Origin: Patescibacteria group bacterium | GTDB lineage: Bacteria > Patescibacteriota > JAUYIX01 > JBHPHK01 | Assembly (NCBI GenBank): GCA_042569365.1 | Contig: JBHPHK010000002.1 | Span: 10,494-74,493 of the forward strand | Reading direction: 5' to 3' | DNA length: 64,000 nt | Shown: piece by piece, positions 1 to 64,000 of the stretch | How the letters are laid out: the number at the start of each line of letters is the position of its first letter | Position numbering within the stretch: position 1 is the first letter of the stretch | Made by a program: the position numbers and the translations under genes | The notes under the pieces: model-generated | What the model was told of the DNA's origin: nothing | Database searches by the model: none | What the model saw: the letters and a program-made list of their open reading frames with translations, nothing else

Positions 1-533
1 ACCGCCATCGTAGACGTCTTCCTAGTTATGCGGAAATGCTGAAGCTTTTTGATTTGAAGTCTAAAAACTCGATCTATAAGATAGTCCAACGCTTGAATAA
101 ATTTGGTTATCTTAAACGTGACACAGAAGACAAAATTATCCCTGGAAGTAAGTTTTTCAAAATGGCAGTAAGGGGAACGGTCGAAGCCGGTTTTCCTTCT
201 CCCGCTGAAGAGGAGCTCACCGATGTCATCACATTAGACGAATATTTAATTACCAATCGCAATGCCAGTTTTATCGTAAAGGTCTCTGGAGACTCTATGA
301 TCGAAGCGGGCATTAATCAAGGAGATCTTGTAATCGTCGAAAGAGGCAGGCAGCCGATCAACGGCGATATTGTGGTGGCCCAAGTCGATGACGAATGGAC
401 GCTTAAGCGCTATGAAAAGCAGGGCCAGCAAATCACACTCTATCCCGCTAATAAAAAATACAAACCCATCAAGCCGCAGGCAGAATTGCAGATCGACGGA
501 GTCGTCGTAGGCCAAGTCCGTAAATATAAATAA
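1..533 (+). CDS. lexA: LexA transcriptional repressor, 5'-truncated by the window edge; the frame is open upstream of the first ATG at 36
   Basis: End of a winged HTH (PSYAEMLKLFDL...KIVQRLNKFGYLKR). Ala-Gly autocleavage site (VEAG). S24 peptidase Ser/Lys dyad (VSGDSM...TLKRY). Followed at a 1-nt gap by dinB. Confidence 0.85.
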   Translation, partial: RHRRRLPSYAEMLKLFDLKSKNSIYKIVQRLNKFGYLKRDTEDKIIPGSKFFKMAVRGTVEAGFPSPAEEELTDVITLDEYLITNRNASFIVKVSGDSMIEAGINQGDLVIVERGRQPINGDIVVAQVDDEWTLKRYEKQGQQITLYPANKKYKPIKPQAELQIDGVVVGQVRKYK

Positions 534-534
534 G

Positions 535-1845
535 ATGTTTTTCTATCCGAAGCATGAACATAGAGTCATTGCGCATGTTGATGCGGATGCCTTTTTTGCG
601 TCATGCGAACAGGCGCTTCATCCCGAACTCAAAGGCCGGCCTGTTATCACTGGCAAGGAAAGAGGTATCGTATCTGCGGCTAGTTATGAGGCTAAGGCAT
701 TAGGGATCAAGCGCGGTGTCCCGCTTCAGGACGTCAAGAAAATATGTCCAGACGCCGTTATTTTACCCTCAGATTATGAGAATTATAGCCTCTTTTCTAA
801 GCGTATGTTTGACGTTTTAAGGCGTTATTCACCGTCTGTAGAGGAGTATTCAATAGATGAGGCATTCGTGGACCTAACAGGCCTCAGGCGCCCTCTCAAT
901 AAGACCTATCTCGAGATGGGCCAAACCTTCCAGCAAGACATAGAGAACGAACTGGGGATTACAGTTTCGGTTGGGATTTCGACTTCGAAGGTTTTAGCGA
1001 AGCTTGCCTCTAAGTGGAACAAGCCCAACGGCTTTCTGTATATCTCGCGCCGAGACATCGATCAGTATCTTGGCAAAGTTACGATCGACAAGGTCTGGGG
1101 GATCGGGCCGCAGACTACCAACTTTCTTCTCAAGCAAAACATCAAAACTCCATTGGATTTTATTAAGCGTCCAGAAGAATGGATCCGAAAGAATCTTACT
1201 AAGCCTCATCAAGAGATCTGGGAAGAGCTAAATGGCGACAGTGTCTATAATGTGGAGGCAGAGCTCAAGGAAAAGTACCAGACCATCACCAAAACCAAGA
1301 CTTTCACGCCCGCGACCAGTGACCCGGTCTATGTCTTCGGGCAGCTTTCCAAAAATATAGAAAACGCCTGCATCAAAGCGCGCCGCTACAAACTAGGCAC
1401 CAAGCGCATCAGTATTTTCTTAAAGGACCAGGAATATAACTTCGCCGGAATGCAATCGACCTTAAGTCGGAACACGGCCTATCCAAAAGACATCATGCAG
1501 ATCGCCCGCAAAATGTTTGAACAAGTTTATTGCTCAAGTAAGAGATATAGAGCGACCGGAGTTTTGTTACATGACTTAGATTCATTAGAAAGTTTGCAAC
1601 TCAATTTATTTGAAACTCCGATCCAGGTCAAAAAACAAGAACACATCTTCGAGTCGATCGATGAACTCTCCAAGCGTTTTGGCAAGCACACAGTTTTCCT
1701 AGGTAGTAGTTTTCCGGTCCACACTAAGCCAGATCGTAGATACACAGAGCGTCTCCCACAAAACAACAACGAAAAAATACGCCGCCAAGAGGGCGGACGA
1801 CGTAAATTCATCGGATTGCCGGTATTAGACGTAGAGATTCGCTAA
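535..1845 (+). CDS. dinB: DNA polymerase IV (Y-family translesion polymerase)
   Basis: N-terminus IAHVDADAFFASCEQ, SIDEAFVDLTG, VGISTSKVLAKLASKWNKPNGF. An internal beta-clamp-type motif QLNLF is followed by an extra ~75-aa basic tail. The ATG lies 1 nt after the lexA stop. Confidence 0.9.
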   Translation: MFFYPKHEHRVIAHVDADAFFASCEQALHPELKGRPVITGKERGIVSAASYEAKALGIKRGVPLQDVKKICPDAVILPSDYENYSLFSKRMFDVLRRYSPSVEEYSIDEAFVDLTGLRRPLNKTYLEMGQTFQQDIENELGITVSVGISTSKVLAKLASKWNKPNGFLYISRRDIDQYLGKVTIDKVWGIGPQTTNFLLKQNIKTPLDFIKRPEEWIRKNLTKPHQEIWEELNGDSVYNVEAELKEKYQTITKTKTFTPATSDPVYVFGQLSKNIENACIKARRYKLGTKRISIFLKDQEYNFAGMQSTLSRNTAYPKDIMQIARKMFEQVYCSSKRYRATGVLLHDLDSLESLQLNLFETPIQVKKQEHIFESIDELSKRFGKHTVFLGSSFPVHTKPDRRYTERLPQNNNEKIRRQEGGRRKFIGLPVLDVEIR

Positions 1846-2510
1846 TATTTAATAGGTTTTATTAAATCAGCACTATTATTGCGCGGATTATTGACCGCAT
1901 CCGAGATGGCATGGGTCTCTAGGTTTTTTGTTTTATGCGGACTTAATATTTTCTTGATCACATCATCGGGAGTCTCGAGATCCAGCCAGAGTTCCTCATC
2001 AGCTTTATCTAAAATGGCCGGCATCCTATCATGCACCGGCTTCATGATTATATTTGCGCCGGTAGTAACGAGTGTAAAACTTTCAAGCTTGTGGCCCTGT
2101 TCATTCTCCCAAATATCATAGAGGCCCGCTATAGACATCAGACGATCTAGTTTATCGTGGAAATAATATGGGGTTTTAGCGCCATTTCGTTGCTGCCATT
2201 CATAAAAACCTGTCACAGGCACTAGGCAGCGTTTAGAGCGGTAGGGCTGACGAAAGGCAGGACTGGATTCAATGGTTTCAAAGCGCGCATTTATTGTGCT
2301 GTACTGTGTTTTAGGCTCTTTAGACCAGTGGGGCACCAAGCCCCAAAGCATTGAGTCTGCCACATTCTTGTCATTGTTATCGCGATGCACGATCGGATGT
2401 TTCTGTCCGGGCGTGATATTATAATTCTTCTCAAAATTAATTTCACGCGCAAGTTGATAGCGCTTCGTAAACTCTTCGGGTGATTCAGTTAAGACTATTC
2501 GTCCGCACAT
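1842..2510 (-). CDS. yedK: SOS-response-associated peptidase (SRAP / YedK / HMCES family, abasic-site DNA-protein crosslink protein)
   Basis: MCGR(I) with the catalytic Cys at position 2, WGLVPHW, INARFET, RCLVPVTGFYEW, VHDRMP, and a C-terminal ISDAVNNPRNNSADLIKPI, all matching E. coli YedK. The start was moved to the MCGR Met at 2510 (the track ORF extends to 2537). Its stop overlaps the dinB stop. Confidence 0.85.
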   Translation of the reverse strand: MCGRIVLTESPEEFTKRYQLAREINFEKNYNITPGQKHPIVHRDNNDKNVADSMLWGLVPHWSKEPKTQYSTINARFETIESSPAFRQPYRSKRCLVPVTGFYEWQQRNGAKTPYYFHDKLDRLMSIAGLYDIWENEQGHKLESFTLVTTGANIIMKPVHDRMPAILDKADEELWLDLETPDDVIKKILSPHKTKNLETHAISDAVNNPRNNSADLIKPIKY

Positions 2511-2547
2511 ATATCTATTGTAGCTTTTTTCAGACAAACAAAAAACC

Positions 2548-2570
2548 TGTCGAATAGCGACAGGTTCCGA
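2548..2570. promoter_or_regulatory. Perfect palindrome AACCTGTCG-N5-CGACAGGTT that serves as an intrinsic terminator of the CHAP gene and is a candidate operator for the SRAP gene
   Basis: 9-bp perfect arms. On the minus strand the hairpin is followed by TTTTTTGTTTG. It lies ~38 nt upstream of the SRAP start codon and contains CTGT-N9-ACAG. Confidence 0.5.
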
Positions 2571-2577
2571 TTAAATA

Positions 2578-3501
2578 TTAGTAAATGTAGCCTTTGATTA
2601 CGCCGCTAGATACTGAAAGCGTACGACGGCTGATAACGCCAAAGCCGGAATAGTTCATTTCGGCTAGGTGGAGCATTCCGCCCGAGACCTTCTCGACGAC
2701 GGCAACATGGCCCCATCCACTTTCACGAGTAACCACGATCGAATTAGCACGCGGCGTGCTACCGGTCATATAGCCAGCGCTACGAGCACCGGAAAGCCAG
2801 GTGCCCGCATTACCGCCCCAAGGAATATGAAAACGAGTTGCAACATACCAGGTGCACCAACCCCAAGAGAAACGATTGTAGCCGTTGTAGGGAGTAAGGT
2901 AACGTGAACCAGCAGGCGCACTGGATACTACAGCCGATGCTGCAGAAAAAGAGCTTGTGCGGACAGCGGTGTAGCTGCGACGGGCGCGGGCAGCTGCTAA
3001 CTCAGCTTCGCGAGCTTTCTTAGCGGCGGCTTCACGAGCAGCCTCTTCTTTAGCGCGCGTATCAAATGTTTCGATGATATATGGTTTAAGAGTCGTGCCA
3101 TTGATTAGGCTGGCAAGCGTTTGACGATCAGAACTGTCGCCAGTCTGCCAATCCTCATTAATGGATTGTAGGGACTGTAGAGCAAGATACTGTGCAGTTT
3201 CGTTGTCGAGTTCAGTAACGATAGCCTTTTCAGTAATTAAAAATATATCAGCATTCTTAGATATCGCAATAACAGGGGTAGCCGTTAGAGGCACAACGCC
3301 CAAAGCGGTAACCGCAATACCGAGGTAGAGCGGGCGGATCTGACGACGAAAATTATGTCGCACGTGCGAAATTTTCTGAGAAACTTTGGCAAACCAGATC
3401 TTTTGACTTAGTTTGCGCCAAGTTATAGTTGTATAAATTTGACTGAGAACTAGTTTGAGAGCGCGTTGTGCTTCTCGATAGTTCGTGATCAAGTTGTTCA
3501 C
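2578..3501 (-). CDS. CHAP-domain peptidoglycan amidase/peptidase, membrane-anchored
   Basis: N-terminal TM segment (LYLGIAVTALGVVPL), an Ala-rich coiled stretch, and a C-terminal CHAP signature WGWCTWYV...GHVAVVE. Confidence 0.7.
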   Translation of the reverse strand: MNNLITNYREAQRALKLVLSQIYTTITWRKLSQKIWFAKVSQKISHVRHNFRRQIRPLYLGIAVTALGVVPLTATPVIAISKNADIFLITEKAIVTELDNETAQYLALQSLQSINEDWQTGDSSDRQTLASLINGTTLKPYIIETFDTRAKEEAAREAAAKKAREAELAAARARRSYTAVRTSSFSAASAVVSSAPAGSRYLTPYNGYNRFSWGWCTWYVATRFHIPWGGNAGTWLSGARSAGYMTGSTPRANSIVVTRESGWGHVAVVEKVSGGMLHLAEMNYSGFGVISRRTLSVSSGVIKGYIY

Positions 3502-3691
3502 AAAAGTGATAAGTAAATACTAGGCTCGTGCATAAATCCTGATTATCTGGGCAAGCAAAAAAGGCTTATAAAAGCCTTTCTACATATGTGCACCAAGTGT
3601 TTCAGAATTTAAGTCGAGCTTATAGGCTATCACTTATCGCGATTTCGGTCAAGCTATCTTTGTCAAAATATGTCAACACATACTAAAAATA

Positions 3692-3707
3692 GGCTCTATA
3701 GAGCCTA
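3692..3707 (-). terminator. Intrinsic terminator of the M23 peptidase gene
   Basis: Perfect palindrome AGGCTCTA/TAGAGCCT, followed on the minus strand by ATTTTTAG. Confidence 0.45.
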
Positions 3708-3736
3708 TTGCAACACTTCTAGAAATCAGTGATTTT

Positions 3737-5110
3737 CTAGAGATAACCCAGAGGGTTGCGCGTGCTGCCATTTACGATAACTTCGAAGTGCAAGTGCGTT
3801 CCGGTGCTCCAACCTGTCGATCCACACATTCCAACGATTTGGCCACGCCCGACACGCTGTCCATTTGAGATTCTAAAGCTTGATAAGTGGGCGTAACGCG
3901 TCACAATTCCGTTGTCATGGCGAATAGTAAGCTGGTAGCCATAGCCACCATACCAGCCGCGGGATGTAACCACGCCTCCGTCGGCTGCGTTGATCGTGTT
4001 GCCGTATTTACATTCAATGTCGATACCGGTATGACCCCAGTGATAATACTGGTTGATCATGCGACTGTGGTTGGTTGGCCAGGTGAAACGTCCGGTGCTG
4101 GCTGTACTTCCAGAATAACTTGAAGAGCCTGAATAAGGACTGCGATAGGCAGTGGCGGTGCTGACTATTGGCTTAGGCTTAGGAGGCGCTGGCATTGTTC
4201 CGCCCGGTACGACAATCGCCTTGCCGATCACTAAGGATCCGCCTCCGCGCAGGTTGTTCATAGGCAGCTGGAGAATACGTTCTTTGTTGGCCTTATATTT
4301 ACTAGCAATCGCACTTAAGCTATCACCTTTCTTAACGACATGACGCACACCGTCAACTGGCAAGATCCAGATCGCCTTTCCGGCCTTCAGGGTACTTTTG
4401 GAATTTAAGCCATTGGCCCACATCACTGTAGTCGCTTTTAGGTCAAATTTACTAGCAATGCCTGTAATAGTATCTCCAGGCAAGACAGTGTATCCAAACG
4501 GCATAGAGCGTTCGCTGTTGGAGCGCGTTGTCTGGATCATCTGCGGCTTCATAGTCGTTCCACTGCTATTGATGATCGGAATAACTTGACCTTCCTGATA
4601 TTCCTGGTCAGTCTGAATGATCTCAGGAGTCTTCTGGGCGTTGGTTGCGTCGATCGCCAGAGCAATAAAAGCGGCTGTGCCTTTGCCGTAATCGCTTTCC
4701 ACATCACCCGCAACGCTGTTTGTGTCGATAGTCTCTGTGACTAGTGTCTCGGCAGGATCAGTTGAGAACAGCTCCGTAATAATTGAATATTGTTTAAATG
4801 AACGGTCGATTTGAGCGTTCTCGTCGCCGCGTACGTTGTTGGCCATCACCAAGAGGGCGGCCGCAATCAAAACTGTATGCAGCGCAATCGTCATCGGCAG
4901 CTTGATTTGCACTTTGCGCAAGCCCCAGAAAAGATAGCGCATAACAAAAAGCAGAACGCCACCAGCTCTAGCTAAGATATGCGCTTCACGGTTAACCTCA
5001 TGATGAGGACGTGGAGCAACTTCTCTCTTCTCCTTTTCAGCACGCCTAAGCCAGCTTAAGGGAGAGAGGATTTTAGATTTTGTTTGTTTTTCCGAAGAAA
5101 AAGGTGTCAT
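3737..5110 (-). CDS. M23 (LytM-type) metallopeptidase with two LysM domains and an N-terminal TM anchor
   Basis: LysM motifs YTVLPGDTITGIASKF and HVVKKGDSLSAIASKY. C-terminal M23 motifs GHTGIDI...HLHFEV. Confidence 0.85.
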   Translation of the reverse strand: MTPFSSEKQTKSKILSPLSWLRRAEKEKREVAPRPHHEVNREAHILARAGGVLLFVMRYLFWGLRKVQIKLPMTIALHTVLIAAALLVMANNVRGDENAQIDRSFKQYSIITELFSTDPAETLVTETIDTNSVAGDVESDYGKGTAAFIALAIDATNAQKTPEIIQTDQEYQEGQVIPIINSSGTTMKPQMIQTTRSNSERSMPFGYTVLPGDTITGIASKFDLKATTVMWANGLNSKSTLKAGKAIWILPVDGVRHVVKKGDSLSAIASKYKANKERILQLPMNNLRGGGSLVIGKAIVVPGGTMPAPPKPKPIVSTATAYRSPYSGSSSYSGSTASTGRFTWPTNHSRMINQYYHWGHTGIDIECKYGNTINAADGGVVTSRGWYGGYGYQLTIRHDNGIVTRYAHLSSFRISNGQRVGRGQIVGMCGSTGWSTGTHLHFEVIVNGSTRNPLGYL

Positions 5111-5436
5111 GAATTGTGGAGCAAGTTTTTAAGTAAAACTTATTCCGGTTGGGCCTTAGAGTTTGAGCTTAATAAAGCGCAAATAATAGGTTGTACGACA
5201 AAGAATAGCTCAATTACTAGGTCGACATATAGGATACCAAATTTTGGTCCATCTATCAAGGCTTCTTAAAGGGGAAAAAGAAAAGCCCTTAAATAAGGAA
5301 TTAAGGGCTTTAGTGATAACGGTTCTGAACAGAAATCGTTCGCCTTTTTCGCCTGTTCGTGTTATGTTCGGTAGAGGAAAGTGTAACAAAAATATCGGCA
5401 GTTCTACCATAGATCACGTCGATTTTTATTTATTAA

Positions 5437-7602
5437 ATGAACAGTCTCGACTCTCTTAATTCAAAACAAAAGGAGGCAGCGCAGCATAAAGAAGGCCCGC
5501 TCTTGATATTGGCTGGCGCCGGCTCTGGGAAAACCAAAACGCTGACCCATCGCGTTGCCTATTTGATCGAACAAGGGGTGATCAAGCCCTGGAATATTTT
5601 GGCGGTGACATTTACGAACAAGGCGGCGGGGGAGATGCGCGAGCGCGTGCAGGCTTTACTGGATAATCAGAAGGATTCTAAGGAGCGAGGCCCTTTTATC
5701 GGGACTTTTCATGCTTTTTGCGTCCAGGTTTTGCGGCGCGAAGCGGAGGCGATCGGCTATCGGCGCGATTTTGCGATCTTCGATTCGCAGGATCAGTTTA
5801 GTTTGATGAAGCAAGTCTTGAAAGACCAGGGTGTCGACGTGAAACGTTATCATCCGCAAGGAGTATTGCATCATGTCAGCCAGGCCAAGAACGAATTGTT
5901 GACGCCAGACGAAGTTGCCGAAAAAACACAAAGCCCAGCAGAAGAAATTACGGCCGAAGCCTATGAATCCTACCAAGCACGTCTCTTCGAAAGTAATGCA
6001 TTGGATTTTGATGACTTGATCATGCAGACAGTTCTGCTTTTCCGCAAACACCCGGCGGTCCTGGAGAAGTACCAGCGTCGTTTTGAATATTTATTGGTGG
6101 ACGAGTATCAGGACACCAATCATGCGCAGTACACTTTGGTCACCCAGCTTTCTGAGAAGCACCGCAACCTAGCGGTGGTCGGAGACGACTGGCAGAGCAT
6201 CTACGGATGGCGCGGAGCGAACGTTAAGAACATTTTAGAATTTGAAAAAGACTATCCGGACGCCAAGGTCATCAAGCTAGAGCAAAACTACCGCAGTCGC
6301 CAACGCATTCTAGACGCGGCGCACGTAGTGATTGAGGAAAGTGCTCTCAAGACCGATAAAAAACTATGGACTGAGCGGGGCGAGGGCGAAAAGGTGCAGA
6401 TCGTGGAGGCGGCAGATGAGCGCGAGGAGGCGCGGTTTGTTTTGCGGGAGGTGGAGCGCCTGACGATGGAAGAGGCGGAGTATTTCCCGAGCCTTAATTC
6501 TTGTGCCGTGCTTTATCGCACCAACGCGCAGTCCCGTGCTCTGGAAGAGGCTTGTCTGAAAATGAATATTCCCTATCGTCTCGTGGGCGGCGTGCGCTTC
6601 TATGAACGCAAAGAGGTTAAAGACCTGATTGCCTTCTTGAGATTGATGGCGAACCCCAGGGACTTTATATGTTTCCAAAGGATTGTGAATGTACCGGTGC
6701 GCGGGATCGGCAAGGTTACTATTGGCAAGATCAAAGAATGGGCAGCGCAAAATGACAACGACTTAGTGATGGCGTGTCGCATGGCGGCAGAAAGCGGAAG
6801 CTTAGGCAATAAATCCTTGCCGCTTGCTAAGTTTGCAGCGTTGATCGAGCAGGGCAGCAAGTATTCCGAGAAAATGTTTGTCGACAAGCTCTTAGAATGG
6901 ATCATCAAGCAGATTGGATTTGAGCGCATGCTGCGGGACGGATCTGACGAAGGCGAGATGCGCTGGGAAAACGTGCAGGAGCTGATGACCGTTGCTGAGC
7001 AACACCCGGATCTTCAAGAATTCCTTGAAGAGGTCGCGCTGATGTCAGACCAGGATAAGGTCGCGGAAGGCGCGCCAGCTTTGACGCTGATGACTATTCA
7101 TACGGCGAAAGGCCTAGAGTATCCGGCGATCTTCGTCGTCGGAATGGAAGAGGGGATCTTCCCCCACTCGCGTTCTCTCTTTGACCCAGCTGAGCTCGAT
7201 GAAGAGCGGCGCCTGGCTTATGTCGCGATGACGCGCGCCAAGGAGCGGCTCTATCTGATCTACACTCAGCAACGCATGCTTTTTGGAAATATCCAGAGCA
7301 ATCCGCCATCGCGCTTTATTGAAGATCTAGACGATACGGACTTTGAATTTATTGACCTGACGGAAAGCAAGAAGACGCGACATAGTTTTTCTGATTCCAA
7401 TATAGAAGTCGACGACTCAGAATTTATGGAAGACGGCGTAGATGTGATCGAAAATCCTTTTGTCGCAGGGGATCGGGTGTTCCATCAGGAGTTTGGCGAA
7501 GGTATCGTGGGCGATATTGACGACGATGTTATTGAAGTGACGTTTGCTAAAATCGGCACGAAGAAAATTGCCTTAGGCTACGTGCCGCTTAAAAAGCTCT
7601 AA
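5437..7602 (+). CDS. pcrA: UvrD/PcrA-family ATP-dependent DNA helicase
   Basis: Walker A LILAGAGSGKTKTLTHRVAYLI and helicase motifs (VLLVDEYQDTN, YRSRQRIL). UvrD-like C-terminal Tudor tail GDRVFHQEFGEGIV. Confidence 0.9.
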   Translation: MNSLDSLNSKQKEAAQHKEGPLLILAGAGSGKTKTLTHRVAYLIEQGVIKPWNILAVTFTNKAAGEMRERVQALLDNQKDSKERGPFIGTFHAFCVQVLRREAEAIGYRRDFAIFDSQDQFSLMKQVLKDQGVDVKRYHPQGVLHHVSQAKNELLTPDEVAEKTQSPAEEITAEAYESYQARLFESNALDFDDLIMQTVLLFRKHPAVLEKYQRRFEYLLVDEYQDTNHAQYTLVTQLSEKHRNLAVVGDDWQSIYGWRGANVKNILEFEKDYPDAKVIKLEQNYRSRQRILDAAHVVIEESALKTDKKLWTERGEGEKVQIVEAADEREEARFVLREVERLTMEEAEYFPSLNSCAVLYRTNAQSRALEEACLKMNIPYRLVGGVRFYERKEVKDLIAFLRLMANPRDFICFQRIVNVPVRGIGKVTIGKIKEWAAQNDNDLVMACRMAAESGSLGNKSLPLAKFAALIEQGSKYSEKMFVDKLLEWIIKQIGFERMLRDGSDEGEMRWENVQELMTVAEQHPDLQEFLEEVALMSDQDKVAEGAPALTLMTIHTAKGLEYPAIFVVGMEEGIFPHSRSLFDPAELDEERRLAYVAMTRAKERLYLIYTQQRMLFGNIQSNPPSRFIEDLDDTDFEFIDLTESKKTRHSFSDSNIEVDDSEFMEDGVDVIENPFVAGDRVFHQEFGEGIVGDIDDDVIEVTFAKIGTKKIALGYVPLKKL

Positions 7603-7611
7603 GACGAGCCA

Positions 7612-7639
7612 TTGACTTATCCCTATTTTCAAGTATAAT
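7612..7639 (+). promoter_or_regulatory. Sigma70-like promoter for the YabE/RlpA-like gene
   Basis: TTGACT (7612-7617), a 16-nt spacer, then TATAAT (7634-7639), ~50 nt upstream of the start at 7689. Confidence 0.45.
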
Positions 7640-7688
7640 ATTACTGAATTGGCGCTAGAGACTGTAATTTGATGATAGTCGCCTTTCT

Positions 7689-8663
7689 ATGACTACACTT
7701 TCTAACACTCTCAAAAATCAAGTCCTCCAGAGTCTCCTGGCCTTTGTCGTTCTCGTTGCCGGAGGCTTCTTCATATTCGGAAATACGGAAGGGCTCGCCT
7801 ATCAAATCCCGAATTCTTCTCAAGTCTCTATCGTCGACAACGGTTATCTTTTCGGGGTCGAGGCCCAGGATGGCACAGTCGCTGAGCTTCTTACAAACCT
7901 AGGTTATAATATTGCAGATAATGATTTAGTATTTCCGGGTCGTGATGACCGCGTCACGATTGGCACGCGTATTTACATATTTCGTTCCTCGAAAGTGACG
8001 CTAGTAGTTGATGGCAAGTCAACAGAGATCGAGACGCACGCGCGGACTGTTGAAGATCTTTTAAATGAACAAAATATCAAACTAGGAGGTAACGACAAGA
8101 TTGATCCTCCGCTCACCGCGCTCTTGCATGCGCACGACAAGGTTGAAGTGATCCGAGTCAGCACTAAAGAGGTGACCACAGAGGAGGTTGTGGAATTTAC
8201 AACTCAGCATGTCAACGACGACACACTCGCTTTGGGTACGACAAAAGTCAAGCAAGCCGGCAAGAACGGAAAAGTAAAACGAAAATATCTGATCACCTAT
8301 GAAGACGGCAAAGAGGTTGACCGTGAAGTTCTTAAGGAAGAAGTCTTGGAAGAGGCGGTCAAGCAGATCGTCTTGGTCGGAACTAAAATCGAAACAGTTT
8401 ACGGAGGTACAGGTGTTGCCAGCTGGTACTTCGACTACACGAACAGTTATTGTTCTTCCTCATGTGCGGCACACCGCACTTTACCGAAGGGCACGCGCGT
8501 CAAAGTGACCAATACCGCTAACGGTAAAAGCGTAATCGTTACGATCAACGACCGTGGACCGCAAAGTCCAAGTCGCATCATCGATCTGGGCCGAACTCCG
8601 TTCTCAAAGATTGGATCTTTAAGTGCAGGACTGATCACAGTCAGGCTTGATGTGATCCAATAG
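7689..8663 (+). CDS. YabE-like cell-wall protein with DUF348, G5 and RlpA-like double-psi beta-barrel (3D) domains
   Basis: N-terminal TM. G5-like block KVKQAGKNGKVKRKYLITYEDGKEV. The C-terminus ASWYF...CAAHRTLPKGTRVKVTNTANGKSVIVTINDRGP...RIIDL matches the RlpA DPBB. Confidence 0.7.
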   Translation: MTTLSNTLKNQVLQSLLAFVVLVAGGFFIFGNTEGLAYQIPNSSQVSIVDNGYLFGVEAQDGTVAELLTNLGYNIADNDLVFPGRDDRVTIGTRIYIFRSSKVTLVVDGKSTEIETHARTVEDLLNEQNIKLGGNDKIDPPLTALLHAHDKVEVIRVSTKEVTTEEVVEFTTQHVNDDTLALGTTKVKQAGKNGKVKRKYLITYEDGKEVDREVLKEEVLEEAVKQIVLVGTKIETVYGGTGVASWYFDYTNSYCSSSCAAHRTLPKGTRVKVTNTANGKSVIVTINDRGPQSPSRIIDLGRTPFSKIGSLSAGLITVRLDVIQ

Positions 8664-8681
8664 TTTTCATAAAAGAAAAGC

Positions 8682-8710
8682 AAAACAGCTTAATAACTAG
8701 GCTGTTTTTT
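8682..8710. terminator. Bidirectional intrinsic terminator between convergent genes
   Basis: AAAACAGC-N11-GCTGTTTTTT hairpin with an A-run on one side and a T-run on the other. Confidence 0.5.
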
Positions 8711-8776
8711 GATAGCTTAAAGTTTCGTTGATCAACATTTTATAAGGAGAAATATCCTATTTATCTCGATAATATT

Positions 8777-10420
8777 TTAGAATGCAACCAAGTAAGTCAC
8801 CAGCCAGAAGGCTCCGGTGACTAAGAAAAACAAAGGCTGATATATTTTAGGCCTTAAGACTAGCATCGCAGCCAAGACTCCAAAGCCAAGTGAAATCAGC
8901 AGCAGAGACTGAGTCTGCAGTAAGAGCGGTACCGACATGAAGGCGATGAAAACGAGCAGGGCAGCGATCCAGCGGGAGTGCTTCGGCCCAAAGATGACCG
9001 GCAAGGTGAGAACTTGCTGAACTGCGTCTCCTTCCTCGTCTCCAAAATCTTTCAAAGGCGCGAGAAGTCCTGCAAAAAGCAAAACCATAACGATGATCAA
9101 TGGCGGGAAGGCGGTAAAGTCGCGCGCCGGACTCAAAAGTAAGAATCCCAAGAAAACTAGAAGCAAAATATTCAGCCCTAAGAAAAACTGAGTGGCGATC
9201 GGCCAGCGCTTGATGCGAAACGGCTGAGCCGAATACAAAATATTAACAAACAGGATCGCCGCCACGGTAAAGGTGAACGAAAATCCGAGAGGATAGACGC
9301 TGACTAAGGCTAGTCCTCCGAACAGCCAGGCTAGAGTTAAGTTTAACTCCGGGGTAATAATTTTTCGGGGGAGAAGGCGTTTGGGATGGCTGAGTTTATC
9401 TCCGCTGTAGTCAAAATGATCGTTAAGATGTTTCGAAAAGCCCCAAGCGCCAAGTGCGCCGATGATCACGCGCAAAGCAGCGGCGATGCCGAAGAAAGAA
9501 TGATCAAACTGGGAGTCTGGAAATACTTTCAGGGCCAGCAAGAATCCTGCGCCGATCGCAAAGAAATAAAGCGCCAGTCTCTGCCAGCGAAAAGTTTTGA
9601 TCAGCTCTTTGAGAATTTTCCATTTATAGATCGCAAACCAGCCGAGCGCCGTTATGCCTAGTAGAGGTAGGAGCACCATAATGATGCGCAAATCAAAACC
9701 CTGCACAGCCTGCATCGTCAACGGTGCGTTCCAAAGCTCTCCAGATCCCATCCAGAAGCCGATAACATTATTAGCGGTGGCCCAGCCCGCTTCTCGCCAA
9801 CCTTGCGTTACGACATATATCAGAGAGGGAAGCGCTGCAAAAAAGAAAGTGACGACATAAAGTAAGACGGTGCCGCCAATTGTCTTCCACCAGTTTTTTG
9901 TTTTGATAGCTAGATAGAGCAGAGCCAGTAGCAGAAACAAGCCGATCTGTACGCGCATGCCCAGAGTGATTCCGAAGTTGACCTCAGTCCCAAAACTAAA
10001 GAAAGACAAAAAGTCTCTCCATAAAGTCGGCCAGCCTTCGAAAAGATAGGCGGTCCGGTAGTTCCCAACACCTTTCGACGCGATAAAATCAACGATTGGC
10101 ACGATCAGCACGACAGACCAGGCGAGTAAGGTCGCACTGGTGATCCGGCGGATCTTCTCGCGCGTGATCAAAGCTACGATCGCACTCACCACCAAAATAA
10201 TAACCGCATACAACAAGGTCGGATGAATAATCGCTCCCAAAAAAGGCACGAAGGTCCGACCGAGCGAAGAAAACTGTTCTAGAAAGATGCGCAGTGCGCT
10301 CAAAGCCACCAGGCTCAAGACGAAAAAGACCAAACCGCCTCTCGGTTTTTCTACAAATTTGATAGCGGCCCTAAGCCAGTCGAGTTTGTTTCGCTGTTTC
10401 ATTATATTTAAGCCTAGCAC
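8777..10420 (-). CDS. Polytopic membrane protein whose C-terminal half is a UbiA-family prenyltransferase, fused to an unknown N-terminal multi-TM domain
   Basis: More than 12 predicted TM helices. UbiA Asp-rich motif 1 NDHFDYSGD (NDxxDxxxD) and motif 2 DFGDEEGD in the C-terminal ~220 aa. Divergently paired with a polyprenyl synthase gene. Confidence 0.55.
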   Translation of the reverse strand: MLGLNIMKQRNKLDWLRAAIKFVEKPRGGLVFFVLSLVALSALRIFLEQFSSLGRTFVPFLGAIIHPTLLYAVIILVVSAIVALITREKIRRITSATLLAWSVVLIVPIVDFIASKGVGNYRTAYLFEGWPTLWRDFLSFFSFGTEVNFGITLGMRVQIGLFLLLALLYLAIKTKNWWKTIGGTVLLYVVTFFFAALPSLIYVVTQGWREAGWATANNVIGFWMGSGELWNAPLTMQAVQGFDLRIIMVLLPLLGITALGWFAIYKWKILKELIKTFRWQRLALYFFAIGAGFLLALKVFPDSQFDHSFFGIAAALRVIIGALGAWGFSKHLNDHFDYSGDKLSHPKRLLPRKIITPELNLTLAWLFGGLALVSVYPLGFSFTFTVAAILFVNILYSAQPFRIKRWPIATQFFLGLNILLLVFLGFLLLSPARDFTAFPPLIIVMVLLFAGLLAPLKDFGDEEGDAVQQVLTLPVIFGPKHSRWIAALLVFIAFMSVPLLLQTQSLLLISLGFGVLAAMLVLRPKIYQPLFFLVTGAFWLVTYLVAF

Positions 10421-10473
10421 GCATACACTTGGGTCGTGAAGTAGACTACGCTAGTATAAGTATATAAGTATTA

Positions 10474-11550
10474 TTGCAAATGCTCGAATTTATCCAAAGT
10501 ATCAAAAAACATCGAAAAGACGTGAATGGTCGCTTGCGACAGCTTTTTCATGAAAAACAAAAGCAGGCTGATCCCGAGCTGAAGCCTACCTATAAGAGAT
10601 TAGAGCGATACACTATGTCGGGCGGCAAGCGCTTAAGGGCTTATTTGGTGAATATGGGCGCTGCTTTTGTCGATAAAGAAATATCTAAAAAGAACTTATT
10701 AGACTTAGGAGCGAGCTTAGAGCTTGGGCACACTGGTATTTTGGTCCATGACGATATTATCGATCGAGATCTTCTGCGGCGCGGGGAGCCGACATTACAT
10801 ATTGCATCCCAAGACTGGCGTAATGACACCAAACGACCTAAAAAGCAGCTTGGATATCTGAATGCCATGACCTGCGGCAATATCCTGGGAGCCTGGGCCA
10901 ACGAAATTTTAATGAACACCGACCTGACTGATTCGCGCAAACTCCTCTTACTAGAGGTGGCAACGCGCACAGGTCTCTTGACGGCGCAGGGGGAGGTTTA
11001 TGATATTCAGCTCGGCGCCGGGAAGCGTCCAGATCTGGATTGGACCGAGCTCCTCGCAATCCAACAGCTCAAGACCGCTCCTTATAGTTTTGAGGGTCCT
11101 TTAGTCTTCGGCGCTCTGGCAGCAGGAGGCTCTAAAGCCGCCTTCGAGGCTTTAGCAGAGTATTCAAACTTAGTAGGATCTGCTTTCCAGTTGCAGGATG
11201 ATATTCTAGGAATCCAAGGCAATAAGGGCAACCAAAAAATAGGCAAAACGCCCGCTGCAGACCTGCGGGAAGGCAAGTTAACGCCTCTTATCAAAATCGC
11301 AATGCAGGAAAGCGGCCAAGCCGGAAAGAAAAAACTCACTCAGCTTCTCGAAAAGCCATCGCGCAACAGCGCGGACATAAATCAAATGAAGCGAGTGATC
11401 GAAAATAGCAATGCCTATGACATTGTTGCCGATGTGGCGGGTAAAAAAGTGAAGTTAGCAGAGAAATGGACAAGACAGAATATAACAGACCAAGAGACGC
11501 GCGCATTATTTACTGCCGTGGCTCGGTTTGTCTTAAATAGAAAGTTCTAA
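10474..11550 (+). CDS. Trans-polyprenyl diphosphate synthase (FPP/GGPP/long-chain type)
   Basis: First DDxxD motif LVHDDIIDRD and second FQLQDDILG. The overall size is that of an IspA/IspB fold. Confidence 0.85.
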   Translation: MQMLEFIQSIKKHRKDVNGRLRQLFHEKQKQADPELKPTYKRLERYTMSGGKRLRAYLVNMGAAFVDKEISKKNLLDLGASLELGHTGILVHDDIIDRDLLRRGEPTLHIASQDWRNDTKRPKKQLGYLNAMTCGNILGAWANEILMNTDLTDSRKLLLLEVATRTGLLTAQGEVYDIQLGAGKRPDLDWTELLAIQQLKTAPYSFEGPLVFGALAAGGSKAAFEALAEYSNLVGSAFQLQDDILGIQGNKGNQKIGKTPAADLREGKLTPLIKIAMQESGQAGKKKLTQLLEKPSRNSADINQMKRVIENSNAYDIVADVAGKKVKLAEKWTRQNITDQETRALFTAVARFVLNRKF

Positions 11551-12446
11551 TGCCGACGAAGCAAGCCGTATTTAATACAAAACGTCTCCCAAATCTCACA
11601 GACCCTGGAACGATAAAAGAATTGATGAGGATTTTTCGCATAGTACCGCGCAGAAGCCGTGGTCAAAATTTTATTATTAACTCATCAGCGCTAGATAAGA
11701 TAACCCGTGCCGCTAGTTTATCGCGGGAAGACCTGGTGATCGAGATTGGGCCGGGACTGGGAGCTCTTACGGCAGAATTAATCCAAAAAGCCGGCAAGGT
11801 GACGGCAATCGAAATCGATCCGAAGCTTTACGCCATTTTGCAGCAGACTTTCGCGCGGTGGCCGTTCGATAATCTTAATTTCATAAATGAAGACGCGCTG
11901 ACTTTCGATATTGGCTCATTAGCACAACGCTCTATTGATCAATCTTCCGAATTAAAGCAATACAAGATAGTCGCGAATCTTCCGTATTCCATCACAGGGA
12001 GAATGATTCGCAGGATTTTAGAAGCAAAACCAGGTCCGCATTCCATAGTGTTGTTAGTTCAAAAGGAGGTAGCGGAAAGAATGGTAGCCAATCCGCCAAA
12101 GATGAGTATTTTGGGAGTTGCCGTGCAAACATACGGAAAGGCGGAAATTATCAGTACAGTAAAACCTGGCAGCTTTATGCCAAAACCTAACGTAAATTCG
12201 GCTATAATCCGCGTTAAAATGCATAAAAGGCCGTTATTTGGCGATTTAGACAGTAAAAAGTACTTTAAAGTAGTAAAAGCAGGTTTTTCCCAAAAAAGAA
12301 AAACGCTGTCTAACGCACTTTCAGGGGGTTTAGCGCAGGATAAGAAGGAAATAGAGAATAAGTTAAAAAGTATCAATATTGATCCTTCTGTGAGAGCGCA
12401 ACATCTGAAAATTGAGGAATGGGTAAGAATTGCAGAGGCACTCTAG
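11550..12446 (+). CDS. rsmA: 16S rRNA (adenine1518/1519-N6)-dimethyltransferase
   Basis: GQNFIINSSALDKI and the SAM motif EIGPGLGALT, followed by NLPYSIT. Confidence 0.9.
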   Translation: MPTKQAVFNTKRLPNLTDPGTIKELMRIFRIVPRRSRGQNFIINSSALDKITRAASLSREDLVIEIGPGLGALTAELIQKAGKVTAIEIDPKLYAILQQTFARWPFDNLNFINEDALTFDIGSLAQRSIDQSSELKQYKIVANLPYSITGRMIRRILEAKPGPHSIVLLVQKEVAERMVANPPKMSILGVAVQTYGKAEIISTVKPGSFMPKPNVNSAIIRVKMHKRPLFGDLDSKKYFKVVKAGFSQKRKTLSNALSGGLAQDKKEIENKLKSINIDPSVRAQHLKIEEWVRIAEAL

Positions 12447-12515
12447 ATATTGACAAATAGACTTGATAATGGCGAAATATAATGGCTTTTGTCCACAATA
12501 ATAAGCCATTATTTT

Positions 12516-12544
12516 TTGGATTGAGGGTCTCTAAATGGTATAAT
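12516..12544 (+). promoter_or_regulatory. Candidate promoter of the T4SS-like operon, with an extended -10
   Basis: TTGGAT (12516-12521), a 17-nt spacer, then TGgTATAAT (12536-12544). This would give a ~200-nt leader before the ATG at 12747. Confidence 0.4.
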
Positions 12545-12746
12545 TTAGCTAACGTAAACGCCTCATGAGATTGGGCAGAGAATGAATTAAGAGGCTTTTG
12601 CATAAGCCGACCTAATAGCCGGAACTAGTTTCGGTTAATGGAGCCGGGAAAACAAAAAAACAAAAACAAAAACCAAAAGGTCGATTCAAATATTTTTCCT
12701 GACCCTTGGTTTTTTATTTTACTTCTCAAGTTTATTTTTCAGACAA

Positions 12747-13754
12747 ATGACTAAAACGGATTTGAAAAAAACTTTCCCCACAACCATTTCCAAAAATATT
12801 TCATCTACAGAATCTTGGAAGATTGTTTTTGTTTTGATCGGAATCGCAGTCGTTAGTGTATCTGCAATTCAAATCATCAGAAAACAAATCGGGAGCATTG
12901 ATCCTGGCTCCATTGCGGCACAGATCAAGCCGGCGGAAGGAATTGAAAGCGTATCCGATCTCGACACTGATGGTGACGGTCTTTTTGACGCTAAAGAAGA
13001 GCATCTCGGAACAAATCCCCATAACAGTGATACAGATAACGATGGCTTCACTGACGGTGAAGAGATTTTCAACGGATACAATCCTTTATCTGCTGCAATA
13101 GATGGCAGCCAACAGAATTCAGTGAAGATTTTCGGCGAACCACGGGTGATGTATGAAAATATGCAGCCAACAATGACGAGCGCATCCGCAACTTCTGAAG
13201 CGCAGGCGGGAGTCGGAGGTTTAGGTGGTGAGGATGAGGTGATATTAGATAGCGGAGCGATCTCAGATATGTTGCGTCAGGTAAATACGCTAACTAATTA
13301 TTCGATGCCTGATATTAGCGGCATCCCAATCAATATCACGCAGACTTCCGGTAAAACACCAGTCGAGAACTATATGTACGACGTATTGGGCATATTTTCA
13401 CGCTGGGCTCCTTTTGATGACGAGGTAGATATTTCGAACTTTATTGCAGAGGTACAGCAGGGTAATTATGCGCGCGTCGGCGGAGTCATTGAAGCAAAAG
13501 AAGAAGGCCTGAAGGAATTAGCCGAGATTGAAGTTCCTGAAGAAATGTACGATCTGCACACTCAAGGACTGAAGCTCTTAATTGGCGGTAGCAATTCCTT
13601 GATTGCTTTACAGGGAGTAGGTGGTGCTGGCGGTGAAGAGGAGACGATGACACTCTTTTCTCAGATCCAGTATCTTGTAGACCAGACACAGTCATTAGTG
13701 ACAAATATTTCAGCAATAAGTCGAAATTACGACTTGCCATTTGTCTTTGAATAA
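12747..13754 (+). CDS. Membrane-anchored secreted protein with bacterial TSP3-type calcium-binding repeats
   Basis: N-terminal TM (IVFVLIGIAVVSVSAI). DLDTDGDGLFDAKEEHLGTNPHNSDTDNDGFTDGEE. First gene of the co-directional operon. Confidence 0.6.
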   Translation: MTKTDLKKTFPTTISKNISSTESWKIVFVLIGIAVVSVSAIQIIRKQIGSIDPGSIAAQIKPAEGIESVSDLDTDGDGLFDAKEEHLGTNPHNSDTDNDGFTDGEEIFNGYNPLSAAIDGSQQNSVKIFGEPRVMYENMQPTMTSASATSEAQAGVGGLGGEDEVILDSGAISDMLRQVNTLTNYSMPDISGIPINITQTSGKTPVENYMYDVLGIFSRWAPFDDEVDISNFIAEVQQGNYARVGGVIEAKEEGLKELAEIEVPEEMYDLHTQGLKLLIGGSNSLIALQGVGGAGGEEETMTLFSQIQYLVDQTQSLVTNISAISRNYDLPFVFE

Positions 13755-13760
13755 AATAAA

Positions 13761-14828
13761 ATGCACAAATTTTCCCACAAAATCATCGCAGCAATAATCG
13801 TAGTTGGCTTAGCAGCTATAATGTTTGCGCCGCTTAGCGTCAATCGCCAGCGCGCAAACGAAACTTCTCCTTTCCTGCAACCAGCTGTTGCTGATGCGAT
13901 GTGGGGCATGGACGCTGGCATTAAGATTGCTTGGGAAACAGCCTGGAGAGATTATATTCGCGTAAAATTGATCGATCTTGGTAAGTTTTTAAAGCTTCAA
14001 GCTACGATCAAGTTGATCCAGAAGGCTCTTGATGAAACTGAGCTCGGAGGAATGGTGCGGAATTATCGAAGTTTTATTTTCGACGATCTTGCTGATAAAG
14101 CTTTAGATACAATTGATGTTTATTTCGACGACTATCTGCCGGACACTGTAAGTCCCAATGTGAAACGCACAGCAAAAGCAATCGTTAATAACGAGATCCG
14201 GAGTGTAGACGGCATGATTAACACTTTAGGTACGCAGAGCGTTACATCAAACAAACAAGTAAGCACTTCTCAATCCTCAACATCATCGACCGCCCTACTA
14301 AATAATTCCGAGCAAAATTTTTCTCAGAAAACTGTGGCGTGGGTGAAGACATTTTTCAAAGCTCAGTTCGTAGGAACTAAAGCATTATCGCCAAATAACC
14401 CATTGATCGCTTTTGCGTATAATCCGGTACCAACTCAGTGGAAGAATAGTTTCTCTAATTTCAACCAGTTTATAGATAGCGTTGTTCAGTGTAATGGAAG
14501 CGAAACATGTAACGATTCGTTGGCTGCATTGAAGGCAGTTGATAAAGGTATGAAGGAATATAATGCTAGTCAATTATCAGAGACTATACGTACCTTGGTC
14601 TTGAGTGGATACAATACAGAACGAGATAAGGATGGTAATGAAACGCAATGGCCGGGCTTAGCAAAAGCTATGCTCGAGGGTAATGTTCAGCAATTCGCAA
14701 CTATCATTTCAAACTCAGAAGACTACACACCTTCACCAGTCACAACGATGATCGGTGCTTTCATAATCAACTACGTTTTCAATAGTCATGATAATTGGGA
14801 CTCTCTTAATCAACAACGTTTTCAATAA
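13761..14828 (+). CDS. Hypothetical membrane-anchored extracellular protein
   Basis: N-terminal TM (IIAAIIVVGLAAIMFAPL) and a Ser/Thr-rich segment. Starts 7 nt after the previous gene. Confidence 0.5.
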   Translation: MHKFSHKIIAAIIVVGLAAIMFAPLSVNRQRANETSPFLQPAVADAMWGMDAGIKIAWETAWRDYIRVKLIDLGKFLKLQATIKLIQKALDETELGGMVRNYRSFIFDDLADKALDTIDVYFDDYLPDTVSPNVKRTAKAIVNNEIRSVDGMINTLGTQSVTSNKQVSTSQSSTSSTALLNNSEQNFSQKTVAWVKTFFKAQFVGTKALSPNNPLIAFAYNPVPTQWKNSFSNFNQFIDSVVQCNGSETCNDSLAALKAVDKGMKEYNASQLSETIRTLVLSGYNTERDKDGNETQWPGLAKAMLEGNVQQFATIISNSEDYTPSPVTTMIGAFIINYVFNSHDNWDSLNQQRFQ

Positions 14829-14860
14829 TTACGTAAACTAGATCTTTTTAAAAATAAGAT

Positions 14861-15403
14861 TTGCTTATGGCAGATACACCAAAAAGTTCATCCAAGAGAA
14901 TTGATGGAGTATCAAGAACCCCAGCTTCGCTTATTCCACGGAAAAGAAAAGTCATAACCCCGGCAGCGGGTTTAGCTGAACAGCCAATTCCTGAAAATAT
15001 TGAAGAGGAAGAAGAGCAGGATTCAATGGATTTTCCTGGTGGCGCTTTTCCATCCCAAGAACGAGCTGAAGAAAAAGCAGATGAAGAAGAGCCGAAGTCT
15101 ACTGAAGATATTGAGCAGGAACGCGCCCGAAATCTTGCGAAAGAAATGAAAAAAGATAGAGCCAAAGCAATGAAGCAGGCAAAAACTCAGGCTAAGGCGG
15201 CGGGTAAGAAGGCGGCAAAGGCGGCGGGTAAGAAGGTGGCAAAAAAAGTCGCGAAGCAGGCAGTGATGAAAGCAGTACAGGCGGTCGCCGCAGCTATTGC
15301 TCCAGAAGCACTGGCAATCATTGGAATAATTGTAGTAGTCATTATTGTTATCATATTAATTTTCGTTTATGGTTGCGATTTACTTCCTTGGATATGTAGT
15401 TAA
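14861..15403 (+). CDS. Tail-anchored, highly charged protein with an acidic block and a histone-H1-like AKKAAK repeat
   Basis: An EEEEEQD block, then AKAAGKKAAKAAGKKVAKKVAKQ (encoded by a 24-nt tandem DNA repeat at 15194-15241), then a C-terminal TM IIGIIVVVIIVIILIFVYG. Confidence 0.5.
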   Translation: MLMADTPKSSSKRIDGVSRTPASLIPRKRKVITPAAGLAEQPIPENIEEEEEQDSMDFPGGAFPSQERAEEKADEEEPKSTEDIEQERARNLAKEMKKDRAKAMKQAKTQAKAAGKKAAKAAGKKVAKKVAKQAVMKAVQAVAAAIAPEALAIIGIIVVVIIVIILIFVYGCDLLPWICS

Positions 15404-15417
15404 ACAATAAAAAATTC

Positions 15418-17217
15418 GTGAAAAAAATAAACACTCTAACATTTAAAAATATAAAAGAAAAAATTCGTAAGAACGAAGTTTTGCTTACGATCGGATTGAT
15501 ACTTGCGGTTGTTGCAATTGTTATCTTTGTGGTGCCATCGGGGGCCTATGCTGCTGGATTTGCAGAGTCTTTAGGTCTCTGGGTATTCCGCATTATTGCA
15601 TTTATGCTCCAGCTCTATGTAGCGCTTCTAGCGATTCTGATCGCCTTTATGTCTGTTATTTTTGACTGGGTAGCGGGATTTGGCGTCTTTAGTCAGGGAA
15701 CGATTAACGAAGGATTGCTGCGCGGCTGGACGCTGTTGGTGAACGTCGCAAACCTGGTCTTCATTTTAATATTGCTGTTTATCGGTATCGCAACAATATT
15801 CCGCGTCGAACAATTTTCAATTCGTCGCTTGTTTGTGCGCGTTATCGTGGCTGTTTTGCTAATAAATTTCAGCTTCTTCTTCACAAAGATTATCACTAAT
15901 GGCGCGGATACGATTCAAAATATTTTCACCAATGGCGCAGTTGTTTTTCCTGAGTGTAGAGAGGCGGGTGTTCCGATCAGCTGTACGATAGGAAACCTGG
16001 TCGGTATCGGAGATTTGAACTGGGAATCGTCTGTAGGAGGACAAATGGAAATTTTTGATACTCTCATGGCGACAGATAGTACCGACGCAGCACTTGATGT
16101 GGCTATTAAGTCTGCCTTTATGATGGTATTCTTTTCTATCTTCTTGTTTGCTATCGCTATAGTTACCATTCTACTCTTGGTGCGTATGGTGGTCTTATGG
16201 ATCCTGGCTACCATTTCGCCATTTGCCTATGTTGCTATGATTTTGCCGAGTACTCGACCGTACTCTAGCCAATGGTGGAATGCGTTATTCCGGTGGGCTC
16301 TGCTTGGTCCGCTGACTTTGATTTTGATAAACGTGGGGATTTTGGTTATGACGCCAATGCAAGTTGTCGTTGATAATATGCCTGGCGGCAATATAAATGT
16401 TGGTCTCTCACAGGTTGTATTAAATGGAGTGCAGGGGCTAGGACTTTTGATTGTGGCCTCAATCTTTATGATAGGTTCGTTGATGGTGGCGCGTCAGATG
16501 GGCGGTTCCATCGCGGGCGCAATCGTAAACAATGCCAATAAAGGAGCAAAGAATCTTGGAAAATGGGCCGGAGGAAAGGCTTCGGGCGCAGTTCTCGGCA
16601 GGAAGGACTCCAAGACAGGCAAGCGCACTGGCGGCTTGATTCGTCGCGCGCCTGGATTGAAGCAGGCTTCTCAAGCTCTTGAAGGACGCGCCAAGGCAAG
16701 ACAGCAAGCCGGCTTGTCACGCGAAAAAGATTACCAAAAAGGAGTTACAGCTAAGACGGGTAAGTATCGCAAGAAAGCAATTTTGGGCGGCAAACACTTT
16801 GATGAAACAGCAGATCCTGAATATAAAAAACGCATCAGTGAGGGAATTAAAGAAAATAAGGATCCAGGCAATTATGTAAGCGCAGAACACCAGTACGCAA
16901 TAATGGACCAGGCTATTAAAGATGGAGATAAAGAAAAAGCAATGATTGCCCATGGATCAATTGGTGCCAATAAAGATATGACTACCAGAAATGATGTTCG
17001 GGGAAATGATTTTAGAGCTGCTACAGATAGGATGCAGGCGGCAGGTTTTATAGATGAAAAACAAGCAGTTGGACATAAGAACGTTGCGCGCAAAGATTCT
17101 CAGAAACGCATTGAAAAGATGCGTGAAAAGAAGGGAAAAGAGGGTAAGAAGAAGCCAGGTAAGACTTATGTGGATGAGTTTGGTGTTAAACGAGATGAAG
17201 AAGGCAATGCAGTTTAA
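15418..17217 (+). CDS. VirB6/TrbL-like polytopic membrane protein of the T4SS
   Basis: ~8 TM helices in the first ~380 aa, then a ~220-aa Lys-rich hydrophilic tail. Its position next to VirB3/VirB4 homologues is typical for VirB6. Confidence 0.5.
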   Translation: MKKINTLTFKNIKEKIRKNEVLLTIGLILAVVAIVIFVVPSGAYAAGFAESLGLWVFRIIAFMLQLYVALLAILIAFMSVIFDWVAGFGVFSQGTINEGLLRGWTLLVNVANLVFILILLFIGIATIFRVEQFSIRRLFVRVIVAVLLINFSFFFTKIITNGADTIQNIFTNGAVVFPECREAGVPISCTIGNLVGIGDLNWESSVGGQMEIFDTLMATDSTDAALDVAIKSAFMMVFFSIFLFAIAIVTILLLVRMVVLWILATISPFAYVAMILPSTRPYSSQWWNALFRWALLGPLTLILINVGILVMTPMQVVVDNMPGGNINVGLSQVVLNGVQGLGLLIVASIFMIGSLMVARQMGGSIAGAIVNNANKGAKNLGKWAGGKASGAVLGRKDSKTGKRTGGLIRRAPGLKQASQALEGRAKARQQAGLSREKDYQKGVTAKTGKYRKKAILGGKHFDETADPEYKKRISEGIKENKDPGNYVSAEHQYAIMDQAIKDGDKEKAMIAHGSIGANKDMTTRNDVRGNDFRAATDRMQAAGFIDEKQAVGHKNVARKDSQKRIEKMREKKGKEGKKKPGKTYVDEFGVKRDEEGNAV

Positions 17218-17246
17218 GAATCAAAAATATTAAGTTAGATTAATTT

Positions 17247-18659
17247 ATGCCAGAAATAACAGAACAAGATAAAGAGTTTGTTAAGTCGCTTACGCTGGAA
17301 CGCGCTAAAGACCCCGGCACTTTAGATTTATTGAAAAATCGGGCTATGTTTTTTTGGGAGGAAGATTCTCTAAGTGCCCGAATATTCGCCAGTCTCTTAG
17401 AAGATAAGTTTAATAACCAAGATATGCTTGACTTGCGTCAAGACGCAGTTTTATATCAGAAATATCAGGATCTTATCCTTGAAATGCGAGCAAAAGTTAT
17501 TGGTATTTTGAAACTTGAAGAGCAACAAGAGATTTTGCGCAATAATTTTCTGTCAGCTTATCAAAGTAATAAGAATATTTATGAAGATATAATTGAAAGT
17601 TTTGATTATTATGATGAAGACTTTGCCTTAGTAGAAGCAGAAAAAATTACAAGTGCTTTGAATAATAATCAAGAAACAATCGGAACAGAAAATATTGTAA
17701 TAGCAGGTGATACAAAGCCAGTAAGCCCGCAAATCAAATTCTGGATCAAGGATTTCAATAAATTTGCTGGAGGCATGCAAGTATCCACCGAAAAAATATC
17801 TGAATACTTCAGGCAAAACGATAATGTTCGCAAGCTTGACGAGGGAGAGAAGGAAATACTATCCACTATTATTAAAATAGTTAATAGCATGAAGCCTCCT
17901 CAGATAATAACGGGAGATTTGGCCATAGCTGGTGAGTCTCCAGAGAGAGCGGCTGAATTACAGAAGCTTATTAGTAAGAAGGCCGTTGCTCAATCTGAGC
18001 AAGCTCAGGTTTTAGCTTCTGCTGCGCCAGAGGATGTATTGGAGCCAACGGATGAGGAGATACAAGGACGGCCGCAAGCTACGGGACCAGCAGTAAATCC
18101 GTTAGCGGGACAGCCGAGTGTGGCTATACCTAAACCACCGGCACCTGCTCCGACAGCTACTTTGGCACCTGCGGGCCAAACTTTAGCAGCTCCTATTCCA
18201 AGCGAGCTGACTAAGCCTAAAAAAGGATTCTTTGGTCGTCGAAAAAAACAAAATCACGGAGGTTTGCAGATCCAAGATAGTCCTGCGATACAAAGCGCTG
18301 GTCGTAAGGTTGTGTCACCTCAGCCGACAGTTGCTCAACCTGTTACCGCTCAGCCGACACTAGAAAATAGCCTGCAAACAACTTCTGAGAATGCGATCAA
18401 GGCGTACCCTCAAGGCGGAGTGGAATATATCAATCAATTAAACTCGTCCGTTCAGGCTCGTATACAAGCAGATGCTGCGGCAAAAAATAATTTGGCCAAC
18501 AACTGGAAGCAAAGTCCACTTTATCAAAAATATCTTCAGGTAGGACAGGCAAGTATGCAATCTGGTCGCCCAATTCAAGAGGTCTTGCAGGAAAGTGGTA
18601 GTCAATTAACTCTTGAAGAATTTGAAAAAATTACTGCACTTAGTAAGGCGCTTAGCTAA
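17247..18659 (+). CDS. Hypothetical protein with a Pro/Ala-rich linker, T4SS-operon associated
   Basis: No TM segment. Low-complexity stretch PKPPAPAPTATLAPAGQTLAAPIPS. Unknown globular N- and C-terminal parts. Confidence 0.45.
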   Translation: MPEITEQDKEFVKSLTLERAKDPGTLDLLKNRAMFFWEEDSLSARIFASLLEDKFNNQDMLDLRQDAVLYQKYQDLILEMRAKVIGILKLEEQQEILRNNFLSAYQSNKNIYEDIIESFDYYDEDFALVEAEKITSALNNNQETIGTENIVIAGDTKPVSPQIKFWIKDFNKFAGGMQVSTEKISEYFRQNDNVRKLDEGEKEILSTIIKIVNSMKPPQIITGDLAIAGESPERAAELQKLISKKAVAQSEQAQVLASAAPEDVLEPTDEEIQGRPQATGPAVNPLAGQPSVAIPKPPAPAPTATLAPAGQTLAAPIPSELTKPKKGFFGRRKKQNHGGLQIQDSPAIQSAGRKVVSPQPTVAQPVTAQPTLENSLQTTSENAIKAYPQGGVEYINQLNSSVQARIQADAAAKNNLANNWKQSPLYQKYLQVGQASMQSGRPIQEVLQESGSQLTLEEFEKITALSKALS

Positions 18660-18664
18660 TTAAT

Positions 18665-19129
18665 ATGCAATACGAAGTTCCACAATTTATCGAAGTTGAA
18701 GATAAAATTATCGGGCCTTTTACTATTCGCCAGTTCTTGACGATGGTCGTAGGTGCAGTGGCTTTGGCAATACTTTATTTTATGCTTCCGATGATCGCGT
18801 TTATTATCATGGGCATCCCGGTCGTGGTATTTGTGGGAGCATTGGGTTTCTTAAAAATCAATGGACGTCCTTTCTATTTTTTCTTAGCACATTTAACAGG
18901 ATATATTTACCATCCGCGGTTGAGGGTGTGGCGCAGAGACCCAACTCTTCCAGCAGTTAAAGCGAAACAGTCTGACAAGGAAACATTAGAGGCACAAGAA
19001 CGTAAAACTAAGAAACTTCCACGGACAGGCATTGAGCGTTTATCATATATTCTCGATCACGCATCTACGGAAAGCTCAGTATATACAGAGGTGGCTGAAG
19101 AAAAAATCCGCCGCGGTGAAGTTGAATAA
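18665..19129 (+). CDS. VirB3/PrgI-family small membrane protein of the T4SS
   Basis: YEVPQFIEVEDKIIGPFTIRQFL followed by two TM helices. Lies immediately upstream of VirB4, as in Gram-positive conjugation loci. Confidence 0.5.
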   Translation: MQYEVPQFIEVEDKIIGPFTIRQFLTMVVGAVALAILYFMLPMIAFIIMGIPVVVFVGALGFLKINGRPFYFFLAHLTGYIYHPRLRVWRRDPTLPAVKAKQSDKETLEAQERKTKKLPRTGIERLSYILDHASTESSVYTEVAEEKIRRGEVE

Positions 19130-19141
19130 TAATTATTTTTT

Positions 19142-19867
19142 ATGGCAAAGAAAAACACAACACCATTAGTACAGACGATGCAGAGTTCAGGTTTAGCAAA
19201 TAGACCAGGCCAAAAGCAGAGTACTCAGATGTATCTGGATGTCCAAGAGATCCGTGAAGGTACGGTTGTCTTAAAGGATGGCGCATTAAGATCTGTTCTG
19301 TTGGTATCCAGTATGAACTTTGCTCTGAAGTCTTATGAAGAGCAGGAAGCTATAATTCTTGGCTATCAGGGTTTCTTGAACTCTTTGGATTTCCCGATTC
19401 AGATAGTTATGCAATCCCGTGTCTTAGACATTACTGAATACATCGCGAAGCTAGCAGAGCTTGAAAAACAACAATCCAACGAGCTGTTGCGCATCCAAAC
19501 CGCTTCCTACGGAGAATATATTGGTGAGCTTGTGAAGATCTCCAATATCATGAATAAGAACTTTTATATAGTGGTTTCGTTTTCTCCAGTTGGCGCCAAG
19601 AAGGATTCATTTTTTGGTCGTCTCGGTAAGATTATGAATCCAACGCGCGTCATTAAGCAGGAGGCGCAAAAATTTGCCGAATATAAAAGCCAGTTAGAGC
19701 AACGAGTAATGCAAGTGCAGGGAGGACTAGGAGCAGTTGGACTGAAATCGTTAGCCTTAGGAACCCAGGAATTAATCGAGCTGCTTTATCAAAGTTATAA
19801 CACCGAAAATGTTGGGCAAAAGAGCCTGCCAGATATCGGTGAATTAGATTTAGATCAGACAAGCTAA
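19142..19867 (+). CDS. VirB4/TraC-family N-terminal domain, encoded as a separate ORF
   Basis: LDVQEIREGTVVLKDGALRSVLLVSSMNFALKSYEEQEAIILGYQGFLNSLDFPIQI resembles the CagE/TrbE/VirB N-terminal region. Stops 5 nt before the VirB4 ATPase ORF, which is in a different frame. Confidence 0.5.
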   Translation: MAKKNTTPLVQTMQSSGLANRPGQKQSTQMYLDVQEIREGTVVLKDGALRSVLLVSSMNFALKSYEEQEAIILGYQGFLNSLDFPIQIVMQSRVLDITEYIAKLAELEKQQSNELLRIQTASYGEYIGELVKISNIMNKNFYIVVSFSPVGAKKDSFFGRLGKIMNPTRVIKQEAQKFAEYKSQLEQRVMQVQGGLGAVGLKSLALGTQELIELLYQSYNTENVGQKSLPDIGELDLDQTS

Positions 19868-19872
19868 AATAT

Positions 19873-21759
19873 ATGGCTATTTTCAACCGCAACAATCAAA
19901 CAAATCAACAAGCCGGCGTAGTGCCGCCGGCAACTGCTGCTCCTCAGCAAGTAGTAGCTCCAGGTCAAGAGGAGCTAGAGGTTACGCGTGAGCGTGAAAT
20001 TCTTGAAGCAGAGCGCGTTTACCGTGAGGGCATCGCAACCGTCAAGGATATTATCGCGCCTTCTGCAATGAAGGTGTCTGCTGACAAGATCCAAGTCGGA
20101 GATCATCTAGCACGCACACTTTTTGTATATACATACCCGCGCTTTTTGCAGGTCGGATGGCTTTCACCGATCGTCAATATGAATCAGGCGATGGATATCT
20201 CTATGTTTGTTTATCCTGTTTCGTCTGAGAAGATTTTGAAAACCTTGCGTAAGCGGGCCGCACAAATCTCTTCACAAATAAGAATGGATGCTGAAAAAGG
20301 AAAAGTTCGTGATCCTCTGATCGAATCTGCTCAGGAAAACGTTGAGGTGTTGCGCGACCAGTTGATCCAAGGCACAGAACACCTTTATAAATACGCACTG
20401 TACATTACTCTTTATTCTAAGACTGAAGAAGGACTTGATGAGCTCACTGCTGAGATCGAATCTATTTTGGGTGCGCGCATGATTTTGACGAAGCATACTT
20501 CGTTCCAGATGGAACAAGGTTTCAATTCAACATTGCCACTTGGAAATGATGAGCTTGCGGTAACGAACAACATGAACACATCGCCGCTTGCCACATCTTT
20601 CCCATTCATTTCATCAGAACTCACAAGTAATGACGGAATCTTGTACGGCATCAATCGCCACAACAATAGTCTGATTCTTTTTGATCGCTTTAGCTTGGAG
20701 AATGCTAATTCCGTTATCTTCGCTAAATCAGGTGCTGGTAAAAGTTATACGACCAAGCTTGAGGTGTTGCGCAGCATGATGCTGGGAAGCGATGTGATTA
20801 TTATTGACCCAGAAAATGAATATGAACACATGGCGGCAACGGTTGACGGCGCATATTTGAATATTTCATTGGCTTCAGAAAACAGGCTTAATCCATTTGA
20901 CTTGCCGCGTGAAAGCGATGAGCAAAATGCAGATGTCATCCGTGGCGCCGTAACGAACGTGAAAGGCTTGATCAATCTTATGCTCGGGACTCTCAATGCT
21001 GAGGAAGATTCGATTATGGATCGTGCTCTCTTGGAGACATATGCTAAGAAAGACATCAATGAAAATAGTGATCTACGCACAGTAGAATTTCCGACGATGC
21101 AGGACTTGGCCGAGGTCTTAGAGGGTATTGAAGGCGCCGAGAACCTTCTCATTCGCATTAAGAAATACACCGAAGGTACTTTCTCCGGTCTTCTCAATAA
21201 TCCAACCAATGTTGATCTGCGCAGGCAGCTGATCGTATTTAATATTCGTGATCTAGAGGAAGAATTGAGGCCGATTGGAATGTATCTGATCTTAAACTAT
21301 ATCTGGAATATAGTTCGCCAGGAACTTAAGAAACGCATTCTAATCATCGATGAGGCCTGGATTATGATGCAAAATGATGACTCAGCTCGTTTCCTATTTG
21401 GTATGGCAAAACGCGCTCGTAAATATTTCTTGGGAGTAACCACGATCAGCCAGGATGTCTCAGACTTCTTGGCATCGCGTTATGGCAGAGCGGTGGTATC
21501 CAACTCCTCACTTCAATTGCTGTTGAAACAGTCGCCTTCAACAGTCGATCTGATTCAAGAAGTCTTCCATTTGACGGATGAAGAAAAATTCCTGCTTCTC
21601 GAAAGCGATGTCGGAGAGGGGATATTCTTTGCAGGTCTAAAACATGCCGCGATTCACATTGTCGCGTCTTACTCAGAAGACCAAATTATTACTAGTGATC
21701 CAAGACAATTATTACAAATTGAAGATGCCAAACGAGAATTTGCCGAAGCGCAAGGCTAG
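19873..21759 (+). CDS. VirB4-like T4SS ATPase (central and C-terminal AAA domains)
   Basis: Walker A FAKSGAGKSYTTK, Walker B ILIIDEAW, and the C-terminal motif TISQDVSDFL. Confidence 0.85.
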   Translation: MAIFNRNNQTNQQAGVVPPATAAPQQVVAPGQEELEVTREREILEAERVYREGIATVKDIIAPSAMKVSADKIQVGDHLARTLFVYTYPRFLQVGWLSPIVNMNQAMDISMFVYPVSSEKILKTLRKRAAQISSQIRMDAEKGKVRDPLIESAQENVEVLRDQLIQGTEHLYKYALYITLYSKTEEGLDELTAEIESILGARMILTKHTSFQMEQGFNSTLPLGNDELAVTNNMNTSPLATSFPFISSELTSNDGILYGINRHNNSLILFDRFSLENANSVIFAKSGAGKSYTTKLEVLRSMMLGSDVIIIDPENEYEHMAATVDGAYLNISLASENRLNPFDLPRESDEQNADVIRGAVTNVKGLINLMLGTLNAEEDSIMDRALLETYAKKDINENSDLRTVEFPTMQDLAEVLEGIEGAENLLIRIKKYTEGTFSGLLNNPTNVDLRRQLIVFNIRDLEEELRPIGMYLILNYIWNIVRQELKKRILIIDEAWIMMQNDDSARFLFGMAKRARKYFLGVTTISQDVSDFLASRYGRAVVSNSSLQLLLKQSPSTVDLIQEVFHLTDEEKFLLLESDVGEGIFFAGLKHAAIHIVASYSEDQIITSDPRQLLQIEDAKREFAEAQG

Positions 21760-22258
21760 CTACAAAATTGCGCTCAATATCTTAATAATAGTCGTCATTG
21801 TGGCGGGTGTTTTTTGGATCGGTAGTTATTGGATGCAAATGCCGACCGCTTCACTTATGAGCGGCAAGGTTGCTGAAGAAGAAACGATTGAAATGGTCAA
21901 AACTAAAGCACAACAAATAGTCGAGCTTTATTATACATATTCAGCAGGCGATAGTCCGATGTTGCTGCAGAGTCTCCAGACAAGCGCCACAACAAATGCG
22001 AAAAAACAAATCGCAGAGCTCATTGAAACAAGAAAAGAAACGCAAGGCGGCTTTGTGCAGGTAGCAACAGTAAATGAAACCACTGACGTAAACATTCGGG
22101 AGCGTGCCGCAGCCCTCGATTACACTTTGAAGATTCAACATTATCGTCTCGGTGCAGAAGTCCAGGAGCAAGAAATTTCTGCAACCATTCGTCTAGTTAA
22201 TGAGGATGGTGTTTGGCTTCTTGCCGCTCTTTCCCCCAGTGAAATAACATGGCCTTAG
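21725..22258 (+). CDS. Small bitopic protein: N-terminal TM plus a ~140-aa extracytoplasmic domain; possibly a VirB8-like component
   Basis: Start re-set to MPNENLPKRK... at 21725 (the track ORF starts at 21644). TM IALNILIIVVIVAGVFWIG. Overlaps the VirB4 end by 35 nt. The VirB8 assignment rests only on architecture and position. Confidence 0.35.
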   Translation: MPNENLPKRKASYKIALNILIIVVIVAGVFWIGSYWMQMPTASLMSGKVAEEETIEMVKTKAQQIVELYYTYSAGDSPMLLQSLQTSATTNAKKQIAELIETRKETQGGFVQVATVNETTDVNIRERAAALDYTLKIQHYRLGAEVQEQEISATIRLVNEDGVWLLAALSPSEITWP

Positions 22259-24273
22259 AGTCGCTCAAAAATAAATATTGGATTTTTACAATATTGTTGT
22301 TGGTCTTTATGTTTTGTTTTTTTGTGACTTTGGTGGTAATGCCTGAGCCAAGCTTTGGGTCTACTACAGACCAGGAAAACGATGAAATCAATGACACATT
22401 GAGCTGTAATGGAGCAACGGAAGATAGTCTTGGAGCCGATGCGGATGTCAGTGACTACAATGAGCCGGTTGATGTGACGATAGATGAGGGAAGCGATCTG
22501 ATTGAGTACGATTTTGACGCAGATCAGATCTATGACTCGTCTCAAGCTTTCGTCGGAACGCCACAAGCAGAGATCTTTACACCATCTTATTCATTTCCGG
22601 TGGGCGCAGAGGTATTTCTAAATTTAAACCCGCTCTTTTTCAACTTAACGACGACCAATTTCAGCGATCTTTATGTTGCCTGGTTTCGGGATGACTTTCC
22701 GATGCAGGGCGTGGTAGCGGGTGCAGACTTTTCTACTCTGGAGGGTTTAACGGTAACAGGTATTGGTAACCCGGTTCCAGTCTGTAATTCCGTGAGTCGT
22801 TTAGCTGCGCTTGATACAGACGCAGATGGTCTCGATGATGAATGGGAGCGTCGCTACTTTGTTGATCGCAATCTAGCAGAGTCTATCGAAGCGGTTCTGC
22901 CTGATGATGACTTTGACAGCGACGGAGCTTTGCCGATCAATGCGGTGAATACTGCCGGTGAATTCATAACTGTAGTTCCAGCAGTCTTAGGACAAGATTC
23001 TCTGGATGGAAAATATACCAACTTAGAAGAATACGTTTGGGGCACTGATCCAACCAGTCCAGACACAGACGGCGACGGCCACAGAGACGGGGACGACATC
23101 CTGGGAACGGGTCAAATCCATTTCCTTTATATGAACGAAAAGGAATTCGGTGAGGAGGCTACGGTTGTCCGTGCAACAGCAGTCGGTACAGCTATGCAGC
23201 GCACCTCCAATGACGAGCGTTTGATCAAGATCGACAGTACGACCATAGACATCCTTACTACCAATGAAGAAAACCTGGACGGACACATTATCTTAGAAGA
23301 TAAATATATCCTGCCAAATGAATCGGGCGTGGCTAGATTCGAGCCAATCGGAACCGGGGCTCAGGCGAAGACTCTGGAAATCAACTGGTATGTCGATGGA
23401 GACTTGCAGACGGCGCAATCCGGTTTTTCCCAAACAGTCTTGGACTTTAAAATACCAAGCGATAAAACGACAGGAGATTATCTTGTCATAGCGGCGGCGG
23501 CCACTAATCCAACAACCGGTCAAATATCAAGAATAAGCGAAGTGATCCGTATCGGAGAGCCGATGGTGATGAGTTATCTGGCAGATCAAGCTTTTGCAGA
23601 CGAAATTCTGCCAGTTACGGTTAACTTTTTAAATCCAAATGCTCGCCAAGATTACGTTTATAAATGGTTCATTGATAACACATGGCAGGAAGATATTTCT
23701 GGCCCAGGTCGCAATACACTGCCGCTGGAAATAACCAAGCAAATCGAAGGCGATACTATGGATGTGAAAGTGCAGGTCTTCGAGATCAATTCAAGTGAAA
23801 TGGTCATAGAATTGGAAGAAGAAATTCCTGTTGTAGCGCCAAGTGTGGATTTAATACTCGCACCAGAGAGGCCGCAAGCCGGCAGTACAGTCACAGTTAT
23901 AGCAGACCTGACTCGTTTTCCTGGAAATTCTGTAGAATTTGATTGGACTATTGATCGGTTCGAAGTCGAACAAAAACAAAGCAGTCAAATTAGTTTTACA
24001 GCAGGCGAAATAGGAGCTGAGCATATTGTAGAGCTTGGCGTGCAAAACGATAGAGAACACAGTGATTATGCGGAGGCCATTGCGTTTATCGAGATTTACC
24101 CGTCATCGATCAGTAGTTCAAGTTTTTTAAACTCATCGTTCGGGAAAATACTAGCGCGCCTAAATGTTTCCTCACCTATTCCAATATTAACTTTCTGTGG
24201 CATTGTCCTCGTGATTTTCATAAGTCTTCTGGGAATCAAGAAAGCAACTAATCGTCCTTATAATGACGCGTAA
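22249..24273 (+). CDS. Double-anchored (N- and C-terminal TM) surface protein with TSP3 repeats; paralog 1 of 3
   Basis: N-terminal TM. ENDE...SCNGATED. DTDADGLDDEWERRYFVDRNLAESIEAVLPDDDFDSDG. NLEEYVWGTDPTSPDTDGDGHRDGDDILGTGQ. C-terminal TM ILTFCGIVLVIFISLLG. Confidence 0.7.
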   Translation: MALESLKNKYWIFTILLLVFMFCFFVTLVVMPEPSFGSTTDQENDEINDTLSCNGATEDSLGADADVSDYNEPVDVTIDEGSDLIEYDFDADQIYDSSQAFVGTPQAEIFTPSYSFPVGAEVFLNLNPLFFNLTTTNFSDLYVAWFRDDFPMQGVVAGADFSTLEGLTVTGIGNPVPVCNSVSRLAALDTDADGLDDEWERRYFVDRNLAESIEAVLPDDDFDSDGALPINAVNTAGEFITVVPAVLGQDSLDGKYTNLEEYVWGTDPTSPDTDGDGHRDGDDILGTGQIHFLYMNEKEFGEEATVVRATAVGTAMQRTSNDERLIKIDSTTIDILTTNEENLDGHIILEDKYILPNESGVARFEPIGTGAQAKTLEINWYVDGDLQTAQSGFSQTVLDFKIPSDKTTGDYLVIAAAATNPTTGQISRISEVIRIGEPMVMSYLADQAFADEILPVTVNFLNPNARQDYVYKWFIDNTWQEDISGPGRNTLPLEITKQIEGDTMDVKVQVFEINSSEMVIELEEEIPVVAPSVDLILAPERPQAGSTVTVIADLTRFPGNSVEFDWTIDRFEVEQKQSSQISFTAGEIGAEHIVELGVQNDREHSDYAEAIAFIEIYPSSISSSSFLNSSFGKILARLNVSSPIPILTFCGIVLVIFISLLGIKKATNRPYNDA

Positions 24274-26380
24274 ATCAGTAATCATAAGTATATTTTTAAT
24301 AGCTCTTATCGGAGGGTCGTTTTGGCTGTGGTCGCATTACTCTTATGTAAATGGCGAAACGTGGACTGATCACGAAAATGACGAGGCGGATGTACATGCG
24401 GGTGGTCCACACGACATATTTGCGTGTAATGGCGTTCAGGAAGACATGCAGGCACCCACAGGATCATATAACAATTCCTTTCCGCCAGTACAAGTGGATG
24501 CAGATATTGACTGGGATGATCAGGATATAGATATCAACGAAGACTGGATGTCCGATACTCAATTTAATCAAATGATCAGCGAGGGTAGCTTAAGTATGCA
24601 ATCTCCGCAATTGGACATTGCCTTGAGTCCGGTAGCTCCAGAAGAAGGACAAGAAATTGAAGCGACTGCTGCAGTGCAAATGTTGCGTTCGACAGATATG
24701 GAAAGCATGGATACTTATTTTGCCTGGTCGTTGGACGGAGTTTCAATGATGGGTGTTGTGGCCGGGGGCGATCCTTTAGATCTCCTGCCTTCATCTCTGC
24801 GCGACTCCTGCACGACAGTGACGCGCATCCCAGATACAGATGTTGACGGTGACGGCATGGATGATGCGTGGGAAGAGCGCTATTTTGTGCGCCGCAATCT
24901 GGCGGATTCCATCGCAGATGTCTTACCGGAGGACGACGGAGACCTTGATGGCTTTGCGCCTATTGATCTGGTCAATCTTCAGGGTCAACCATTGATCTTA
25001 ACACCGCTACTGAGCACAGCTGCCACTGTGCCGACAGGCACTTTAGATATTCAAGACTCAGCTTACACCAATCTCGAAGAATATATTTGGGGAACTGATC
25101 CAACAGACCCTGATACTGATGATGATGGATACTTGGACGGAGAAGATATTGCCGGACGCGGTCAACTTTCTCTTAAATTCACACCAACCAAAGGCGTTCA
25201 CGATTTCCCGCCGCATCAATTGCGCGCAACAGTCGGAGGAATTTCCTTCCAAACATTGACAGACGACACTCACGACTCTGAAGAATTAGTTAAGTTAGAT
25301 AGTGATGTCAAAGACGTTTTTATCTCAACTGGAGAGAAGCTGGAAGGAATCCTAAATATGCAGCCGGATATAGCGGCGCCTGGAGAGACGGTTACATTTA
25401 CATTCCAACCTCTTCAAACGGATGCTGATCCCGGAGCATTAGCTTACGAATGGCGGTTTGATGGTGAGCCAAAAACTAATCCTCTGCCATCAGCTGAGAT
25501 ATTTGAGTATCTGATTCGTCCTACTGAGCATGAGCCACGCTCCGCAATTGATGTTGATCTGGAGGTGGTCAATCCATCAACGGGGCAATTAACAACTATT
25601 CAAAGTTCATATTTTGTAGCTGAGCCTATCGATCTCGTGCCGATGGATGCTGACATTGTCCCAGGTTCTAGTACAACAGTTAACACATATCTAATATCCG
25701 GCGCAGATCCGAGCGATTTTCTTTTCAAGTGGTATGTCGATAACTCTTTAGATGAAAGAGCTTCGGGGGTTGGTAATAATTCTTTGACATTTGATGTAGA
25801 AGAGGATTTTGGCGGCTATCATCGGGTAAAGCTTGAACTCTTCGACATTAGTAATAGCCGTTTGGTTGGTAGGCAACAAATTGATCTTCCTATCGCCGGT
25901 CCATCTATTGAGCTAACTTTTATTCCTGAAATAGCACAGCCAGGAGAGACGGTGACAGTCGTGGCTGAGGCTGTTAATTTTCCACGAAATCTAGACACCG
26001 ATCAGGACGATATTAATGATGCTTCTCAGATAGAATTTGTATTTGAGCTTGATGGGGCGGAGGTCGGATCAGACATCAACGCAGCAGGAGCAGGGACGAT
26101 GTCGTTTACAGCAGGTAATGATAATGAAATTTATAAGATAAATATTTCGGCAAAAACTACTGGTGAAGAATTTCAATCGGCAGAGGCGATAGGCCAATAT
26201 CAAGTTGGCGCGGGCCCCATTTCATACGAAACCAGTCTTTTTAATCGTTTTACAGCATCGCTTATCCAGAATCCACGAACCTATATTATTTCTGTGATTT
26301 CAATTGGAATTATCACGTTAATATTCTTTCTTGTCTTGCGCAGTATGATGCCGCGTAAAGCAAATAGAAACCAAACTTAA
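24263..26380 (+). CDS. Double-anchored TSP3-repeat surface protein; paralog 2 of 3
   Basis: IFACNGVQED. DTDVDGDGMDDAWEERYFVRRNLADSIADVLPEDDGDLDG. NLEEYIWGTDPTDPDTDDDGYLDGEDIAGRGQ. C-terminal TM. Confidence 0.7.
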   Translation: MTRKSVIISIFLIALIGGSFWLWSHYSYVNGETWTDHENDEADVHAGGPHDIFACNGVQEDMQAPTGSYNNSFPPVQVDADIDWDDQDIDINEDWMSDTQFNQMISEGSLSMQSPQLDIALSPVAPEEGQEIEATAAVQMLRSTDMESMDTYFAWSLDGVSMMGVVAGGDPLDLLPSSLRDSCTTVTRIPDTDVDGDGMDDAWEERYFVRRNLADSIADVLPEDDGDLDGFAPIDLVNLQGQPLILTPLLSTAATVPTGTLDIQDSAYTNLEEYIWGTDPTDPDTDDDGYLDGEDIAGRGQLSLKFTPTKGVHDFPPHQLRATVGGISFQTLTDDTHDSEELVKLDSDVKDVFISTGEKLEGILNMQPDIAAPGETVTFTFQPLQTDADPGALAYEWRFDGEPKTNPLPSAEIFEYLIRPTEHEPRSAIDVDLEVVNPSTGQLTTIQSSYFVAEPIDLVPMDADIVPGSSTTVNTYLISGADPSDFLFKWYVDNSLDERASGVGNNSLTFDVEEDFGGYHRVKLELFDISNSRLVGRQQIDLPIAGPSIELTFIPEIAQPGETVTVVAEAVNFPRNLDTDQDDINDASQIEFVFELDGAEVGSDINAAGAGTMSFTAGNDNEIYKINISAKTTGEEFQSAEAIGQYQVGAGPISYETSLFNRFTASLIQNPRTYIISVISIGIITLIFFLVLRSMMPRKANRNQT

Positions 26381-26386
26381 ATCCAT

Positions 26387-28384
26387 ATGTCGATCAACTG
26401 GAAAAAAAGAATAGCAATCCTTCTCGTAATTTTTCTGGCAGCAGGCAGCGTCAGTTTTTGGAATATGGATTTTACAAACGCGATTTCTGATCCAGAAAAC
26501 GACGAAGACGCCGACATATTTGCGTGTAACGGTGTCAGGGAAGATGCTTTTGGAAAAGCAACTCAGTCGTCTCTAGACGAGCAATGGCCGCCAGCTCATG
26601 TAAGTGGCAAAAACGTTGTCTTTGACTATGATCCAGATGAAATAGCGGGTCGGGCGATGGCAGAAGTAGACGCACCGCGCGCCAGCATTATGACCTCGAG
26701 TCGCATGGGCCAAAACAGCGTCGATGAAAATATTGCCCTATCAGCCTTACCGCTAGTATTTGATACAACTGAAAATGACCAGGGCGATATAAGTTTTTCC
26801 TGGTCTATCGACGGGACGTCAATTATGGGCGTAGTGGCTGGCGCTAGTTCATTAGATTTGCCAGAGAGCGGGGGAGAGCATTGTAGTACAGTTACGCGTA
26901 CGCCAGAAACAGATACAGATGGCGATGGCATGGATGATGCATGGGAACAGCGCTACTTCGTAGATACTGCCGCCTTCGGCTCTATTGCAGAAGTCTTGCC
27001 GGGTGATGATTATGACCAGGACGGCATTATCGCAGATCAGTTTTTAAGTTCAGACTCAGGTCAAGCTCTGATAAACAGTCCGACAACAAGTGTTGGACCT
27101 CCTGGCGACGGCATATTTACAAACTTGGAGGAATATATTTGGGGTACGGATCCAATTGATGCGGACACAGACGATGACGGCTTTATAGACGGAGAAGATA
27201 TTCTTGGTCTTGGTCAGTCGAGCATTGAGCTTGATCCAACAATATTTATTTCAGAAAGCACTAACAGGTTTAACGTTCGTCTGACAATACTAGGCTACTG
27301 GGCGGCGCGTGACAATGAAAACAATCGCATTGCAAAGCTAGATAGCACCGAAGAAGTAGTGATCGTGAGTGAAGAAGAAGACATGGAAGTTAGCTTGCGT
27401 TTAGAAAATCGAACAACACCAAGGCCTGGTGACATTATTAAGGTACAGGCTCAGGTTAGAGACACGCGATCCTTGTCTGACGTCTTAAATTATCGGTGGT
27501 ATGTAAATGGGGTTGAACAAGTTGATGCTAGCGGTGCAGGAGCTCACATTTTGAACTATCCGCTTTCGACAGCGGTCGCGCCAGAGACGAAAGTCGAGAT
27601 CAGAGTAGAAGCCTACAACGAGACCACTGGCGATATTGCAGAAGATACAATATATTTCCAGGTAGGACAGCTTGTAGCATTTGAATACGATCCCGTTAAA
27701 GTCTTTCAGGGAAATGAAATAACTGTCGGAACAATTTTCCCAGACACAATAGAGAAGGACGATTATGTTTTCCGTTGGACGATTGATGGCATCCAGCAAA
27801 AAACCAAATCTGGTTTAGGCCAAGATGAGATTGAGTTTGTGATAGATAAGCCAGAATTTGAGACACATACAGTTGAGCTTGATATCATTCGCCGCTATGA
27901 TAGTACGGTCTTGGCGACAATTAGCGAGGAAATTGGAATAATTTCTCCAAAAGTAACGCTAGTCATTACTCCTGAAGTTATTGCGCCGGGCAGTACAGTC
28001 ACTCTGCAAACTCTGACCCAAGCCTTTGGCTCGACAAATTTAAAATATGAATGGCAAATAGATGGTCAGGATATAGAAGACGCATCATCAAGTATATTGA
28101 GCTTTACGGCTGGAGAGTCTGGAGCGCAGCATATGGCTGAGGTGGTTGTAACAGATTTACGCAGCGATCATTCTATTTCTGCTACTGCGCTAGCGGACAT
28201 ATATGTCAGCAGCACATCTTCCAACGAGGGGAATAGCATCATTAGTCTAGCAGCCAGTCTGCTTGACAGTGCGCCAAAAGTTACGCTTGCCATTACAGGC
28301 TTTATACTGCTTATGATAGCGATCTTTGCTATACTAAGGAGTGTGAGTGCTGGATCTAAACAAACTTCTGTTAAACAATCATAA
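26387..28384 (+). CDS. Double-anchored TSP3-repeat surface protein; paralog 3 of 3
   Basis: IFACNGVRED. ETDTDGDGMDDAWEQRYFVD. NLEEYIWGTDPIDADTDDDGFIDGEDILGLGQ. C-terminal TM ITGFILLMIAIFAIL. Confidence 0.7.
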   Translation: MSINWKKRIAILLVIFLAAGSVSFWNMDFTNAISDPENDEDADIFACNGVREDAFGKATQSSLDEQWPPAHVSGKNVVFDYDPDEIAGRAMAEVDAPRASIMTSSRMGQNSVDENIALSALPLVFDTTENDQGDISFSWSIDGTSIMGVVAGASSLDLPESGGEHCSTVTRTPETDTDGDGMDDAWEQRYFVDTAAFGSIAEVLPGDDYDQDGIIADQFLSSDSGQALINSPTTSVGPPGDGIFTNLEEYIWGTDPIDADTDDDGFIDGEDILGLGQSSIELDPTIFISESTNRFNVRLTILGYWAARDNENNRIAKLDSTEEVVIVSEEEDMEVSLRLENRTTPRPGDIIKVQAQVRDTRSLSDVLNYRWYVNGVEQVDASGAGAHILNYPLSTAVAPETKVEIRVEAYNETTGDIAEDTIYFQVGQLVAFEYDPVKVFQGNEITVGTIFPDTIEKDDYVFRWTIDGIQQKTKSGLGQDEIEFVIDKPEFETHTVELDIIRRYDSTVLATISEEIGIISPKVTLVITPEVIAPGSTVTLQTLTQAFGSTNLKYEWQIDGQDIEDASSSILSFTAGESGAQHMAEVVVTDLRSDHSISATALADIYVSSTSSNEGNSIISLAASLLDSAPKVTLAITGFILLMIAIFAILRSVSAGSKQTSVKQS

Positions 28385-28388
28385 CCAC

Positions 28389-29525
28389 ATGTCAGTTATA
28401 TCCAAAAAAGTATTAATAATTTATGCAATTGCATTTGTCGGCATAATTTGCTTCGCAACAATTAGTTGGGCTCTTAGTACTCAAGATTTTATTACAGTTT
28501 CAGAAAAGAGGATTGGTGAAAGTGATAGGGGAGTGACATGGGAGTTGACAATCAGTAATGGCAAAGAGAAAGCCGACGATTGTACGACGCCAAGTAACGG
28601 TCTACCTCCTGATCTGTATAAAGTAGTTCCGATCAGTTCAGGAGGATCAATACAGCCCCCTGATAAAAGTGGCTTAATTGTTATTGAGGGGGATGATGAA
28701 ATTGTATCCGGTTGGTCTCTGAGTCGTAATGCAATTCAGGCTCATAATGATGATACAGTGAAGGTTTTAGTTCTAGGTGAGTCGGCTAAGTTTTACGTAC
28801 AGATCTATTGTTGGAAAGAAGGAATGGCTACTGTAGATGAATACTTTAACGTTATGAACGATGCTTATTTCTTTGATGGCAATGAAGAAATCAATGACAG
28901 TGTTACTGATAAAAATTCAATGGAAATCGAACTCCTGGGCGTTAATATAAATGACCAAGATGGTGATCAATTAAGGGATGAGGATGAAAAGAGTGATCGT
29001 TGTCCGCACATCTTAATTCCGGACAGTGATGGAGATGGATCAAAAGACGGAAATGACAGTAGTGGTCCTTGTATTAACACCAATTACACTAATAGTCCCA
29101 ATATAATCTACGGCAGTAAAGATGAGTGTACGACGGCAATAGGCGATCGTGCTAATGACGATCCGCCATCTGTCTGCTATGCGCTAAGTGGCATTGATGG
29201 CAAGACTTATTACCGTGAAGGAAAGCCTTCAGGTGTGAATAGTTCTATTGATCCTGAGAGCTTGGATGTAAGCGGATGGGATCCAGACTTAACACCTTTT
29301 AGGGCATTAATTGGCACATATTATAATATTGCAATTTCTTTTGGTGCTTTGGCGGCAATTATAATGATTATTATAGGCGGTTATCAATATGCTACTGCGG
29401 CGGGTAATCAAGCGCGCATATCCCAGGCAAAAACAACTATAAACTATGCATTACTAGGACTTGCAGTTGTGATCTTGGCGGCAGTCTTCTTAAATCTTGT
29501 TAATCCCGCTATCATCGGCGGATAA
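28389..29525 (+). CDS. Membrane protein with an Asp/Cys-rich extracellular domain and a C-terminal VirB2/T4SS-pilin-like two-helix hairpin
   Basis: N-terminal TM. Extracellular DQDGDQLRDEDEKSDRCPHILIPDSDGDGSKDGNDSSGPC. C-terminal hairpin FGALAAIIMIIIGGYQYATAAGNQARISQAKTTINYALLGLAVVILAAVF. Start chosen at the ATG at 28389, after the upstream stop. Confidence 0.45.
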   Translation: MSVISKKVLIIYAIAFVGIICFATISWALSTQDFITVSEKRIGESDRGVTWELTISNGKEKADDCTTPSNGLPPDLYKVVPISSGGSIQPPDKSGLIVIEGDDEIVSGWSLSRNAIQAHNDDTVKVLVLGESAKFYVQIYCWKEGMATVDEYFNVMNDAYFFDGNEEINDSVTDKNSMEIELLGVNINDQDGDQLRDEDEKSDRCPHILIPDSDGDGSKDGNDSSGPCINTNYTNSPNIIYGSKDECTTAIGDRANDDPPSVCYALSGIDGKTYYREGKPSGVNSSIDPESLDVSGWDPDLTPFRALIGTYYNIAISFGALAAIIMIIIGGYQYATAAGNQARISQAKTTINYALLGLAVVILAAVFLNLVNPAIIGG

Positions 29526-29536
29526 ATTATTAAAAT

Positions 29537-30721
29537 ATGCGTTCTCGAATTCTCATTATTATTAGCGTCATCCTTTTGGTCTTAATTTTGGCCGGAGTTG
29601 GTCTGTACCTACTTTTTTCTAACGGTGACGTAACTACACCTGCGGAAAATGAAGGCAATGGTCAGGTAGGTCTGACAGAATATGGAACACAAGCCTTGGC
29701 AGCCCTTGAGGATCCGAAACAACTACCACCCCTGACTAAATTAAATGATCTGCCGAGTAATTATCTGAGCTATGACAATAAAGAGAAGCAGTTGATTTAC
29801 TACAACAATTCAGCTGAGCAAATATTTGCTTCAAATTTGCTGGGATATGGCCAATCTGCGCGTTCTGACGAATTAAGCAATTTGACAGACATGGTTTGGT
29901 CGGCAGATAGAAATAAAGGCTTGCTCTTTTTCCAGGCAAGTGAGGGTAGTCCATTTCGCGCCTATATTTTTGATAACGAAACTCTGGAAACCAAAGAAAT
30001 TAAAGGCTATTACTCGAGTCTTACTTGGGCGAATGACTCGCGTTACCTAATCGGTTATCGTATTGGAGCTGCGGACGATGCAGCTACAGGCATTGTTAAA
30101 ATCAATAGAGAAACATTAGCGGAAGATGTTTTGTACGAAAGCGACCTGGAAGGCGTTCAGGTTCTATCTTACGGCGAAGATATTTTATATTATCTCAAGA
30201 CCGAAAGTCTGCGTCGCAGTAGCTTGTACCTCTTTGATACGTCAGCCAAAAAATCAACAGAACTTATATCCGGCTATTATAATTTTGAACCATTACTTTC
30301 GCCAAATGAAAACAAATTAATCTTTACTGGAAATACAGATGCTAATGATAAGCCTACGCTTCAGTATAAAGATTTAAGTAACGCAAGCAGTAAAGTATTT
30401 AGTCTTAATGTGGAAACATTTGCTAGCAAGTGTGCCTGGAATAGTGCTAGTACGGCAATCTACTGCGCTGTGCCGACAAGTTTGCCGATTAGTCAGACTC
30501 TCTATCAGGATTATCTTGATGCTAAGTTGAACAACTTAGATGCGATCTGGAGAATCAGCAGTGAATCTTTCGATGTAGAACAAATTATACCCGCACAAAA
30601 AATGTATGAAATTGATGCGCGTTATATGGTCGTTGGGAAAGATGACGCAACATTATATTTTATTAATCGTAGGGATGCCTATCACATTTGGGCTGTCAAT
30701 CTACATCTCTTAGAAGTTTAA
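29537..30721 (+). CDS. Membrane-anchored protein with a probable TolB-like beta-propeller domain; last gene of the operon
   Basis: N-terminal TM ILIIISVILLVLILAGVGLYLL. Repeated YxxSLTWANDSRYLI-type PD40-like blocks. Confidence 0.45.
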   Translation: MRSRILIIISVILLVLILAGVGLYLLFSNGDVTTPAENEGNGQVGLTEYGTQALAALEDPKQLPPLTKLNDLPSNYLSYDNKEKQLIYYNNSAEQIFASNLLGYGQSARSDELSNLTDMVWSADRNKGLLFFQASEGSPFRAYIFDNETLETKEIKGYYSSLTWANDSRYLIGYRIGAADDAATGIVKINRETLAEDVLYESDLEGVQVLSYGEDILYYLKTESLRRSSLYLFDTSAKKSTELISGYYNFEPLLSPNENKLIFTGNTDANDKPTLQYKDLSNASSKVFSLNVETFASKCAWNSASTAIYCAVPTSLPISQTLYQDYLDAKLNNLDAIWRISSESFDVEQIIPAQKMYEIDARYMVVGKDDATLYFINRRDAYHIWAVNLHLLEV

Positions 30722-30745
30722 CGCTTGAGACAAGTCAGGTTTGTT

Positions 30746-30777
30746 AAAAAGAGCTGGTGTATTAAACTAGCTTTTTT
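30746..30777. terminator. Bidirectional terminator between the operon end and recG
   Basis: AAAAAGAGCT-N13-AGCTTTTTT hairpin between convergent genes. Confidence 0.45.
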
Positions 30778-30826
30778 AAAAGGATGCATTGAAAAAGAAA
30801 TGAGCAAATGAAAAAACTCCCTTGTG

Positions 30827-32905
30827 TTACTCGAGATGAATCTTCTTGATTTTACGCTCTATGGAAGTTTTTAATCGCTTGTGTTTTGTCAGTAAAGGGT
30901 CCTCCTGCAAAAGAAGATCAACAGATTTCTTTGCACGCTTTAGGAGTGTTACATCACTAAGGTTTGCAAATTTTAGTTCGGGGAGACCGTGTTGACGGGT
31001 GCCGAAGACTTCTCCTGGTCCACGCAGTTCAAGGTCTGTCTCTGCTAGCGCAAACCCATCATTGCTGGTTGTCATAGCATTGAGGCGAGTTTTGGATTCT
31101 CCTGTTGGTTTTTTAGTTGGAACCAAATAACAATAAGATTGCATGTCGCTTCGACCAACTCGACCCCGGAACTGATGAAGCTGAGCTAGGCCAAATCTCT
31201 CGGCGCCTTCGATAAGCATAATGGTCGCATTGGGCACATCAACGCCAACCTCCACGACAGAGGTCGCGACCAAAACATCAAACTGTTTATTCATGAAGTC
31301 TTGCATGATAGATTCTTTTTGGGGAGATTTCATGCGGCCATGAAGTGTTTCAATTCTTGCCTTGGGCAGGCCCTCTTTTCGAAGTAGCTCTACAACAGAT
31401 TCCACAGACTTTGTTTCTAGTTTTTCAGAATCCTCAATCAAAGGACAGACTACAAAAACTTGTTCGCCAGCCTTGATTCTTGTTTGGACAAAATCGTACA
31501 TATCTTTTTTGGCATCAGCTTCAGTGATCAGATGAGTTTCGACAGGTTTTCTGTTCTTAGGGAGCGTCTTAATAAGTGAAAGATCAAGATCGCCATAAAC
31601 AGCGAGTGCCATGGTACGGGGGATTGGAGTGGCGGTCATAGAGAGAAGGTGAGGGAAACGACGCGGAACTTTTTCTTTGAGAAGACGACGCTGCTCAACG
31701 CCAAAACGATGCTGTTCATCAACGATAAAAAGGCCGAGCTGATGGAATTTCACATCAGGTTGGAGCAGGGCATGGGTCCCGATGATTAGGTCGACTGTGC
31801 CGATTTCCAGTTCGCGGAGCATTTGATCGCGCGTAGCTCGTTTATTGATAAAGCGTGCTTCACCACCGACCAATAAGCCAATCGAAAGTTGGAAAGGTGC
31901 GAGCAATAAGCGCAAAGTCTTGAAATGTTGGCGTGCCAGGATTTCAGTGGGCGCTATTAACGCTGTCTGCACTCCGCCACGAACTGTATTGAGGAGTGCG
32001 CCGGCCGCGACAGCAGTTTTACCAGAGCCGACATCGCCTTCGATCAAGCGATTCATAGGATGTTTCTTTTCCATGTCTTGTAAGACCTCCCATAGAGTCT
32101 TCTTTTGATCATCAGTTAGTTCGTAAGGAAGTTGGCTTGTGTAAGAACGCATCAGCGCATTGTCAGTCGGAATCGGAAAAGATTTTTGTTTTTTGAGAAG
32201 CTCTTTGACCTGTTGCGTGTAAAGCTGAATTGTAAATATTTCTTCGAAGGCCAGTCTTTGACGTGCTTCTTGAAGTTTCTTGTCAGTAGTCGGAAAATGA
32301 ACCTCTTTTACGGCTAGGTGATAAGAGGATAGCTTCTGTTGCTTGACGATAGTGTCTGGAAGAAGGTCTTTGAGCTGGGTAGCTAAAGGTAGCGCTTGTT
32401 TGATCCAATAACGTATTTGACGCTGCGTTAGGCCGCGTGTGAGGGGATAGACGGGCGTTATCCGACCCGTATGGGTTTGAGCTGATGTACTCGCCTGAAC
32501 CTTTTCATAAGCCGGGCTCTGGATATAGACACCTCTTTTACCGGTGCTAATTTTCCCGCTTAAAAAAACTTTCGTGCCGGGAGGCAGGTTTTTTGTGACA
32601 TACGGTTGGTTGAACCAAACTATGCGCAGGCGTTCAGTGCCATCTTTGATCCAGCCCTCTTGAATCGTCATGTTGCGTTTCCAGGCGCGACGGTTGTTTA
32701 TCTTTTCTATCTCACCCGTGACGGTGACCTGCTCCGCGATCATAATTTCAGAAAGAGGAGTGGTCTTGGAAAAGTCATCGTAGCGACTTGGATAGTGTGT
32801 CAATAAGTCGGCGACACTTTCAATACCAAGATTGCCAAGAGCAGCGCCTGTTTTTGGGCCAACTCCGGCGATCAGTTCAACGGGATCTGTGAGTTTGAGT
32901 GACAT
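30827..32905 (-). CDS. recG: ATP-dependent DNA helicase RecG
   Basis: N-terminal wedge domain (MSLKLTDPVELIAGVGPKTGAAL), Walker A IEGDVGSGKTAVA, DEQHRFGV, and other helicase motifs. Confidence 0.9.
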   Translation of the reverse strand: MSLKLTDPVELIAGVGPKTGAALGNLGIESVADLLTHYPSRYDDFSKTTPLSEIMIAEQVTVTGEIEKINNRRAWKRNMTIQEGWIKDGTERLRIVWFNQPYVTKNLPPGTKVFLSGKISTGKRGVYIQSPAYEKVQASTSAQTHTGRITPVYPLTRGLTQRQIRYWIKQALPLATQLKDLLPDTIVKQQKLSSYHLAVKEVHFPTTDKKLQEARQRLAFEEIFTIQLYTQQVKELLKKQKSFPIPTDNALMRSYTSQLPYELTDDQKKTLWEVLQDMEKKHPMNRLIEGDVGSGKTAVAAGALLNTVRGGVQTALIAPTEILARQHFKTLRLLLAPFQLSIGLLVGGEARFINKRATRDQMLRELEIGTVDLIIGTHALLQPDVKFHQLGLFIVDEQHRFGVEQRRLLKEKVPRRFPHLLSMTATPIPRTMALAVYGDLDLSLIKTLPKNRKPVETHLITEADAKKDMYDFVQTRIKAGEQVFVVCPLIEDSEKLETKSVESVVELLRKEGLPKARIETLHGRMKSPQKESIMQDFMNKQFDVLVATSVVEVGVDVPNATIMLIEGAERFGLAQLHQFRGRVGRSDMQSYCYLVPTKKPTGESKTRLNAMTTSNDGFALAETDLELRGPGEVFGTRQHGLPELKFANLSDVTLLKRAKKSVDLLLQEDPLLTKHKRLKTSIERKIKKIHLE

Positions 32906-33033
32906 GAGCTTTAATTATAACGCGGATTTCCTGGTTTCAGAAGTAGAAAAACCATCAAAATAAGTGGCCCACCATCCCCCTCCCGTCCACCCGCAGCTTA
33001 GCATGAACAGCATTAAATAATTATTAAGGCAAA

Positions 33034-33056
33034 CAAAAAAGCGCTGATGTGCGCTT
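33034..33056 (-). terminator. Intrinsic terminator of the cupin gene
   Basis: AAGCGC-N6-GCGCTT, followed on the minus strand by TTTTTTG. Confidence 0.45.
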
Positions 33057-33069
33057 AGTTGTTAGTTAG

Positions 33070-33465
33070 TTATTCACTAGTCTTCCCGTCGAAATGCTCG
33101 TCGTCTGCTTCAGCCGCTGCTTTAGTAGCATGTAAGACTCCATCAGCATGTTCTGGTGGAGAGTAAATTGTATAGAGCTTGAGTGGTTCATCACCGGTAT
33201 TGATTACATTATGATCTGCACCCGCAGGAACCGTAACAGAAATGCCATCTTCCAGCGTATATTCATTACCGTCGATAATTGCTTTGCCGGTGCCGGCTTC
33301 AACGCGGAAAAACTGGTCATGATCATCGTGAACTTCGGCGCCAATCTCTTCTCCAGCCTGCAAACTCATCAAAACGAGCTGGCTTTGTTTCGCCGTATAA
33401 AGAACTTTACGAAAATTATCGTTGGCGAGTGTTTCTTTCTCAAGATTAATAGAAAAACCTTTCAT
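33070..33465 (-). CDS. Cupin-domain protein
   Basis: Cupin_2-like conserved His/Glu pattern GEEIGAEVHDDHDQFF...VPAGADHNVIN. Confidence 0.65.
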   Translation of the reverse strand: MKGFSINLEKETLANDNFRKVLYTAKQSQLVLMSLQAGEEIGAEVHDDHDQFFRVEAGTGKAIIDGNEYTLEDGISVTVPAGADHNVINTGDEPLKLYTIYSPPEHADGVLHATKAAAEADDEHFDGKTSE

Positions 33466-33500
33466 ATAATGTATTTAGTTATTTAGATATTTATTATAAC

Positions 33501-33523
33501 AAAAAACTGCACACTGTGCAGTT
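33501..33523 (-). terminator. Intrinsic terminator of the 317-aa gene
   Basis: AACTGCAC-N3-GTGCAGTT 8-bp stem with a T-run on the minus strand. Confidence 0.45.
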
Positions 33524-33536
33524 CCTTTCTCAAAAC

Positions 33537-34490
33537 CTAAAGTTGATAACCCATATCCTGGGCTAGCTCTTCAAAAGTCATTGTCGCCCTTCTTTCTGCT
33601 GATTCTTGTGCGCCGGCAATTGACTCGTCAAATTTATTGAACAATTCGCGCAACGCAGTTTGTGATTTAAAATTAAGCATACTTGGCAGTTCTTCGGATA
33701 GTAGCGTTTTTCGGCCAAGGGAAAAATTAGCCTGCGATTCGGTCCACTGCTGCATCCTTACTTTATAAAAAACTTTTTGTTCCTCAGTTAGGGATATATT
33801 TTCTCGGAAAGCCTTAGCAATATCTAAATTCTCTTCTCGAAAAAGCGCATCACCTTCATTTTTGAAGGCCTCCGCACCGTCCATGCCGGCTCCGCCCAGG
33901 TCAGCTAGAGCGAGCGCATAAGAAATAATCTGTGAATCAGGCTTGAGATTAGGCTGAATTACTGTTTGATGCTCCACATCATAGCCGGGCACTGTTGCCA
34001 TGATTCCTTCGGCGACAATATTCTTGTCGGCTTCAGAAAATATTTCAAGCCCCGCCTCTTTATTGGCCTTATCCAGCTTAGCGACGCCAAGTTCAGCACT
34101 AGTGGCTTCGTTGTGACTAGCCCGTCTCTGGCGAAAGATAATCTTATCATCAAAGCCGGGAAAATCCTTTTCAGCAGGATCCCATTCTTGCACTGTATCA
34201 TGTTGCGAGGCAGTATAACGTCCCAGCTGCAGCGTGTACGCATCAACGATTTCTGGCTGATGCTTCTGGATCGTTTTCAAAATTCTTTCTGTGCGATCGA
34301 TTACTGCTAGCGTATGCCTGCTATTATGAAAATCAAGGTTATCCTCAGGATTTTCGTTGTGCTCAAACTGATCAGCTAGTTCTCCAAGAGTGCTTTCAAT
34401 CTGAGTTTCAATAACTTCATTAAAAAGACGCTCTGATCGCTCATGTTCCAGAGAGTGTTCAATGCTATGTGCAGAATCAACGGCAGCCAT
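33537..34490 (-). CDS. Hypothetical cytoplasmic protein; possible HD-type His/Asp motifs
   Basis: 317 aa, no TM. FHNSRHTLAV...SQHDTV are weak HD-like motifs. Confidence 0.4.
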   Translation of the reverse strand: MAAVDSAHSIEHSLEHERSERLFNEVIETQIESTLGELADQFEHNENPEDNLDFHNSRHTLAVIDRTERILKTIQKHQPEIVDAYTLQLGRYTASQHDTVQEWDPAEKDFPGFDDKIIFRQRRASHNEATSAELGVAKLDKANKEAGLEIFSEADKNIVAEGIMATVPGYDVEHQTVIQPNLKPDSQIISYALALADLGGAGMDGAEAFKNEGDALFREENLDIAKAFRENISLTEEQKVFYKVRMQQWTESQANFSLGRKTLLSEELPSMLNFKSQTALRELFNKFDESIAGAQESAERRATMTFEELAQDMGYQL

Positions 34491-34507
34491 ATTTAGAGTA
34501 GTTATTA

Positions 34508-34584
34508 TGGTGTGCCCGGCAGGATTCGAACCTACGACCTCAAGCTCCGCAAGCTTGCGCTCTATCCAACTGAGCTACGAGCAC
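34508..34584 (-). tRNA. tRNA-Arg, anticodon read as GCG
   Basis: 77 nt: GTGCTCG-TA-GCTC-AGTTGGATA-GAGC-G-CAAGC-TTGCGGA-GCTTG-AGGTC-GTAGG-TTCGAAT-CCTGC-CGGGCAC-A-CCA. All stems pair. A20, A73 and an encoded CCA are present. Confidence 0.8.
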
Positions 34585-34645
34585 GAAATTTGGATGAATA
34601 AAATCCGCATCTAAGACTGACACGGATCAGCTAAAATGTCAAATA

Positions 34646-35155
34646 TTAGAAACGTAAGATGCGTGCGATCGTGTCAGTCGTATCCTCATCCATATCCATG
34701 TCTTCATGCAAATATTCTTTAAGAATATCGCGGATTTTACTTGGGTCTTCATCAGCTAGTTCAATCGACATAACAGTTGCCAGCTTTTTCTTCATTTGAA
34801 AGTTTAGTTTCTTCAAAGAAGGTGGGTCATACAAGACCCAAAACTTTTCAATGTCTTTATAGAAATGTTTGTTGTCTCCAACTTGAATGCCGTATTCATG
34901 GATGCTGAAAGGAATGACTTGAGGCTTGCGTTGAGCTAATACCAGCCAAACAACCGCACCAATAAAGAAAGCGATCGCAGCAACGTAATATCCCAAGAAG
35001 ATCATCAAAGCGATCAAGAAGGCAGCGATCAAACCAAAAATAATAAACCAGTTGCGACCGCGCTGCATCTCCATGAATTCCGGCGCTTCCCAACCGCTAA
35101 TTTCTTTTCCAAGATTTATTTCGTTTTGATTTGTTTCTGTATTATCTTTTGCCAT
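34646..35155 (-). CDS. Small membrane protein (2 TM), hypothetical
   Basis: A central hydrophobic hairpin FIIFGLIAAFLIALMIFLGYYVAAIAFFIGAVVWLVL with an acidic C-terminus. Confidence 0.4.
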   Translation of the reverse strand: MAKDNTETNQNEINLGKEISGWEAPEFMEMQRGRNWFIIFGLIAAFLIALMIFLGYYVAAIAFFIGAVVWLVLAQRKPQVIPFSIHEYGIQVGDNKHFYKDIEKFWVLYDPPSLKKLNFQMKKKLATVMSIELADEDPSKIRDILKEYLHEDMDMDEDTTDTIARILRF

Positions 35156-35262
35156 TTTATATAAAAATTATTTGTTTCGCTATATTTAAGAGTATATCAC
35201 AAAGCGGCTTCTCGTGTGGGGAGAATTAACCTTTATTTTAAGGCCTTAAAAACTAATTTAAG

Positions 35263-35664
35263 CTATTTCTTAGCAGGTTTCCAGTCTCTTTTCAGAAGCC
35301 AGATGATCAGGAATAGCAATCCTGGCAGGGCAACTAACGCAAAATACGGTCCGCGTGGCAACATTCCCCGAAGGATAAACATATAGACGTAGAATATTAC
35401 AAAGCTGCCGAGAGTTATGATGGATCCCAAGAACTCTTTCTTCCAAACAAAGATGAGTCCCACGATAATTCCGATTGGGAAGAATAACATGCCGATCCAT
35501 TCAGATACTGTAGGCCATGTTGCAACGCCTACACTGATGGCGTTCCAAACTTCACCGACCAGCATCACTGCTAGGAAGAGCAAACTGGCAACTGTCCAGA
35601 TGCGTGCGATCCAGCGCAATACTGTTACGATGATATTTTTTTCATTTAATTTTTTTGTATTCAT
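35263..35664 (-). CDS. Small polytopic membrane protein (4 TM), hypothetical
   Basis: Four hydrophobic segments in 133 aa. Confidence 0.4.
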   Translation of the reverse strand: MNTKKLNEKNIIVTVLRWIARIWTVASLLFLAVMLVGEVWNAISVGVATWPTVSEWIGMLFFPIGIIVGLIFVWKKEFLGSIITLGSFVIFYVYMFILRGMLPRGPYFALVALPGLLFLIIWLLKRDWKPAKK

Positions 35665-35680
35665 TGTATAAATTATTAAC

Positions 35681-35774
35681 TGGCGGAGAGGGAGGGATTC
35701 GAACCCTCGAAGCGCTAATAAAAACGCTTAACGGCTTAGCAAGCCGCCGCTTTCAACCGCTCAGCCACCTCTCC
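35681..35774 (-). tRNA. tRNA-Ser, anticodon GCU, with a long variable arm
   Basis: 94 nt: GGAGAGG-TG-GCT-GAGCGGTTGAA-AGC-G-GCGGC-TTGCTAA-GCCGT-(22-nt variable arm)-GAGGG-TTCGAAT-CCCTC-CCTCTCC-G-CCA. Confidence 0.8.
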
Positions 35775-35828
35775 AGTCAGGGTTGATAAATGCTTCCTGC
35801 GCAGTATAGCGTATATTTTTAACAAAGT

Positions 35829-36446
35829 CTAATCCCGTTTTCTTGTTTCAAATTCGAGGTAATTGTCCTGGATTACTCCTGAGTCAACCAACGCTTGATA
35901 CTGTGCCGGATCTTTTTCATAAAGATAACGCACTAGTTTTCCTGGGACTTTTGCAATTGTCAGGCCATTCTCAGCTGCAAAATTCATGATACGCGTCACA
36001 GCATCTTCGATTTCTTCCTCGGTCTTAACATTGAGCTCGATCTCACCGACGTAATAATTCCATTCACCGAAATCGACATGATCAATATCGATCTTGAATC
36101 CTTGCATGTTGTATTTTTGCCTGACAGTATGATAGGTGACAAAGGGCATATACTCTTTTGCAGTCAAGCCCTCTTCAATAGTAAGCTCAGGATCTAAATC
36201 AAGATAGGCGCGAACAGTATCTTCATCGACCAGCTCGTCATAACGGTCAATTAAGTTATGGGCGATCGGTTTCTTGATCTCAAACTGGCCGTTGCGTTTG
36301 CGAACCCAGATATTTTTTGTGGTGAGAGAATACCGAGCATCATCATAGTAAGTATCCTCCATCTTAATTTCGCGTAAAAAATTTGCCTTCTTGAGGAAGG
36401 CTGGATGCGGATCTGTAATTTCAAATTTACGTTCAACTTCGATCAT
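35829..36446 (-). CDS. CYTH-domain protein (triphosphate tunnel metalloenzyme)
   Basis: N-terminal MIEVERKFEI (the EXEXK CYTH signature). ~200 aa. Confidence 0.65.
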   Translation of the reverse strand: MIEVERKFEITDPHPAFLKKANFLREIKMEDTYYDDARYSLTTKNIWVRKRNGQFEIKKPIAHNLIDRYDELVDEDTVRAYLDLDPELTIEEGLTAKEYMPFVTYHTVRQKYNMQGFKIDIDHVDFGEWNYYVGEIELNVKTEEEIEDAVTRIMNFAAENGLTIAKVPGKLVRYLYEKDPAQYQALVDSGVIQDNYLEFETRKRD

Positions 36447-36819
36447 CTTTTGAACAATTTCGGAAATAAGATATTAGATACAAAATGCCAGGAATTGCCA
36501 GGATCAAAACAACAACTAGAATCGACTGATCAATCTCGCCTGCGCGAATTGCAAAAATGCTGATGTAAAAAGCAAGAGCGCTGATGATGACAGTCAGTCC
36601 TCCCGCGAATTCCCAAGCCCAAGCAATGATAAGGCCGGCTAAGAGTCCGATTGGCATGAAAATCATTGGAATAAATTCAACTGCTGTGACCGTGCCTTCG
36701 GCATGCGGGAAAAATATCTCAGCGCCAAACCAAAAGACCATAACTGCAATATAAACCAGACCAACAATGCGTGCGGTCCAAAACCAAGCCGGGGATTTAT
36801 GTGTTTTAGATTTGTCCAT
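36433..36819 (-). CDS. Small polytopic membrane protein, hypothetical
   Basis: Four hydrophobic helices in 128 aa. Overlaps the CYTH gene by 14 nt. Confidence 0.4.
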   Translation of the reverse strand: MDKSKTHKSPAWFWTARIVGLVYIAVMVFWFGAEIFFPHAEGTVTAVEFIPMIFMPIGLLAGLIIAWAWEFAGGLTVIISALAFYISIFAIRAGEIDQSILVVVLILAIPGILYLISYFRNCSKDDRS

Positions 36820-36906
36820 AAGGTTATATTAATATATAATAATCATATTCGCAATTACCAGACTAGCCAAGGTAATTCACGCACTAAACACATTTTTATG
36901 AAAATA

Positions 36907-37815
36907 ATAGTTACTGGAGGAGCAGGCTTCATAGGTAGTCACATTGTCGATGCCTTGATCAAAAAAGGTCATAAGGTTGTGGTGCTGGATGATCTTAGTA
37001 CGGGCAAGAAAGAGTATGTAAATAAGAAGGCAAAATTTTACAAAATCAGCGTTACAGGAAATATCAATAAACTTTTCTTGAAAGAGAAGCCAAATCTTGT
37101 AATTCATGCGGCTGGTCAAGTGATGCTCAGGAAATCAATTGAAGATCCGGCAGATGATGCAAAACGAAATATCATCGGAACAATCAACGTGCTGGAAGGA
37201 TGCCGAGTAAGCGGAGTCAAGAAGATTATTTATCTTTCAACCGGAGGAGCGCGCGTAGGAGAGCCGGAATATCTTCCTGTCGATGAGCTACATCCACTTA
37301 ATCCTTGTTCGCCATACGGAATCTCCAAACACACAGCCGAGCACTACATTCATATGTACAGTTTGGTCTATGGTTTGAAGTATCTTATTTTTGGCTTCGG
37401 AAATGTCTATGGCCCGCGGGATGACTGGCGCACTAATCGCGTGACGACACTATTTGCATATTTGATGTTGCAAGGAAAGACTCCAACTATTTACGGAGAC
37501 GGAGATCAGACACGAGACTTTATTTATGTTCAGGATCTGGTGGACTTTGTTGTGCGTAGTATAAATAAGAATCCAAAACATAAACTTTTTCATATAGCCA
37601 ACGGAAAACAGGTGAGCGTAAATCAAATATATTCAGAGCTACAGAAGCTAACTAACTTTACAGGTCTCCCTCAGCATAAGAAGGCGATCAAGGGCGAGGT
37701 ACGCGATATCAAGCTTGATACACGTCTTGCGCGCCGTGAGCTTGGCTGGAAGCCGAAATATACTTTGAAGCAGGGCTTGGCCGAGACAGTTGAATGGTTT
37801 AAGAGTCAGACTTAA
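36907..37815 (+). CDS. NAD-dependent sugar-nucleotide epimerase/dehydratase (GalE-like SDR)
   Basis: MKIIVTGGAGFIGSH Rossmann motif with the catalytic YxxxK (SPYGISK). Start re-set to the ATG at 36907, because the track ORF's N-terminal extension overlaps the convergent gene. Confidence 0.8.
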   Translation: MVTGGAGFIGSHIVDALIKKGHKVVVLDDLSTGKKEYVNKKAKFYKISVTGNINKLFLKEKPNLVIHAAGQVMLRKSIEDPADDAKRNIIGTINVLEGCRVSGVKKIIYLSTGGARVGEPEYLPVDELHPLNPCSPYGISKHTAEHYIHMYSLVYGLKYLIFGFGNVYGPRDDWRTNRVTTLFAYLMLQGKTPTIYGDGDQTRDFIYVQDLVDFVVRSINKNPKHKLFHIANGKQVSVNQIYSELQKLTNFTGLPQHKKAIKGEVRDIKLDTRLARRELGWKPKYTLKQGLAETVEWFKSQT

Positions 37816-37827
37816 TCATTTTTTAGC

Positions 37828-38469
37828 ATGGCGAATATTCAGTATTTTGCTAAATCTTTTGAGGATGACTTTGTACTCAAGACTTTGAAGGGCAAGAAGA
37901 AGATTAACTTCCAGTCCGTTGAGAATATTTTAAAAACTAAAACAATTAAACTAAATACTAAAAGCTTTGGACGAGAAAGGCGGCTGGCCTGTTCCTTTTT
38001 ACATAAAAATTATCTGAAAACGTATCGTTCTCAAGGATTGATATTTACAACCAAACAAAAGCCAGACCATATTTATCCGTTTGACCTTGTGCTTTTATCC
38101 AATGCAGATAAAATAATTGTCCAGTATTACCGCATCAAGAAAAATCTGCATATCTATTACAATCATGAGCTGATCCCGGGGTTTGATAAGTTTGTTTTTA
38201 AAAACATCGATGCGCTGTTGAAGAAATTTCCTTCTTTAGATAAAGTGTGGAAAGAAGTAAACAAATTCAGGACAACGAAGGGGTACAAGGAACTGCCGAA
38301 GCAAAAATATAAACTCATCGAGTATAATGAGGTTATTTTTCATAAATCTGTGAAGATCGAGCCGGTGGCCATTTTCGGGTATCGAAAGATTGCGCGGGAG
38401 GTTGCCAAGAAGCATGTTCTTCCGCATTTTACTTCAGCGAAGATTTTTTATCAGTCTTTAAGTAAATAA
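37828..38469 (+). CDS. Lys-rich hypothetical protein encoded in an AT-rich segment
   Basis: 213 aa, no recognisable domain. Sits between the epimerase and tRNA-Ser. Confidence 0.35.
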   Translation: MANIQYFAKSFEDDFVLKTLKGKKKINFQSVENILKTKTIKLNTKSFGRERRLACSFLHKNYLKTYRSQGLIFTTKQKPDHIYPFDLVLLSNADKIIVQYYRIKKNLHIYYNHELIPGFDKFVFKNIDALLKKFPSLDKVWKEVNKFRTTKGYKELPKQKYKLIEYNEVIFHKSVKIEPVAIFGYRKIAREVAKKHVLPHFTSAKIFYQSLSK

Positions 38470-38491
38470 GAAAAATGCCCAGTGGGCATTA

Positions 38492-38581
38492 TGGCGGAGG
38501 GGGTGGGATTCGAACCCACGAGACCCTTGCGGGCCTACTGGTTTTCAAGACCAGCGCCTTCGACCGCTCGGCCACCCCTCC
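38492..38581 (-). tRNA. tRNA-Ser, anticodon UGA
   Basis: 90 nt: GGAGGGG-TG-GCC-GAGCGGTCGAA-GGC-G-CTGGT-CTTGAAA-ACCAG-(18-nt variable arm)-GTGGG-TTCGAAT-CCCAC-CCCCTCC-G-CCA. Confidence 0.8.
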
Positions 38582-38620
38582 ATGTTGAAATATCCATCTG
38601 AGTGTACATTATTTTAGCTT

Positions 38621-39319
38621 CTAAGTCAATCTGCCGCGCGCAAGAGACAGGCCGTAGATATTTTTGGCGCCGTTATTATGAAGTAGATTAGCGGCATAAG
38701 AAAGTGTAGCACCGCTAGTTAAGACATCATCGACTAGCAGGATATTTTTGTTGGTTACCTTTCGGGCAACAGAAAGAGCCCCCTTTAGGTTGGTAAGGCG
38801 TTCAGATTTTTTAAGATTCTGCTGAGGTTTGGTATTGCGTGTGCGCAGCAGAATATCTTCAGCAAGATCTGCACAAAGGAGGTGCGCTAAAGGTTTAGCA
38901 ATAAGACTTGCCTGATTATAGCCGCGCTCTCGCAATCTTTGAGGAGAGAGCGGAATCGGAATGACCGTATCGACAAAGATTTTCTGTTCATGCAAGAGCT
39001 GGGCAAGATCATTAGAAAACAAAGAAGCAAGCTCGACCACGCCTTCATGTTTGAGCGCGTTGCAGAGTTTCCGGACAAAAGGATGGCTGTAGTCTAGCAG
39101 CGAATAAGCAGAATCCAGTCTAGTTTGTTTGCGGCAATGCGGGCAAGTTTGACCTCCAGTGTTTTTGAGGCAAGTAGGACAACGCTGAATATTTAGGCGC
39201 GGCAGTGCTTTCAGGCAAGCCTGACAAAGGCTCCGGCCTTCAATGCCACAGGCCAAACATTCCTTTGGAAAAATAAAATCCAAACAATAATGTTCCAAGA
39301 TTGTTTTCATGCTCACCAT
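38621..39319 (-). CDS. comFC: ComFC-type competence protein (double zinc ribbon plus phosphoribosyltransferase domain)
   Basis: Four CxxC pairs near the N-terminus (CLACG...CQAC...CPTC...CPHC) and the PRTase motif ILLVDDVLTSGATL. Confidence 0.75.
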   Translation of the reverse strand: MVSMKTILEHYCLDFIFPKECLACGIEGRSLCQACLKALPRLNIQRCPTCLKNTGGQTCPHCRKQTRLDSAYSLLDYSHPFVRKLCNALKHEGVVELASLFSNDLAQLLHEQKIFVDTVIPIPLSPQRLRERGYNQASLIAKPLAHLLCADLAEDILLRTRNTKPQQNLKKSERLTNLKGALSVARKVTNKNILLVDDVLTSGATLSYAANLLHNNGAKNIYGLSLARGRLT

Positions 39320-39426
39320 ACAGTAATAATATGAAAACGCGCATTAAATAAATATAAAAAAGTCCTTAAAATATTTTAATCTCTATTCCACCTGTAAGAT
39401 CCGGTAAAATATACTAAGATAACTAT

Positions 39427-39903
39427 ATGGATGACACACATGCAGCAGAAAATTCTTTTGAAAAAGCTTGGAAATATGCCGAGCGCTTTTTGACGCAGCA
39501 ACCGCGGACCAGCGGGCAGGTGCGGCGCAAGCTTAGTCAGCGTAGTTATAACGAAGAGATAATCGAGCAGGTGGTCGCAGAGCTAAAAGACTCTGGCTTC
39601 CTGGACGACCGCAAATATGCGGAGGATTACATTAATAACTCTGTATTCTATAGGCCGATGGGCCGGATCATGCTCAAACAAAAATTGGCCCAGCGCTTGC
39701 TTCATCCGGATGTCATTGAAAGTACAATGCAGGAATTTTTTACGGAAGATCAGGAACGCAAAGCTTTGCTCACAGCGTTTGAAAAGAAAGACGCGTTACT
39801 CAAAAACGAAAAAGACCCAAAAAAGAAAAAAGAAAAACTCGGCCGCTATCTGGCGAGCCGAGGGTTTCCTGCGGGTCTAATTTTAGAAATAATCAATAAT
39901 TAG
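39427..39903 (+). CDS. recX: RecX-family regulatory protein
   Basis: RecX-like helical repeats (SGQVRRKLSQRSYNEEIIEQVVAELKDSGFLDDRKYAEDYI). No recA is adjacent in the window. Confidence 0.65.
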   Translation: MDDTHAAENSFEKAWKYAERFLTQQPRTSGQVRRKLSQRSYNEEIIEQVVAELKDSGFLDDRKYAEDYINNSVFYRPMGRIMLKQKLAQRLLHPDVIESTMQEFFTEDQERKALLTAFEKKDALLKNEKDPKKKKEKLGRYLASRGFPAGLILEIINN

Positions 39904-40811
39904 TTTCCCATCTCTCGGAGGCGCTTGATGCGCTCTTCAATCGGTGGATGAGTACTAAACAGGCGGAAAGTCTTCTCGCCTTTTTTACCTTTGGCGCCGG
40001 CTAGGTACAAGTGCATCGTGGCACTGTTTGTGCGGCGCATCGGCTCGGGGTATGCGGAGATTTTCTCGAGAGCACCAGCGAGCCCTTCAGGATAACGTGT
40101 CAACAGAGCGCCTGAGGCATCAGCCATGTATTCTCGCTTTCGAGAAACTGCAAACTTTATCAGCTGCGCAATGAGAGGTGCGAGGATCGCTAGTACTAAA
40201 CCAATAATAACCAAAATTGCTCCGGCATTGCCATGATTACTGTTACTACTACGACGACCTAAAAAATTGGCGCGTAGTATAAAATGTGACATATACGCGA
40301 TCAGTCCGACCAGGACTACCACGATCGTGCCAAACAAAATATCATAGTTTCCGACGTGGGAAAGTTCATGGGCGATCACGCCTTCGAGCTCGGCTTTCTC
40401 AAGTTTTTCAATCAAACCAGTCGTTAAAGCAATGCTGCCATGCTCCGGGTTGCGGCCAGTAGCAAAGGCATTAGGAGACGGATCATCGATAATGTAAACT
40501 TTTGGCTTAGGCAGACCCGCTGTGATCGACAGATTCTCGACCATGTTATGAATTTTCTTAGCCTGCAGACTATCTTCCTCAGCCAACGGTTTGGCGCCAT
40601 TTAAAGCTAGTGCAATCTTGTCACTCGAAAAATAACTAACTAGAGCACTTGGTACAACAAACAACACTGCCAAGGTTGGAGCTACGATCTGCCACTCAGG
40701 ATAAATCCAGCCAAACAATGCGCCGATCGCAATGATCAAGACAACGAAAAAGCCAATCAAAAAGAAAGACTTCCATTTATTTTTACCAATATGGGTATAG
40801 GTCGTTGCCAT
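39900..40811 (-). CDS. htpX: HtpX-type M48 zinc metalloprotease
   Basis: HELSHVGNYD zinc motif, four TM segments, and a C-terminal FSTHPPIEERIKRL. Its stop codon overlaps that of recX. Confidence 0.85.
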   Translation of the reverse strand: MATTYTHIGKNKWKSFFLIGFFVVLIIAIGALFGWIYPEWQIVAPTLAVLFVVPSALVSYFSSDKIALALNGAKPLAEEDSLQAKKIHNMVENLSITAGLPKPKVYIIDDPSPNAFATGRNPEHGSIALTTGLIEKLEKAELEGVIAHELSHVGNYDILFGTIVVVLVGLIAYMSHFILRANFLGRRSSNSNHGNAGAILVIIGLVLAILAPLIAQLIKFAVSRKREYMADASGALLTRYPEGLAGALEKISAYPEPMRRTNSATMHLYLAGAKGKKGEKTFRLFSTHPPIEERIKRLREMGN

Positions 40812-40878
40812 AAAAAGAAATATCTAAACAGGCCGGGAGCAATCCATAAGGACTACCGAACCGGCCTGTAATTAGAAA

Positions 40879-41439
40879 TTAAAACTGAACTTTCGGTGCT
40901 TCTTTCTCAGCTTCATCATCAAGTTCGAAGAAATCAGATTTCTTGAAGCGGAACATACCAGCCACAATGTTGGAAGGGAAGACCTCCTGTTTTGTGTTGA
41001 AGTCCCGAACGTTGCCGTTGTAGAAGCGGCGGGATGCTGAAATCTTGTTTTCCGTGTCAGACAATTCTTCCTGAAGTTCCAAGAAGTTTGTGTTTGCCTT
41101 AAGTTCCGGGTAATTTTCCGCAACCGCGAACAAAGACTTCAAGGTATTGGTCAGCATATTTTCTGCTTTACCAGCTTTCTCCGGACTGACCTCTTGCGCC
41201 TTGATCGCGTTAGCGCGCGCTTCAGTTACTTCACGGAAAACTTTGTCCTCATGCTTTGCGTAACCTTTGACTGTTTCAATCAGGTTAGGAATCAAATCAT
41301 GGCGGCGTTTGAGCTGCACATCAATGTCAGACCAAGCCTCCTTAACTCGATTTCTCAAGGTTACCAGGCCATTATAGACAGCAATCAGCCAAATGACGAT
41401 AATCGCGACTACAATAACTATAATCCAAAGAATAATCAT
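40879..41439 (-). CDS. lemA: LemA-family membrane protein
   Basis: N-terminal TM, then VYNGLVTLRNRVKEAWSDIDVQLKRRHDLIPNL. Lies upstream of htpX on the same strand, a conserved pairing. Confidence 0.8.
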   Translation of the reverse strand: MIILWIIVIVVAIIVIWLIAVYNGLVTLRNRVKEAWSDIDVQLKRRHDLIPNLIETVKGYAKHEDKVFREVTEARANAIKAQEVSPEKAGKAENMLTNTLKSLFAVAENYPELKANTNFLELQEELSDTENKISASRRFYNGNVRDFNTKQEVFPSNIVAGMFRFKKSDFFELDDEAEKEAPKVQF

Positions 41440-41704
41440 ATTGTTTAGTTAATTAGGGATAATCTAATTCTAGGCAAAAACGAGGAAAATTACCAGTTTT
41501 GGCGCCATTTTATACACAATATCACCTTGAAATTAGGGCCTATTTATCATATAATTAAATCACATAAAGCTCGTAATTTGAGACATTAATGGGCAATAAA
41601 GCAGTATATTTACTGCATGGCTTTCAAAAGAGGCAATAGCACTCTAAAAAAGGTCAATTTTTGTATGTTCTTGCCTTATATTTGGCTAAGTAGAGCTATA
41701 TTCA

Positions 41705-42994
41705 ATGAATAATACTACCAAAAAATGGCTACAATGGGTTAAGGATCCCCTTACTATACTAGGAATAATACTTGTCGGAGCAATACTTGCTGGGGCTGTT
41801 ATTTTATTTCAGCAAAAAGGGCCTGCAAGTGCCCAATTCGGCATCGGGATAGAGATTGAGGATCCTAAATTTGGTGCAGAGCCGGATCCGGACCCTGAAG
41901 TTGAAGACGCTCCAGCGACAGTTCACGGCCGAATCTACTTTGATAATGTGCCATACGGCATTTATAGCGTCTCTGGAGATACTCCAGATGAACCTATTAA
42001 TGGGGTAGAAGTACAATTATTAGACGCAGGCAGCAATGTTTTAGTAACAGATACGACAGAAAATGGTGGGACCTTCGAATTTACAACAGCAACACTATCA
42101 GAGGCGACAGTATTCCAGATAGATATTCTCACAGAGCTAGAGGACTCTGGATATTACAAAAGCGCGGGACCAGATGTGCCGATGCAAATAATACTGAATC
42201 CAGGACAAGATTTAAATAGTGAAAGTCTTGTCTACTTCGGGTACACGCTCGTGCCACCCGGATTTTTCCAGACTCGTCGGGGAGACGTGCACAGCAATGG
42301 TTTGGATGAAAATGGATTGTTCGATCCAGATAGTTATGGTATCGCCAATCATTATCCTGGTCTGAATTGTATTCAGTCAATCGACACGGATGGAGACGGC
42401 AACCCGGACATGATCAACATTGATTCGGCTGACGAAGCTTGTTCAGCAGAATTTCTTGTGACCACCCAAAATAATATTTTCAACTTTTTCACGCGCAGCG
42501 AGACAGAAAGAGTAGGGGAGGATTGGCTCTGGGGAGATGACATTCGAGCAGGTAATCCATTTGAAGACTCTTACTATGATCTTGGTACTCCATTTGTTGA
42601 TATGAGCTTGGCGCTGGGCGCTCCAACTAAAAGTGATATCGATAACATCAAGAAAAGTGTTGCCGAAAATTGCCTTATTAATGTGGATTCACTAGGAGAG
42701 ATCAATTTCAATGACACGCCGTATGCTGACTGCGATTTCATATATCGCAACGGAGATCTTGAACTCACCGGTACCCCAACAAAAATAACTGGTCGTGGCA
42801 CATTGATCGTGTCAGAAAACCTTACGGTCGGTGGTAATATCGAATATGACCGTCAAAACTATTTCACAATCGAAAGCATGGACTCATTTGGACTGATCAT
42901 CGAGGGTAATCTGATCATCAAGCCTAATGTTGACCGCATCGTGGGAGCATTCTTTGTTGGCTCTGAAATATTTACAAACAATAACGCAGAATAA
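41705..42994 (+). CDS. Secreted/membrane-anchored hypothetical protein
   Basis: N-terminal TM ILGIILVGAILAGAVILF. Asp-rich DTDGDGNPD segment. Probable beta-solenoid-like C-terminal part. Confidence 0.45.
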   Translation: MNNTTKKWLQWVKDPLTILGIILVGAILAGAVILFQQKGPASAQFGIGIEIEDPKFGAEPDPDPEVEDAPATVHGRIYFDNVPYGIYSVSGDTPDEPINGVEVQLLDAGSNVLVTDTTENGGTFEFTTATLSEATVFQIDILTELEDSGYYKSAGPDVPMQIILNPGQDLNSESLVYFGYTLVPPGFFQTRRGDVHSNGLDENGLFDPDSYGIANHYPGLNCIQSIDTDGDGNPDMINIDSADEACSAEFLVTTQNNIFNFFTRSETERVGEDWLWGDDIRAGNPFEDSYYDLGTPFVDMSLALGAPTKSDIDNIKKSVAENCLINVDSLGEINFNDTPYADCDFIYRNGDLELTGTPTKITGRGTLIVSENLTVGGNIEYDRQNYFTIESMDSFGLIIEGNLIIKPNVDRIVGAFFVGSEIFTNNNAE

Positions 42995-44733
42995 TGAGCA
43001 AGCTAGCTGATAAATTCAAAGAAAACAAAACAAGCCTGATGAAGATCGGCATGTTGTCTGTGCTAGTCATCCTTTTGGGCGTGATTTTGATCCAAGTTGA
43101 GATCCCTCAGACTGCGGTGTCTCAACAAGGCGATCTAGAAGACGAGAATCAACCAATAGACAGGCTGCGAGCCTTTCAAGACGGAGTTGCATCTAATGCC
43201 TGCGAAACGCCAGCAATTTTCATAACAGACCCAACTAGGTATGACGATGAAGATGTTGATTATGTAGGACAGACCTATGCTTACAGTGTTGATCTCTCGG
43301 AAGAGCTGGCTTCTACTGCCAATGGAACACCGCCTATTAACTTTGGAGGAGATTCTATTACGTACGGAGAGGGGAGTGTTTATATATCCAATCGCGCCAA
43401 TTCAGATGTGAATAGTCAGATTTTCCGTTTGGCGCCGCACTTCAAAACTGAAACCGACGACGGGTACTTCCAATCTTTAAATAGTTATACGGGAGGTGGC
43501 TCTGCGGAGCGCATTAATTATATTCACTTTGGGTACGGATCTTTATACGCTCAACAATTTACCACAGAAGTTATTAAAAAGTTTTTACCTGACCTCAGCA
43601 GCTCGATATCAGTGAGTAATGATAACGGCAGCTTAGCAATAGAAAGCGGTGATAATTTTATTTATTCGATATCTGATGACAGAAATAGCATTTTTCAATT
43701 TACAACCGGTGTTGATAATACGTTTGAGAAAATTAAAGACGTATGGGGCAGCGGAAACAATATTACCGCCGCGGGCAACGGAAATATTTATAGTATAGAT
43801 AAGCCGGATACGGAAAGTTATGCTGATATTCTTGATTTTCACAAGCTAGAACTTACTGACGATAATGATTTGAGTACTTTATTGCCAACCATTACGGGGG
43901 TAATTAATAGTAAAGAAATTTCTCTGGAAGATATTGTATATTATAAAGGATTTCTTTATGGAACTATCTATGGTAATCCATTAGCAAATCAACCGGAACC
44001 GGATATAGATGAAGACGACATTGAAGAGAATATTCATACTTATAAAATTGATCCGGAAACTTTTGAAATTTTGGCGACCGCTGATGTTGGAGGAGAGTCC
44101 ATAATTGGTTTTAATGGATCGATCTATGTTTCTTCGGGTTTTTATCCAGATAAGAGTCTTGGGTCTGATTATCATCCTGACTTACACCCTCAGGTGACCT
44201 ATCGACTTGATGCTGACGATCTTAATGAGAGCGATCCTGAGAATATAGATAAATTATCTGGCATCGGAGGATTTTTAGCCGCGCCTAATTGTTCTAGTCA
44301 TATTGAGGGACATGTTTTCTTTGACCAAAACTCCAATGGACAATACGATAATGGAGAAACCAAACTTCCAAACCCTCCGATTGAGTCTGTCACAATTGCG
44401 CTTCTTGATGAGGAGGGAAATAGTATCGGGGAGGAAGATATTGTTATTACAAATAATGAAGGCTTCTTTGCCTTCTATGACATTGAAGTCGTAGGTGGGA
44501 CACGGGCACTGCAATTGCTTATAAGAAATCATGATGAGATTCTTGGTGCTGGATTTCAGGCATCCACCAGTGAAGATTTACCTTACAGCGCAAGTTCGCC
44601 ATATTTCTTTGACCTGCCAGCGGAAAGTTCCATACCTGTTTATTTTGGATATGCTTTGGGTAGTGGCGCGGCTACAAACACTCTCACCGTCGAAGGCGAA
44701 TTTATCGCGCCGAAAGTTAATTTTGATCGTTAG
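42994..44733 (+). CDS. Surface protein with a C-terminal SdrD-B/Cna-B-like domain
   Basis: N-terminal TM. GHVFFDQNSNGQYDNGETKLPNPPIESVTIALLDEEGNSIGEEDIVITNNEGFFAFYDI. Its ATG overlaps the previous stop. Confidence 0.5.
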   Translation: MSKLADKFKENKTSLMKIGMLSVLVILLGVILIQVEIPQTAVSQQGDLEDENQPIDRLRAFQDGVASNACETPAIFITDPTRYDDEDVDYVGQTYAYSVDLSEELASTANGTPPINFGGDSITYGEGSVYISNRANSDVNSQIFRLAPHFKTETDDGYFQSLNSYTGGGSAERINYIHFGYGSLYAQQFTTEVIKKFLPDLSSSISVSNDNGSLAIESGDNFIYSISDDRNSIFQFTTGVDNTFEKIKDVWGSGNNITAAGNGNIYSIDKPDTESYADILDFHKLELTDDNDLSTLLPTITGVINSKEISLEDIVYYKGFLYGTIYGNPLANQPEPDIDEDDIEENIHTYKIDPETFEILATADVGGESIIGFNGSIYVSSGFYPDKSLGSDYHPDLHPQVTYRLDADDLNESDPENIDKLSGIGGFLAAPNCSSHIEGHVFFDQNSNGQYDNGETKLPNPPIESVTIALLDEEGNSIGEEDIVITNNEGFFAFYDIEVVGGTRALQLLIRNHDEILGAGFQASTSEDLPYSASSPYFFDLPAESSIPVYFGYALGSGAATNTLTVEGEFIAPKVNFDR

Positions 44734-44744
44734 TAGGTTTTACT

Positions 44745-47700
44745 ATGACACAGACACGCTTCAAAAAACTCCAGTCACTTTCTCACAAACCTGTCTTCAA
44801 GGTCGGCTTGTTTGTTTTGGTAATCGCGGTGGCGAGCGGAATCGCGTTTACGCAGTATTTTGACACGACGACAGCTGCTACTAGTACGGATCCAGAACAA
44901 GGCATCTGGACGGACTCATTTACAGATGATGACGGTTTAGAGAGCACTAGTGATGCCGATGAAGGCTTGGTGCAAATTCAAAACCTCAAAATCAACAGCG
45001 CTCTTGATAGAGTTGAACTTTTTAGTGCTGGCTCTCAAGGCTCAGCGATCGCCAAAATTCCGCCTATCGCTGTACAAAATTGGGAAGACTTTTCAGTTTC
45101 TGGCGGAGGAGACTTAGTAAGGTTTTACGTATTATATGAAAATGCATCAGGTGACTGGGTGAGAGTTAATAAATCATTATTGCCGGATGATACTGTAAAA
45201 TTTGGCAATAACGACACAGGATATAAATTCACAGGTGGCAATCTGAATGTAGATATAAGTGCGCTTTCTGTTGTGGATTATCCCGCCCTTCGCATGCAGG
45301 TTGTTTTCCCAGCAGGAAGTAGCACTGATTATTTAGATGAGTGGACATTAAATTGGTTGCCCAAACCAGGAGCAACGATTGATGTTCTCATGCCGGCGAC
45401 TACTTATGGTGACTCTATGATGAGAATTAAAATACAGATATACAATTCCGGTCCAACGCTTGAAAATACAATCTTGAAAGTAAATAATTTGCCAATAGCA
45501 TCATGTCCCGATGCGTCGGGAGTAAGTATTAGCGCTTCTAATGATCTTGTTGCTCTGTGTCAAAGTCCGTTGCGTGACGCCGATTACGATGGTGTAGAAC
45601 CGCATCTATATAGGGGTCCAAATGACTTTGGAAATTCTAAAGGGGATTTTCAAGATCTAAATATTGCCCGTACGCCACTTCCTCCCCTTGATGGAACGGA
45701 TTATCCACGCATGTATAATAGCTACGGTCAAGCTATGGATTTCTTCAAGAATCGCTACGACGCAACTTATCTTTCGTCAACAAATGACGGGATATTTAAC
45801 GGCAAGACTACATACGATCCGAGAGATGATGAAATCATTTGGAATCTTGGTGATATTTCCGGAGGTACAACGGAAGTTATTTATTCTATCTATGTGTCCA
45901 AAGGTTTTGTGGATGCTGGTCTCTTAACGCAGCTAGAAAATGATGTTGAACTATGGGCTACTGTGGGTGGGTCATCCCAATTGATTTCTACTAATTCTGA
46001 AGATGTATCCTCTAAAGTTCAAAGTTTCGGAAATAGAATACTTATAGCGCCCGCTTCTCAAAATATGGAAGGCAACGTTGGTGAAAAAGCTTGGTTAACA
46101 TTTGGAATATACAATTCCCAGTCCGGTACTGGATCAGAGAGCGCACCATATTTACAGCCAGGTTATTCCGATCTGTATGGTGTTACATTTAAGGTAACTT
46201 TACCAGATGAATTAGTGTATGTTCCCGACGATAGTTTAAACTCTAGTTTTAGTTATAAAGTCATTGATAAGTATACAGGTATAGAACTAGGTGATCCGGA
46301 TTATTATAACGGCTGGATGCATTATCACCCTCCTGAAACTTTCGCTCCCTGTTCATTTGGGATAGGAACTGGCTCATACCCGTGTTCCTATTCTAGTTCA
46401 AATGCTAAATTTATAGCCGTAGGTAGCGATGTACGAGCACATTCTTTCGAAAGAGCCGATGGGCCAGAATTTGTACAGAATGGACAAGAGCTTTCTTGGT
46501 ATATACCGCGTTTCGCACCGGGCTTATTCCAATTCAGTATTAAAGTTGAATTAACAGCGCCTTTAGCAGAGGGTACTAAATTATACTGTGGCGCTGATAC
46601 AGCGCAACTTGATGTTGTATATCCAGACATTGGTAATATTGATGATCTTGGTATATATGAACAATTTGATGAAGCCTGTACAATCACGCAAGCACCTTTA
46701 ATTAATAAGCCAGTTCTTTCTTATAACGGGGGGATAGCAACGATCGTTGAGGATGATGGCCGCATTCACTCTAACCATACGTCTGTTAAAATCTATAATA
46801 GAAATGATGAGTTTGTCGGCCCATTCAAACAAACAAAATTATTTATGCGTTTGTCTAGAAATAATTTTCAAACTACAGGACTAGTTTCAGATTATATAAA
46901 TAATCCACACCCTCAATTAACATCTGATGTCTTATCAAATCCAGTACTGGCACATACGCGCATAAATATTACAGATCAAATCAATGAAAGACTTCACGAT
47001 TGGACTTGTCCATACGGAGCGGGTAATTGCGGCGCTATAAATGAATCTGATCATCCTAATGGTGATTGGGAAAGTGGCGCATTATACAGTCAGAGATACT
47101 ATCCAGGTTCTGGATTTTATCATTATCTTGGTTATTATCACGATTGGGCTTCAGATAATATTGACTGGCCGGATGATTACAAAAGTATGCTAGAAGCCGA
47201 TGGATCTAATTGGGACATGCTGGAAGAAAGTCCTTTCTTGGTGGATGGGAGTGAAGATTTTACGGTTTATGTCAGTGATTCCACTTGTGAGCCTGGAGAT
47301 TTAGATGCCGATTGTCCGGGAATAAATACTATTGATCCAGCAGTGCGTAATATTTACAAAACTCCATATCCGGTATTTTCGCAAAATGGTGAGTATTTTG
47401 ATGTCGATTCAGGTACGCCAGTTGATGACTCATGGTGTAAGTGGGATATCATAAAGAACAATACAACTTCTACAAACACTCCCTGTGGTTATAGACCACA
47501 AGATATTGCCTGGATTGTTTATATTGATGACGCAGAGCTCCCTATCTCGGGGGATCGTACATATAGAGCTAGTATTGAAATAGATGATGGTACTTCTGAG
47601 AATTCAGAAGTAGGCAAGACAATTGGCAGGTTGATGCGTGTTGAAGCAACTAGTGTAAAAGGGATCGAAGAGACTAGATGGTGGGGTGCTATGGATTTCA

Positions 47701-49409
47701 TTAACAACGCAGATGTAAAAGTTTTACCTCATTCTGTTGAGCCTGAGATAAAATTTGGAAAAGAGCCGGTTGCAGCCGCTATTAGGCCGGGAGAAGATGT
47801 TGAATGGTATGTTGGTCTCTGGGACACTAACGGAACATTATGGATGCAGGACAGTAGAATGTGGATTAGAATTCCAGAGGACGTTGAATTTAAGGATATA
47901 ATACCGTGTAGACAAGGTGCATGTTATATTGCCGGTGAAGCAATTGAACAACGCTATTTCTATTCCAGTGCAGCTGACCGTCCAGATTTTGTCAAGCCAC
48001 CTGATGCTCATGATTATGTTGGAGGCAATGATATGTCTTGGACTGAAACTCCATCCAGTGACATAAAATGGGTAATGGTCTGGTCGCCTACAGTGCCTAA
48101 CACAGTTTTTGGGGGAGCTCAAGTTAAGTTAACAACAACAATTAGAAATAGCGCACCCGCTGGTGCTGAGATAACACTTAGCGCGTGGGGTGATTGTGAT
48201 GATGGTGTCTTCTATCCTCATGGTAATCCAGATCCCAATCCACAAGAAGATCCCGTGATCTATCCGGCAAATGCTAAAGTTTTCAAAGAAGATTTTTGTC
48301 CAGACGACCCGGTAGAAAACTCATACAGCATAACTACGGAAAGCGATATTGCAGTAAGTATTACTAAAGTCGGACCCCCACAGATGTCGATAGGTAGTGA
48401 GGTGCCGTTCGGGATAAGTATTGAAAACACGGGTAACGATACAGTTAATAATGCTTATGTAATTGATCGTGTTCCAAGAATATCTGAGTTAACAGGGTTA
48501 CCTACTGATGAAACTTCCTTTGTGAGTGCATCAGATCCTGACGATACCGAGCCTGTGACTGTTTATTATTCCACGTATGAAGATGATGATAATAATTTAG
48601 CTAACGGTTATCAGCGGCCAGAATTTGACATAGGCAACATCGATACAAGTATGTGGTCTAAGACGTCGCCCGCAAATCCTGCTGATGTTCGACATGTACT
48701 ATGGTGGATCGGAGATTTTGCATCTCTCGAATCTTATAATTTAGAATTTGTAGTGCAGCCAGATGAAGACTCTGCCTTTGTGGTCAATAATGCTACTCTT
48801 GTTTCTGATCAAGAAACTATAACAGCTCAGTCAAATACAGTAACTATTTCTAATAACCCTATCGCTACAGTGACTAAGGTGCAGCGTAATCGGCCGCCAT
48901 ATGATGTAGATGCTCAAACAGAGATACCTGCCGGAGTAGAATTTGCATATGATTTAAGGATCACAAATAATAATGAAAATGAGCCTCTGGTTTCAGTAAC
49001 GCTGGTAGATCAATTACCGGTTGGTATTCAGGTAATACCTGAGTATCTAGATGATGAGTGCACAGTAGAACAAGGTCACGATGACATTGGTGATATTATC
49101 ACTTGCAAAATTGCCGAGTCAATATATGGTCAGTATTCTATATCATTAAGCGTTATTGCTGATCCATCATTAATTGACGAAACAGTATGGGATACTGTTA
49201 CGATCTATGACCTATTTGGTTTTCAGTTGTTTACTGAAACATGTCCGACTACAGTATTAGATTTGAATCTGCCGGTACCGCCAGACAATGGTTGTGCCGA
49301 GGGAGCAGGAGAGTGTCTCATCTTAGATCCGCGCATCTACTTCATGGCTCCTCCCGGCTTTACCGCGGGAGTTAATCCAACTTGGCGGGAAGTCAGATCA
49401 CAATTTTAG
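44745..49409 (+). CDS. Giant (1554 aa) surface protein with DUF11-type repeat domains
   Basis: N-terminal TM VGLFVLVIAVASGIAF. DUF11-like ITKVGPPQMSIGSEVPFGISIENTGNDTVNNAYVIDRVP and a second copy (LRITNNNENEPLVSVTLVDQLP). Confidence 0.6.
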   Translation: MTQTRFKKLQSLSHKPVFKVGLFVLVIAVASGIAFTQYFDTTTAATSTDPEQGIWTDSFTDDDGLESTSDADEGLVQIQNLKINSALDRVELFSAGSQGSAIAKIPPIAVQNWEDFSVSGGGDLVRFYVLYENASGDWVRVNKSLLPDDTVKFGNNDTGYKFTGGNLNVDISALSVVDYPALRMQVVFPAGSSTDYLDEWTLNWLPKPGATIDVLMPATTYGDSMMRIKIQIYNSGPTLENTILKVNNLPIASCPDASGVSISASNDLVALCQSPLRDADYDGVEPHLYRGPNDFGNSKGDFQDLNIARTPLPPLDGTDYPRMYNSYGQAMDFFKNRYDATYLSSTNDGIFNGKTTYDPRDDEIIWNLGDISGGTTEVIYSIYVSKGFVDAGLLTQLENDVELWATVGGSSQLISTNSEDVSSKVQSFGNRILIAPASQNMEGNVGEKAWLTFGIYNSQSGTGSESAPYLQPGYSDLYGVTFKVTLPDELVYVPDDSLNSSFSYKVIDKYTGIELGDPDYYNGWMHYHPPETFAPCSFGIGTGSYPCSYSSSNAKFIAVGSDVRAHSFERADGPEFVQNGQELSWYIPRFAPGLFQFSIKVELTAPLAEGTKLYCGADTAQLDVVYPDIGNIDDLGIYEQFDEACTITQAPLINKPVLSYNGGIATIVEDDGRIHSNHTSVKIYNRNDEFVGPFKQTKLFMRLSRNNFQTTGLVSDYINNPHPQLTSDVLSNPVLAHTRINITDQINERLHDWTCPYGAGNCGAINESDHPNGDWESGALYSQRYYPGSGFYHYLGYYHDWASDNIDWPDDYKSMLEADGSNWDMLEESPFLVDGSEDFTVYVSDSTCEPGDLDADCPGINTIDPAVRNIYKTPYPVFSQNGEYFDVDSGTPVDDSWCKWDIIKNNTTSTNTPCGYRPQDIAWIVYIDDAELPISGDRTYRASIEIDDGTSENSEVGKTIGRLMRVEATSVKGIEETRWWGAMDFINNADVKVLPHSVEPEIKFGKEPVAAAIRPGEDVEWYVGLWDTNGTLWMQDSRMWIRIPEDVEFKDIIPCRQGACYIAGEAIEQRYFYSSAADRPDFVKPPDAHDYVGGNDMSWTETPSSDIKWVMVWSPTVPNTVFGGAQVKLTTTIRNSAPAGAEITLSAWGDCDDGVFYPHGNPDPNPQEDPVIYPANAKVFKEDFCPDDPVENSYSITTESDIAVSITKVGPPQMSIGSEVPFGISIENTGNDTVNNAYVIDRVPRISELTGLPTDETSFVSASDPDDTEPVTVYYSTYEDDDNNLANGYQRPEFDIGNIDTSMWSKTSPANPADVRHVLWWIGDFASLESYNLEFVVQPDEDSAFVVNNATLVSDQETITAQSNTVTISNNPIATVTKVQRNRPPYDVDAQTEIPAGVEFAYDLRITNNNENEPLVSVTLVDQLPVGIQVIPEYLDDECTVEQGHDDIGDIITCKIAESIYGQYSISLSVIADPSLIDETVWDTVTIYDLFGFQLFTETCPTTVLDLNLPVPPDNGCAEGAGECLILDPRIYFMAPPGFTAGVNPTWREVRSQF

Positions 49410-49415
49410 ACAAAC

Positions 49416-49445
49416 AAAAACCGATCCTTAAGTGATCGGTTTTTA
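49416..49445. terminator. Bidirectional intrinsic terminator
   Basis: AAAAACCGATC-N7-GATCGGTTTTT: a 10-bp perfect stem flanked by an A-run and a T-run, between convergent genes. Confidence 0.6.
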
Positions 49446-49451
49446 TTATTA

Positions 49452-50099
49452 TTAAAATTCCTCCGTTTGTTGAATGTCTTGGAAATTTGGAGCATTAGCA
49501 AGCTCGAACCTTCCAAATGAAAATTCTGTTTTAATTAACAGCGCATTGTATTCCGGATTAAAATATAAAACAATATTAAGAACGGCATCGAAATTTTCAA
49601 TCTCAGCGTTGATTACTGCGTAATTTTTGTCGAAAAATTTAACTTCATCGACAATTTTCCACCCAATTTTATCTACTTGGTCTCTAAGTTGATTAAAAAT
49701 TATGTCTATATCTTTGTCAGTTTTTTGAATAAAATAATGAGCATTTCCTATTTCTACTTCATTAACTATTGGCAAGGCAAGAGAAGCGGATATGCGTATG
49801 ATCGACTCGTTAATCAAAAATGGGATATATGAATCTAACGCAAAATAATTTTCGCTCCAGAATAAATCTTCGCCCTCAAAATAAGCGACCTTAACCACAT
49901 CTTGTGGCTGATATATAGCGTTATTCTCATTTTCATAAGCTTTGATCAATTCATCTTGGGGTGTCACAGAAGTTCTGTCTTTAAAGATGACGAGAAATAT
50001 AATAACAGCGATAACGACGACCGCAGCTATAACTAAAGTCCAAAGTCGCCAATTCAGAGGTTGACGGCGCGTGATCAGGGGAGTTTTTTGGTTATTCAT
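49452..50099 (-). CDS. Membrane-anchored hypothetical protein
   Basis: N-terminal TM LWTLVIAAVVVIAVIIFLVIF, then a ~180-aa exported domain. Confidence 0.4.
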   Translation of the reverse strand: MNNQKTPLITRRQPLNWRLWTLVIAAVVVIAVIIFLVIFKDRTSVTPQDELIKAYENENNAIYQPQDVVKVAYFEGEDLFWSENYFALDSYIPFLINESIIRISASLALPIVNEVEIGNAHYFIQKTDKDIDIIFNQLRDQVDKIGWKIVDEVKFFDKNYAVINAEIENFDAVLNIVLYFNPEYNALLIKTEFSFGRFELANAPNFQDIQQTEEF

Positions 50100-50310
50100 A
50101 AAAATTAAGGTTTCTAACTAAAAGATTAACATAATTTAACTGTTTTTTAGTTGTGCATAGAAAATTGGCTTAAAAATGTAATAAAAACACCAAAAACTAT
50201 TGACAAATATATAACAATATTGTCTAATAATCCAATTTTAGGAAACTATAATAAAGTTGATTAGTGTGGATAAGAACGTTGTTTTGCAGGCTTGTTCGTG
50301 GCATAATTAA

Positions 50311-50351
50311 CGCAAGAAATCTAAAGCAATTAAGAGGCTATCGATTTCTTG
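50311..50351 (+). promoter_or_regulatory. 10-bp perfect inverted repeat in the pilM leader
   Basis: GCAAGAAATC-N21-GATTTCTTGC. Not followed by a U-run, so not a terminator. Lies ~80 nt upstream of the pilM ATG. Confidence 0.3.
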
Positions 50352-50428
50352 CATTACTTCCCAAAATTTTTCCGAGAAGATATCTTCTCGTGTTGCTGTT
50401 AAGGCAAATTAAGCAAGAACTCACCAAC

Positions 50429-51481
50429 ATGGGACTATTTGGATCCAAACCAAGCATTCTCGGAGTCGATATTGGGACTGCGAGCGTTAAAGCTGTACTT
50501 TTGCGTAAGCAGGACGGTACTTTTCAATTGGGAGCACTGGGCGAAAATGTTTTGCGAACGAACTATTTGCACGGCAGAGGTGAACAATTTATCTCTGAAA
50601 CAGTAAATAGTCTGACGCAATTATTCGCGCAGATGCGACTAAAGTCCAAAGATTTGCGGCATATTGTCGTGGGGATTCCGGGGAACCTGGCATTCTCGAC
50701 TGTAATTTCTGTGCCGGATGGTTCTTGGCAGCAGCTCAATCAGGCAGTATTTTCTGTCGCGGAAAAATATATTCCGGCAGATATCGATACAGTCAGTCTG
50801 AGTTGGGCGCCTCTCCAGACTATCACCGGTCCAAATGGACAAGCACAGCGCGAGATTTATCTCGTTGCCTTCTCGCAAGAAGTCCTCGCGATCTATCAGC
50901 AGATCATTTCGCAAGTGGGTAACAAAGCTCCACTTTTCGAGCTCAATGCTTTCGCGCAAGCGCGAGCAACGATCGGGTCGGACCAGGTCAACACGCTTCT
51001 GGTAGATATCGGCTCGGACGTGAGCGAGATCTCGATTATCGAGCAAGGAATCGTTCGCCTTAACCGAATTGTAAATACGGGAAGCCGGATGATCACTGAA
51101 CGGCTGATGGACAAGCTTAGTATGGAAGCCAGCGAAGCTGAAAAGCAGAAACGCGAAATGGGGCTTGACCGCGCCAATCTACTCGAGACCGTGCCGAGCA
51201 TAGTTCAGACCGAAGTCGACAAGATTGCACTCGAGATTGACCGCATCCGGAAGCGTTATATCCAAACCACGCAAAAAAACATCGAAAGACTGATCGTTTT
51301 AGGCGGGGGAGGACATATCCGCGACCTGGATTACTACCTCGGACGAAAGTTGAACCTAGCATCATTTGCGGCTACGCCGTGGCAGCGCGTCAGTTATGAC
51401 AAGCGCCGGCAAAAAGCCTTGCTTGCCAAGGGTTCAGACTACGCCACCGCTATCGGACTTGCAATGTACCCAATCAGCTAA
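50429..51481 (+). CDS. pilM: Type IV pilus assembly protein PilM (actin-like ATPase fold)
   Basis: SILGVDIGTASVKAVLL and later ...GGGG... ASKHA-type motifs. Start re-set to the ATG at 50429. Confidence 0.8.
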   Translation: MGLFGSKPSILGVDIGTASVKAVLLRKQDGTFQLGALGENVLRTNYLHGRGEQFISETVNSLTQLFAQMRLKSKDLRHIVVGIPGNLAFSTVISVPDGSWQQLNQAVFSVAEKYIPADIDTVSLSWAPLQTITGPNGQAQREIYLVAFSQEVLAIYQQIISQVGNKAPLFELNAFAQARATIGSDQVNTLLVDIGSDVSEISIIEQGIVRLNRIVNTGSRMITERLMDKLSMEASEAEKQKREMGLDRANLLETVPSIVQTEVDKIALEIDRIRKRYIQTTQKNIERLIVLGGGGHIRDLDYYLGRKLNLASFAATPWQRVSYDKRRQKALLAKGSDYATAIGLAMYPIS

Positions 51482-51527
51482 TTTAAATACTACTTTCTAA
51501 TTTCATTCTTCATTAATCACTAAATCA

Positions 51528-52226
51528 GTGCCTAACGGAACACCTCCAATACAACCAACTCAACCGAAACCTGTTGCTCCTGTTCAACCAGGGGCTCCGC
51601 GTCCAGTCGGTCCTCTCGCAGGACCGCGTCCTGGAATGCCGCCAGCAGGTGCTCTCACACGCAAGCCGCCTGTGAAAGTTAAGAAGCCAGCCACAGCACG
51701 CTGGCGCGCTACCACGAATTTGATTTCGGTAGTGTTAATTATTCTTGCGATTCTAGCATACGGCCTGATGTTCTTCCTGAATAGTTCCCGTGAACGCACT
51801 ATCACCAATTTGAACAACCAAATTGACGAGGTTGTATCTGATCTGGCAAAGATTGAGAGCCAGCGCTTAGCGGCCGAGACTCTCGCAGCTCAGCTCGATA
51901 ACGAAGAGGCTTTGCTCAACCGGCACGTTGCCTGGAGCGAACTTCTCAAGAAGTTATCCGATAATACGCCGCGTAAAGTCAACTTCACAGAGTTTGCGGC
52001 AGATCTTGATGGCTACGTAACAGTCTCTGGATTTGCGCAGACCATGAGCGAGCTTGCGAAATTAACACAGTCGCTAGAGGATTCGCCAGAGTTCAACGAC
52101 GTTAACGTGAGCGGAGTCGAGCTCACAGCTGTAAAGCGTCCTAACGGCGGCACCGTTGCGGTCTTCTCCTTCCGAGCCAGCTTCTTGTTTGAGCCGGAAG
52201 TCTTGAGACCTTCTTCATCTATCTAA
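51528..52226 (+). CDS. pilN: PilN-like bitopic pilus assembly protein with a Pro-rich cytoplasmic tail
   Basis: GTG start. MPNGTPPIQPTQPKP..., TM LISVVLIILAILAYGLMFF, and a periplasmic coiled coil. Confidence 0.55.
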   Translation: MPNGTPPIQPTQPKPVAPVQPGAPRPVGPLAGPRPGMPPAGALTRKPPVKVKKPATARWRATTNLISVVLIILAILAYGLMFFLNSSRERTITNLNNQIDEVVSDLAKIESQRLAAETLAAQLDNEEALLNRHVAWSELLKKLSDNTPRKVNFTEFAADLDGYVTVSGFAQTMSELAKLTQSLEDSPEFNDVNVSGVELTAVKRPNGGTVAVFSFRASFLFEPEVLRPSSSI

Positions 52227-52243
52227 GCTAATACATAATTACA

Positions 52244-52837
52244 ATGGCTGACCTAAAACCCAACCCAGAACCAAAAGTTAAGAAGGGATTAAACCCACTC
52301 TATCTTTTGCTCTTAGCCCTGATCGTCGCGATCGGTGGTTATTTCCTTTTCATTCAACCAGAGATTGACAACTACTCAGTAAATGGTGATCAGATCACTT
52401 CTCTCAAGGCAGAGCTTCAGGTGCAACAGGACAAAAAAGATCGCGCCAACCGCTTAATCGCGGAGTATGAAAGCCTTCCAGAGTCCGATCCAGACCTTCA
52501 ACGTATTTCCCGCGCATTGCCGCTCGGAAAAAACTTCGAAGAATTGTTGGTAACACTTGAAGGGATTGCATACGGAACAGGTCTTGACCTGAACTTGTCG
52601 TCAGTGCGCTTCCAAGACAATACCGAGACCAATCGTGCGCTCCAAGAAATCACATTCACACTGGACCTGGTCGGAAACTCCAGCAATCTTGCTCCTTTCT
52701 TAGAGCAGATTGAAAAGAATGTTCGTCTCATGGATGTGCAGTCTGTCCGCGTTTCAGGCGGAGATGATGCAGCGGCTCAAAGGATCCTGCTCACCGCTCA
52801 GACTTACTATCTGAAGTCAGACGCCCTGCTTCAGTAA
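52244..52837 (+). CDS. pilO: PilO-like bitopic pilus assembly protein
   Basis: Short N-tail, TM LYLLLLALIVAIGGYFLF, coiled coil and a ferredoxin-like C-terminus. Confidence 0.55.
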   Translation: MADLKPNPEPKVKKGLNPLYLLLLALIVAIGGYFLFIQPEIDNYSVNGDQITSLKAELQVQQDKKDRANRLIAEYESLPESDPDLQRISRALPLGKNFEELLVTLEGIAYGTGLDLNLSSVRFQDNTETNRALQEITFTLDLVGNSSNLAPFLEQIEKNVRLMDVQSVRVSGGDDAAAQRILLTAQTYYLKSDALLQ

Positions 52838-52861
52838 GCTAATTAACTAACTACTTTGAAA

Positions 52862-53494
52862 ATGCCAAACGGCACACCACAACAACCAATCTCACCAACC
52901 GGAAAGCCATTTACGCCTCCGCAGCCAATGCGACCAGGCGTACCTAACGCTGCACCGGTGGCTCCTGCGCCAATGCCAGGTAAACCATTCATTAGGCCAG
53001 CTGCTGCGCGTCCGCAAATGCGTCCACCAAAGCCAATGAGACCAGGCAAGGTTCCAAAGGGCCCGAAAGCTCCTAAAAAAGGACGCGGCGGCTTGATCAC
53101 CCTGATTATTATTTTGATCATTGTAGTTCTAGGAGGCGGCGGATTTGCAGCCTGGTACTATGACTTGATTCCAGGTTTTTCCAGGACTCCAGACTCGGCA
53201 ACAGAAGTTTCTGCACCAAGCCTTACTGATGAGACCACCACAACTGCGGATACAGATATTGAAACTCCGGCAATTGAAGAAGAGGTAACAACTGATGAAG
53301 AAACGACAACTACAGACGAGGATGTTACAACTATTGAAACACCAGTTGTCACAGCGCCGCTCTCATCCGACCTCTATAACTTTGGAGTTTTGAGCAGTGA
53401 AGAATATCGCAGGTTGCGCACATTTGGTGCATATCCTTTGACGATTTCTCCAGACGATCTTGGTCAAGATAATCTCTTCAAGCCTTTCTTCTAA
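52862..53494 (+). CDS. Pilus-operon bitopic protein whose Pro-rich cytoplasmic N-tail is paralogous to that of PilN
   Basis: Starts MPNGTPQQPISPTGKP (an in-frame TTG lies at 52856). TM LITLIIILIIVVLGGGGFAAW, a Thr/Glu-rich linker, and a conserved C-terminal YNFGVLSSEEYRRLRTFG. Confidence 0.4.
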   Translation: MPNGTPQQPISPTGKPFTPPQPMRPGVPNAAPVAPAPMPGKPFIRPAAARPQMRPPKPMRPGKVPKGPKAPKKGRGGLITLIIILIIVVLGGGGFAAWYYDLIPGFSRTPDSATEVSAPSLTDETTTTADTDIETPAIEEEVTTDEETTTTDEDVTTIETPVVTAPLSSDLYNFGVLSSEEYRRLRTFGAYPLTISPDDLGQDNLFKPFF

Positions 53495-53502
53495 AATAAA
53501 CT

Positions 53503-55380
53503 ATGGCGGACCAATTTTTCTCGGAAGATACAGCACGTATGCCGGCAGCAGATCAAGCAGCTGTAGCGGCTGCTTCTGTTCCTCAAGAACCGGCTGTTGT
53601 ACCACAGTCGGTAACTGCTGTTTCTGAGACGGTTCGAAGTCAGGGAGATACTACCAGCGATCTTCTCCAAAATCTAGTTTCAAACGGATTGCTAACGCAA
53701 GATCAACAAGCTGAATTGGTCAGTGCCTCTCAAACAGAGGGTTTGCCAGTTGAGCAGATTATTCGCGATCGTAAATTAGTAGATGAAGAGGGTTTGGTTC
53801 AGGCAAGAGCAAAAGTATTGGGACTGCCATATATCAATCTTTCAACGCTTAATATTCAGAAAGATATCCTGAATGAGTTGCCGAAAGATGTTGCACAGAA
53901 TTATCAGATACTTGTCTTTGAGAAAGCGGGGGAAATATTGCGCATTGGCGTTGTAAATCCTGAGGACTTTAGAGCATTGGAGGCGATCGAATTTCTAGCC
54001 GAAAAAAATCAGCTCAAGACAGAGATCTATATGATCTCGCAGACAAGTTTTGCATCCGGTTTCCAACAATATGAAACATTGCAGCTAGAGGTTAAAGAGG
54101 CTTTGGGAGAGGCAGAAGATCGCATTGACTTGGATGAGCTGGCGAGTGGCATTGATGTGAAGGAGGTGCAGGAAGTTGTTACTGAAGCACCGATTAGCAA
54201 GACAGTTGCCGTCATCATAAAACATGCCGTCGAAGGTCGTGCTTCCGATATTCATATTGAACCATTAGAGAGTCAGATTCGTGTTCGTTATCGAGTGGAT
54301 GGCATCATGTACTCTACATTAGACTTACCGAAGCATATTTTGCCGGAGATTGTTTCGCGTATTAAAATTTTAGCTAACTTAAAGATTGACGAGAAGCGTT
54401 TGCCGCAGGATGGTCGTTTTCGTTCAACTGTCGGCCAAAAGAGGATTGACTTCCGTGTTTCTACATTCCCAACTGTGAACGGTGAAAAAGTCGTGTTGCG
54501 CGTCTTGGATCGCACGGCTGGTATTGCAACATTTGAAGACTTGGGATTGGTGGGTTCACGAAGAGTCGCGGTGAACGACGCGATCCATCGTCCTTATGGA
54601 ATGATGCTCATGACTGGTCCGACTGGCTCAGGTAAAACCACAACGCTTTATTCCGCGATCAGCGTGATTAATAAGATAGATGTTAATATCGTGACCTTGG
54701 AAGATCCGGTGGAGTATTATCTTGAAGGAATTGCCCAGGCCCAGATCAAGGAAGAGATCGGCCTGACATTTGCAAACGGCTTGCGTTCAATTTTACGCCA
54801 AGACCCGGACATTATCATGCTTGGAGAAATCCGTGACGGAGAAACTGCTCAGATTGCAGTCAACTCCGCTCTGACCGGACACCTGGTCTTAAGTACGCTT
54901 CACACAAACAGCGCCGCTGGAGCCCTGCCTCGTCTCGTAGACCTAGGAGTCGAGCCATTCTTGCTCGCATCTTCCGTGAATCTGATGGCAGCCCAGCGAC
55001 TAGTGCGCCGCATTTGCGACAGTTGTAAAAAACAATCCGTAGCTCCTGCTCCAAAGATCGCAGAATACATCAAAGAAGAGTACGCCAAGCTTCCAGACTC
55101 AGAAAAGCAGCAAGTGCCTTTGCCGGATCCAATCCGCATTATACAAGCAGAAAAATGCGGACGTTGCGGAGGTACAGGCTACCAAGGCCGCATCGCAATT
55201 TTTGAAACAATTCCCTTTACCGACACACTTAAAGAAACATTCCTGGACAAGCCTTCCACGGGCGTCATCGAAAGACAATCACGTACGGAAGGAAATATCT
55301 CCATGATCCAGGACGGAATTTTAAAAATTATCCAAGGATACACGACTGTCGAAGAAGTTATTCGTGTAACCAAAGCTTAA
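53503..55380 (+). CDS. pilB: Type IV pilus assembly ATPase PilB (GspE family)
   Basis: N-terminal GSPII_E_N-like domain, Walker A LMTGPTGSGKTTTLYSAI, Asp/His boxes, and the tetracysteine motif CDSC...CGRCGGTGY. Confidence 0.9.
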   Translation: MADQFFSEDTARMPAADQAAVAAASVPQEPAVVPQSVTAVSETVRSQGDTTSDLLQNLVSNGLLTQDQQAELVSASQTEGLPVEQIIRDRKLVDEEGLVQARAKVLGLPYINLSTLNIQKDILNELPKDVAQNYQILVFEKAGEILRIGVVNPEDFRALEAIEFLAEKNQLKTEIYMISQTSFASGFQQYETLQLEVKEALGEAEDRIDLDELASGIDVKEVQEVVTEAPISKTVAVIIKHAVEGRASDIHIEPLESQIRVRYRVDGIMYSTLDLPKHILPEIVSRIKILANLKIDEKRLPQDGRFRSTVGQKRIDFRVSTFPTVNGEKVVLRVLDRTAGIATFEDLGLVGSRRVAVNDAIHRPYGMMLMTGPTGSGKTTTLYSAISVINKIDVNIVTLEDPVEYYLEGIAQAQIKEEIGLTFANGLRSILRQDPDIIMLGEIRDGETAQIAVNSALTGHLVLSTLHTNSAAGALPRLVDLGVEPFLLASSVNLMAAQRLVRRICDSCKKQSVAPAPKIAEYIKEEYAKLPDSEKQQVPLPDPIRIIQAEKCGRCGGTGYQGRIAIFETIPFTDTLKETFLDKPSTGVIERQSRTEGNISMIQDGILKIIQGYTTVEEVIRVTKA

Positions 55381-55398
55381 CTAACTAATACTATCTAT

Positions 55399-55773
55399 AT
55401 GGCTAATAAACCAAAAATTCTCTTAATCGAAGATGACAGCTTCTTGTCCAGCATGTACGTCACTAAGCTGGAGATTTCCGGTTTTGATGTGGAAGCAGCC
55501 GAAGACGGAGAAACTGGCTTAGAAAAAGTTAAAAGCTACAGCCCAGACTTGGTACTTTTAGATATTATTCTGCCTAAAATGAGCGGATTTGAGGTACTGG
55601 AAAGCATTCGCAAAGATGATGCCTATAAAGACATCCCGGTCATCATGCTCACCAACTTGTCGCAGCGCGATGATGTCGAGCGCGGACTCGATCTAGGAGC
55701 ACAGGACTATCTCATCAAAGCACACTTCACACCGTCCGAGGTGGTTACAAAAATCAAGAAGTATCTTGGTTAG
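55399..55773 (+). CDS. Single-domain response-regulator receiver (CheY-like), embedded between pilB and pilC
   Basis: KILLIEDD...DLVLLDIILPKMSG...IMLTNL...YLIKA: a complete receiver-domain signature. Confidence 0.8.
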   Translation: MANKPKILLIEDDSFLSSMYVTKLEISGFDVEAAEDGETGLEKVKSYSPDLVLLDIILPKMSGFEVLESIRKDDAYKDIPVIMLTNLSQRDDVERGLDLGAQDYLIKAHFTPSEVVTKIKKYLG

Positions 55774-55799
55774 TTCTAACTAATTTATCGTAAGTACAT

Positions 55800-56897
55800 A
55801 TGGCCAATCCAGAAGAAACAACTAATCCTCTGAAAAAGGGTTTCAGAGGAATCTCTTTTCTAAACAAAATCAAGGTTCGTGATGTCGTTGTGATGACGCG
55901 CCAGTTTTCGGTGATGATTGACGCAGGCTTGCCGATCACACGCTCACTCGATGTTTTGATCAAGCAAACAGAGAACAAAAAACTTGCGATAGTCCTCGAA
56001 GAGGTTTCAGCAAAAGTTCAGGCGGGTTCTTCTTTGTCAAGTGCCTTCAAGCAATATCCGGAAGTCTTCTCTCAATTTTATGTATCTTTGATAGCTTCTG
56101 GTGAAACTGGAGGTAACTTAGCAGACTCCCTGCGTCAGCTTGCAGATCAGGTCGAGAAAAACCACGAGCTGACATCAAGTATCCGCAGCGCGTTGGTATA
56201 TCCGGCGTTTATTGTGTCAGTTATTGTCGTGGTGGGTATCGTCCTGCTGATCTATGTTGTGCCACAGCTCCAGTCGGTCTTCGAAGAATCTGGTGTGCAG
56301 TTGCCATTATTTACACGTATGTTGATCGGTGTCAGTAATTTCCTTGTCAGTTTTTGGTGGATTATCATTATCGTTATTGCAGCTATCTGGTACGGATTCT
56401 ATCGCTGGCTCAAGACTGTAAATGGTCGTGTTACATGGGATGGTTTCAAATTACGCATTCCGATTATCGGTAAGATCTTGCGTAAGATCTATGTCGCGCG
56501 TTTTACTCGCACCTTAGGAAGCTTGGTCGAGGGCCAGCTGCCGATTATCGAGTCGATTACAGTGGCTTCCGATGTCGTCAACAACGAAATTTATAAATCA
56601 ATCCTGATGCAGACGGCCGAGCGCGTGAAGGCGGGTGATACGATCATTGCTGCGTTAAGTGAGCATTCTGAGATCCAGCCTTTGGTCACGCAATTGATCG
56701 GAGTAGGTGAGGAGACTGGACAATTAGGCTTCGTACTTACGAAGGTTGCAGACTTTTTCAAGGAAGAGGTCGATCGTGCTGTGAAAAACCTAACCAACCT
56801 GCTCGAGCCGGCCATCATCGTTTTACTAGCAGTAGCGGTTGCAGGCGTAGTCTTGTCGATCATTCAGCCGATCTACAACCTGACCAGCGCGATTTAA
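55800..56897 (+). CDS. pilC: Type IV pilus platform protein PilC (GspF family)
   Basis: Two T2SSF-type repeats with 3-4 TM segments, and a C-terminal LLEPAIIVLLAVAVAGVVLSIIQPIY. Confidence 0.85.
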   Translation: MANPEETTNPLKKGFRGISFLNKIKVRDVVVMTRQFSVMIDAGLPITRSLDVLIKQTENKKLAIVLEEVSAKVQAGSSLSSAFKQYPEVFSQFYVSLIASGETGGNLADSLRQLADQVEKNHELTSSIRSALVYPAFIVSVIVVVGIVLLIYVVPQLQSVFEESGVQLPLFTRMLIGVSNFLVSFWWIIIIVIAAIWYGFYRWLKTVNGRVTWDGFKLRIPIIGKILRKIYVARFTRTLGSLVEGQLPIIESITVASDVVNNEIYKSILMQTAERVKAGDTIIAALSEHSEIQPLVTQLIGVGEETGQLGFVLTKVADFFKEEVDRAVKNLTNLLEPAIIVLLAVAVAGVVLSIIQPIYNLTSAI

Positions 56898-56942
56898 AAA
56901 CCTTAAGTAAATTATTAATCTATAACGAGGGGAGGTGAACCA

Positions 56943-57389
56943 ATGATGAAATATAGTAAATCACAAAAAGGATTTACACTGATCGAATTACTTATCGTGA
57001 TTGCGATCATTGGTATCCTCGCCGCTGTTATTTTGATAGCTTTGGCTGGTGCGCGTCAGCGTGCCCGTGATGCCGCTCGTAAGAGTGACGTCGACTCCAT
57101 TCAGAATGCTGTAGAGCTTTATGCTAGTGATACGGGTAAATATCCTGCTGGATTGGTTGACGTAGCAACCACTGAGTATTTTGCTGGTGGAACCTTGCCT
57201 ACCGATCCTTTGTTTGGAACAGAGTACAACTATGACGCTGATGACGATGGATCTATTTATTGTGTCTGGGCAGAGCTAGAACGAGATATAGAGCTTGTAG
57301 TTGATGGTGTAACAGAAACAGGACCATGGTTTGCAAATGGACCTGGTTGTCTAGGAGATCCAACTGATTACACGGGCTTCAGTTTATAA
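56943..57389 (+). CDS. pilA: Type IV major pilin (prepilin with a class III signal)
   Basis: KGFTLIELLIVIAIIGILAAVI with G-1/E+5, a C-terminal Cys pair forming a D-region, and a very strong SD GAGGGGAGGTGA 5-6 nt upstream. Confidence 0.85.
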   Translation: MMKYSKSQKGFTLIELLIVIAIIGILAAVILIALAGARQRARDAARKSDVDSIQNAVELYASDTGKYPAGLVDVATTEYFAGGTLPTDPLFGTEYNYDADDDGSIYCVWAELERDIELVVDGVTETGPWFANGPGCLGDPTDYTGFSL

Positions 57390-57473
57390 GCGTTCAAGTT
57401 AAGCTTATATTTTGAGTAAATCATATCTGATGAGAATTTCGATTCTCATCAGGAACGATCTACTGATAAACCT

Positions 57474-58262
57474 ATGACCATTTACATTTTTTCCATCATT
57501 GCTGTGTTGATTCTCGGCATTTTGGTTGGTAGTTTTTTAAACACTGTGATATTCCGATCACCAAAGAAGAATTCTTCTGTGCGAGGTCGTTCATATTGTC
57601 CAAAATGCAAAGAGCAGCTCAAGGCCAAGGATTTAATCCCGATATTTTCTTGGATTTTACTCAGAGGAAAATGTCGTTATTGCCAGCAAAAGATCAGTAC
57701 GCAATATTTACTAATTGAGCTGGTCACCGGCTTAATTTTTGTAGGATCATTTATCTATGTGATCCAAGACACCGCCTTCCCGACATTAGCAGACCCCACA
57801 TTCTTAAAATTAGTACTGCTCTGGGTCATCAGCTCTTTCTTAATAGTAATATTTTCAGTAGATCTACGAACCGGTTTGATATTGAATCGCACGCTCATAT
57901 ATCTGACTCCTTTTGTGCTTGCCTGGGCAGTAGTAAACAATGGAGCTGAGGGGCTACTGAGCAGTTTGATCGGGATGTTGGTCGCTGGCATATTATTCTG
58001 GATTCTCGTGATAGTATCAGGCGAAAAATGGATGGGAGCCGGTGACGCAAAGTTTGCTCTTTTAATAGGCTTTCTAGTCGGCTGGCCGATCGTCATGGTT
58101 TTACTAGCTCTCGCGTTTATCGGGGGAGCGATCATTGGACTCATCATGATGAGCTCTGGCAAAGCAAATCGTAAGACTGCTCTACCGTTTGGAACATTTC
58201 TAGCGGCAGCTACCTGGATCGCTATCATCTACGGCGACAAAATTGCAAATTATTTTTTCTAA
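57474..58262 (+). CDS. pilD: Prepilin peptidase / N-methyltransferase PilD (A24 family)
   Basis: N-terminal CPKC...CRYC zinc tetrad, 7-8 TM segments, and a conserved Asp in DLRTG. Confidence 0.85.
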   Translation: MTIYIFSIIAVLILGILVGSFLNTVIFRSPKKNSSVRGRSYCPKCKEQLKAKDLIPIFSWILLRGKCRYCQQKISTQYLLIELVTGLIFVGSFIYVIQDTAFPTLADPTFLKLVLLWVISSFLIVIFSVDLRTGLILNRTLIYLTPFVLAWAVVNNGAEGLLSSLIGMLVAGILFWILVIVSGEKWMGAGDAKFALLIGFLVGWPIVMVLLALAFIGGAIIGLIMMSSGKANRKTALPFGTFLAAATWIAIIYGDKIANYFF

Positions 58263-58829
58263 ATGACATCAAAATTATTTAAACAAATAAGAAAATCAGA
58301 AAAAGGCACTAGTATTGCTGAAATGATTTTAGTTATGGGACTTATTGGAATATTAGCAGCAATTACTGTAGGTAGTACCCAGCTGGCCACTCAAAGAGAA
58401 AGGATTCGCACAGCTGCTCGTGATTTGACTAGTCTTTTGCGCGAAGCCCAAACGCAATCAATTGAAGGACAACACAGAACTATCGATATAAATGAAGCGG
58501 CGCCTTTACAATATATCGTAGAGATCGATCAGGATGATAAAGTATTCAGATTATATACCTCACAGGACAATATTTACGAGACGACTACGAGCAATCTCTT
58601 AATCGAAACAATCCCGTATCATGAGCAAATCGATATATATGAGTCAGACCCAGCAGCGGGTACACTGTTTTCGGAAGCAATAGTGTTTGAGTCGCCATTT
58701 GGAAAAGTGGTCTTGAGCGATAGCATGAGCAAACCTTTGGTATTGGTATTTGCGGGATACAACAATAATTATTTTTGGAAGGTTACAATCGACGAAGGAT
58801 TTGCCAATATTGATGTGGATCGGTATTAA
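58263..58829 (+). CDS. Minor pilin / pseudopilin
   Basis: Prepilin-type N-terminus EKGTSIAEMILVMGLIGILAAITV (G, then E at +5). Confidence 0.6.
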   Translation: MTSKLFKQIRKSEKGTSIAEMILVMGLIGILAAITVGSTQLATQRERIRTAARDLTSLLREAQTQSIEGQHRTIDINEAAPLQYIVEIDQDDKVFRLYTSQDNIYETTTSNLLIETIPYHEQIDIYESDPAAGTLFSEAIVFESPFGKVVLSDSMSKPLVLVFAGYNNNYFWKVTIDEGFANIDVDRY

Positions 58830-58837
58830 TATATTTT

Positions 58838-59404
58838 ATGCAAAATCTTAATTCACAAAAAGGACAGACATTGATTGAAACTATCGTATCGATAGCAATT
58901 ATTACGATCGCCTTTTTTGGACTGCTAGCATTGGGTCGTTCCTCTTTGCGCGCAGCAGATGTCGCTAAGTATGATCTAATCGGCGTGAACCTTGCACGTG
59001 AAGGAATAGAGCTTGTGCGTGCTGCCAGAGATAAGAGCGGAGACTTGTGGGCAGATATTAATGATATGGCCGTTGCTGGTGATCAATATCTTATAATAAA
59101 TAGTGATCTGCAATACAAGATTATAGATAATACCGTGGGAAATGGTCCAGCCCGACTTTCTTTTAGCTATGAAGGACTTACTGTGACGGAGCCAAGTTCG
59201 TATGAACACGAAGAAATAATTTGTTCTAATTCTAATTGTGTGCCTAGCTTATTGGCTCGCAAAATAACGGCTGAAAACAAAACTAAATCAGCAGGTGGCG
59301 ACACTTTAGATTATCTTCTAGTAACCTCAACTGTTACTTTTAGCCTAAAAGGTTTTGACGGCGATATTGTTTTATACGAAAAATTATTTGATTGGAAAGA
59401 ATAA
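58838..59404 (+). CDS. Minor pilin / pseudopilin
   Basis: QKGQTLIETIVSIAIITIAFFGLLAL, with a Cys pair near the C-terminus. Confidence 0.6.
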   Translation: MQNLNSQKGQTLIETIVSIAIITIAFFGLLALGRSSLRAADVAKYDLIGVNLAREGIELVRAARDKSGDLWADINDMAVAGDQYLIINSDLQYKIIDNTVGNGPARLSFSYEGLTVTEPSSYEHEEIICSNSNCVPSLLARKITAENKTKSAGGDTLDYLLVTSTVTFSLKGFDGDIVLYEKLFDWKE

Positions 59405-59889
59405 ATATGCCACGACTTCAAACCAAACAATTTAGAAGCGAAAAAGGATTTACATTGGTAGAAATACTTGTGGCTATTTCAATATTTGTGATCGTTATGA
59501 CGATCGCTACCGGGGCTTTCGTAAATATGATGAAAGTTCAACGCCGCGTGAACGCAAAAACCGAAGCCTTGCAAGACTTACGTCAGGTCACAGAGCTGAT
59601 GGTGCGCGATATTCGCACCGGACAAGTAACTCGTCGTGATAGCGATGAATTAGAAGTCATTAATCAGAAGGGCGATAAGATACTCTACGAATTAAGTCCT
59701 CTTAATAACGAGATTGTACGTGCAGGCAAAGCGATTACCGGAGAAAGAGTAAATATCCGGAAATTATTGTTCACCGGAGACCCTGATTCTCAAATCACAA
59801 TTTTCATCAGCGCCTTTGGAATTGAAGAGGCGGGTGCCGGTACAACCGAGGATGAGATCAATATTCAAACAAGCGTAACTAGTCGTTAA
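59392..59889 (+). CDS. Minor pilin (PilW/GspJ-like)
   Basis: EKGFTLVEILVAISIFVIVMTIATGAF. Confidence 0.6.
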   Translation: MERINMPRLQTKQFRSEKGFTLVEILVAISIFVIVMTIATGAFVNMMKVQRRVNAKTEALQDLRQVTELMVRDIRTGQVTRRDSDELEVINQKGDKILYELSPLNNEIVRAGKAITGERVNIRKLLFTGDPDSQITIFISAFGIEEAGAGTTEDEINIQTSVTSR

Positions 59890-59890
59890 T

Positions 59891-60797
59891 ATGTCTCAGC
59901 CCATCATCAAGACAGCCAAAGAATCAGAAAAAGGAGCAATCTTACTGGTCACAGTTCTTATTTTGGCTGGTATTATGCTGATCTCTTTTGCGGTGGCAAC
60001 ATTGGCTCGGCGTGATCTGCGTGCAGCGAGTGATATGATTCGTGGTGAGATGGCTTTGTATGCGGCAGACAGCGGACTGGAAGAAGTACTTTATAGAATA
60101 AAATTACGTCATAATTATGCTGAATTTATCCCAGAAGATTATAGCAACTATATTGATTTTGAAGGAGATATTGATGGTCTGCAGTATATGATTGGATTTA
60201 CATCCGGATCTGAAAATACACGTTCTGGTAGCCTGATGGCAGACGAAAGCGACCAAATAGACATTGTGATTAACGGTAAATACGATCCGGTATCTGAAGA
60301 GTTTATCCCCGAGCCTCACTCGATTACCGAGATTAATGTAGAGTGGGATGGTGATCCTAACGCTTGGTTGGAATGGACTATTATTCGCTGGCCACAAGAC
60401 AGTCAGATCATCCCTTTTAATGTGAGCGACTTTGAGGATGATCCCACTGACGATTTTAATAATAACTATACAAACGTAACTCTATTCAAAGGACTGAAGC
60501 CGTATAGTGATCGTGAAAACGGTGTGACTAGTATTGCGCTTAATGATCTTGATTTCTCAGGCACTTATAATAGCTTGGGAGAATTTAACGAGTCGGAGAA
60601 CTTTAATTATATCTTGCGCCTGAAAGCACTGTACGGAGACATTAGTTATACGGTGTCTACAAATGATGATAATGGTTTGCCAGGTGTTCAAGGTATCCAA
60701 GCTATAGGCCTGCGTGGAGAAAACAAGCGCGCTCTCGAGATCAGTATCAATAGAACACGCGGCGCCGAAGGCTTCATAGACTATGTTTTGTATAGTG

Positions 60798-60820
<23 letters not shown>
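59891..60820 (+). CDS. PilX-like pilus tip / minor pilin protein
   Basis: PilX_N-like N-terminus EKGAILLVTVLILAGIMLISFAVATLARR. Confidence 0.5.
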
Positions 60821-63412
<2,592 letters not shown>

Positions 63413-63440
63413 GCTAAAATATATCCGAATATAACCAAGG

Positions 63441-63518
63441 GAAAAAGCCTGATTTTTGCTACACAGAAGTCTAGCAAAGGTGATCTTTTTATAGATCACA
63501 AAAATCAGGCTTTTTGGG
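63441..63518. terminator. Long nested inverted repeat downstream of ligA; probable terminator
   Basis: GAAAAAGCCTGATTTTTG...CAAAAATCAGGCTTTTTGGGG (17-bp arms) enclosing an inner GTGATC/GATCAC hairpin. Confidence 0.45.
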
Positions 63519-64000
63519 GAGAAGTTTTTAAGACGCTCTTAATTCAAGCGATTCTTAAGATAAGATAAATACGCACCAGAGAAGCGGGAGAAAACCGGAA
63601 AAAACACTTCTTTATGTGGGTGGATAGCTATCTATCTAAAGGAACGATTGTTTATATTATAGCATTTTTTACACATGTTTTTTGCACAAATAAAAGAGCC
63701 GCTTCCGATAGGAGAGGCGGCTCATAAGGAGGTATATGTATGGTGGAGAAAGTACGCAACGGACGGAGTCTATTTCCAAGATGTACAGGTTGGGTTGGCA
63801 TTCCCGAAAGGGGAAAGTTACCACACCACTGAATGGGCGATTGTCCAGGAGGTCACAAATGTGACGTTCTGAATTCACCGAGACTTGGTATTGGATCGGT
63901 CAAATGGCCGTCCTAGACTGCGCCTTGCTACACCTCTGAGAACAGTTGAACCAACTACGCTCCTCCTAAAAAAGGAGAGGCACCGTTAGTTGAGTTGCTC

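Follow-up and report, generated by a model that had tools for sequence, protein, structure and literature searches.

Three tandem surface-protein paralogs between virB4 and a pilin gene form a conserved family in a Patescibacterial type IV secretion locus

The 64-kb stretch of DNA analysed here (the window) contains a block of co-directional genes, the features of which are listed in Table 1. The three plus-strand ORFs of 674, 705 and 665 aa described in the first-pass annotation, here named paralogs A, B and C, are present where it had placed them. The gene for a VirB4 ATPase lies upstream of them and that for a VirB2-like pilin downstream, within a chromosomal type IV secretion system (T4SS) locus of Patescibacterial kind, a setting that the annotation had missed. 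Orthologues of the TrsD/TraC-like gene upstream of virB4 carry PF26593 (TraC-like), and the small protein encoded between virB4 and A is found in some related loci only. The pilin gene starts with an ATG at 28389 directly downstream of C, and its product also matches the NCBIfam Mbov_0395 pilin-like model (E 2e-4). T4SSs of the class ABY1 adjoin recG and comF (PMC12102498). Both genes lie near the trio, which suggests that the source is probably a member of ABY1.

Table 1. Features of the T4SS locus and subdivisions of paralog C (positions in the window).
Feature	Coordinates	Strand	Evidence
First gene of co-directional block, N-terminally anchored, two true TSP3_bac repeats	12747..13754	+	TSP3_bac, 5.8e-12, 45.7 bits
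PrgI/VirB3-like membrane protein	18665..19129	+	Pfam PrgI 7.6e-9
TrsD/TraC-like protein, resembles VirB4 N-terminal region	19142..19867	+	NCBIfam TrsD 4.9e-5, below cutoff (23 vs 200 bits)
VirB4-type T4SS ATPase	19873..21759	+	Pfam P-loop_TraG 7.1e-27, AAA_10, DUF87, CagE_TrbE_VirB
204-aa protein with an N-terminal anchor, encoded between virB4 and A	21644..22258	+	ORF, related loci
Paralog A, 674 aa	22249..24273	+	ORF list, collinear alignment, motifs; start fixed by L003 orthologue
Paralog B, 705 aa	24263..26380	+	Same architecture as A; Cys55/Cys183
Paralog C, 665 aa	26387..28384	+	Same architecture as A and B; Cys47/Cys166
C residues 1-32: basic n-region, 17-residue hydrophobic core, TNA|IS	26387..26482	+	-3/-1 pattern; orthologue AxA sites
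C residues 33-290: membrane-distal head	26483..27256	+	Conservation, pLDDT, TSP3_bac in relatives, Cys co-variation
C residues 291-608: long beta-hairpin and three beta-sandwich repeats	27257..28210	+	Predicted fold, Hoc profile match
C residues 609-665: low-confidence linker, amphipathic helix 617-627 (ASLL..P), TM helix 632-657, basic tail	28211..28381	+	Hydropathy, AlphaFold
VirB2-like pilin domain (C-terminal ~65 aa) with ~300-aa N-terminal extension	28389..29525	+	Pfam T4SS_pilin 7.1e-7
Conserved last cluster gene, 394 aa, N-terminal TM	29537..30721	+	Faint PD40/Tricorn_N (beta-propeller) in orthologues

The ATG starts and the N-terminal hydrophobic segments of all three proteins are the same in L003, a 76%-identical relative. 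The NCBI calls for A and C begin later (P0039, 654 aa, and P0001, 639 aa), and these starts would remove the N-terminal hydrophobic segment. It had been claimed that each start codon overlaps the preceding stop. This holds for the upstream gene and A (10 nt) and for A and B (11 nt); between the stop of B and the start of C, however, there are 6 nt of spacer. In the sister loci genes overlap by 1-7 nt. A consensus scan for promoters and terminators found sites no more numerous than in shuffled sequence and did not help to delimit the operon.

A, B and C align collinearly over their whole length; they are 32-33% identical and share 100+ invariant columns. Profile scores of paralog against paralog correspond to E-values of 1e-67 and below, which places their homology far beyond chance. 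The shared motifs are homologous and collinear, as had been supposed: all three proteins contain ENDE.D, CNG..ED, W..D...GVVAG, C..V.R...D.D.DG.DD.WE.RYFV, TNLEEY.WGTDP.D.DTD.DG..DG.DI.G.GQ and SFTAG, and an insert, DVHAGGPHD, before the CNG motif is specific to B. The earlier description of the trio as tandem homologous surface proteins with one common architecture, tightly packed and co-directional, is in good agreement with these results. No other ORF in the window matches most of the length of their head.

The membrane-distal head of C consists of the acidic ENDE/CNG peptide, an Ig-like domain (D0) ending in GVVAG, Cys166..R171, and three DxDxDG loops at residues 176, 208 and 260 with TNLEEYIWGTDP between them. 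Three such loops are found in each of the paralogs, alignments of 17-30 relatives show no variation at their Asp and Gly positions, and these TSP3-type loops probably bind calcium. Conservation is highest in the head (52% among paralogs, 87% to orthologues), and the proteins as a whole are very acidic, with a net charge of about -75 to -88. The loops had been annotated as TSP3 repeats. The Pfam model PF18884 TSP3_bac, a 22-residue repeat HMM with a gathering score of 25 bits, matched the trio in C only and under threshold (E 0.98, 9.8 bits), but 7 of the 17 relatives matched at E <= 0.01, with a best E of 1.4e-7. The assignment therefore finds support in the invariant loops and in the relatives, whereas the trio itself stays below threshold. 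A proposed link to the first gene of the block (12747-13754) held in part: its TSP3_bac match is real (5.8e-12), but what it has in common with the trio is only a TSP3 repeat of ~33 residues, and we rejected it as a fourth member of the family on these grounds.

The ectodomains contain exactly two cysteines, both in the acidic head (Cys53/Cys179 in A; see Table 1 for B and C). Across the family the two are either both present (32 sequences) or both absent (9 sequences), with no mixed case, and the pair probably forms a disulfide staple. Contrary to what had been assumed, not every family member keeps the Cys of the CNG motif: sister-clade orthologues of the C position have a Tyr instead. AlphaFold2 modelled full-length C with a mean pLDDT of 79.9, residues 140-290 reaching 86-94. 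The head modelled alone (C residues 36-296, 13-sequence alignment) gave a pLDDT of 58, which was too poor for a fold search, and we used the full-length model.

Below the head, C is predicted to form a beta-hairpin (residues 294-327) and three Ig-like repeats of ~90 residues each (334-425, 431-517 and 522-607), which carry a Y.W..DG motif. Pfam PKD, Ig_3 and Big_2 matched the trio at sub-threshold E-values of 0.008-0.1. The family profile, in contrast, matched phage T4 Hoc (5vf3_Z) over profile positions 349-620 with an E-value of 7.6e-10, and in the fold search the predicted beta-sandwiches of C matched Ig, FN3 or macroglobulin domains, RB49 Hoc being among the fold matches of the stalk. The repeats called Ig-like in the first-pass annotation thus fall short of the Pfam thresholds, but the Hoc match and the predicted fold are consistent with that reading.

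Hydropathy analysis shows a single hydrophobic segment near either end of each protein, with Kyte-Doolittle values over 19 aa of 2.1-3.1 at the N-terminus and 2.65-2.79 at the C-terminus, where a basic tail comes after it. From this it had been proposed that the proteins are anchored at both ends. The N-terminal segments comprise 17-20 hydrophobic residues, after which positions -3 and -1 are occupied by small residues. Sister-clade orthologues have textbook AxA signal-peptidase sites immediately ahead of the acidic motif, where the orthologue sequences read AVA|Q, ANA|Q, SRA|A, SIA|K, ALA|V and ARA|I. These sites favour a cleaved Sec signal and a single C-terminal anchor as the more likely topology over the double anchor. 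In C, residues 1-32 probably act as a Sec signal peptide, but they may instead stay uncleaved as a signal anchor.

The C-terminal hydrophobic segment does appear to span the membrane, being modelled as a helix at C residues 632-657 with the basic tail after it. In A the corresponding helix lies at about 645-664, and the tail reads KKATNRPYNDA. Helix and tail are present in all close members. We also inspected 57 hits of the representative search, the great majority of which contain the head core, and most of these have helix and tail as well. Members of one five-paralog array (L006) keep the juxtamembrane helix and have no C-terminal TM segment, which means that not all of the family is tethered to the membrane. 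No [LIV]PxT/S/A-G/A/S motif was found near the C-terminus of A, B or C.

The trio order was found in six other metagenomic loci, and two more distant loci contain five paralogs. L002, L003 and L004/L005 have the order VirB4, (small protein), A, B, C, pilin and a ~400-aa protein with a faint PD40-like match, and the partial loci L001, L007 and L041 agree with this order. All four complete close loci contain three copies. The five-member arrays, L006 and L039/L040, occupy the same place as the trio, and the core is present in every one of their members. In the whole set of fetched Patescibacterial loci, only trio or five-member arrays contained ORFs that match most of the head length. One further long head match, in the non-Patescibacterial L032, covers profile positions 109-241, mainly the TSP3-repeat part.

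Core-bearing sequences form about 85 clusters at 50% identity. Matches in the representative library to profile positions of about 177-283 were mostly TSP3-repeat proteins. A scan of GTDB genomes that used the family alignment and took DGMDD.WE and DTD.DG..D as its key motifs yielded no new trio locus and returned mostly unrelated TSP3-repeat proteins from many phyla; a word-indexed homologue search with a 30-sequence profile was likewise swamped by TSP3-repeat proteins and added no members or names. No Pfam or NCBIfam family spans a whole trio protein and no source names the family. In the model Saccharibacterial T4SS, peptidase and lysozyme homologues are encoded downstream of virB4 instead (PMC12102498). 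Together with the rarity of the family, this suggests a lineage-specific accessory rather than a core part of the T4SS.

In order to assess the age of the triplication we compared the trio with a sister clade. An HMM of the sister-clade B proteins scored window B with 404 bits, against 249 for A and 241 for C, and the sister-clade C HMM scored window C with 370 bits, against 313 and 271 for the other two. Mean BLAST bits against window A/B/C were 209/182/184 for position A, 178/280/202 for position B and 212/179/248 for position C. L041_A and L041_B had window A and window B, respectively, as best match. Positional orthology to the sister clade is thus strong for B, clear for C and weak for A. 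The order and identity of A, B and C are kept between clades that are only ~30% identical, which indicates that their divergence is old and not ongoing, and by these comparisons the triplication is ancient. An NJ tree groups window A, B and C together. Because the clade HMMs and BLAST scores show positional orthology, we read this grouping as long-branch or compositional attraction, but we still weigh it as evidence against our view. The tree and the weak orthology of A may also reflect some concerted evolution, or independent triplication in the two clades. Between the five-member arrays L006 and L039 no positional orthology was detectable.

For the dN/dS analysis, which had been proposed for the paralogs, orthologues were compared. 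The trio orthologues gave dN values of 0.151-0.165 with saturated dS, which points to purifying selection; for comparison, dN was 0.050 for VirB4 and 0.287 for the small neighbour. As dS is saturated at 76% amino-acid identity, we give no dN/dS figure.

Taken together, A, B and C belong to a conserved, unnamed family that, in the loci recovered, lies between virB4 and the pilin gene in fixed sets of three or five and has a predicted calcium-loop head on an Ig stalk. Patescibacterial T4SSs have been described as chromosomal and MPF-FATA-like, with VirB2 pilins and with no PrgB-type adhesin detected (PMC12102498). A T4SS is essential for epibiotic growth, life on a host cell, in a Saccharibacterium (PMC10633639), the one genetically tractable species. 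Outside the membrane, the Patescibacterial T4SS parts recognised so far are pilins. To our knowledge, these systems usually have no relaxases.

The explanation that we favour is that A, B and C are co-expressed extracellular accessory subunits of the chromosomal T4SS, probably co-assembling; we regard it as fairly probable. The trio would then probably be an undescribed outer part of the T4SS, its function being suggested by its context. This T4SS is related to the monoderm conjugation class MPF-FATA and carries a pilin gene. Each protein would be exported by Sec, with its N-terminal hydrophobic segment most likely cleaved, and would be held in the cytoplasmic membrane by the C-terminal TM helix with the short basic tail in the cytoplasm. 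The stalk, consisting of the beta-hairpin and the three Hoc/PKD-like Ig domains, would push the very acidic head off the membrane. Beside the T4SS translocon, A, B and C would assemble with one another into a wall-spanning collar or stalk that could support the VirB2-like pilus, make a conserved contact with the host cell surface, or both. Mutual assembly appears most likely because virB4 and the pilin gene always enclose all three paralogs in an unchanged order, and because the three are under purifying selection, with the head most conserved. In a stronger version, the trio and the five-member arrays would form a previously unrecognised extracellular complex of a monoderm T4SS, an obligatory hetero-oligomer stabilised by calcium, which spans the wall or S-layer, guides or carries the pilus and makes the conserved contact with the host cell that these epibionts need. 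This version is doubtful; if true, the complex would be the lineage-specific counterpart of the diderm outer core or of a VirB5 tip.

The first-pass annotation had interpreted the trio as a diversifying family of adhesins or receptors, held to the membrane at both ends, whose variable linkers fit different hosts. The paralogs are only ~32% identical outside the motifs, the hydrophobic segments at both termini have a positive-inside charge distribution, similarity to phage Hoc and to adhesion molecules is seen in the Ig-like repeats, and combinations of TSP3 and Ig domains are common in adhesins. In addition, the tandem arrays of variable pilins found in T4SS loci of Patescibacteria have been read as host-range adaptation (PMC12102498). 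A family diversifying in this manner is nevertheless unlikely, as the trio is an old triplet whose order and identity are fixed across distant clades, its dN is far below the saturated dS, its copy number is three in every complete close locus, and it is the distal head that is most conserved while the Ig stalk varies more. The AxA cleavage sites of the orthologues also speak against the N-terminal anchor.

That the trio has no relation to secretion, and consists of generic envelope proteins (S-layer, wall-associated or calcium-buffering) that happen to neighbour a T4SS, we consider quite unlikely. None of the described T4SS components in Pfam and NCBIfam (VirB1-11, Prg, Trs, Tcp) matched the trio and no solved T4SS component was among its fold and sequence matches, extreme acidity and calcium-binding motifs are typical of surface-layer and matrix proteins, and the window contains other TSP3 and Ig-type envelope genes. 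However, the position between virB4 and the pilin gene is kept in every recovered locus, the five-paralog arrays included, the genes overlap or abut, and neither the window nor the fetched Patescibacterial loci contain a core-bearing ORF outside such arrays. The C-termini could, alternatively, act as a new tripartite sorting signal, [AS]-L-x3-P followed by the TM helix and the basic tail, so that the mature proteins become wall-linked or polymerise into a pilus-like fibre. The layout is common to nearly all members and resembles in general that of LPXTG and PEP-CTERM-type signals. The motif itself is loose and weakly conserved, though, no NCBIfam C-terminal sorting-domain model matches the trio, and LPXTG is missing from the C-termini. 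No sortase was found among window ORFs of >=150 aa up to position 58262, and the L006 members keep the juxtamembrane helix without a TM segment, all of which makes a sorting signal very unlikely.

As probable extracellular accessory subunits, the trio proteins provide concrete candidates for the part of the T4SS that is missing on the outside or at the contact with the host in at least one large lineage, probably ABY1. They also offer defined motifs for mutation, namely the two cysteines, the DxDxDG loops, GVVAG and the invariant Arg. No new principle is established by them: the family has a restricted distribution and is built from common domain types, and its proposed function is deduced.

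Among the nearest known parallels are surface adhesins and accessory proteins of Gram-positive conjugative T4SSs, such as PrgA, PrgB and PrgC of pCF10. These are likewise encoded within a monoderm-type (MPF-FATA-like) T4SS cluster and are Sec-exported, surface-displayed, multi-domain proteins with Ig-like modules, presumed to act at the cell-cell interface. The trio differs from them in having no sequence or family match to them, a C-terminal TM helix in place of an LPXTG wall anchor, three or five obligatory paralogs in fixed order, and a Ca-loop-rich head instead of a polymer- or glucan-binding adhesin domain. With the TSP3_bac proteins CglD and MtsD of Myxococcus the trio shares DxDxDGxxD loops interleaved with GTDP, strong acidity and an extracellular location. 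It has only three loops, however, set in a unique head with GVVAG, Cys..R and WE.RYF, and its remainder is unrelated to CglD and MtsD (13.7-28 bits vs NCBIfam cutoffs of 400-800). Phage T4 Hoc resembles the stalk in its three tandem ~90-residue beta-sandwich repeats with the Y.W..DG strand motif. Hoc is without the TSP3 head, TM anchor and T4SS link of the trio, and the likeness is confined to a generic Ig-like stalk.

The tandem VirB2-like pilins of Patescibacteria are, like the trio, tandem divergent paralogs (~25-30% identity) in the same type of locus. They adjoin the trio, and both are likely to belong to the same extracellular apparatus (PMC12102498, PMC10633639), although the pilins are unrelated to the trio in sequence and fold and much smaller (~120 aa vs ~680 aa). 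In contrast to the tandem pilin arrays elsewhere, only one pilin gene is present in the window, and its product is a fusion with a large N-terminal domain.

The three tandem paralogs A, B and C aligned collinearly from end to end in a three-way alignment, with 32–33% identity and more than 100 invariant columns. All motifs listed in the first-pass annotation were found in this alignment (ENDE.D, CNG..ED, W..D...GVVAG, C..V.R, SFTAG, the D.D.DG.DD.WE.RYFV block and TNLEEY.WGTDP.D.DTD.DG..DG.DI.G.GQ), confirming that the trio are homologous paralogs. The paralog-against-paralog scores equal E-values of ≤1e-67 (against 5.8 billion sequences), which excludes chance similarity. The public annotation of this genome begins A (654 aa) and C (639 aa) at internal Met codons, whereby the export signal would be lost. 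Judging from sequence conservation, the long N-termini are correct, as L003, a relative with 76–77% identity, shares both the ATG starts and the N-terminal hydrophobic segments and thus backs the upstream ATGs of A (22249) and C (26387). Each start was said to overlap the preceding stop; this is seen for the upstream gene and A (10 nt) and for A and B (11 nt), but the B stop and C start are 6 nt apart.

The co-directional block holding the trio (12747–30721) is a type IV secretion system (T4SS) locus. It is flanked by housekeeping genes including ksgA, polyprenyl synthetase, uvrD and recG and is therefore chromosomal; farther along lie a comFC-like gene, recX and a type IV pilus cluster. The source organism is listed as "Patescibacteria group bacterium". 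The arrangement matches that published as typical of class ABY1, in which T4SS loci adjoin recG and comF (PMC12102498). Patescibacterial T4SSs are MPF-FATA-like and pilin-bearing, mostly without a relaxase, and a survey detected no PrgB-type adhesins in them (PMC12102498). The cultivated Saccharibacterium Southlakia cannot grow as an epibiont without its T4SS (PMC10633639).

Features of the T4SS locus and related loci (nucleotide positions) and of the model of C (residues)
Feature	Position	Strand	Basis or remark
PrgI/VirB3-like protein	18665-19129	+	Pfam/NCBIfam scan
TrsD/TraC-like protein	19142-19867	+	Pfam/NCBIfam scan
VirB4 ATPase	19873-21759	+	P-loop_TraG 7e-27
Small anchored protein	21644-22258	+	directly upstream of A
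Paralog A, 674 aa	22249-24273	+	ORF
Paralog B, 705 aa	24263-26380	+	ORF
Paralog C, 665 aa	26387-28384	+	ORF
VirB2-type T4SS pilin domain protein	28389-29525	+	PF18895 7e-7, C-terminal ~65 residues
Conserved ~400-aa gene	29537-30721	+	last of block
recG	30827-32905	-	adjoins T4SS locus
comFC-like phosphoribosyltransferase with double zinc ribbon	38621-39319	-	near T4SS locus
recX	39427-39903	+	near T4SS locus
L006 five-paralog array	L006:6158-20620		
C model: N-terminal helix	residues 4-26		AlphaFold2
C model: part of the head	residues 140-290		AlphaFold2, pLDDT 86-94
C model: long beta-hairpin	residues 294-327		AlphaFold2
C model: three beta-sandwiches	residues 334-425, 431-517, 522-607		AlphaFold2
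C model: short helix	residues 617-627		AlphaFold2
C model: TM helix	residues 632-657		AlphaFold2

Close full-length relatives of the trio are few and none has a name. In three other metagenomic loci (L002, L003 and L004/L005) the order is VirB4, (small protein), three genes of 660–710 aa, pilin and a ~400-aa gene with faint PD40 or Tricorn_N matches, and the truncated loci L001, L007 and L041 show the same order. Two more distant Patescibacterial T4SS loci, L006 and L039/L040, carry five tandem genes of 760–1330 aa at the place of the trio, all with the family core (the head region of the profile), and no positional orthology was detectable between the L006 and L039 arrays. The C-terminal TM helix is missing from the L006 proteins, which retain an amphipathic helix at this end. 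When 1.84 billion representatives were searched exhaustively by profile, 74 proteins scored E < 1e-30; about 85 distinct representatives bear the head core over >120 profile positions, and most of the top ones inspected show a signal at the N-terminus and a TM helix at the C-terminus. Across the Patescibacterial loci retrieved, ORFs matching the head over most of its length lay in these arrays only; the non-Patescibacterial L032 gave one long match, mainly over the TSP3 (thrombospondin type 3) repeats. Within the window only the trio bears the core. The first gene of the block (12747–13754), described earlier as carrying the same TSP3 motif, does have one ~33-residue repeat in common with the trio, and nothing beyond it. 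The family is without a name in Pfam, NCBIfam and the source annotation, and we found no description of it in the papers that we retrieved. Its domains are of common types, and surface proteins associated with T4SSs are an established concept.

The proteins had been proposed to be anchored at both ends. The C-terminal hydrophobic segments (Kyte-Doolittle 2.65–2.79), followed by Lys/Arg-rich tails, fit a TM anchor with a cytoplasmic tail. At the N-terminus a cleaved signal peptide seems more likely than a second anchor: a basic n-region and 17–20 hydrophobic residues are followed by small residues at −3 and −1, and the corresponding segments of the sister clade, more distant three-paralog relatives, end AVA|Q, ANA|Q, SRA|A, SIA|K, ALA|V and ARA|I directly before the conserved acidic motif. 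If the signal is cleaved, the trio would be type I proteins whose heads form the membrane-distal part.

The AlphaFold2 model of C, run on a 17-sequence alignment, has a mean pLDDT of 79.9. Fold searches with C matched only generic Ig, FN3 and macroglobulin arrays, phage Hoc among them, and the family profile matches T4 Hoc over three Ig-like repeats (E 7.6e-10). Each head holds three DxDxDG loops; TSP3_bac (PF18884) is matched in 7 of 17 relatives but stays below threshold in the trio itself. The ectodomains are strongly acidic (Asp+Glu 112–122 vs. Lys+Arg 34–40) and, in the three-paralog clades, have exactly two cysteines, those of "CNG" and "C..V.R". Where both columns are aligned, 32 of 41 family sequences have both, nine have neither and none is mixed. 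This is suggestive of an intramolecular disulfide that would staple the acidic peptide of the N-terminus onto the head, short of proof since the losses amount to only one or two independent events.

Matches to the sister clade follow gene position. Its B-position HMM scores 404 bits with B of the window vs. 249 and 241 with the other two, and its C-position HMM 370 bits with C vs. 313 and 271. BLAST mean scores agree, though less strongly for A (209 vs. 182 and 184), and the best window matches of L041_A and L041_B are A and B. Contrary to positional orthology, a neighbour-joining tree clusters A, B and C together, which we regard as a long-branch artefact but still count as contrary evidence.

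The family had also been read as diversifying adhesins or receptors, which we consider unlikely. Comparison of the window with L003 gave dN values of 0.165 (A), 0.151 (B) and 0.165 (C), about three times that of VirB4 (0.050) and about half that of the small neighbouring protein (0.287); with dS saturated, this indicates purifying selection overall. The most conserved region is the head with its Cys pair and TSP3 loops (identity 52% between paralogs, 87% between orthologues, 44% to the sister clade; Ig repeats 22–31%, 67–74% and 26–30%), the opposite of what is expected of a diversifying, host-matching adhesin. A variable repertoire also fits poorly with fixed sets in constant order and position. 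Instead, the fixed sets of three or five paralogs, their constant order, tight or overlapping junctions and constant place between virB4 and the pilin gene, and purifying selection that acts most strongly on the distal head together fit stoichiometric, co-assembling extracellular subunits of the T4SS, the reading that we consider most likely. Once assembled, A, B and C might form a stalk or collar that spans the wall, a conserved module for contact, or both; co-assembly, calcium dependence and any pilus or host interaction are inferences. That they are envelope proteins unrelated to the T4SS seems slightly less probable still than the adhesin repertoire, and a new C-terminal sorting signal quite improbable; each of these three readings clashes with at least one observation. 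The chief value of the family lies in offering a specific candidate for the extracellular side of Patescibacterial T4SSs.

The pilin-domain protein is 378 aa long, with the VirB2-like domain confined to its last ~65 residues, vs. 118–236 aa in related loci. The ~300-aa extension at its N-terminus bears a separate signal or anchor, several Cys and a TSP3-like loop, DSDGDGSKDGND; the whole protein may represent the fusion of a pilin with a surface domain, or else a wrongly joined gene call. The ~400-aa gene always follows the pilin gene (orthologues in L001, L002, L004 and L039) and is another uncharacterised, conserved member of this T4SS module; it carries a TM segment at the N-terminus, and its PD40, Tricorn_N or Dpp5-like (beta-propeller) matches are no more than faint. 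Also within the block, a 180-aa product (14861–15403, +) has an acidic N-terminal half, a Lys/Ala-rich repeat region and, at the C-terminus, a TM segment whose last residue is Cys, with only sub-threshold matches (RIFIN, TraG_N). A few kb upstream of the block, three cell-wall hydrolase genes (2578–5110, −, and 7689–8663, +) encode a CHAP-domain protein, an M23 peptidase with LysM and a G5 + DUF348 + lytic transglycosylase-like DPBB protein, which could supply the VirB1-like function absent from the locus itself.

Elsewhere in the window, three large ORFs follow one another at 41705–49409 (+); those of 429 and 579 aa gave weak SdrD_B-like matches only and that of 1554 aa no Pfam match. The type IV pilus cluster (50264–58262, +) encodes PilM, PilN, PilO, a PilB-type ATPase, PilC (T2SSF) and a prepilin peptidase. 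An SOS/damage-tolerance group (36–2537) comprises an S24 LexA/UmuD-like peptidase, a Y-family polymerase (IMS) and an SRAP protein, the last encoded on the opposite strand; L005 too has an S24 peptidase, beyond recG.

Follow-up and report, generated by a model that had tools for sequence, protein, structure and literature searches.

The open reading frame at 28389-29525 is a real gene of a Patescibacteria group bacterium, and the evidence supports placing the C-terminal hairpin of its product in the Patescibacteria family of VirB2-like T4SS pilins (PF18895). On balance, and with guarded confidence, we favour the reading that the product is a T4SS pilin-module protein displaying a lineage-specific host-contact domain, a 275-residue ectodomain being inserted between a probable Sec signal peptide and the PF18895 hairpin. 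The gene lies at a conserved position in the monoderm-type T4SS operon published for Patescibacteria, and fusion of the pilin hairpin to other domains is the rule at this locus and no peculiarity of the target gene.

VirB2-like pilins are the feature that separates the Patescibacteria T4SS from other monoderm systems (PMC10633639, PMC12857230). The same systems usually lack a relaxase and PrgB-type adhesins, and Southlakia epibionticum, the single species examined so far, cannot grow as an epibiont without its T4SS (PMC12102498, PMC10633639, PMC12857230). No Patescibacteria T4SS pilus has been visualised yet (PMC12857230).

Gene structure and the pilin hairpin

The ATG at 28389 opens a reading frame of 378 aa, whose product is identical to the NCBI hypothetical protein ACFL1U_00555 (Patescibacteria group bacterium). 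SD sequences precede just 3 of 42 genes in the window, the whole 64-kb stretch of DNA that was analysed, and this start is consistent with a genome almost devoid of SD use. For the same reason, an AAGGAG that precedes an alternative GTG start at 28347, which would add 14 aa, was judged coincidental. The protein starts with a stretch resembling a signal peptide, continues with an acidic ectodomain and a linker, and closes with a two-helix hairpin; the following features were placed along it.

28389..29525, + strand: whole gene of the pilin-hairpin fusion protein, 378 aa (open reading frame; stop codon 29523-29525)
28389..28472, + strand: probable Sec signal peptide, residues 1-28, with MSVISKK, a hydrophobic core and SWA↓L (hydrophobic segment 1-32; helix 4-30 in the model)
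28494..28877, + strand: beta-rich N-terminal ectodomain module without detectable relatives, residues 36-163 (about 10 predicted strands, pLDDT only 45-67)
28884..29102, + strand: acidic, probably flexible region, residues 166-238, with the TSP3-like repeat pair and Cys205/Cys228 (composition; pLDDT 22-39)
28953..28988, + strand: TSP3-like putative Ca2+-binding motif 1, DQDGDQLRDEDE, residues 189-200 (regex match; aligns to the TSP3_bac repeats of P0124)
29022..29057, + strand: TSP3-like putative Ca2+-binding motif 2, DSDGDGSKDGND, residues 212-223 (regex match; aligns to the same repeats)
29106..29228, + strand: small alpha/beta module, residues 240-280, with Cys247 and Cys263 (helix 244-256, strands 262-267 and 273-278, pLDDT 63-75)
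29229..29291, + strand: linker and degenerate pre-hairpin motif SLDVSGWDPDLTPF, residues 281-301 (aligns to PLEnLPGF, conserved at the mature N-terminus across the family)
29292..29393, + strand: pilin helix 1, residues 302-335, with the invariant GG (AF2 with family MSA, pLDDT >90; PF18895; conserved residues)
29394..29408, + strand: hairpin turn, residues 336-340, within the conserved polar basic TAAGNQARISQAK stretch, predicted to be cytoplasmic (model; conservation; positive-inside rule)
29409..29516, + strand: pilin helix 2, residues 341-376, with the protein ending two residues further on and no C-terminal extension (AF2 with family MSA)

Hydropathy reveals three hydrophobic segments in the protein, at residues 1-32, 307-338 and 347-378. 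The first of these was taken for an anchor in the preliminary description, and the segment does exist, but its n-region with KK, its 18-residue h-region and the SWA↓L that follows read as a Sec signal peptide, with putative cleavage at that site. The other two segments correspond to the hydrophobic two-helix hairpin with a polar loop that had been proposed for the C-terminus. AF2 with a 96-sequence family alignment models helices at residues 302-335 and 341-376 with a core pLDDT >90; at 34-36 residues these exceed a plain membrane span. The C-terminal position of the hairpin is as first described, whereas its extent is not, as the conserved module covers residues ~296-378 (~83 aa) and not some 75 residues.

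The proposed VirB2/TrbC-type pilin identity is supported. The Pfam T4SS_pilin model (PF18895) matches residues 308-371 over profile positions 9-71 of 71 (E 6.8e-7), its score of 29.7 bits exceeding the gathering cutoff of 26.6, and a purpose-built family HMM reaches 85.6 bits (E 1.7e-24). Thirteen positions reach a conservation of 75% or more among 120 free pilins, a set that was retrieved with a target-containing profile, and the target has the family residue (A, I, I, GG, TAAGN, K, G, L) at all 13. In addition, hhalign of the hairpin family alignment against seven real VirB2/TrbC pilins gave an in-register match with a probability of 85.7% (E 5.5e-6), and the operon slot described below agrees with this assignment. 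Of the two Pfam profiles suggested beforehand, T4SS_pilin thus recognises the target, but TrbC (PF04956) does not match it at E up to 1; the latter model matches 13 of the 56 hairpin proteins from related loci (E up to 0.01). A Foldseek search of the hairpin against the PDB returned no significant VirB2/TraA match; a fold of just two helices gives no significant match to any structure, which makes the comparison with solved pilins (VirB2, TraA, TrwL) uninformative.

The description of the protein as something other than a simple pilin also stands, given that the best 120 PF18895-family matches are 66-155 aa long as compared to 378 aa for the target. A small size (~100-155 aa, made up of a signal peptide, ~25 residues and the hairpin) is a habit of the described PF18895 members and lies outside the Pfam definition.

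An orphan acidic ectodomain

The ectodomain contains 12.6% Asp, compared to a window mean of 5.7 +/- 2.5%, and holds six of the seven Cys residues of the target, which as a whole has 1.85% Cys against 0.47 +/- 0.76% in the window and ranks second among 54 window proteins. The label 'Asp/Cys-rich' is hence fair relative to this genome, but 'Cys-rich' goes too far on an absolute scale. The six ectodomain Cys residues are probably disulphide-bonded. The acidity is marked in the 73 residues from 166 to 238, which include 19 D+E and 5 K+R.

Two acidic DxDGD blocks are indeed present, at residues 189 and 212, and both positions carry the DxDxDGxxDxxE Ca2+-binding motif that characterises TSP3_bac (PF18884), from which Ca2+ binding by the two TSP3-like motifs is predicted. 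As in P0124, a confirmed TSP3_bac protein, the DxDGDxxxDxxE-type motifs are accompanied by an intervening Cys-Pro. Unlike TSP3_bac proteins, however, the target has only two repeats, located inside an otherwise unrelated domain and unscored by the Pfam model: the PF18884 profile matched neither the whole target nor, at E up to 10, the isolated motif segment.

The 275-residue ectodomain is an orphan and lineage-specific. An exhaustive phmmer search of residues 30-305 against 1.84 billion representative proteins retrieved only the protein itself and a single 36-aa match, in which the repeat pair aligns with TSP3_bac repeats of P0124 (E 5.6e-6 for 1.84e9 proteins). A word-indexed protein search with the target gave C-terminal matches and none to the ectodomain, a PDB sequence search yielded no ectodomain relatives, and comparison with 70 extensions of hairpin proteins from related loci detected no similarity. 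Pfam and NCBIfam find the pilin as the sole domain of the target, and neither SLT, GDSL, YkuD nor a peptidase. The full-length single-sequence AF2 model is poor (pLDDT 48), its Foldseek matches are meaningless and no fold was recognised. With such a model and no fold or family match, the putative adhesin function of the ectodomain draws on composition, the TSP3 motifs and genomic context. It had been suggested that the same fusion be sought in other genomes; because the ectodomain is an orphan among the 1.84e9 representatives, the fusion has no second case there.

The T4SS operon and its hairpin fusions

The gene was said to lie in a T4SS operon directly after the TSP3 paralogs, and this is the case. 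The operon is laid out as follows.

12747..30721, + strand: surrounding T4SS operon (Pfam, NCBIfam, paralogy, TM segments, conserved gene order)
First part: TSP3 protein 12747, unknown 13761, small membrane protein 14861, VirB6-like polytopic protein 15418, unknown 17247
Middle: PrgI/VirB3 18665, TrsD-like 19142, VirB4 19873, unknown 21644
End: three paralogous TSP3-motif surface proteins 22249, 24263 and 26387, the target 28389, conserved partner 29537

VirB4 is encoded 6.6 kb upstream of the target in the same strand-continuous operon, and the target begins 4 nt past the last of the three paralogous TSP3-motif surface proteins. The TSP3-like motif is common to the target and the other surface proteins of the operon. 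The target was also considered as a further paralog of the three, which was rejected, as phmmer similarity is limited to the short motif. A promoter and terminator scan of the operon gave counts no different from those of shuffled sequence. Gene order is kept in eight related loci (L001-L006, L062 and L066).

Among 80 syntenic loci, 56 complete hairpin proteins near virB4 were collected, the target included, and 54 of them are fusions. SLT domains occur in 11, two of which also have GDSL, and YkuD occurs in one; examples are hairpin+SLT in L014, L037, L044 and L078, GDSL+hairpin+SLT in L003/L004 and hairpin+YkuD in L033. Such a frequency of fusions, often to peptidoglycan enzymes, suggests that the hairpin serves to anchor domains at the T4SS in modular fashion no less than to build a filament. 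The TAAGN loop, which the target keeps, is gone from most of the hairpins that are fused to enzymes. The target is the only one of the 56 with a strictly C-terminal hairpin and its entire extension upstream; in 42 of the 56 the extension lies on the other side of the hairpin, and large domains precede the hairpin independently in eleven other loci.

In the slot flanked by the giant surface protein(s) and the g29537-like gene, which is conserved, a hairpin protein is invariably present. At its extremes this protein is a simple pilin of 149 aa (L001) and a fusion of 424-439 aa (L005, L006 and L062); the fusions of these three loci end in an HxH motif reminiscent of LAS peptidases. Genomes that share 55-64% identity in VirB4 have unrelated extensions in this slot, as would be expected of a host-specificity module.

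These findings bear on how Patescibacteria pilin genes are to be read, since many 'VirB2' genes beside virB4 encode, in place of small pilins, proteins in which the hairpin module is combined with a variable surface domain or a peptidoglycan enzyme. The supplementary tables of PMC12102498 give VirB2 calls without lengths. The hairpin fusions are candidates for the missing adhesin, a PrgB-type adhesin not having been found in a 2025 survey, and they suggest that the VirB1 function, reported as mostly absent, may hide in genes counted as VirB2. The target ectodomain, being a singleton, by itself mainly illustrates the rapid turnover of host-contact modules.

Competing readings and related systems

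In the reading that we favour, the protein would be exported by Sec, and its two long hydrophobic helices would enter the membrane as a hairpin with the basic TAAGN...K loop in the cytoplasm and both ends outside, a topology predicted from the positive-inside rule. Such a hairpin would place the acidic ectodomain on the cell surface. As the hairpin is indistinguishable from those of free-standing pilins, the VirB4/VirB3/VirB6 machine encoded upstream would probably recognise the protein as a pilin, and might then build it into a pilus or channel or keep it beside the machine. If it is incorporated, its bulk makes a low-copy or tip subunit most plausible. In either case, a variable adhesin-like host-contact domain would reach the secretion site. 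What counts against display is that many sister fusions carry enzymes and not binding domains, so the hairpin could be a mere localisation anchor.

That last point can be developed into an explanation of its own, according to which the hairpin stays in the membrane purely as a T4SS-proximal anchor, and the target is a surface accessory factor with a structural or wall-modifying, VirB1-like role. The prevalence of fusions and the SLT, GDSL and YkuD domains among them lend it weight, since an enzyme on a filament subunit is implausible and the hairpin must therefore act as an anchor in the enzyme fusions, and the HxH ends of the slot counterparts point the same way. However, neither Pfam nor NCBIfam detects a catalytic domain or motif in the target, the target hairpin conforms to the canonical type of free pilins, unlike the majority of those fused to enzymes, whose loops have diverged, and the target extension is on the opposite side from that of the 42 proteins mentioned above. 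We consider this explanation unlikely, although it deserves to be kept in mind.

In a broader and more doubtful proposal, the hairpin is a general 'plug-in' module, such that the T4SS takes up any exported domain fused to it and presents it on or at the pilus tip. The target would then build or cap a conjugative-type filament carrying its own 30-kDa Ca2+-dependent host-binding domain, and the sister genes would deliver wall-cutting enzymes in the same manner. If true, it would make the target the first fusion of pilin and adhesin in the VirB2 superfamily and open a direct way to study how the essential T4SS of Patescibacteria makes contact with the host cell.

It is rather improbable that the target is instead the major polymerising pilin, each subunit bearing its 30-kDa acidic domain outside, to give a self-decorated bottle-brush pilus that is literally the 'display scaffold' of the preliminary description. 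Hydropathy and the family HMM detect no second pilin gene within the 64-kb window, so the target is the sole hairpin gene there and in the operon; moreover, the corresponding slot of L001 holds a simple pilin, all 13 conserved free-pilin residues are retained, and a linker of ~20 residues precedes the hairpin. Nevertheless, the searchable literature describes no pilin of the VirB2 type whose every subunit bears a large domain, none of the best 120 family matches exceeds 155 aa, and geometric reasoning predicts severe crowding on a five-start VirB2-type filament. Furthermore, pilin arrays are frequently found at a distance from virB4 (PMC12102498), and other parts of the genome may thus contain a simple major pilin.

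It is very improbable that the gene is an artefact in which a secreted-protein gene and a small pilin gene were joined by an error of sequencing or assembly or by recent loss of a stop codon. The target is a singleton without a full-length homologue among the 1.84e9 representatives and comes from a metagenome-assembled genome, but read-through would leave an internal pilin signal peptide, whereas there are just three hydrophobic segments and the 40 pre-hairpin residues are polar, the eleven other loci independently have large domains upstream of the hairpin, and the junctions are tight and operon-like, with gaps of 4 nt upstream and 11 nt downstream.

Bulky tip or minor subunits are familiar from other machines, namely VirB5 at the tips of T-pili and the GspK/PilY1-type tip proteins of type II secretion systems and type IV pili. 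The likeness to these is one of functional analogy and not homology, as a large domain accompanies a pilin-like module for distal contact, and a tip location of the target is hypothetical.

Closest in kind are the Patescibacteria/CPR VirB2-like pilins (PF18895), such as those of the essential pilin array of Southlakia epibionticum ML1 (PMC10633639, PMC12102498), with which the target shares the hairpin family, the conserved residues and the phylum. Their operons include VirB4, PrgI/VirB3, TrsD and VirB6-like genes, as does the target locus. The target differs from the described members in its length and orphan ectodomain, and from the ML1 array in being a single gene. The diderm TrbC/VirB2 pilins (PF04956; Agrobacterium VirB2, plasmid TrbC) have in common with it the plan of a signal peptide, probable in the target, two long hydrophobic helices and a short loop, the family-level profile-profile match and VirB3/VirB4-type neighbours; the target differs from them in the lack of a TrbC model match, in an identity of ~10%, in belonging to a monoderm-type system and in its large ectodomain. 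Finally, the hairpin-anchored cell-wall enzymes of the syntenic Patescibacteria operons use the same PF18895 module in larger exported proteins encoded downstream of virB4. Their peptidoglycan-active domains are mostly C-terminal and their loop has diverged, whereas the target has an orphan, non-enzymatic-looking domain at the N-terminal side and keeps the conserved residues.

The fusion gene and its operon

The open reading frame at 28389-29525 (+) comprises 378 codons without interruption, and its product is identical in sequence to the NCBI hypothetical protein ACFL1U_00555 ('Patescibacteria group bacterium'). By hydropathy the protein has three hydrophobic segments and no more (1-32, 307-338 and 347-378). 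The first has the n/h/c layout of a putative Sec signal peptide, with MSVISKK ahead of a hydrophobic core of 18 residues and SWA|L after it. The ATG at 28389 is a credible start. A GTG at 28347 is preceded by AAGGAG and was rejected as an alternative, since a Shine-Dalgarno sequence is found ahead of only 3 of the 42 window genes and this one is therefore probably coincidental; upstream regions are AT-rich.

The gene is the last but one of a co-directional, tightly packed operon (12747-30721) that lies between ksgA and recG:

12747: TSP3_bac protein
15418: VirB6-like polytopic protein, six segments
18665: PrgI/VirB3
19142-19867: TrsD-like protein, 241 aa, just upstream of virB4
19873-21759: VirB4
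21644-22258: 204-aa ORF after virB4
22249, 24263 and 26387 (together 22249-28384): three paralogous surface proteins, 665-705 aa, each with a signal/anchor, a TSP3-like motif and a C-terminal TM segment
28389-29525 (+): fusion protein, after the third surface paralog
29537-30721: 394-aa protein with an N-terminal TM segment, last gene

This order agrees with the preliminary description, which had placed the gene in a T4SS operon after the TSP3-motif paralogs. The operon encodes the monoderm-type T4SS that has been described in Patescibacteria; this system has VirB2-like pilins, usually lacks a relaxase and is essential to the epibiotic growth of Southlakia epibionticum (PMC12102498, PMC10633639, PMC12857230, PMC11665869).

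Several neighbours merit separate mention. The TrsD-like product resembles the N-terminal part of VirB4 (NCBIfam E 5e-5 and 3e-8), and its gene fits the most abundant Patescibacteria T4SS component of PMC12102498. The 204-aa ORF as listed overlaps the virB4 3' end by 116 nt, its true start probably lying further downstream, and related loci carry two ~250-aa genes in its place. The surface paralogs are tandem (pairwise E 1e-76 to 1e-89) with only weak PKD/Ig-like matches, and related loci have one or two surface proteins of ~900-1220 aa instead. The last gene encodes a type of protein (380-450 aa, N-terminal TM segment) that is conserved directly 3' of the hairpin gene in eight related loci, listed as the window, L002-L006, L062 and L066; it is without family assignment, shows only a faint match to propeller-like Dpp5, and may be a functional partner of the hairpin protein.

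The C-terminal pilin hairpin

The last ~83 residues match the Pfam T4SS_pilin model (PF18895) with 29.7 bits (E 6.8e-7), above the gathering cutoff of 26.6 bits, and reach 85.6 bits with an HMM built here from 120 family members; membership of PF18895 is thus established. AlphaFold2, given a 96-sequence family alignment, predicts two long helices (residues 302-335 and 341-376, core pLDDT >90). A hairpin profile search found 459 proteins, and the best 120 of these are 66-155 aa long. PF18895 is present in almost all of the 120 and PF04956 (TrbC/VirB2) in several as well, and in some sources they go by the name 'pilin'. The fusion protein has the conserved residue at each of the 13 positions with at least 75% conservation among free pilins, GG, TAAGN, K and G among them; the set of free pilins was retrieved with a profile to which the fusion protein itself contributed.

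The earlier assignment to VirB2/TrbC-type pilins finds support at the level of the family, whereas the protein itself does not reach the TrbC model (PF04956). When the family alignment was compared by hhalign with seven real VirB2/TrbC proteins from annotated plasmids, the match had 85.7% probability (E 5.5e-6, 66 columns) and the correct helix-loop-helix register, which lends moderate support to homology of PF18895 with VirB2/TrbC; a single VirB2 sequence in place of the seven gave only 13%. In addition, a sub-threshold NCBIfam match to a Mycoplasma ICE 'pilin-like' family was obtained, and a Foldseek comparison of the bare two-helix hairpin with the PDB, which returned no significant match, was uninformative.

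The ectodomain

The part between signal peptide and hairpin had been described as Asp/Cys-rich, which is true against this genome's proteins and does not extend beyond that comparison: Asp makes up 12.6% of the ectodomain (5.7 +/- 2.5% in 54 window proteins), and Cys 1.85% of the whole protein (0.47 +/- 0.76%, rank 2 among the 54), with six of the seven Cys in the ectodomain. The acidic DxDGD blocks are real and two in number (DQDGDQLRDEDE, residue 189; DSDGDGSKDGND, residue 212).

The phmmer search with the ectodomain (residues 30-305) was exhaustive over 1.84 billion representative proteins and returned, besides the protein itself, only a 36-residue match (E 5.6e-6) to the TSP3_bac repeats of P0124, a confirmed TSP3_bac protein, with the common pattern DxDGDxLxDEDExSDxCP...PDSDxDG; the Pfam TSP3_bac model gives no score on the fusion protein, which is a singleton. 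The ectodomain is unrelated to the three upstream surface paralogs and to 70 extensions of hairpin proteins from related loci, and therefore it is, by sequence comparison, an orphan. Fold-search hits with the poor single-sequence AF2 model (pLDDT 48) are meaningless. The model suggests that residues 36-163 form a beta-rich module, that 166-238 are acidic and disordered, and that 240-280 make up a small alpha/beta module. An adhesin or Ca2+-binding role is proposed from composition, motifs and context.

Hairpin fusions at related loci and possible roles

Eighty loci of species-representative Patescibacteria genomes were retrieved through VirB4 (50-64% identity). Their conserved order is TSP3 protein, VirB6-like protein, a counterpart of the window gene at 17247, PrgI, TrsD-like protein and VirB4, followed by two ~250-aa genes, giant surface protein(s), a hairpin protein and a counterpart of the gene at 29537. 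The slot of the fusion gene always holds a hairpin protein, of variable size and architecture.

Slot proteins at related loci
L001: 149 aa, simple pilin
L002, L003, L004, L066: 230-262 aa, hairpin and C-terminal extension
L005, L006, L062: 424-439 aa, Cys-rich extensions N- and C-terminal to the hairpin

Among 56 complete hairpin ORFs, the fusion protein counted, 42 have a C-terminal extension only, 11 have extensions on both sides and two are simple, while only the fusion protein has its hairpin strictly at the C-terminus and all of its extension upstream of it. At such loci, hairpin proteins are thus mostly fusions, and the proposed survey for the same fusion recovered its principle but not this architecture. 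Publications already cover the Patescibacteria T4SS and its pilin family. What is new is the architecture, in which a large orphan domain precedes a terminal hairpin, an arrangement found once among the 56.

In the Pfam census, 53 of the 56 have T4SS_pilin, 13 TrbC, 11 SLT, two GDSL and one YkuD, so that in part of them the hairpin is fused to peptidoglycan-active domains (both GDSL proteins also carry SLT; examples are L014:14125-15327, L037:16275-17531, L044:15092-16315, L078:16772-18040, L003:19053-21014, L004:13402-15354 and L033:12783-13874). The SLT-positive proteins fall in a cluster of 25 related C-terminal extensions, and the TAAGN loop motif, kept in the protein at 28389, is mostly lost in enzyme-fused hairpins. 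No mention of hairpin fusions was found in the papers searched. In the 2025 survey such genes are listed simply as VirB2, with no lengths given, most genomes with VirB2 are remarked to lack VirB1, and VirB1 is concluded to be mostly absent (PMC12102498); a VirB1-like function may therefore be hidden inside 'VirB2' calls. Also new is the wider pattern, in which hairpins anchor surface domains and wall enzymes in modular fashion; T4SS specialists would find it worth testing.

We somewhat favour the reading that the pilin module of this protein brings a lineage-specific contact domain to the secretion machine. The protein would be exported by Sec and its signal peptide cleaved, and the hairpin would have both ends outside and its basic loop inside, which would make N- and C-terminal extensions topologically equivalent, as both would be extracytoplasmic. 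The ectodomain would bind Ca2+, form disulphide bonds and contact the host. Since the hairpin keeps all residues conserved in free pilins, the machine probably handles the protein like a pilin. Its bulk would favour a tip position or a low copy number, by analogy only with the bulky tip subunits of other filament systems. The enzyme fusions suggest instead that the hairpin does no more than anchor an accessory factor in the membrane, a reading to which we give roughly one chance in four. Somewhat less probable still is a major pilin forming a fully decorated pilus. An artefact of assembly or read-through is very improbable, because an internal signal-peptide remnant is absent and 11 other loci have independent N-terminal extensions.

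Among individual relatives, the Cys-rich extensions flank the hairpin in L005:7404-8681, L006:16522-17811 and L062:16370-17695, whose C-terminal part contains no Pfam domain and closes with GHNxHLHVSVxGC, the HxH motif being reminiscent of LAS/M23-type peptidases. Two database matches also differ in architecture: P0002 (227 aa) has two tandem pilin hairpins in a single polypeptide, and in P0003 (289 aa) the hairpin is N-terminal and is followed by a Pro-rich linker and by a Cys-rich domain in which SLT-like motifs occur.

Elsewhere in the window, a second surface-protein cluster (41705-49409) encodes a 1554-aa protein without family and two proteins with weak SdrD_B-like matches. A type IV pilus assembly cluster (50264-56897) encodes PilM, a PilB-like T2SSE ATPase and PilC T2SSF, and its small downstream ORFs look like pilins. 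The only strong GGAGGT in the window lies ahead of a 148-aa gene in this cluster (56943), which possibly encodes a highly expressed major type IV pilin.
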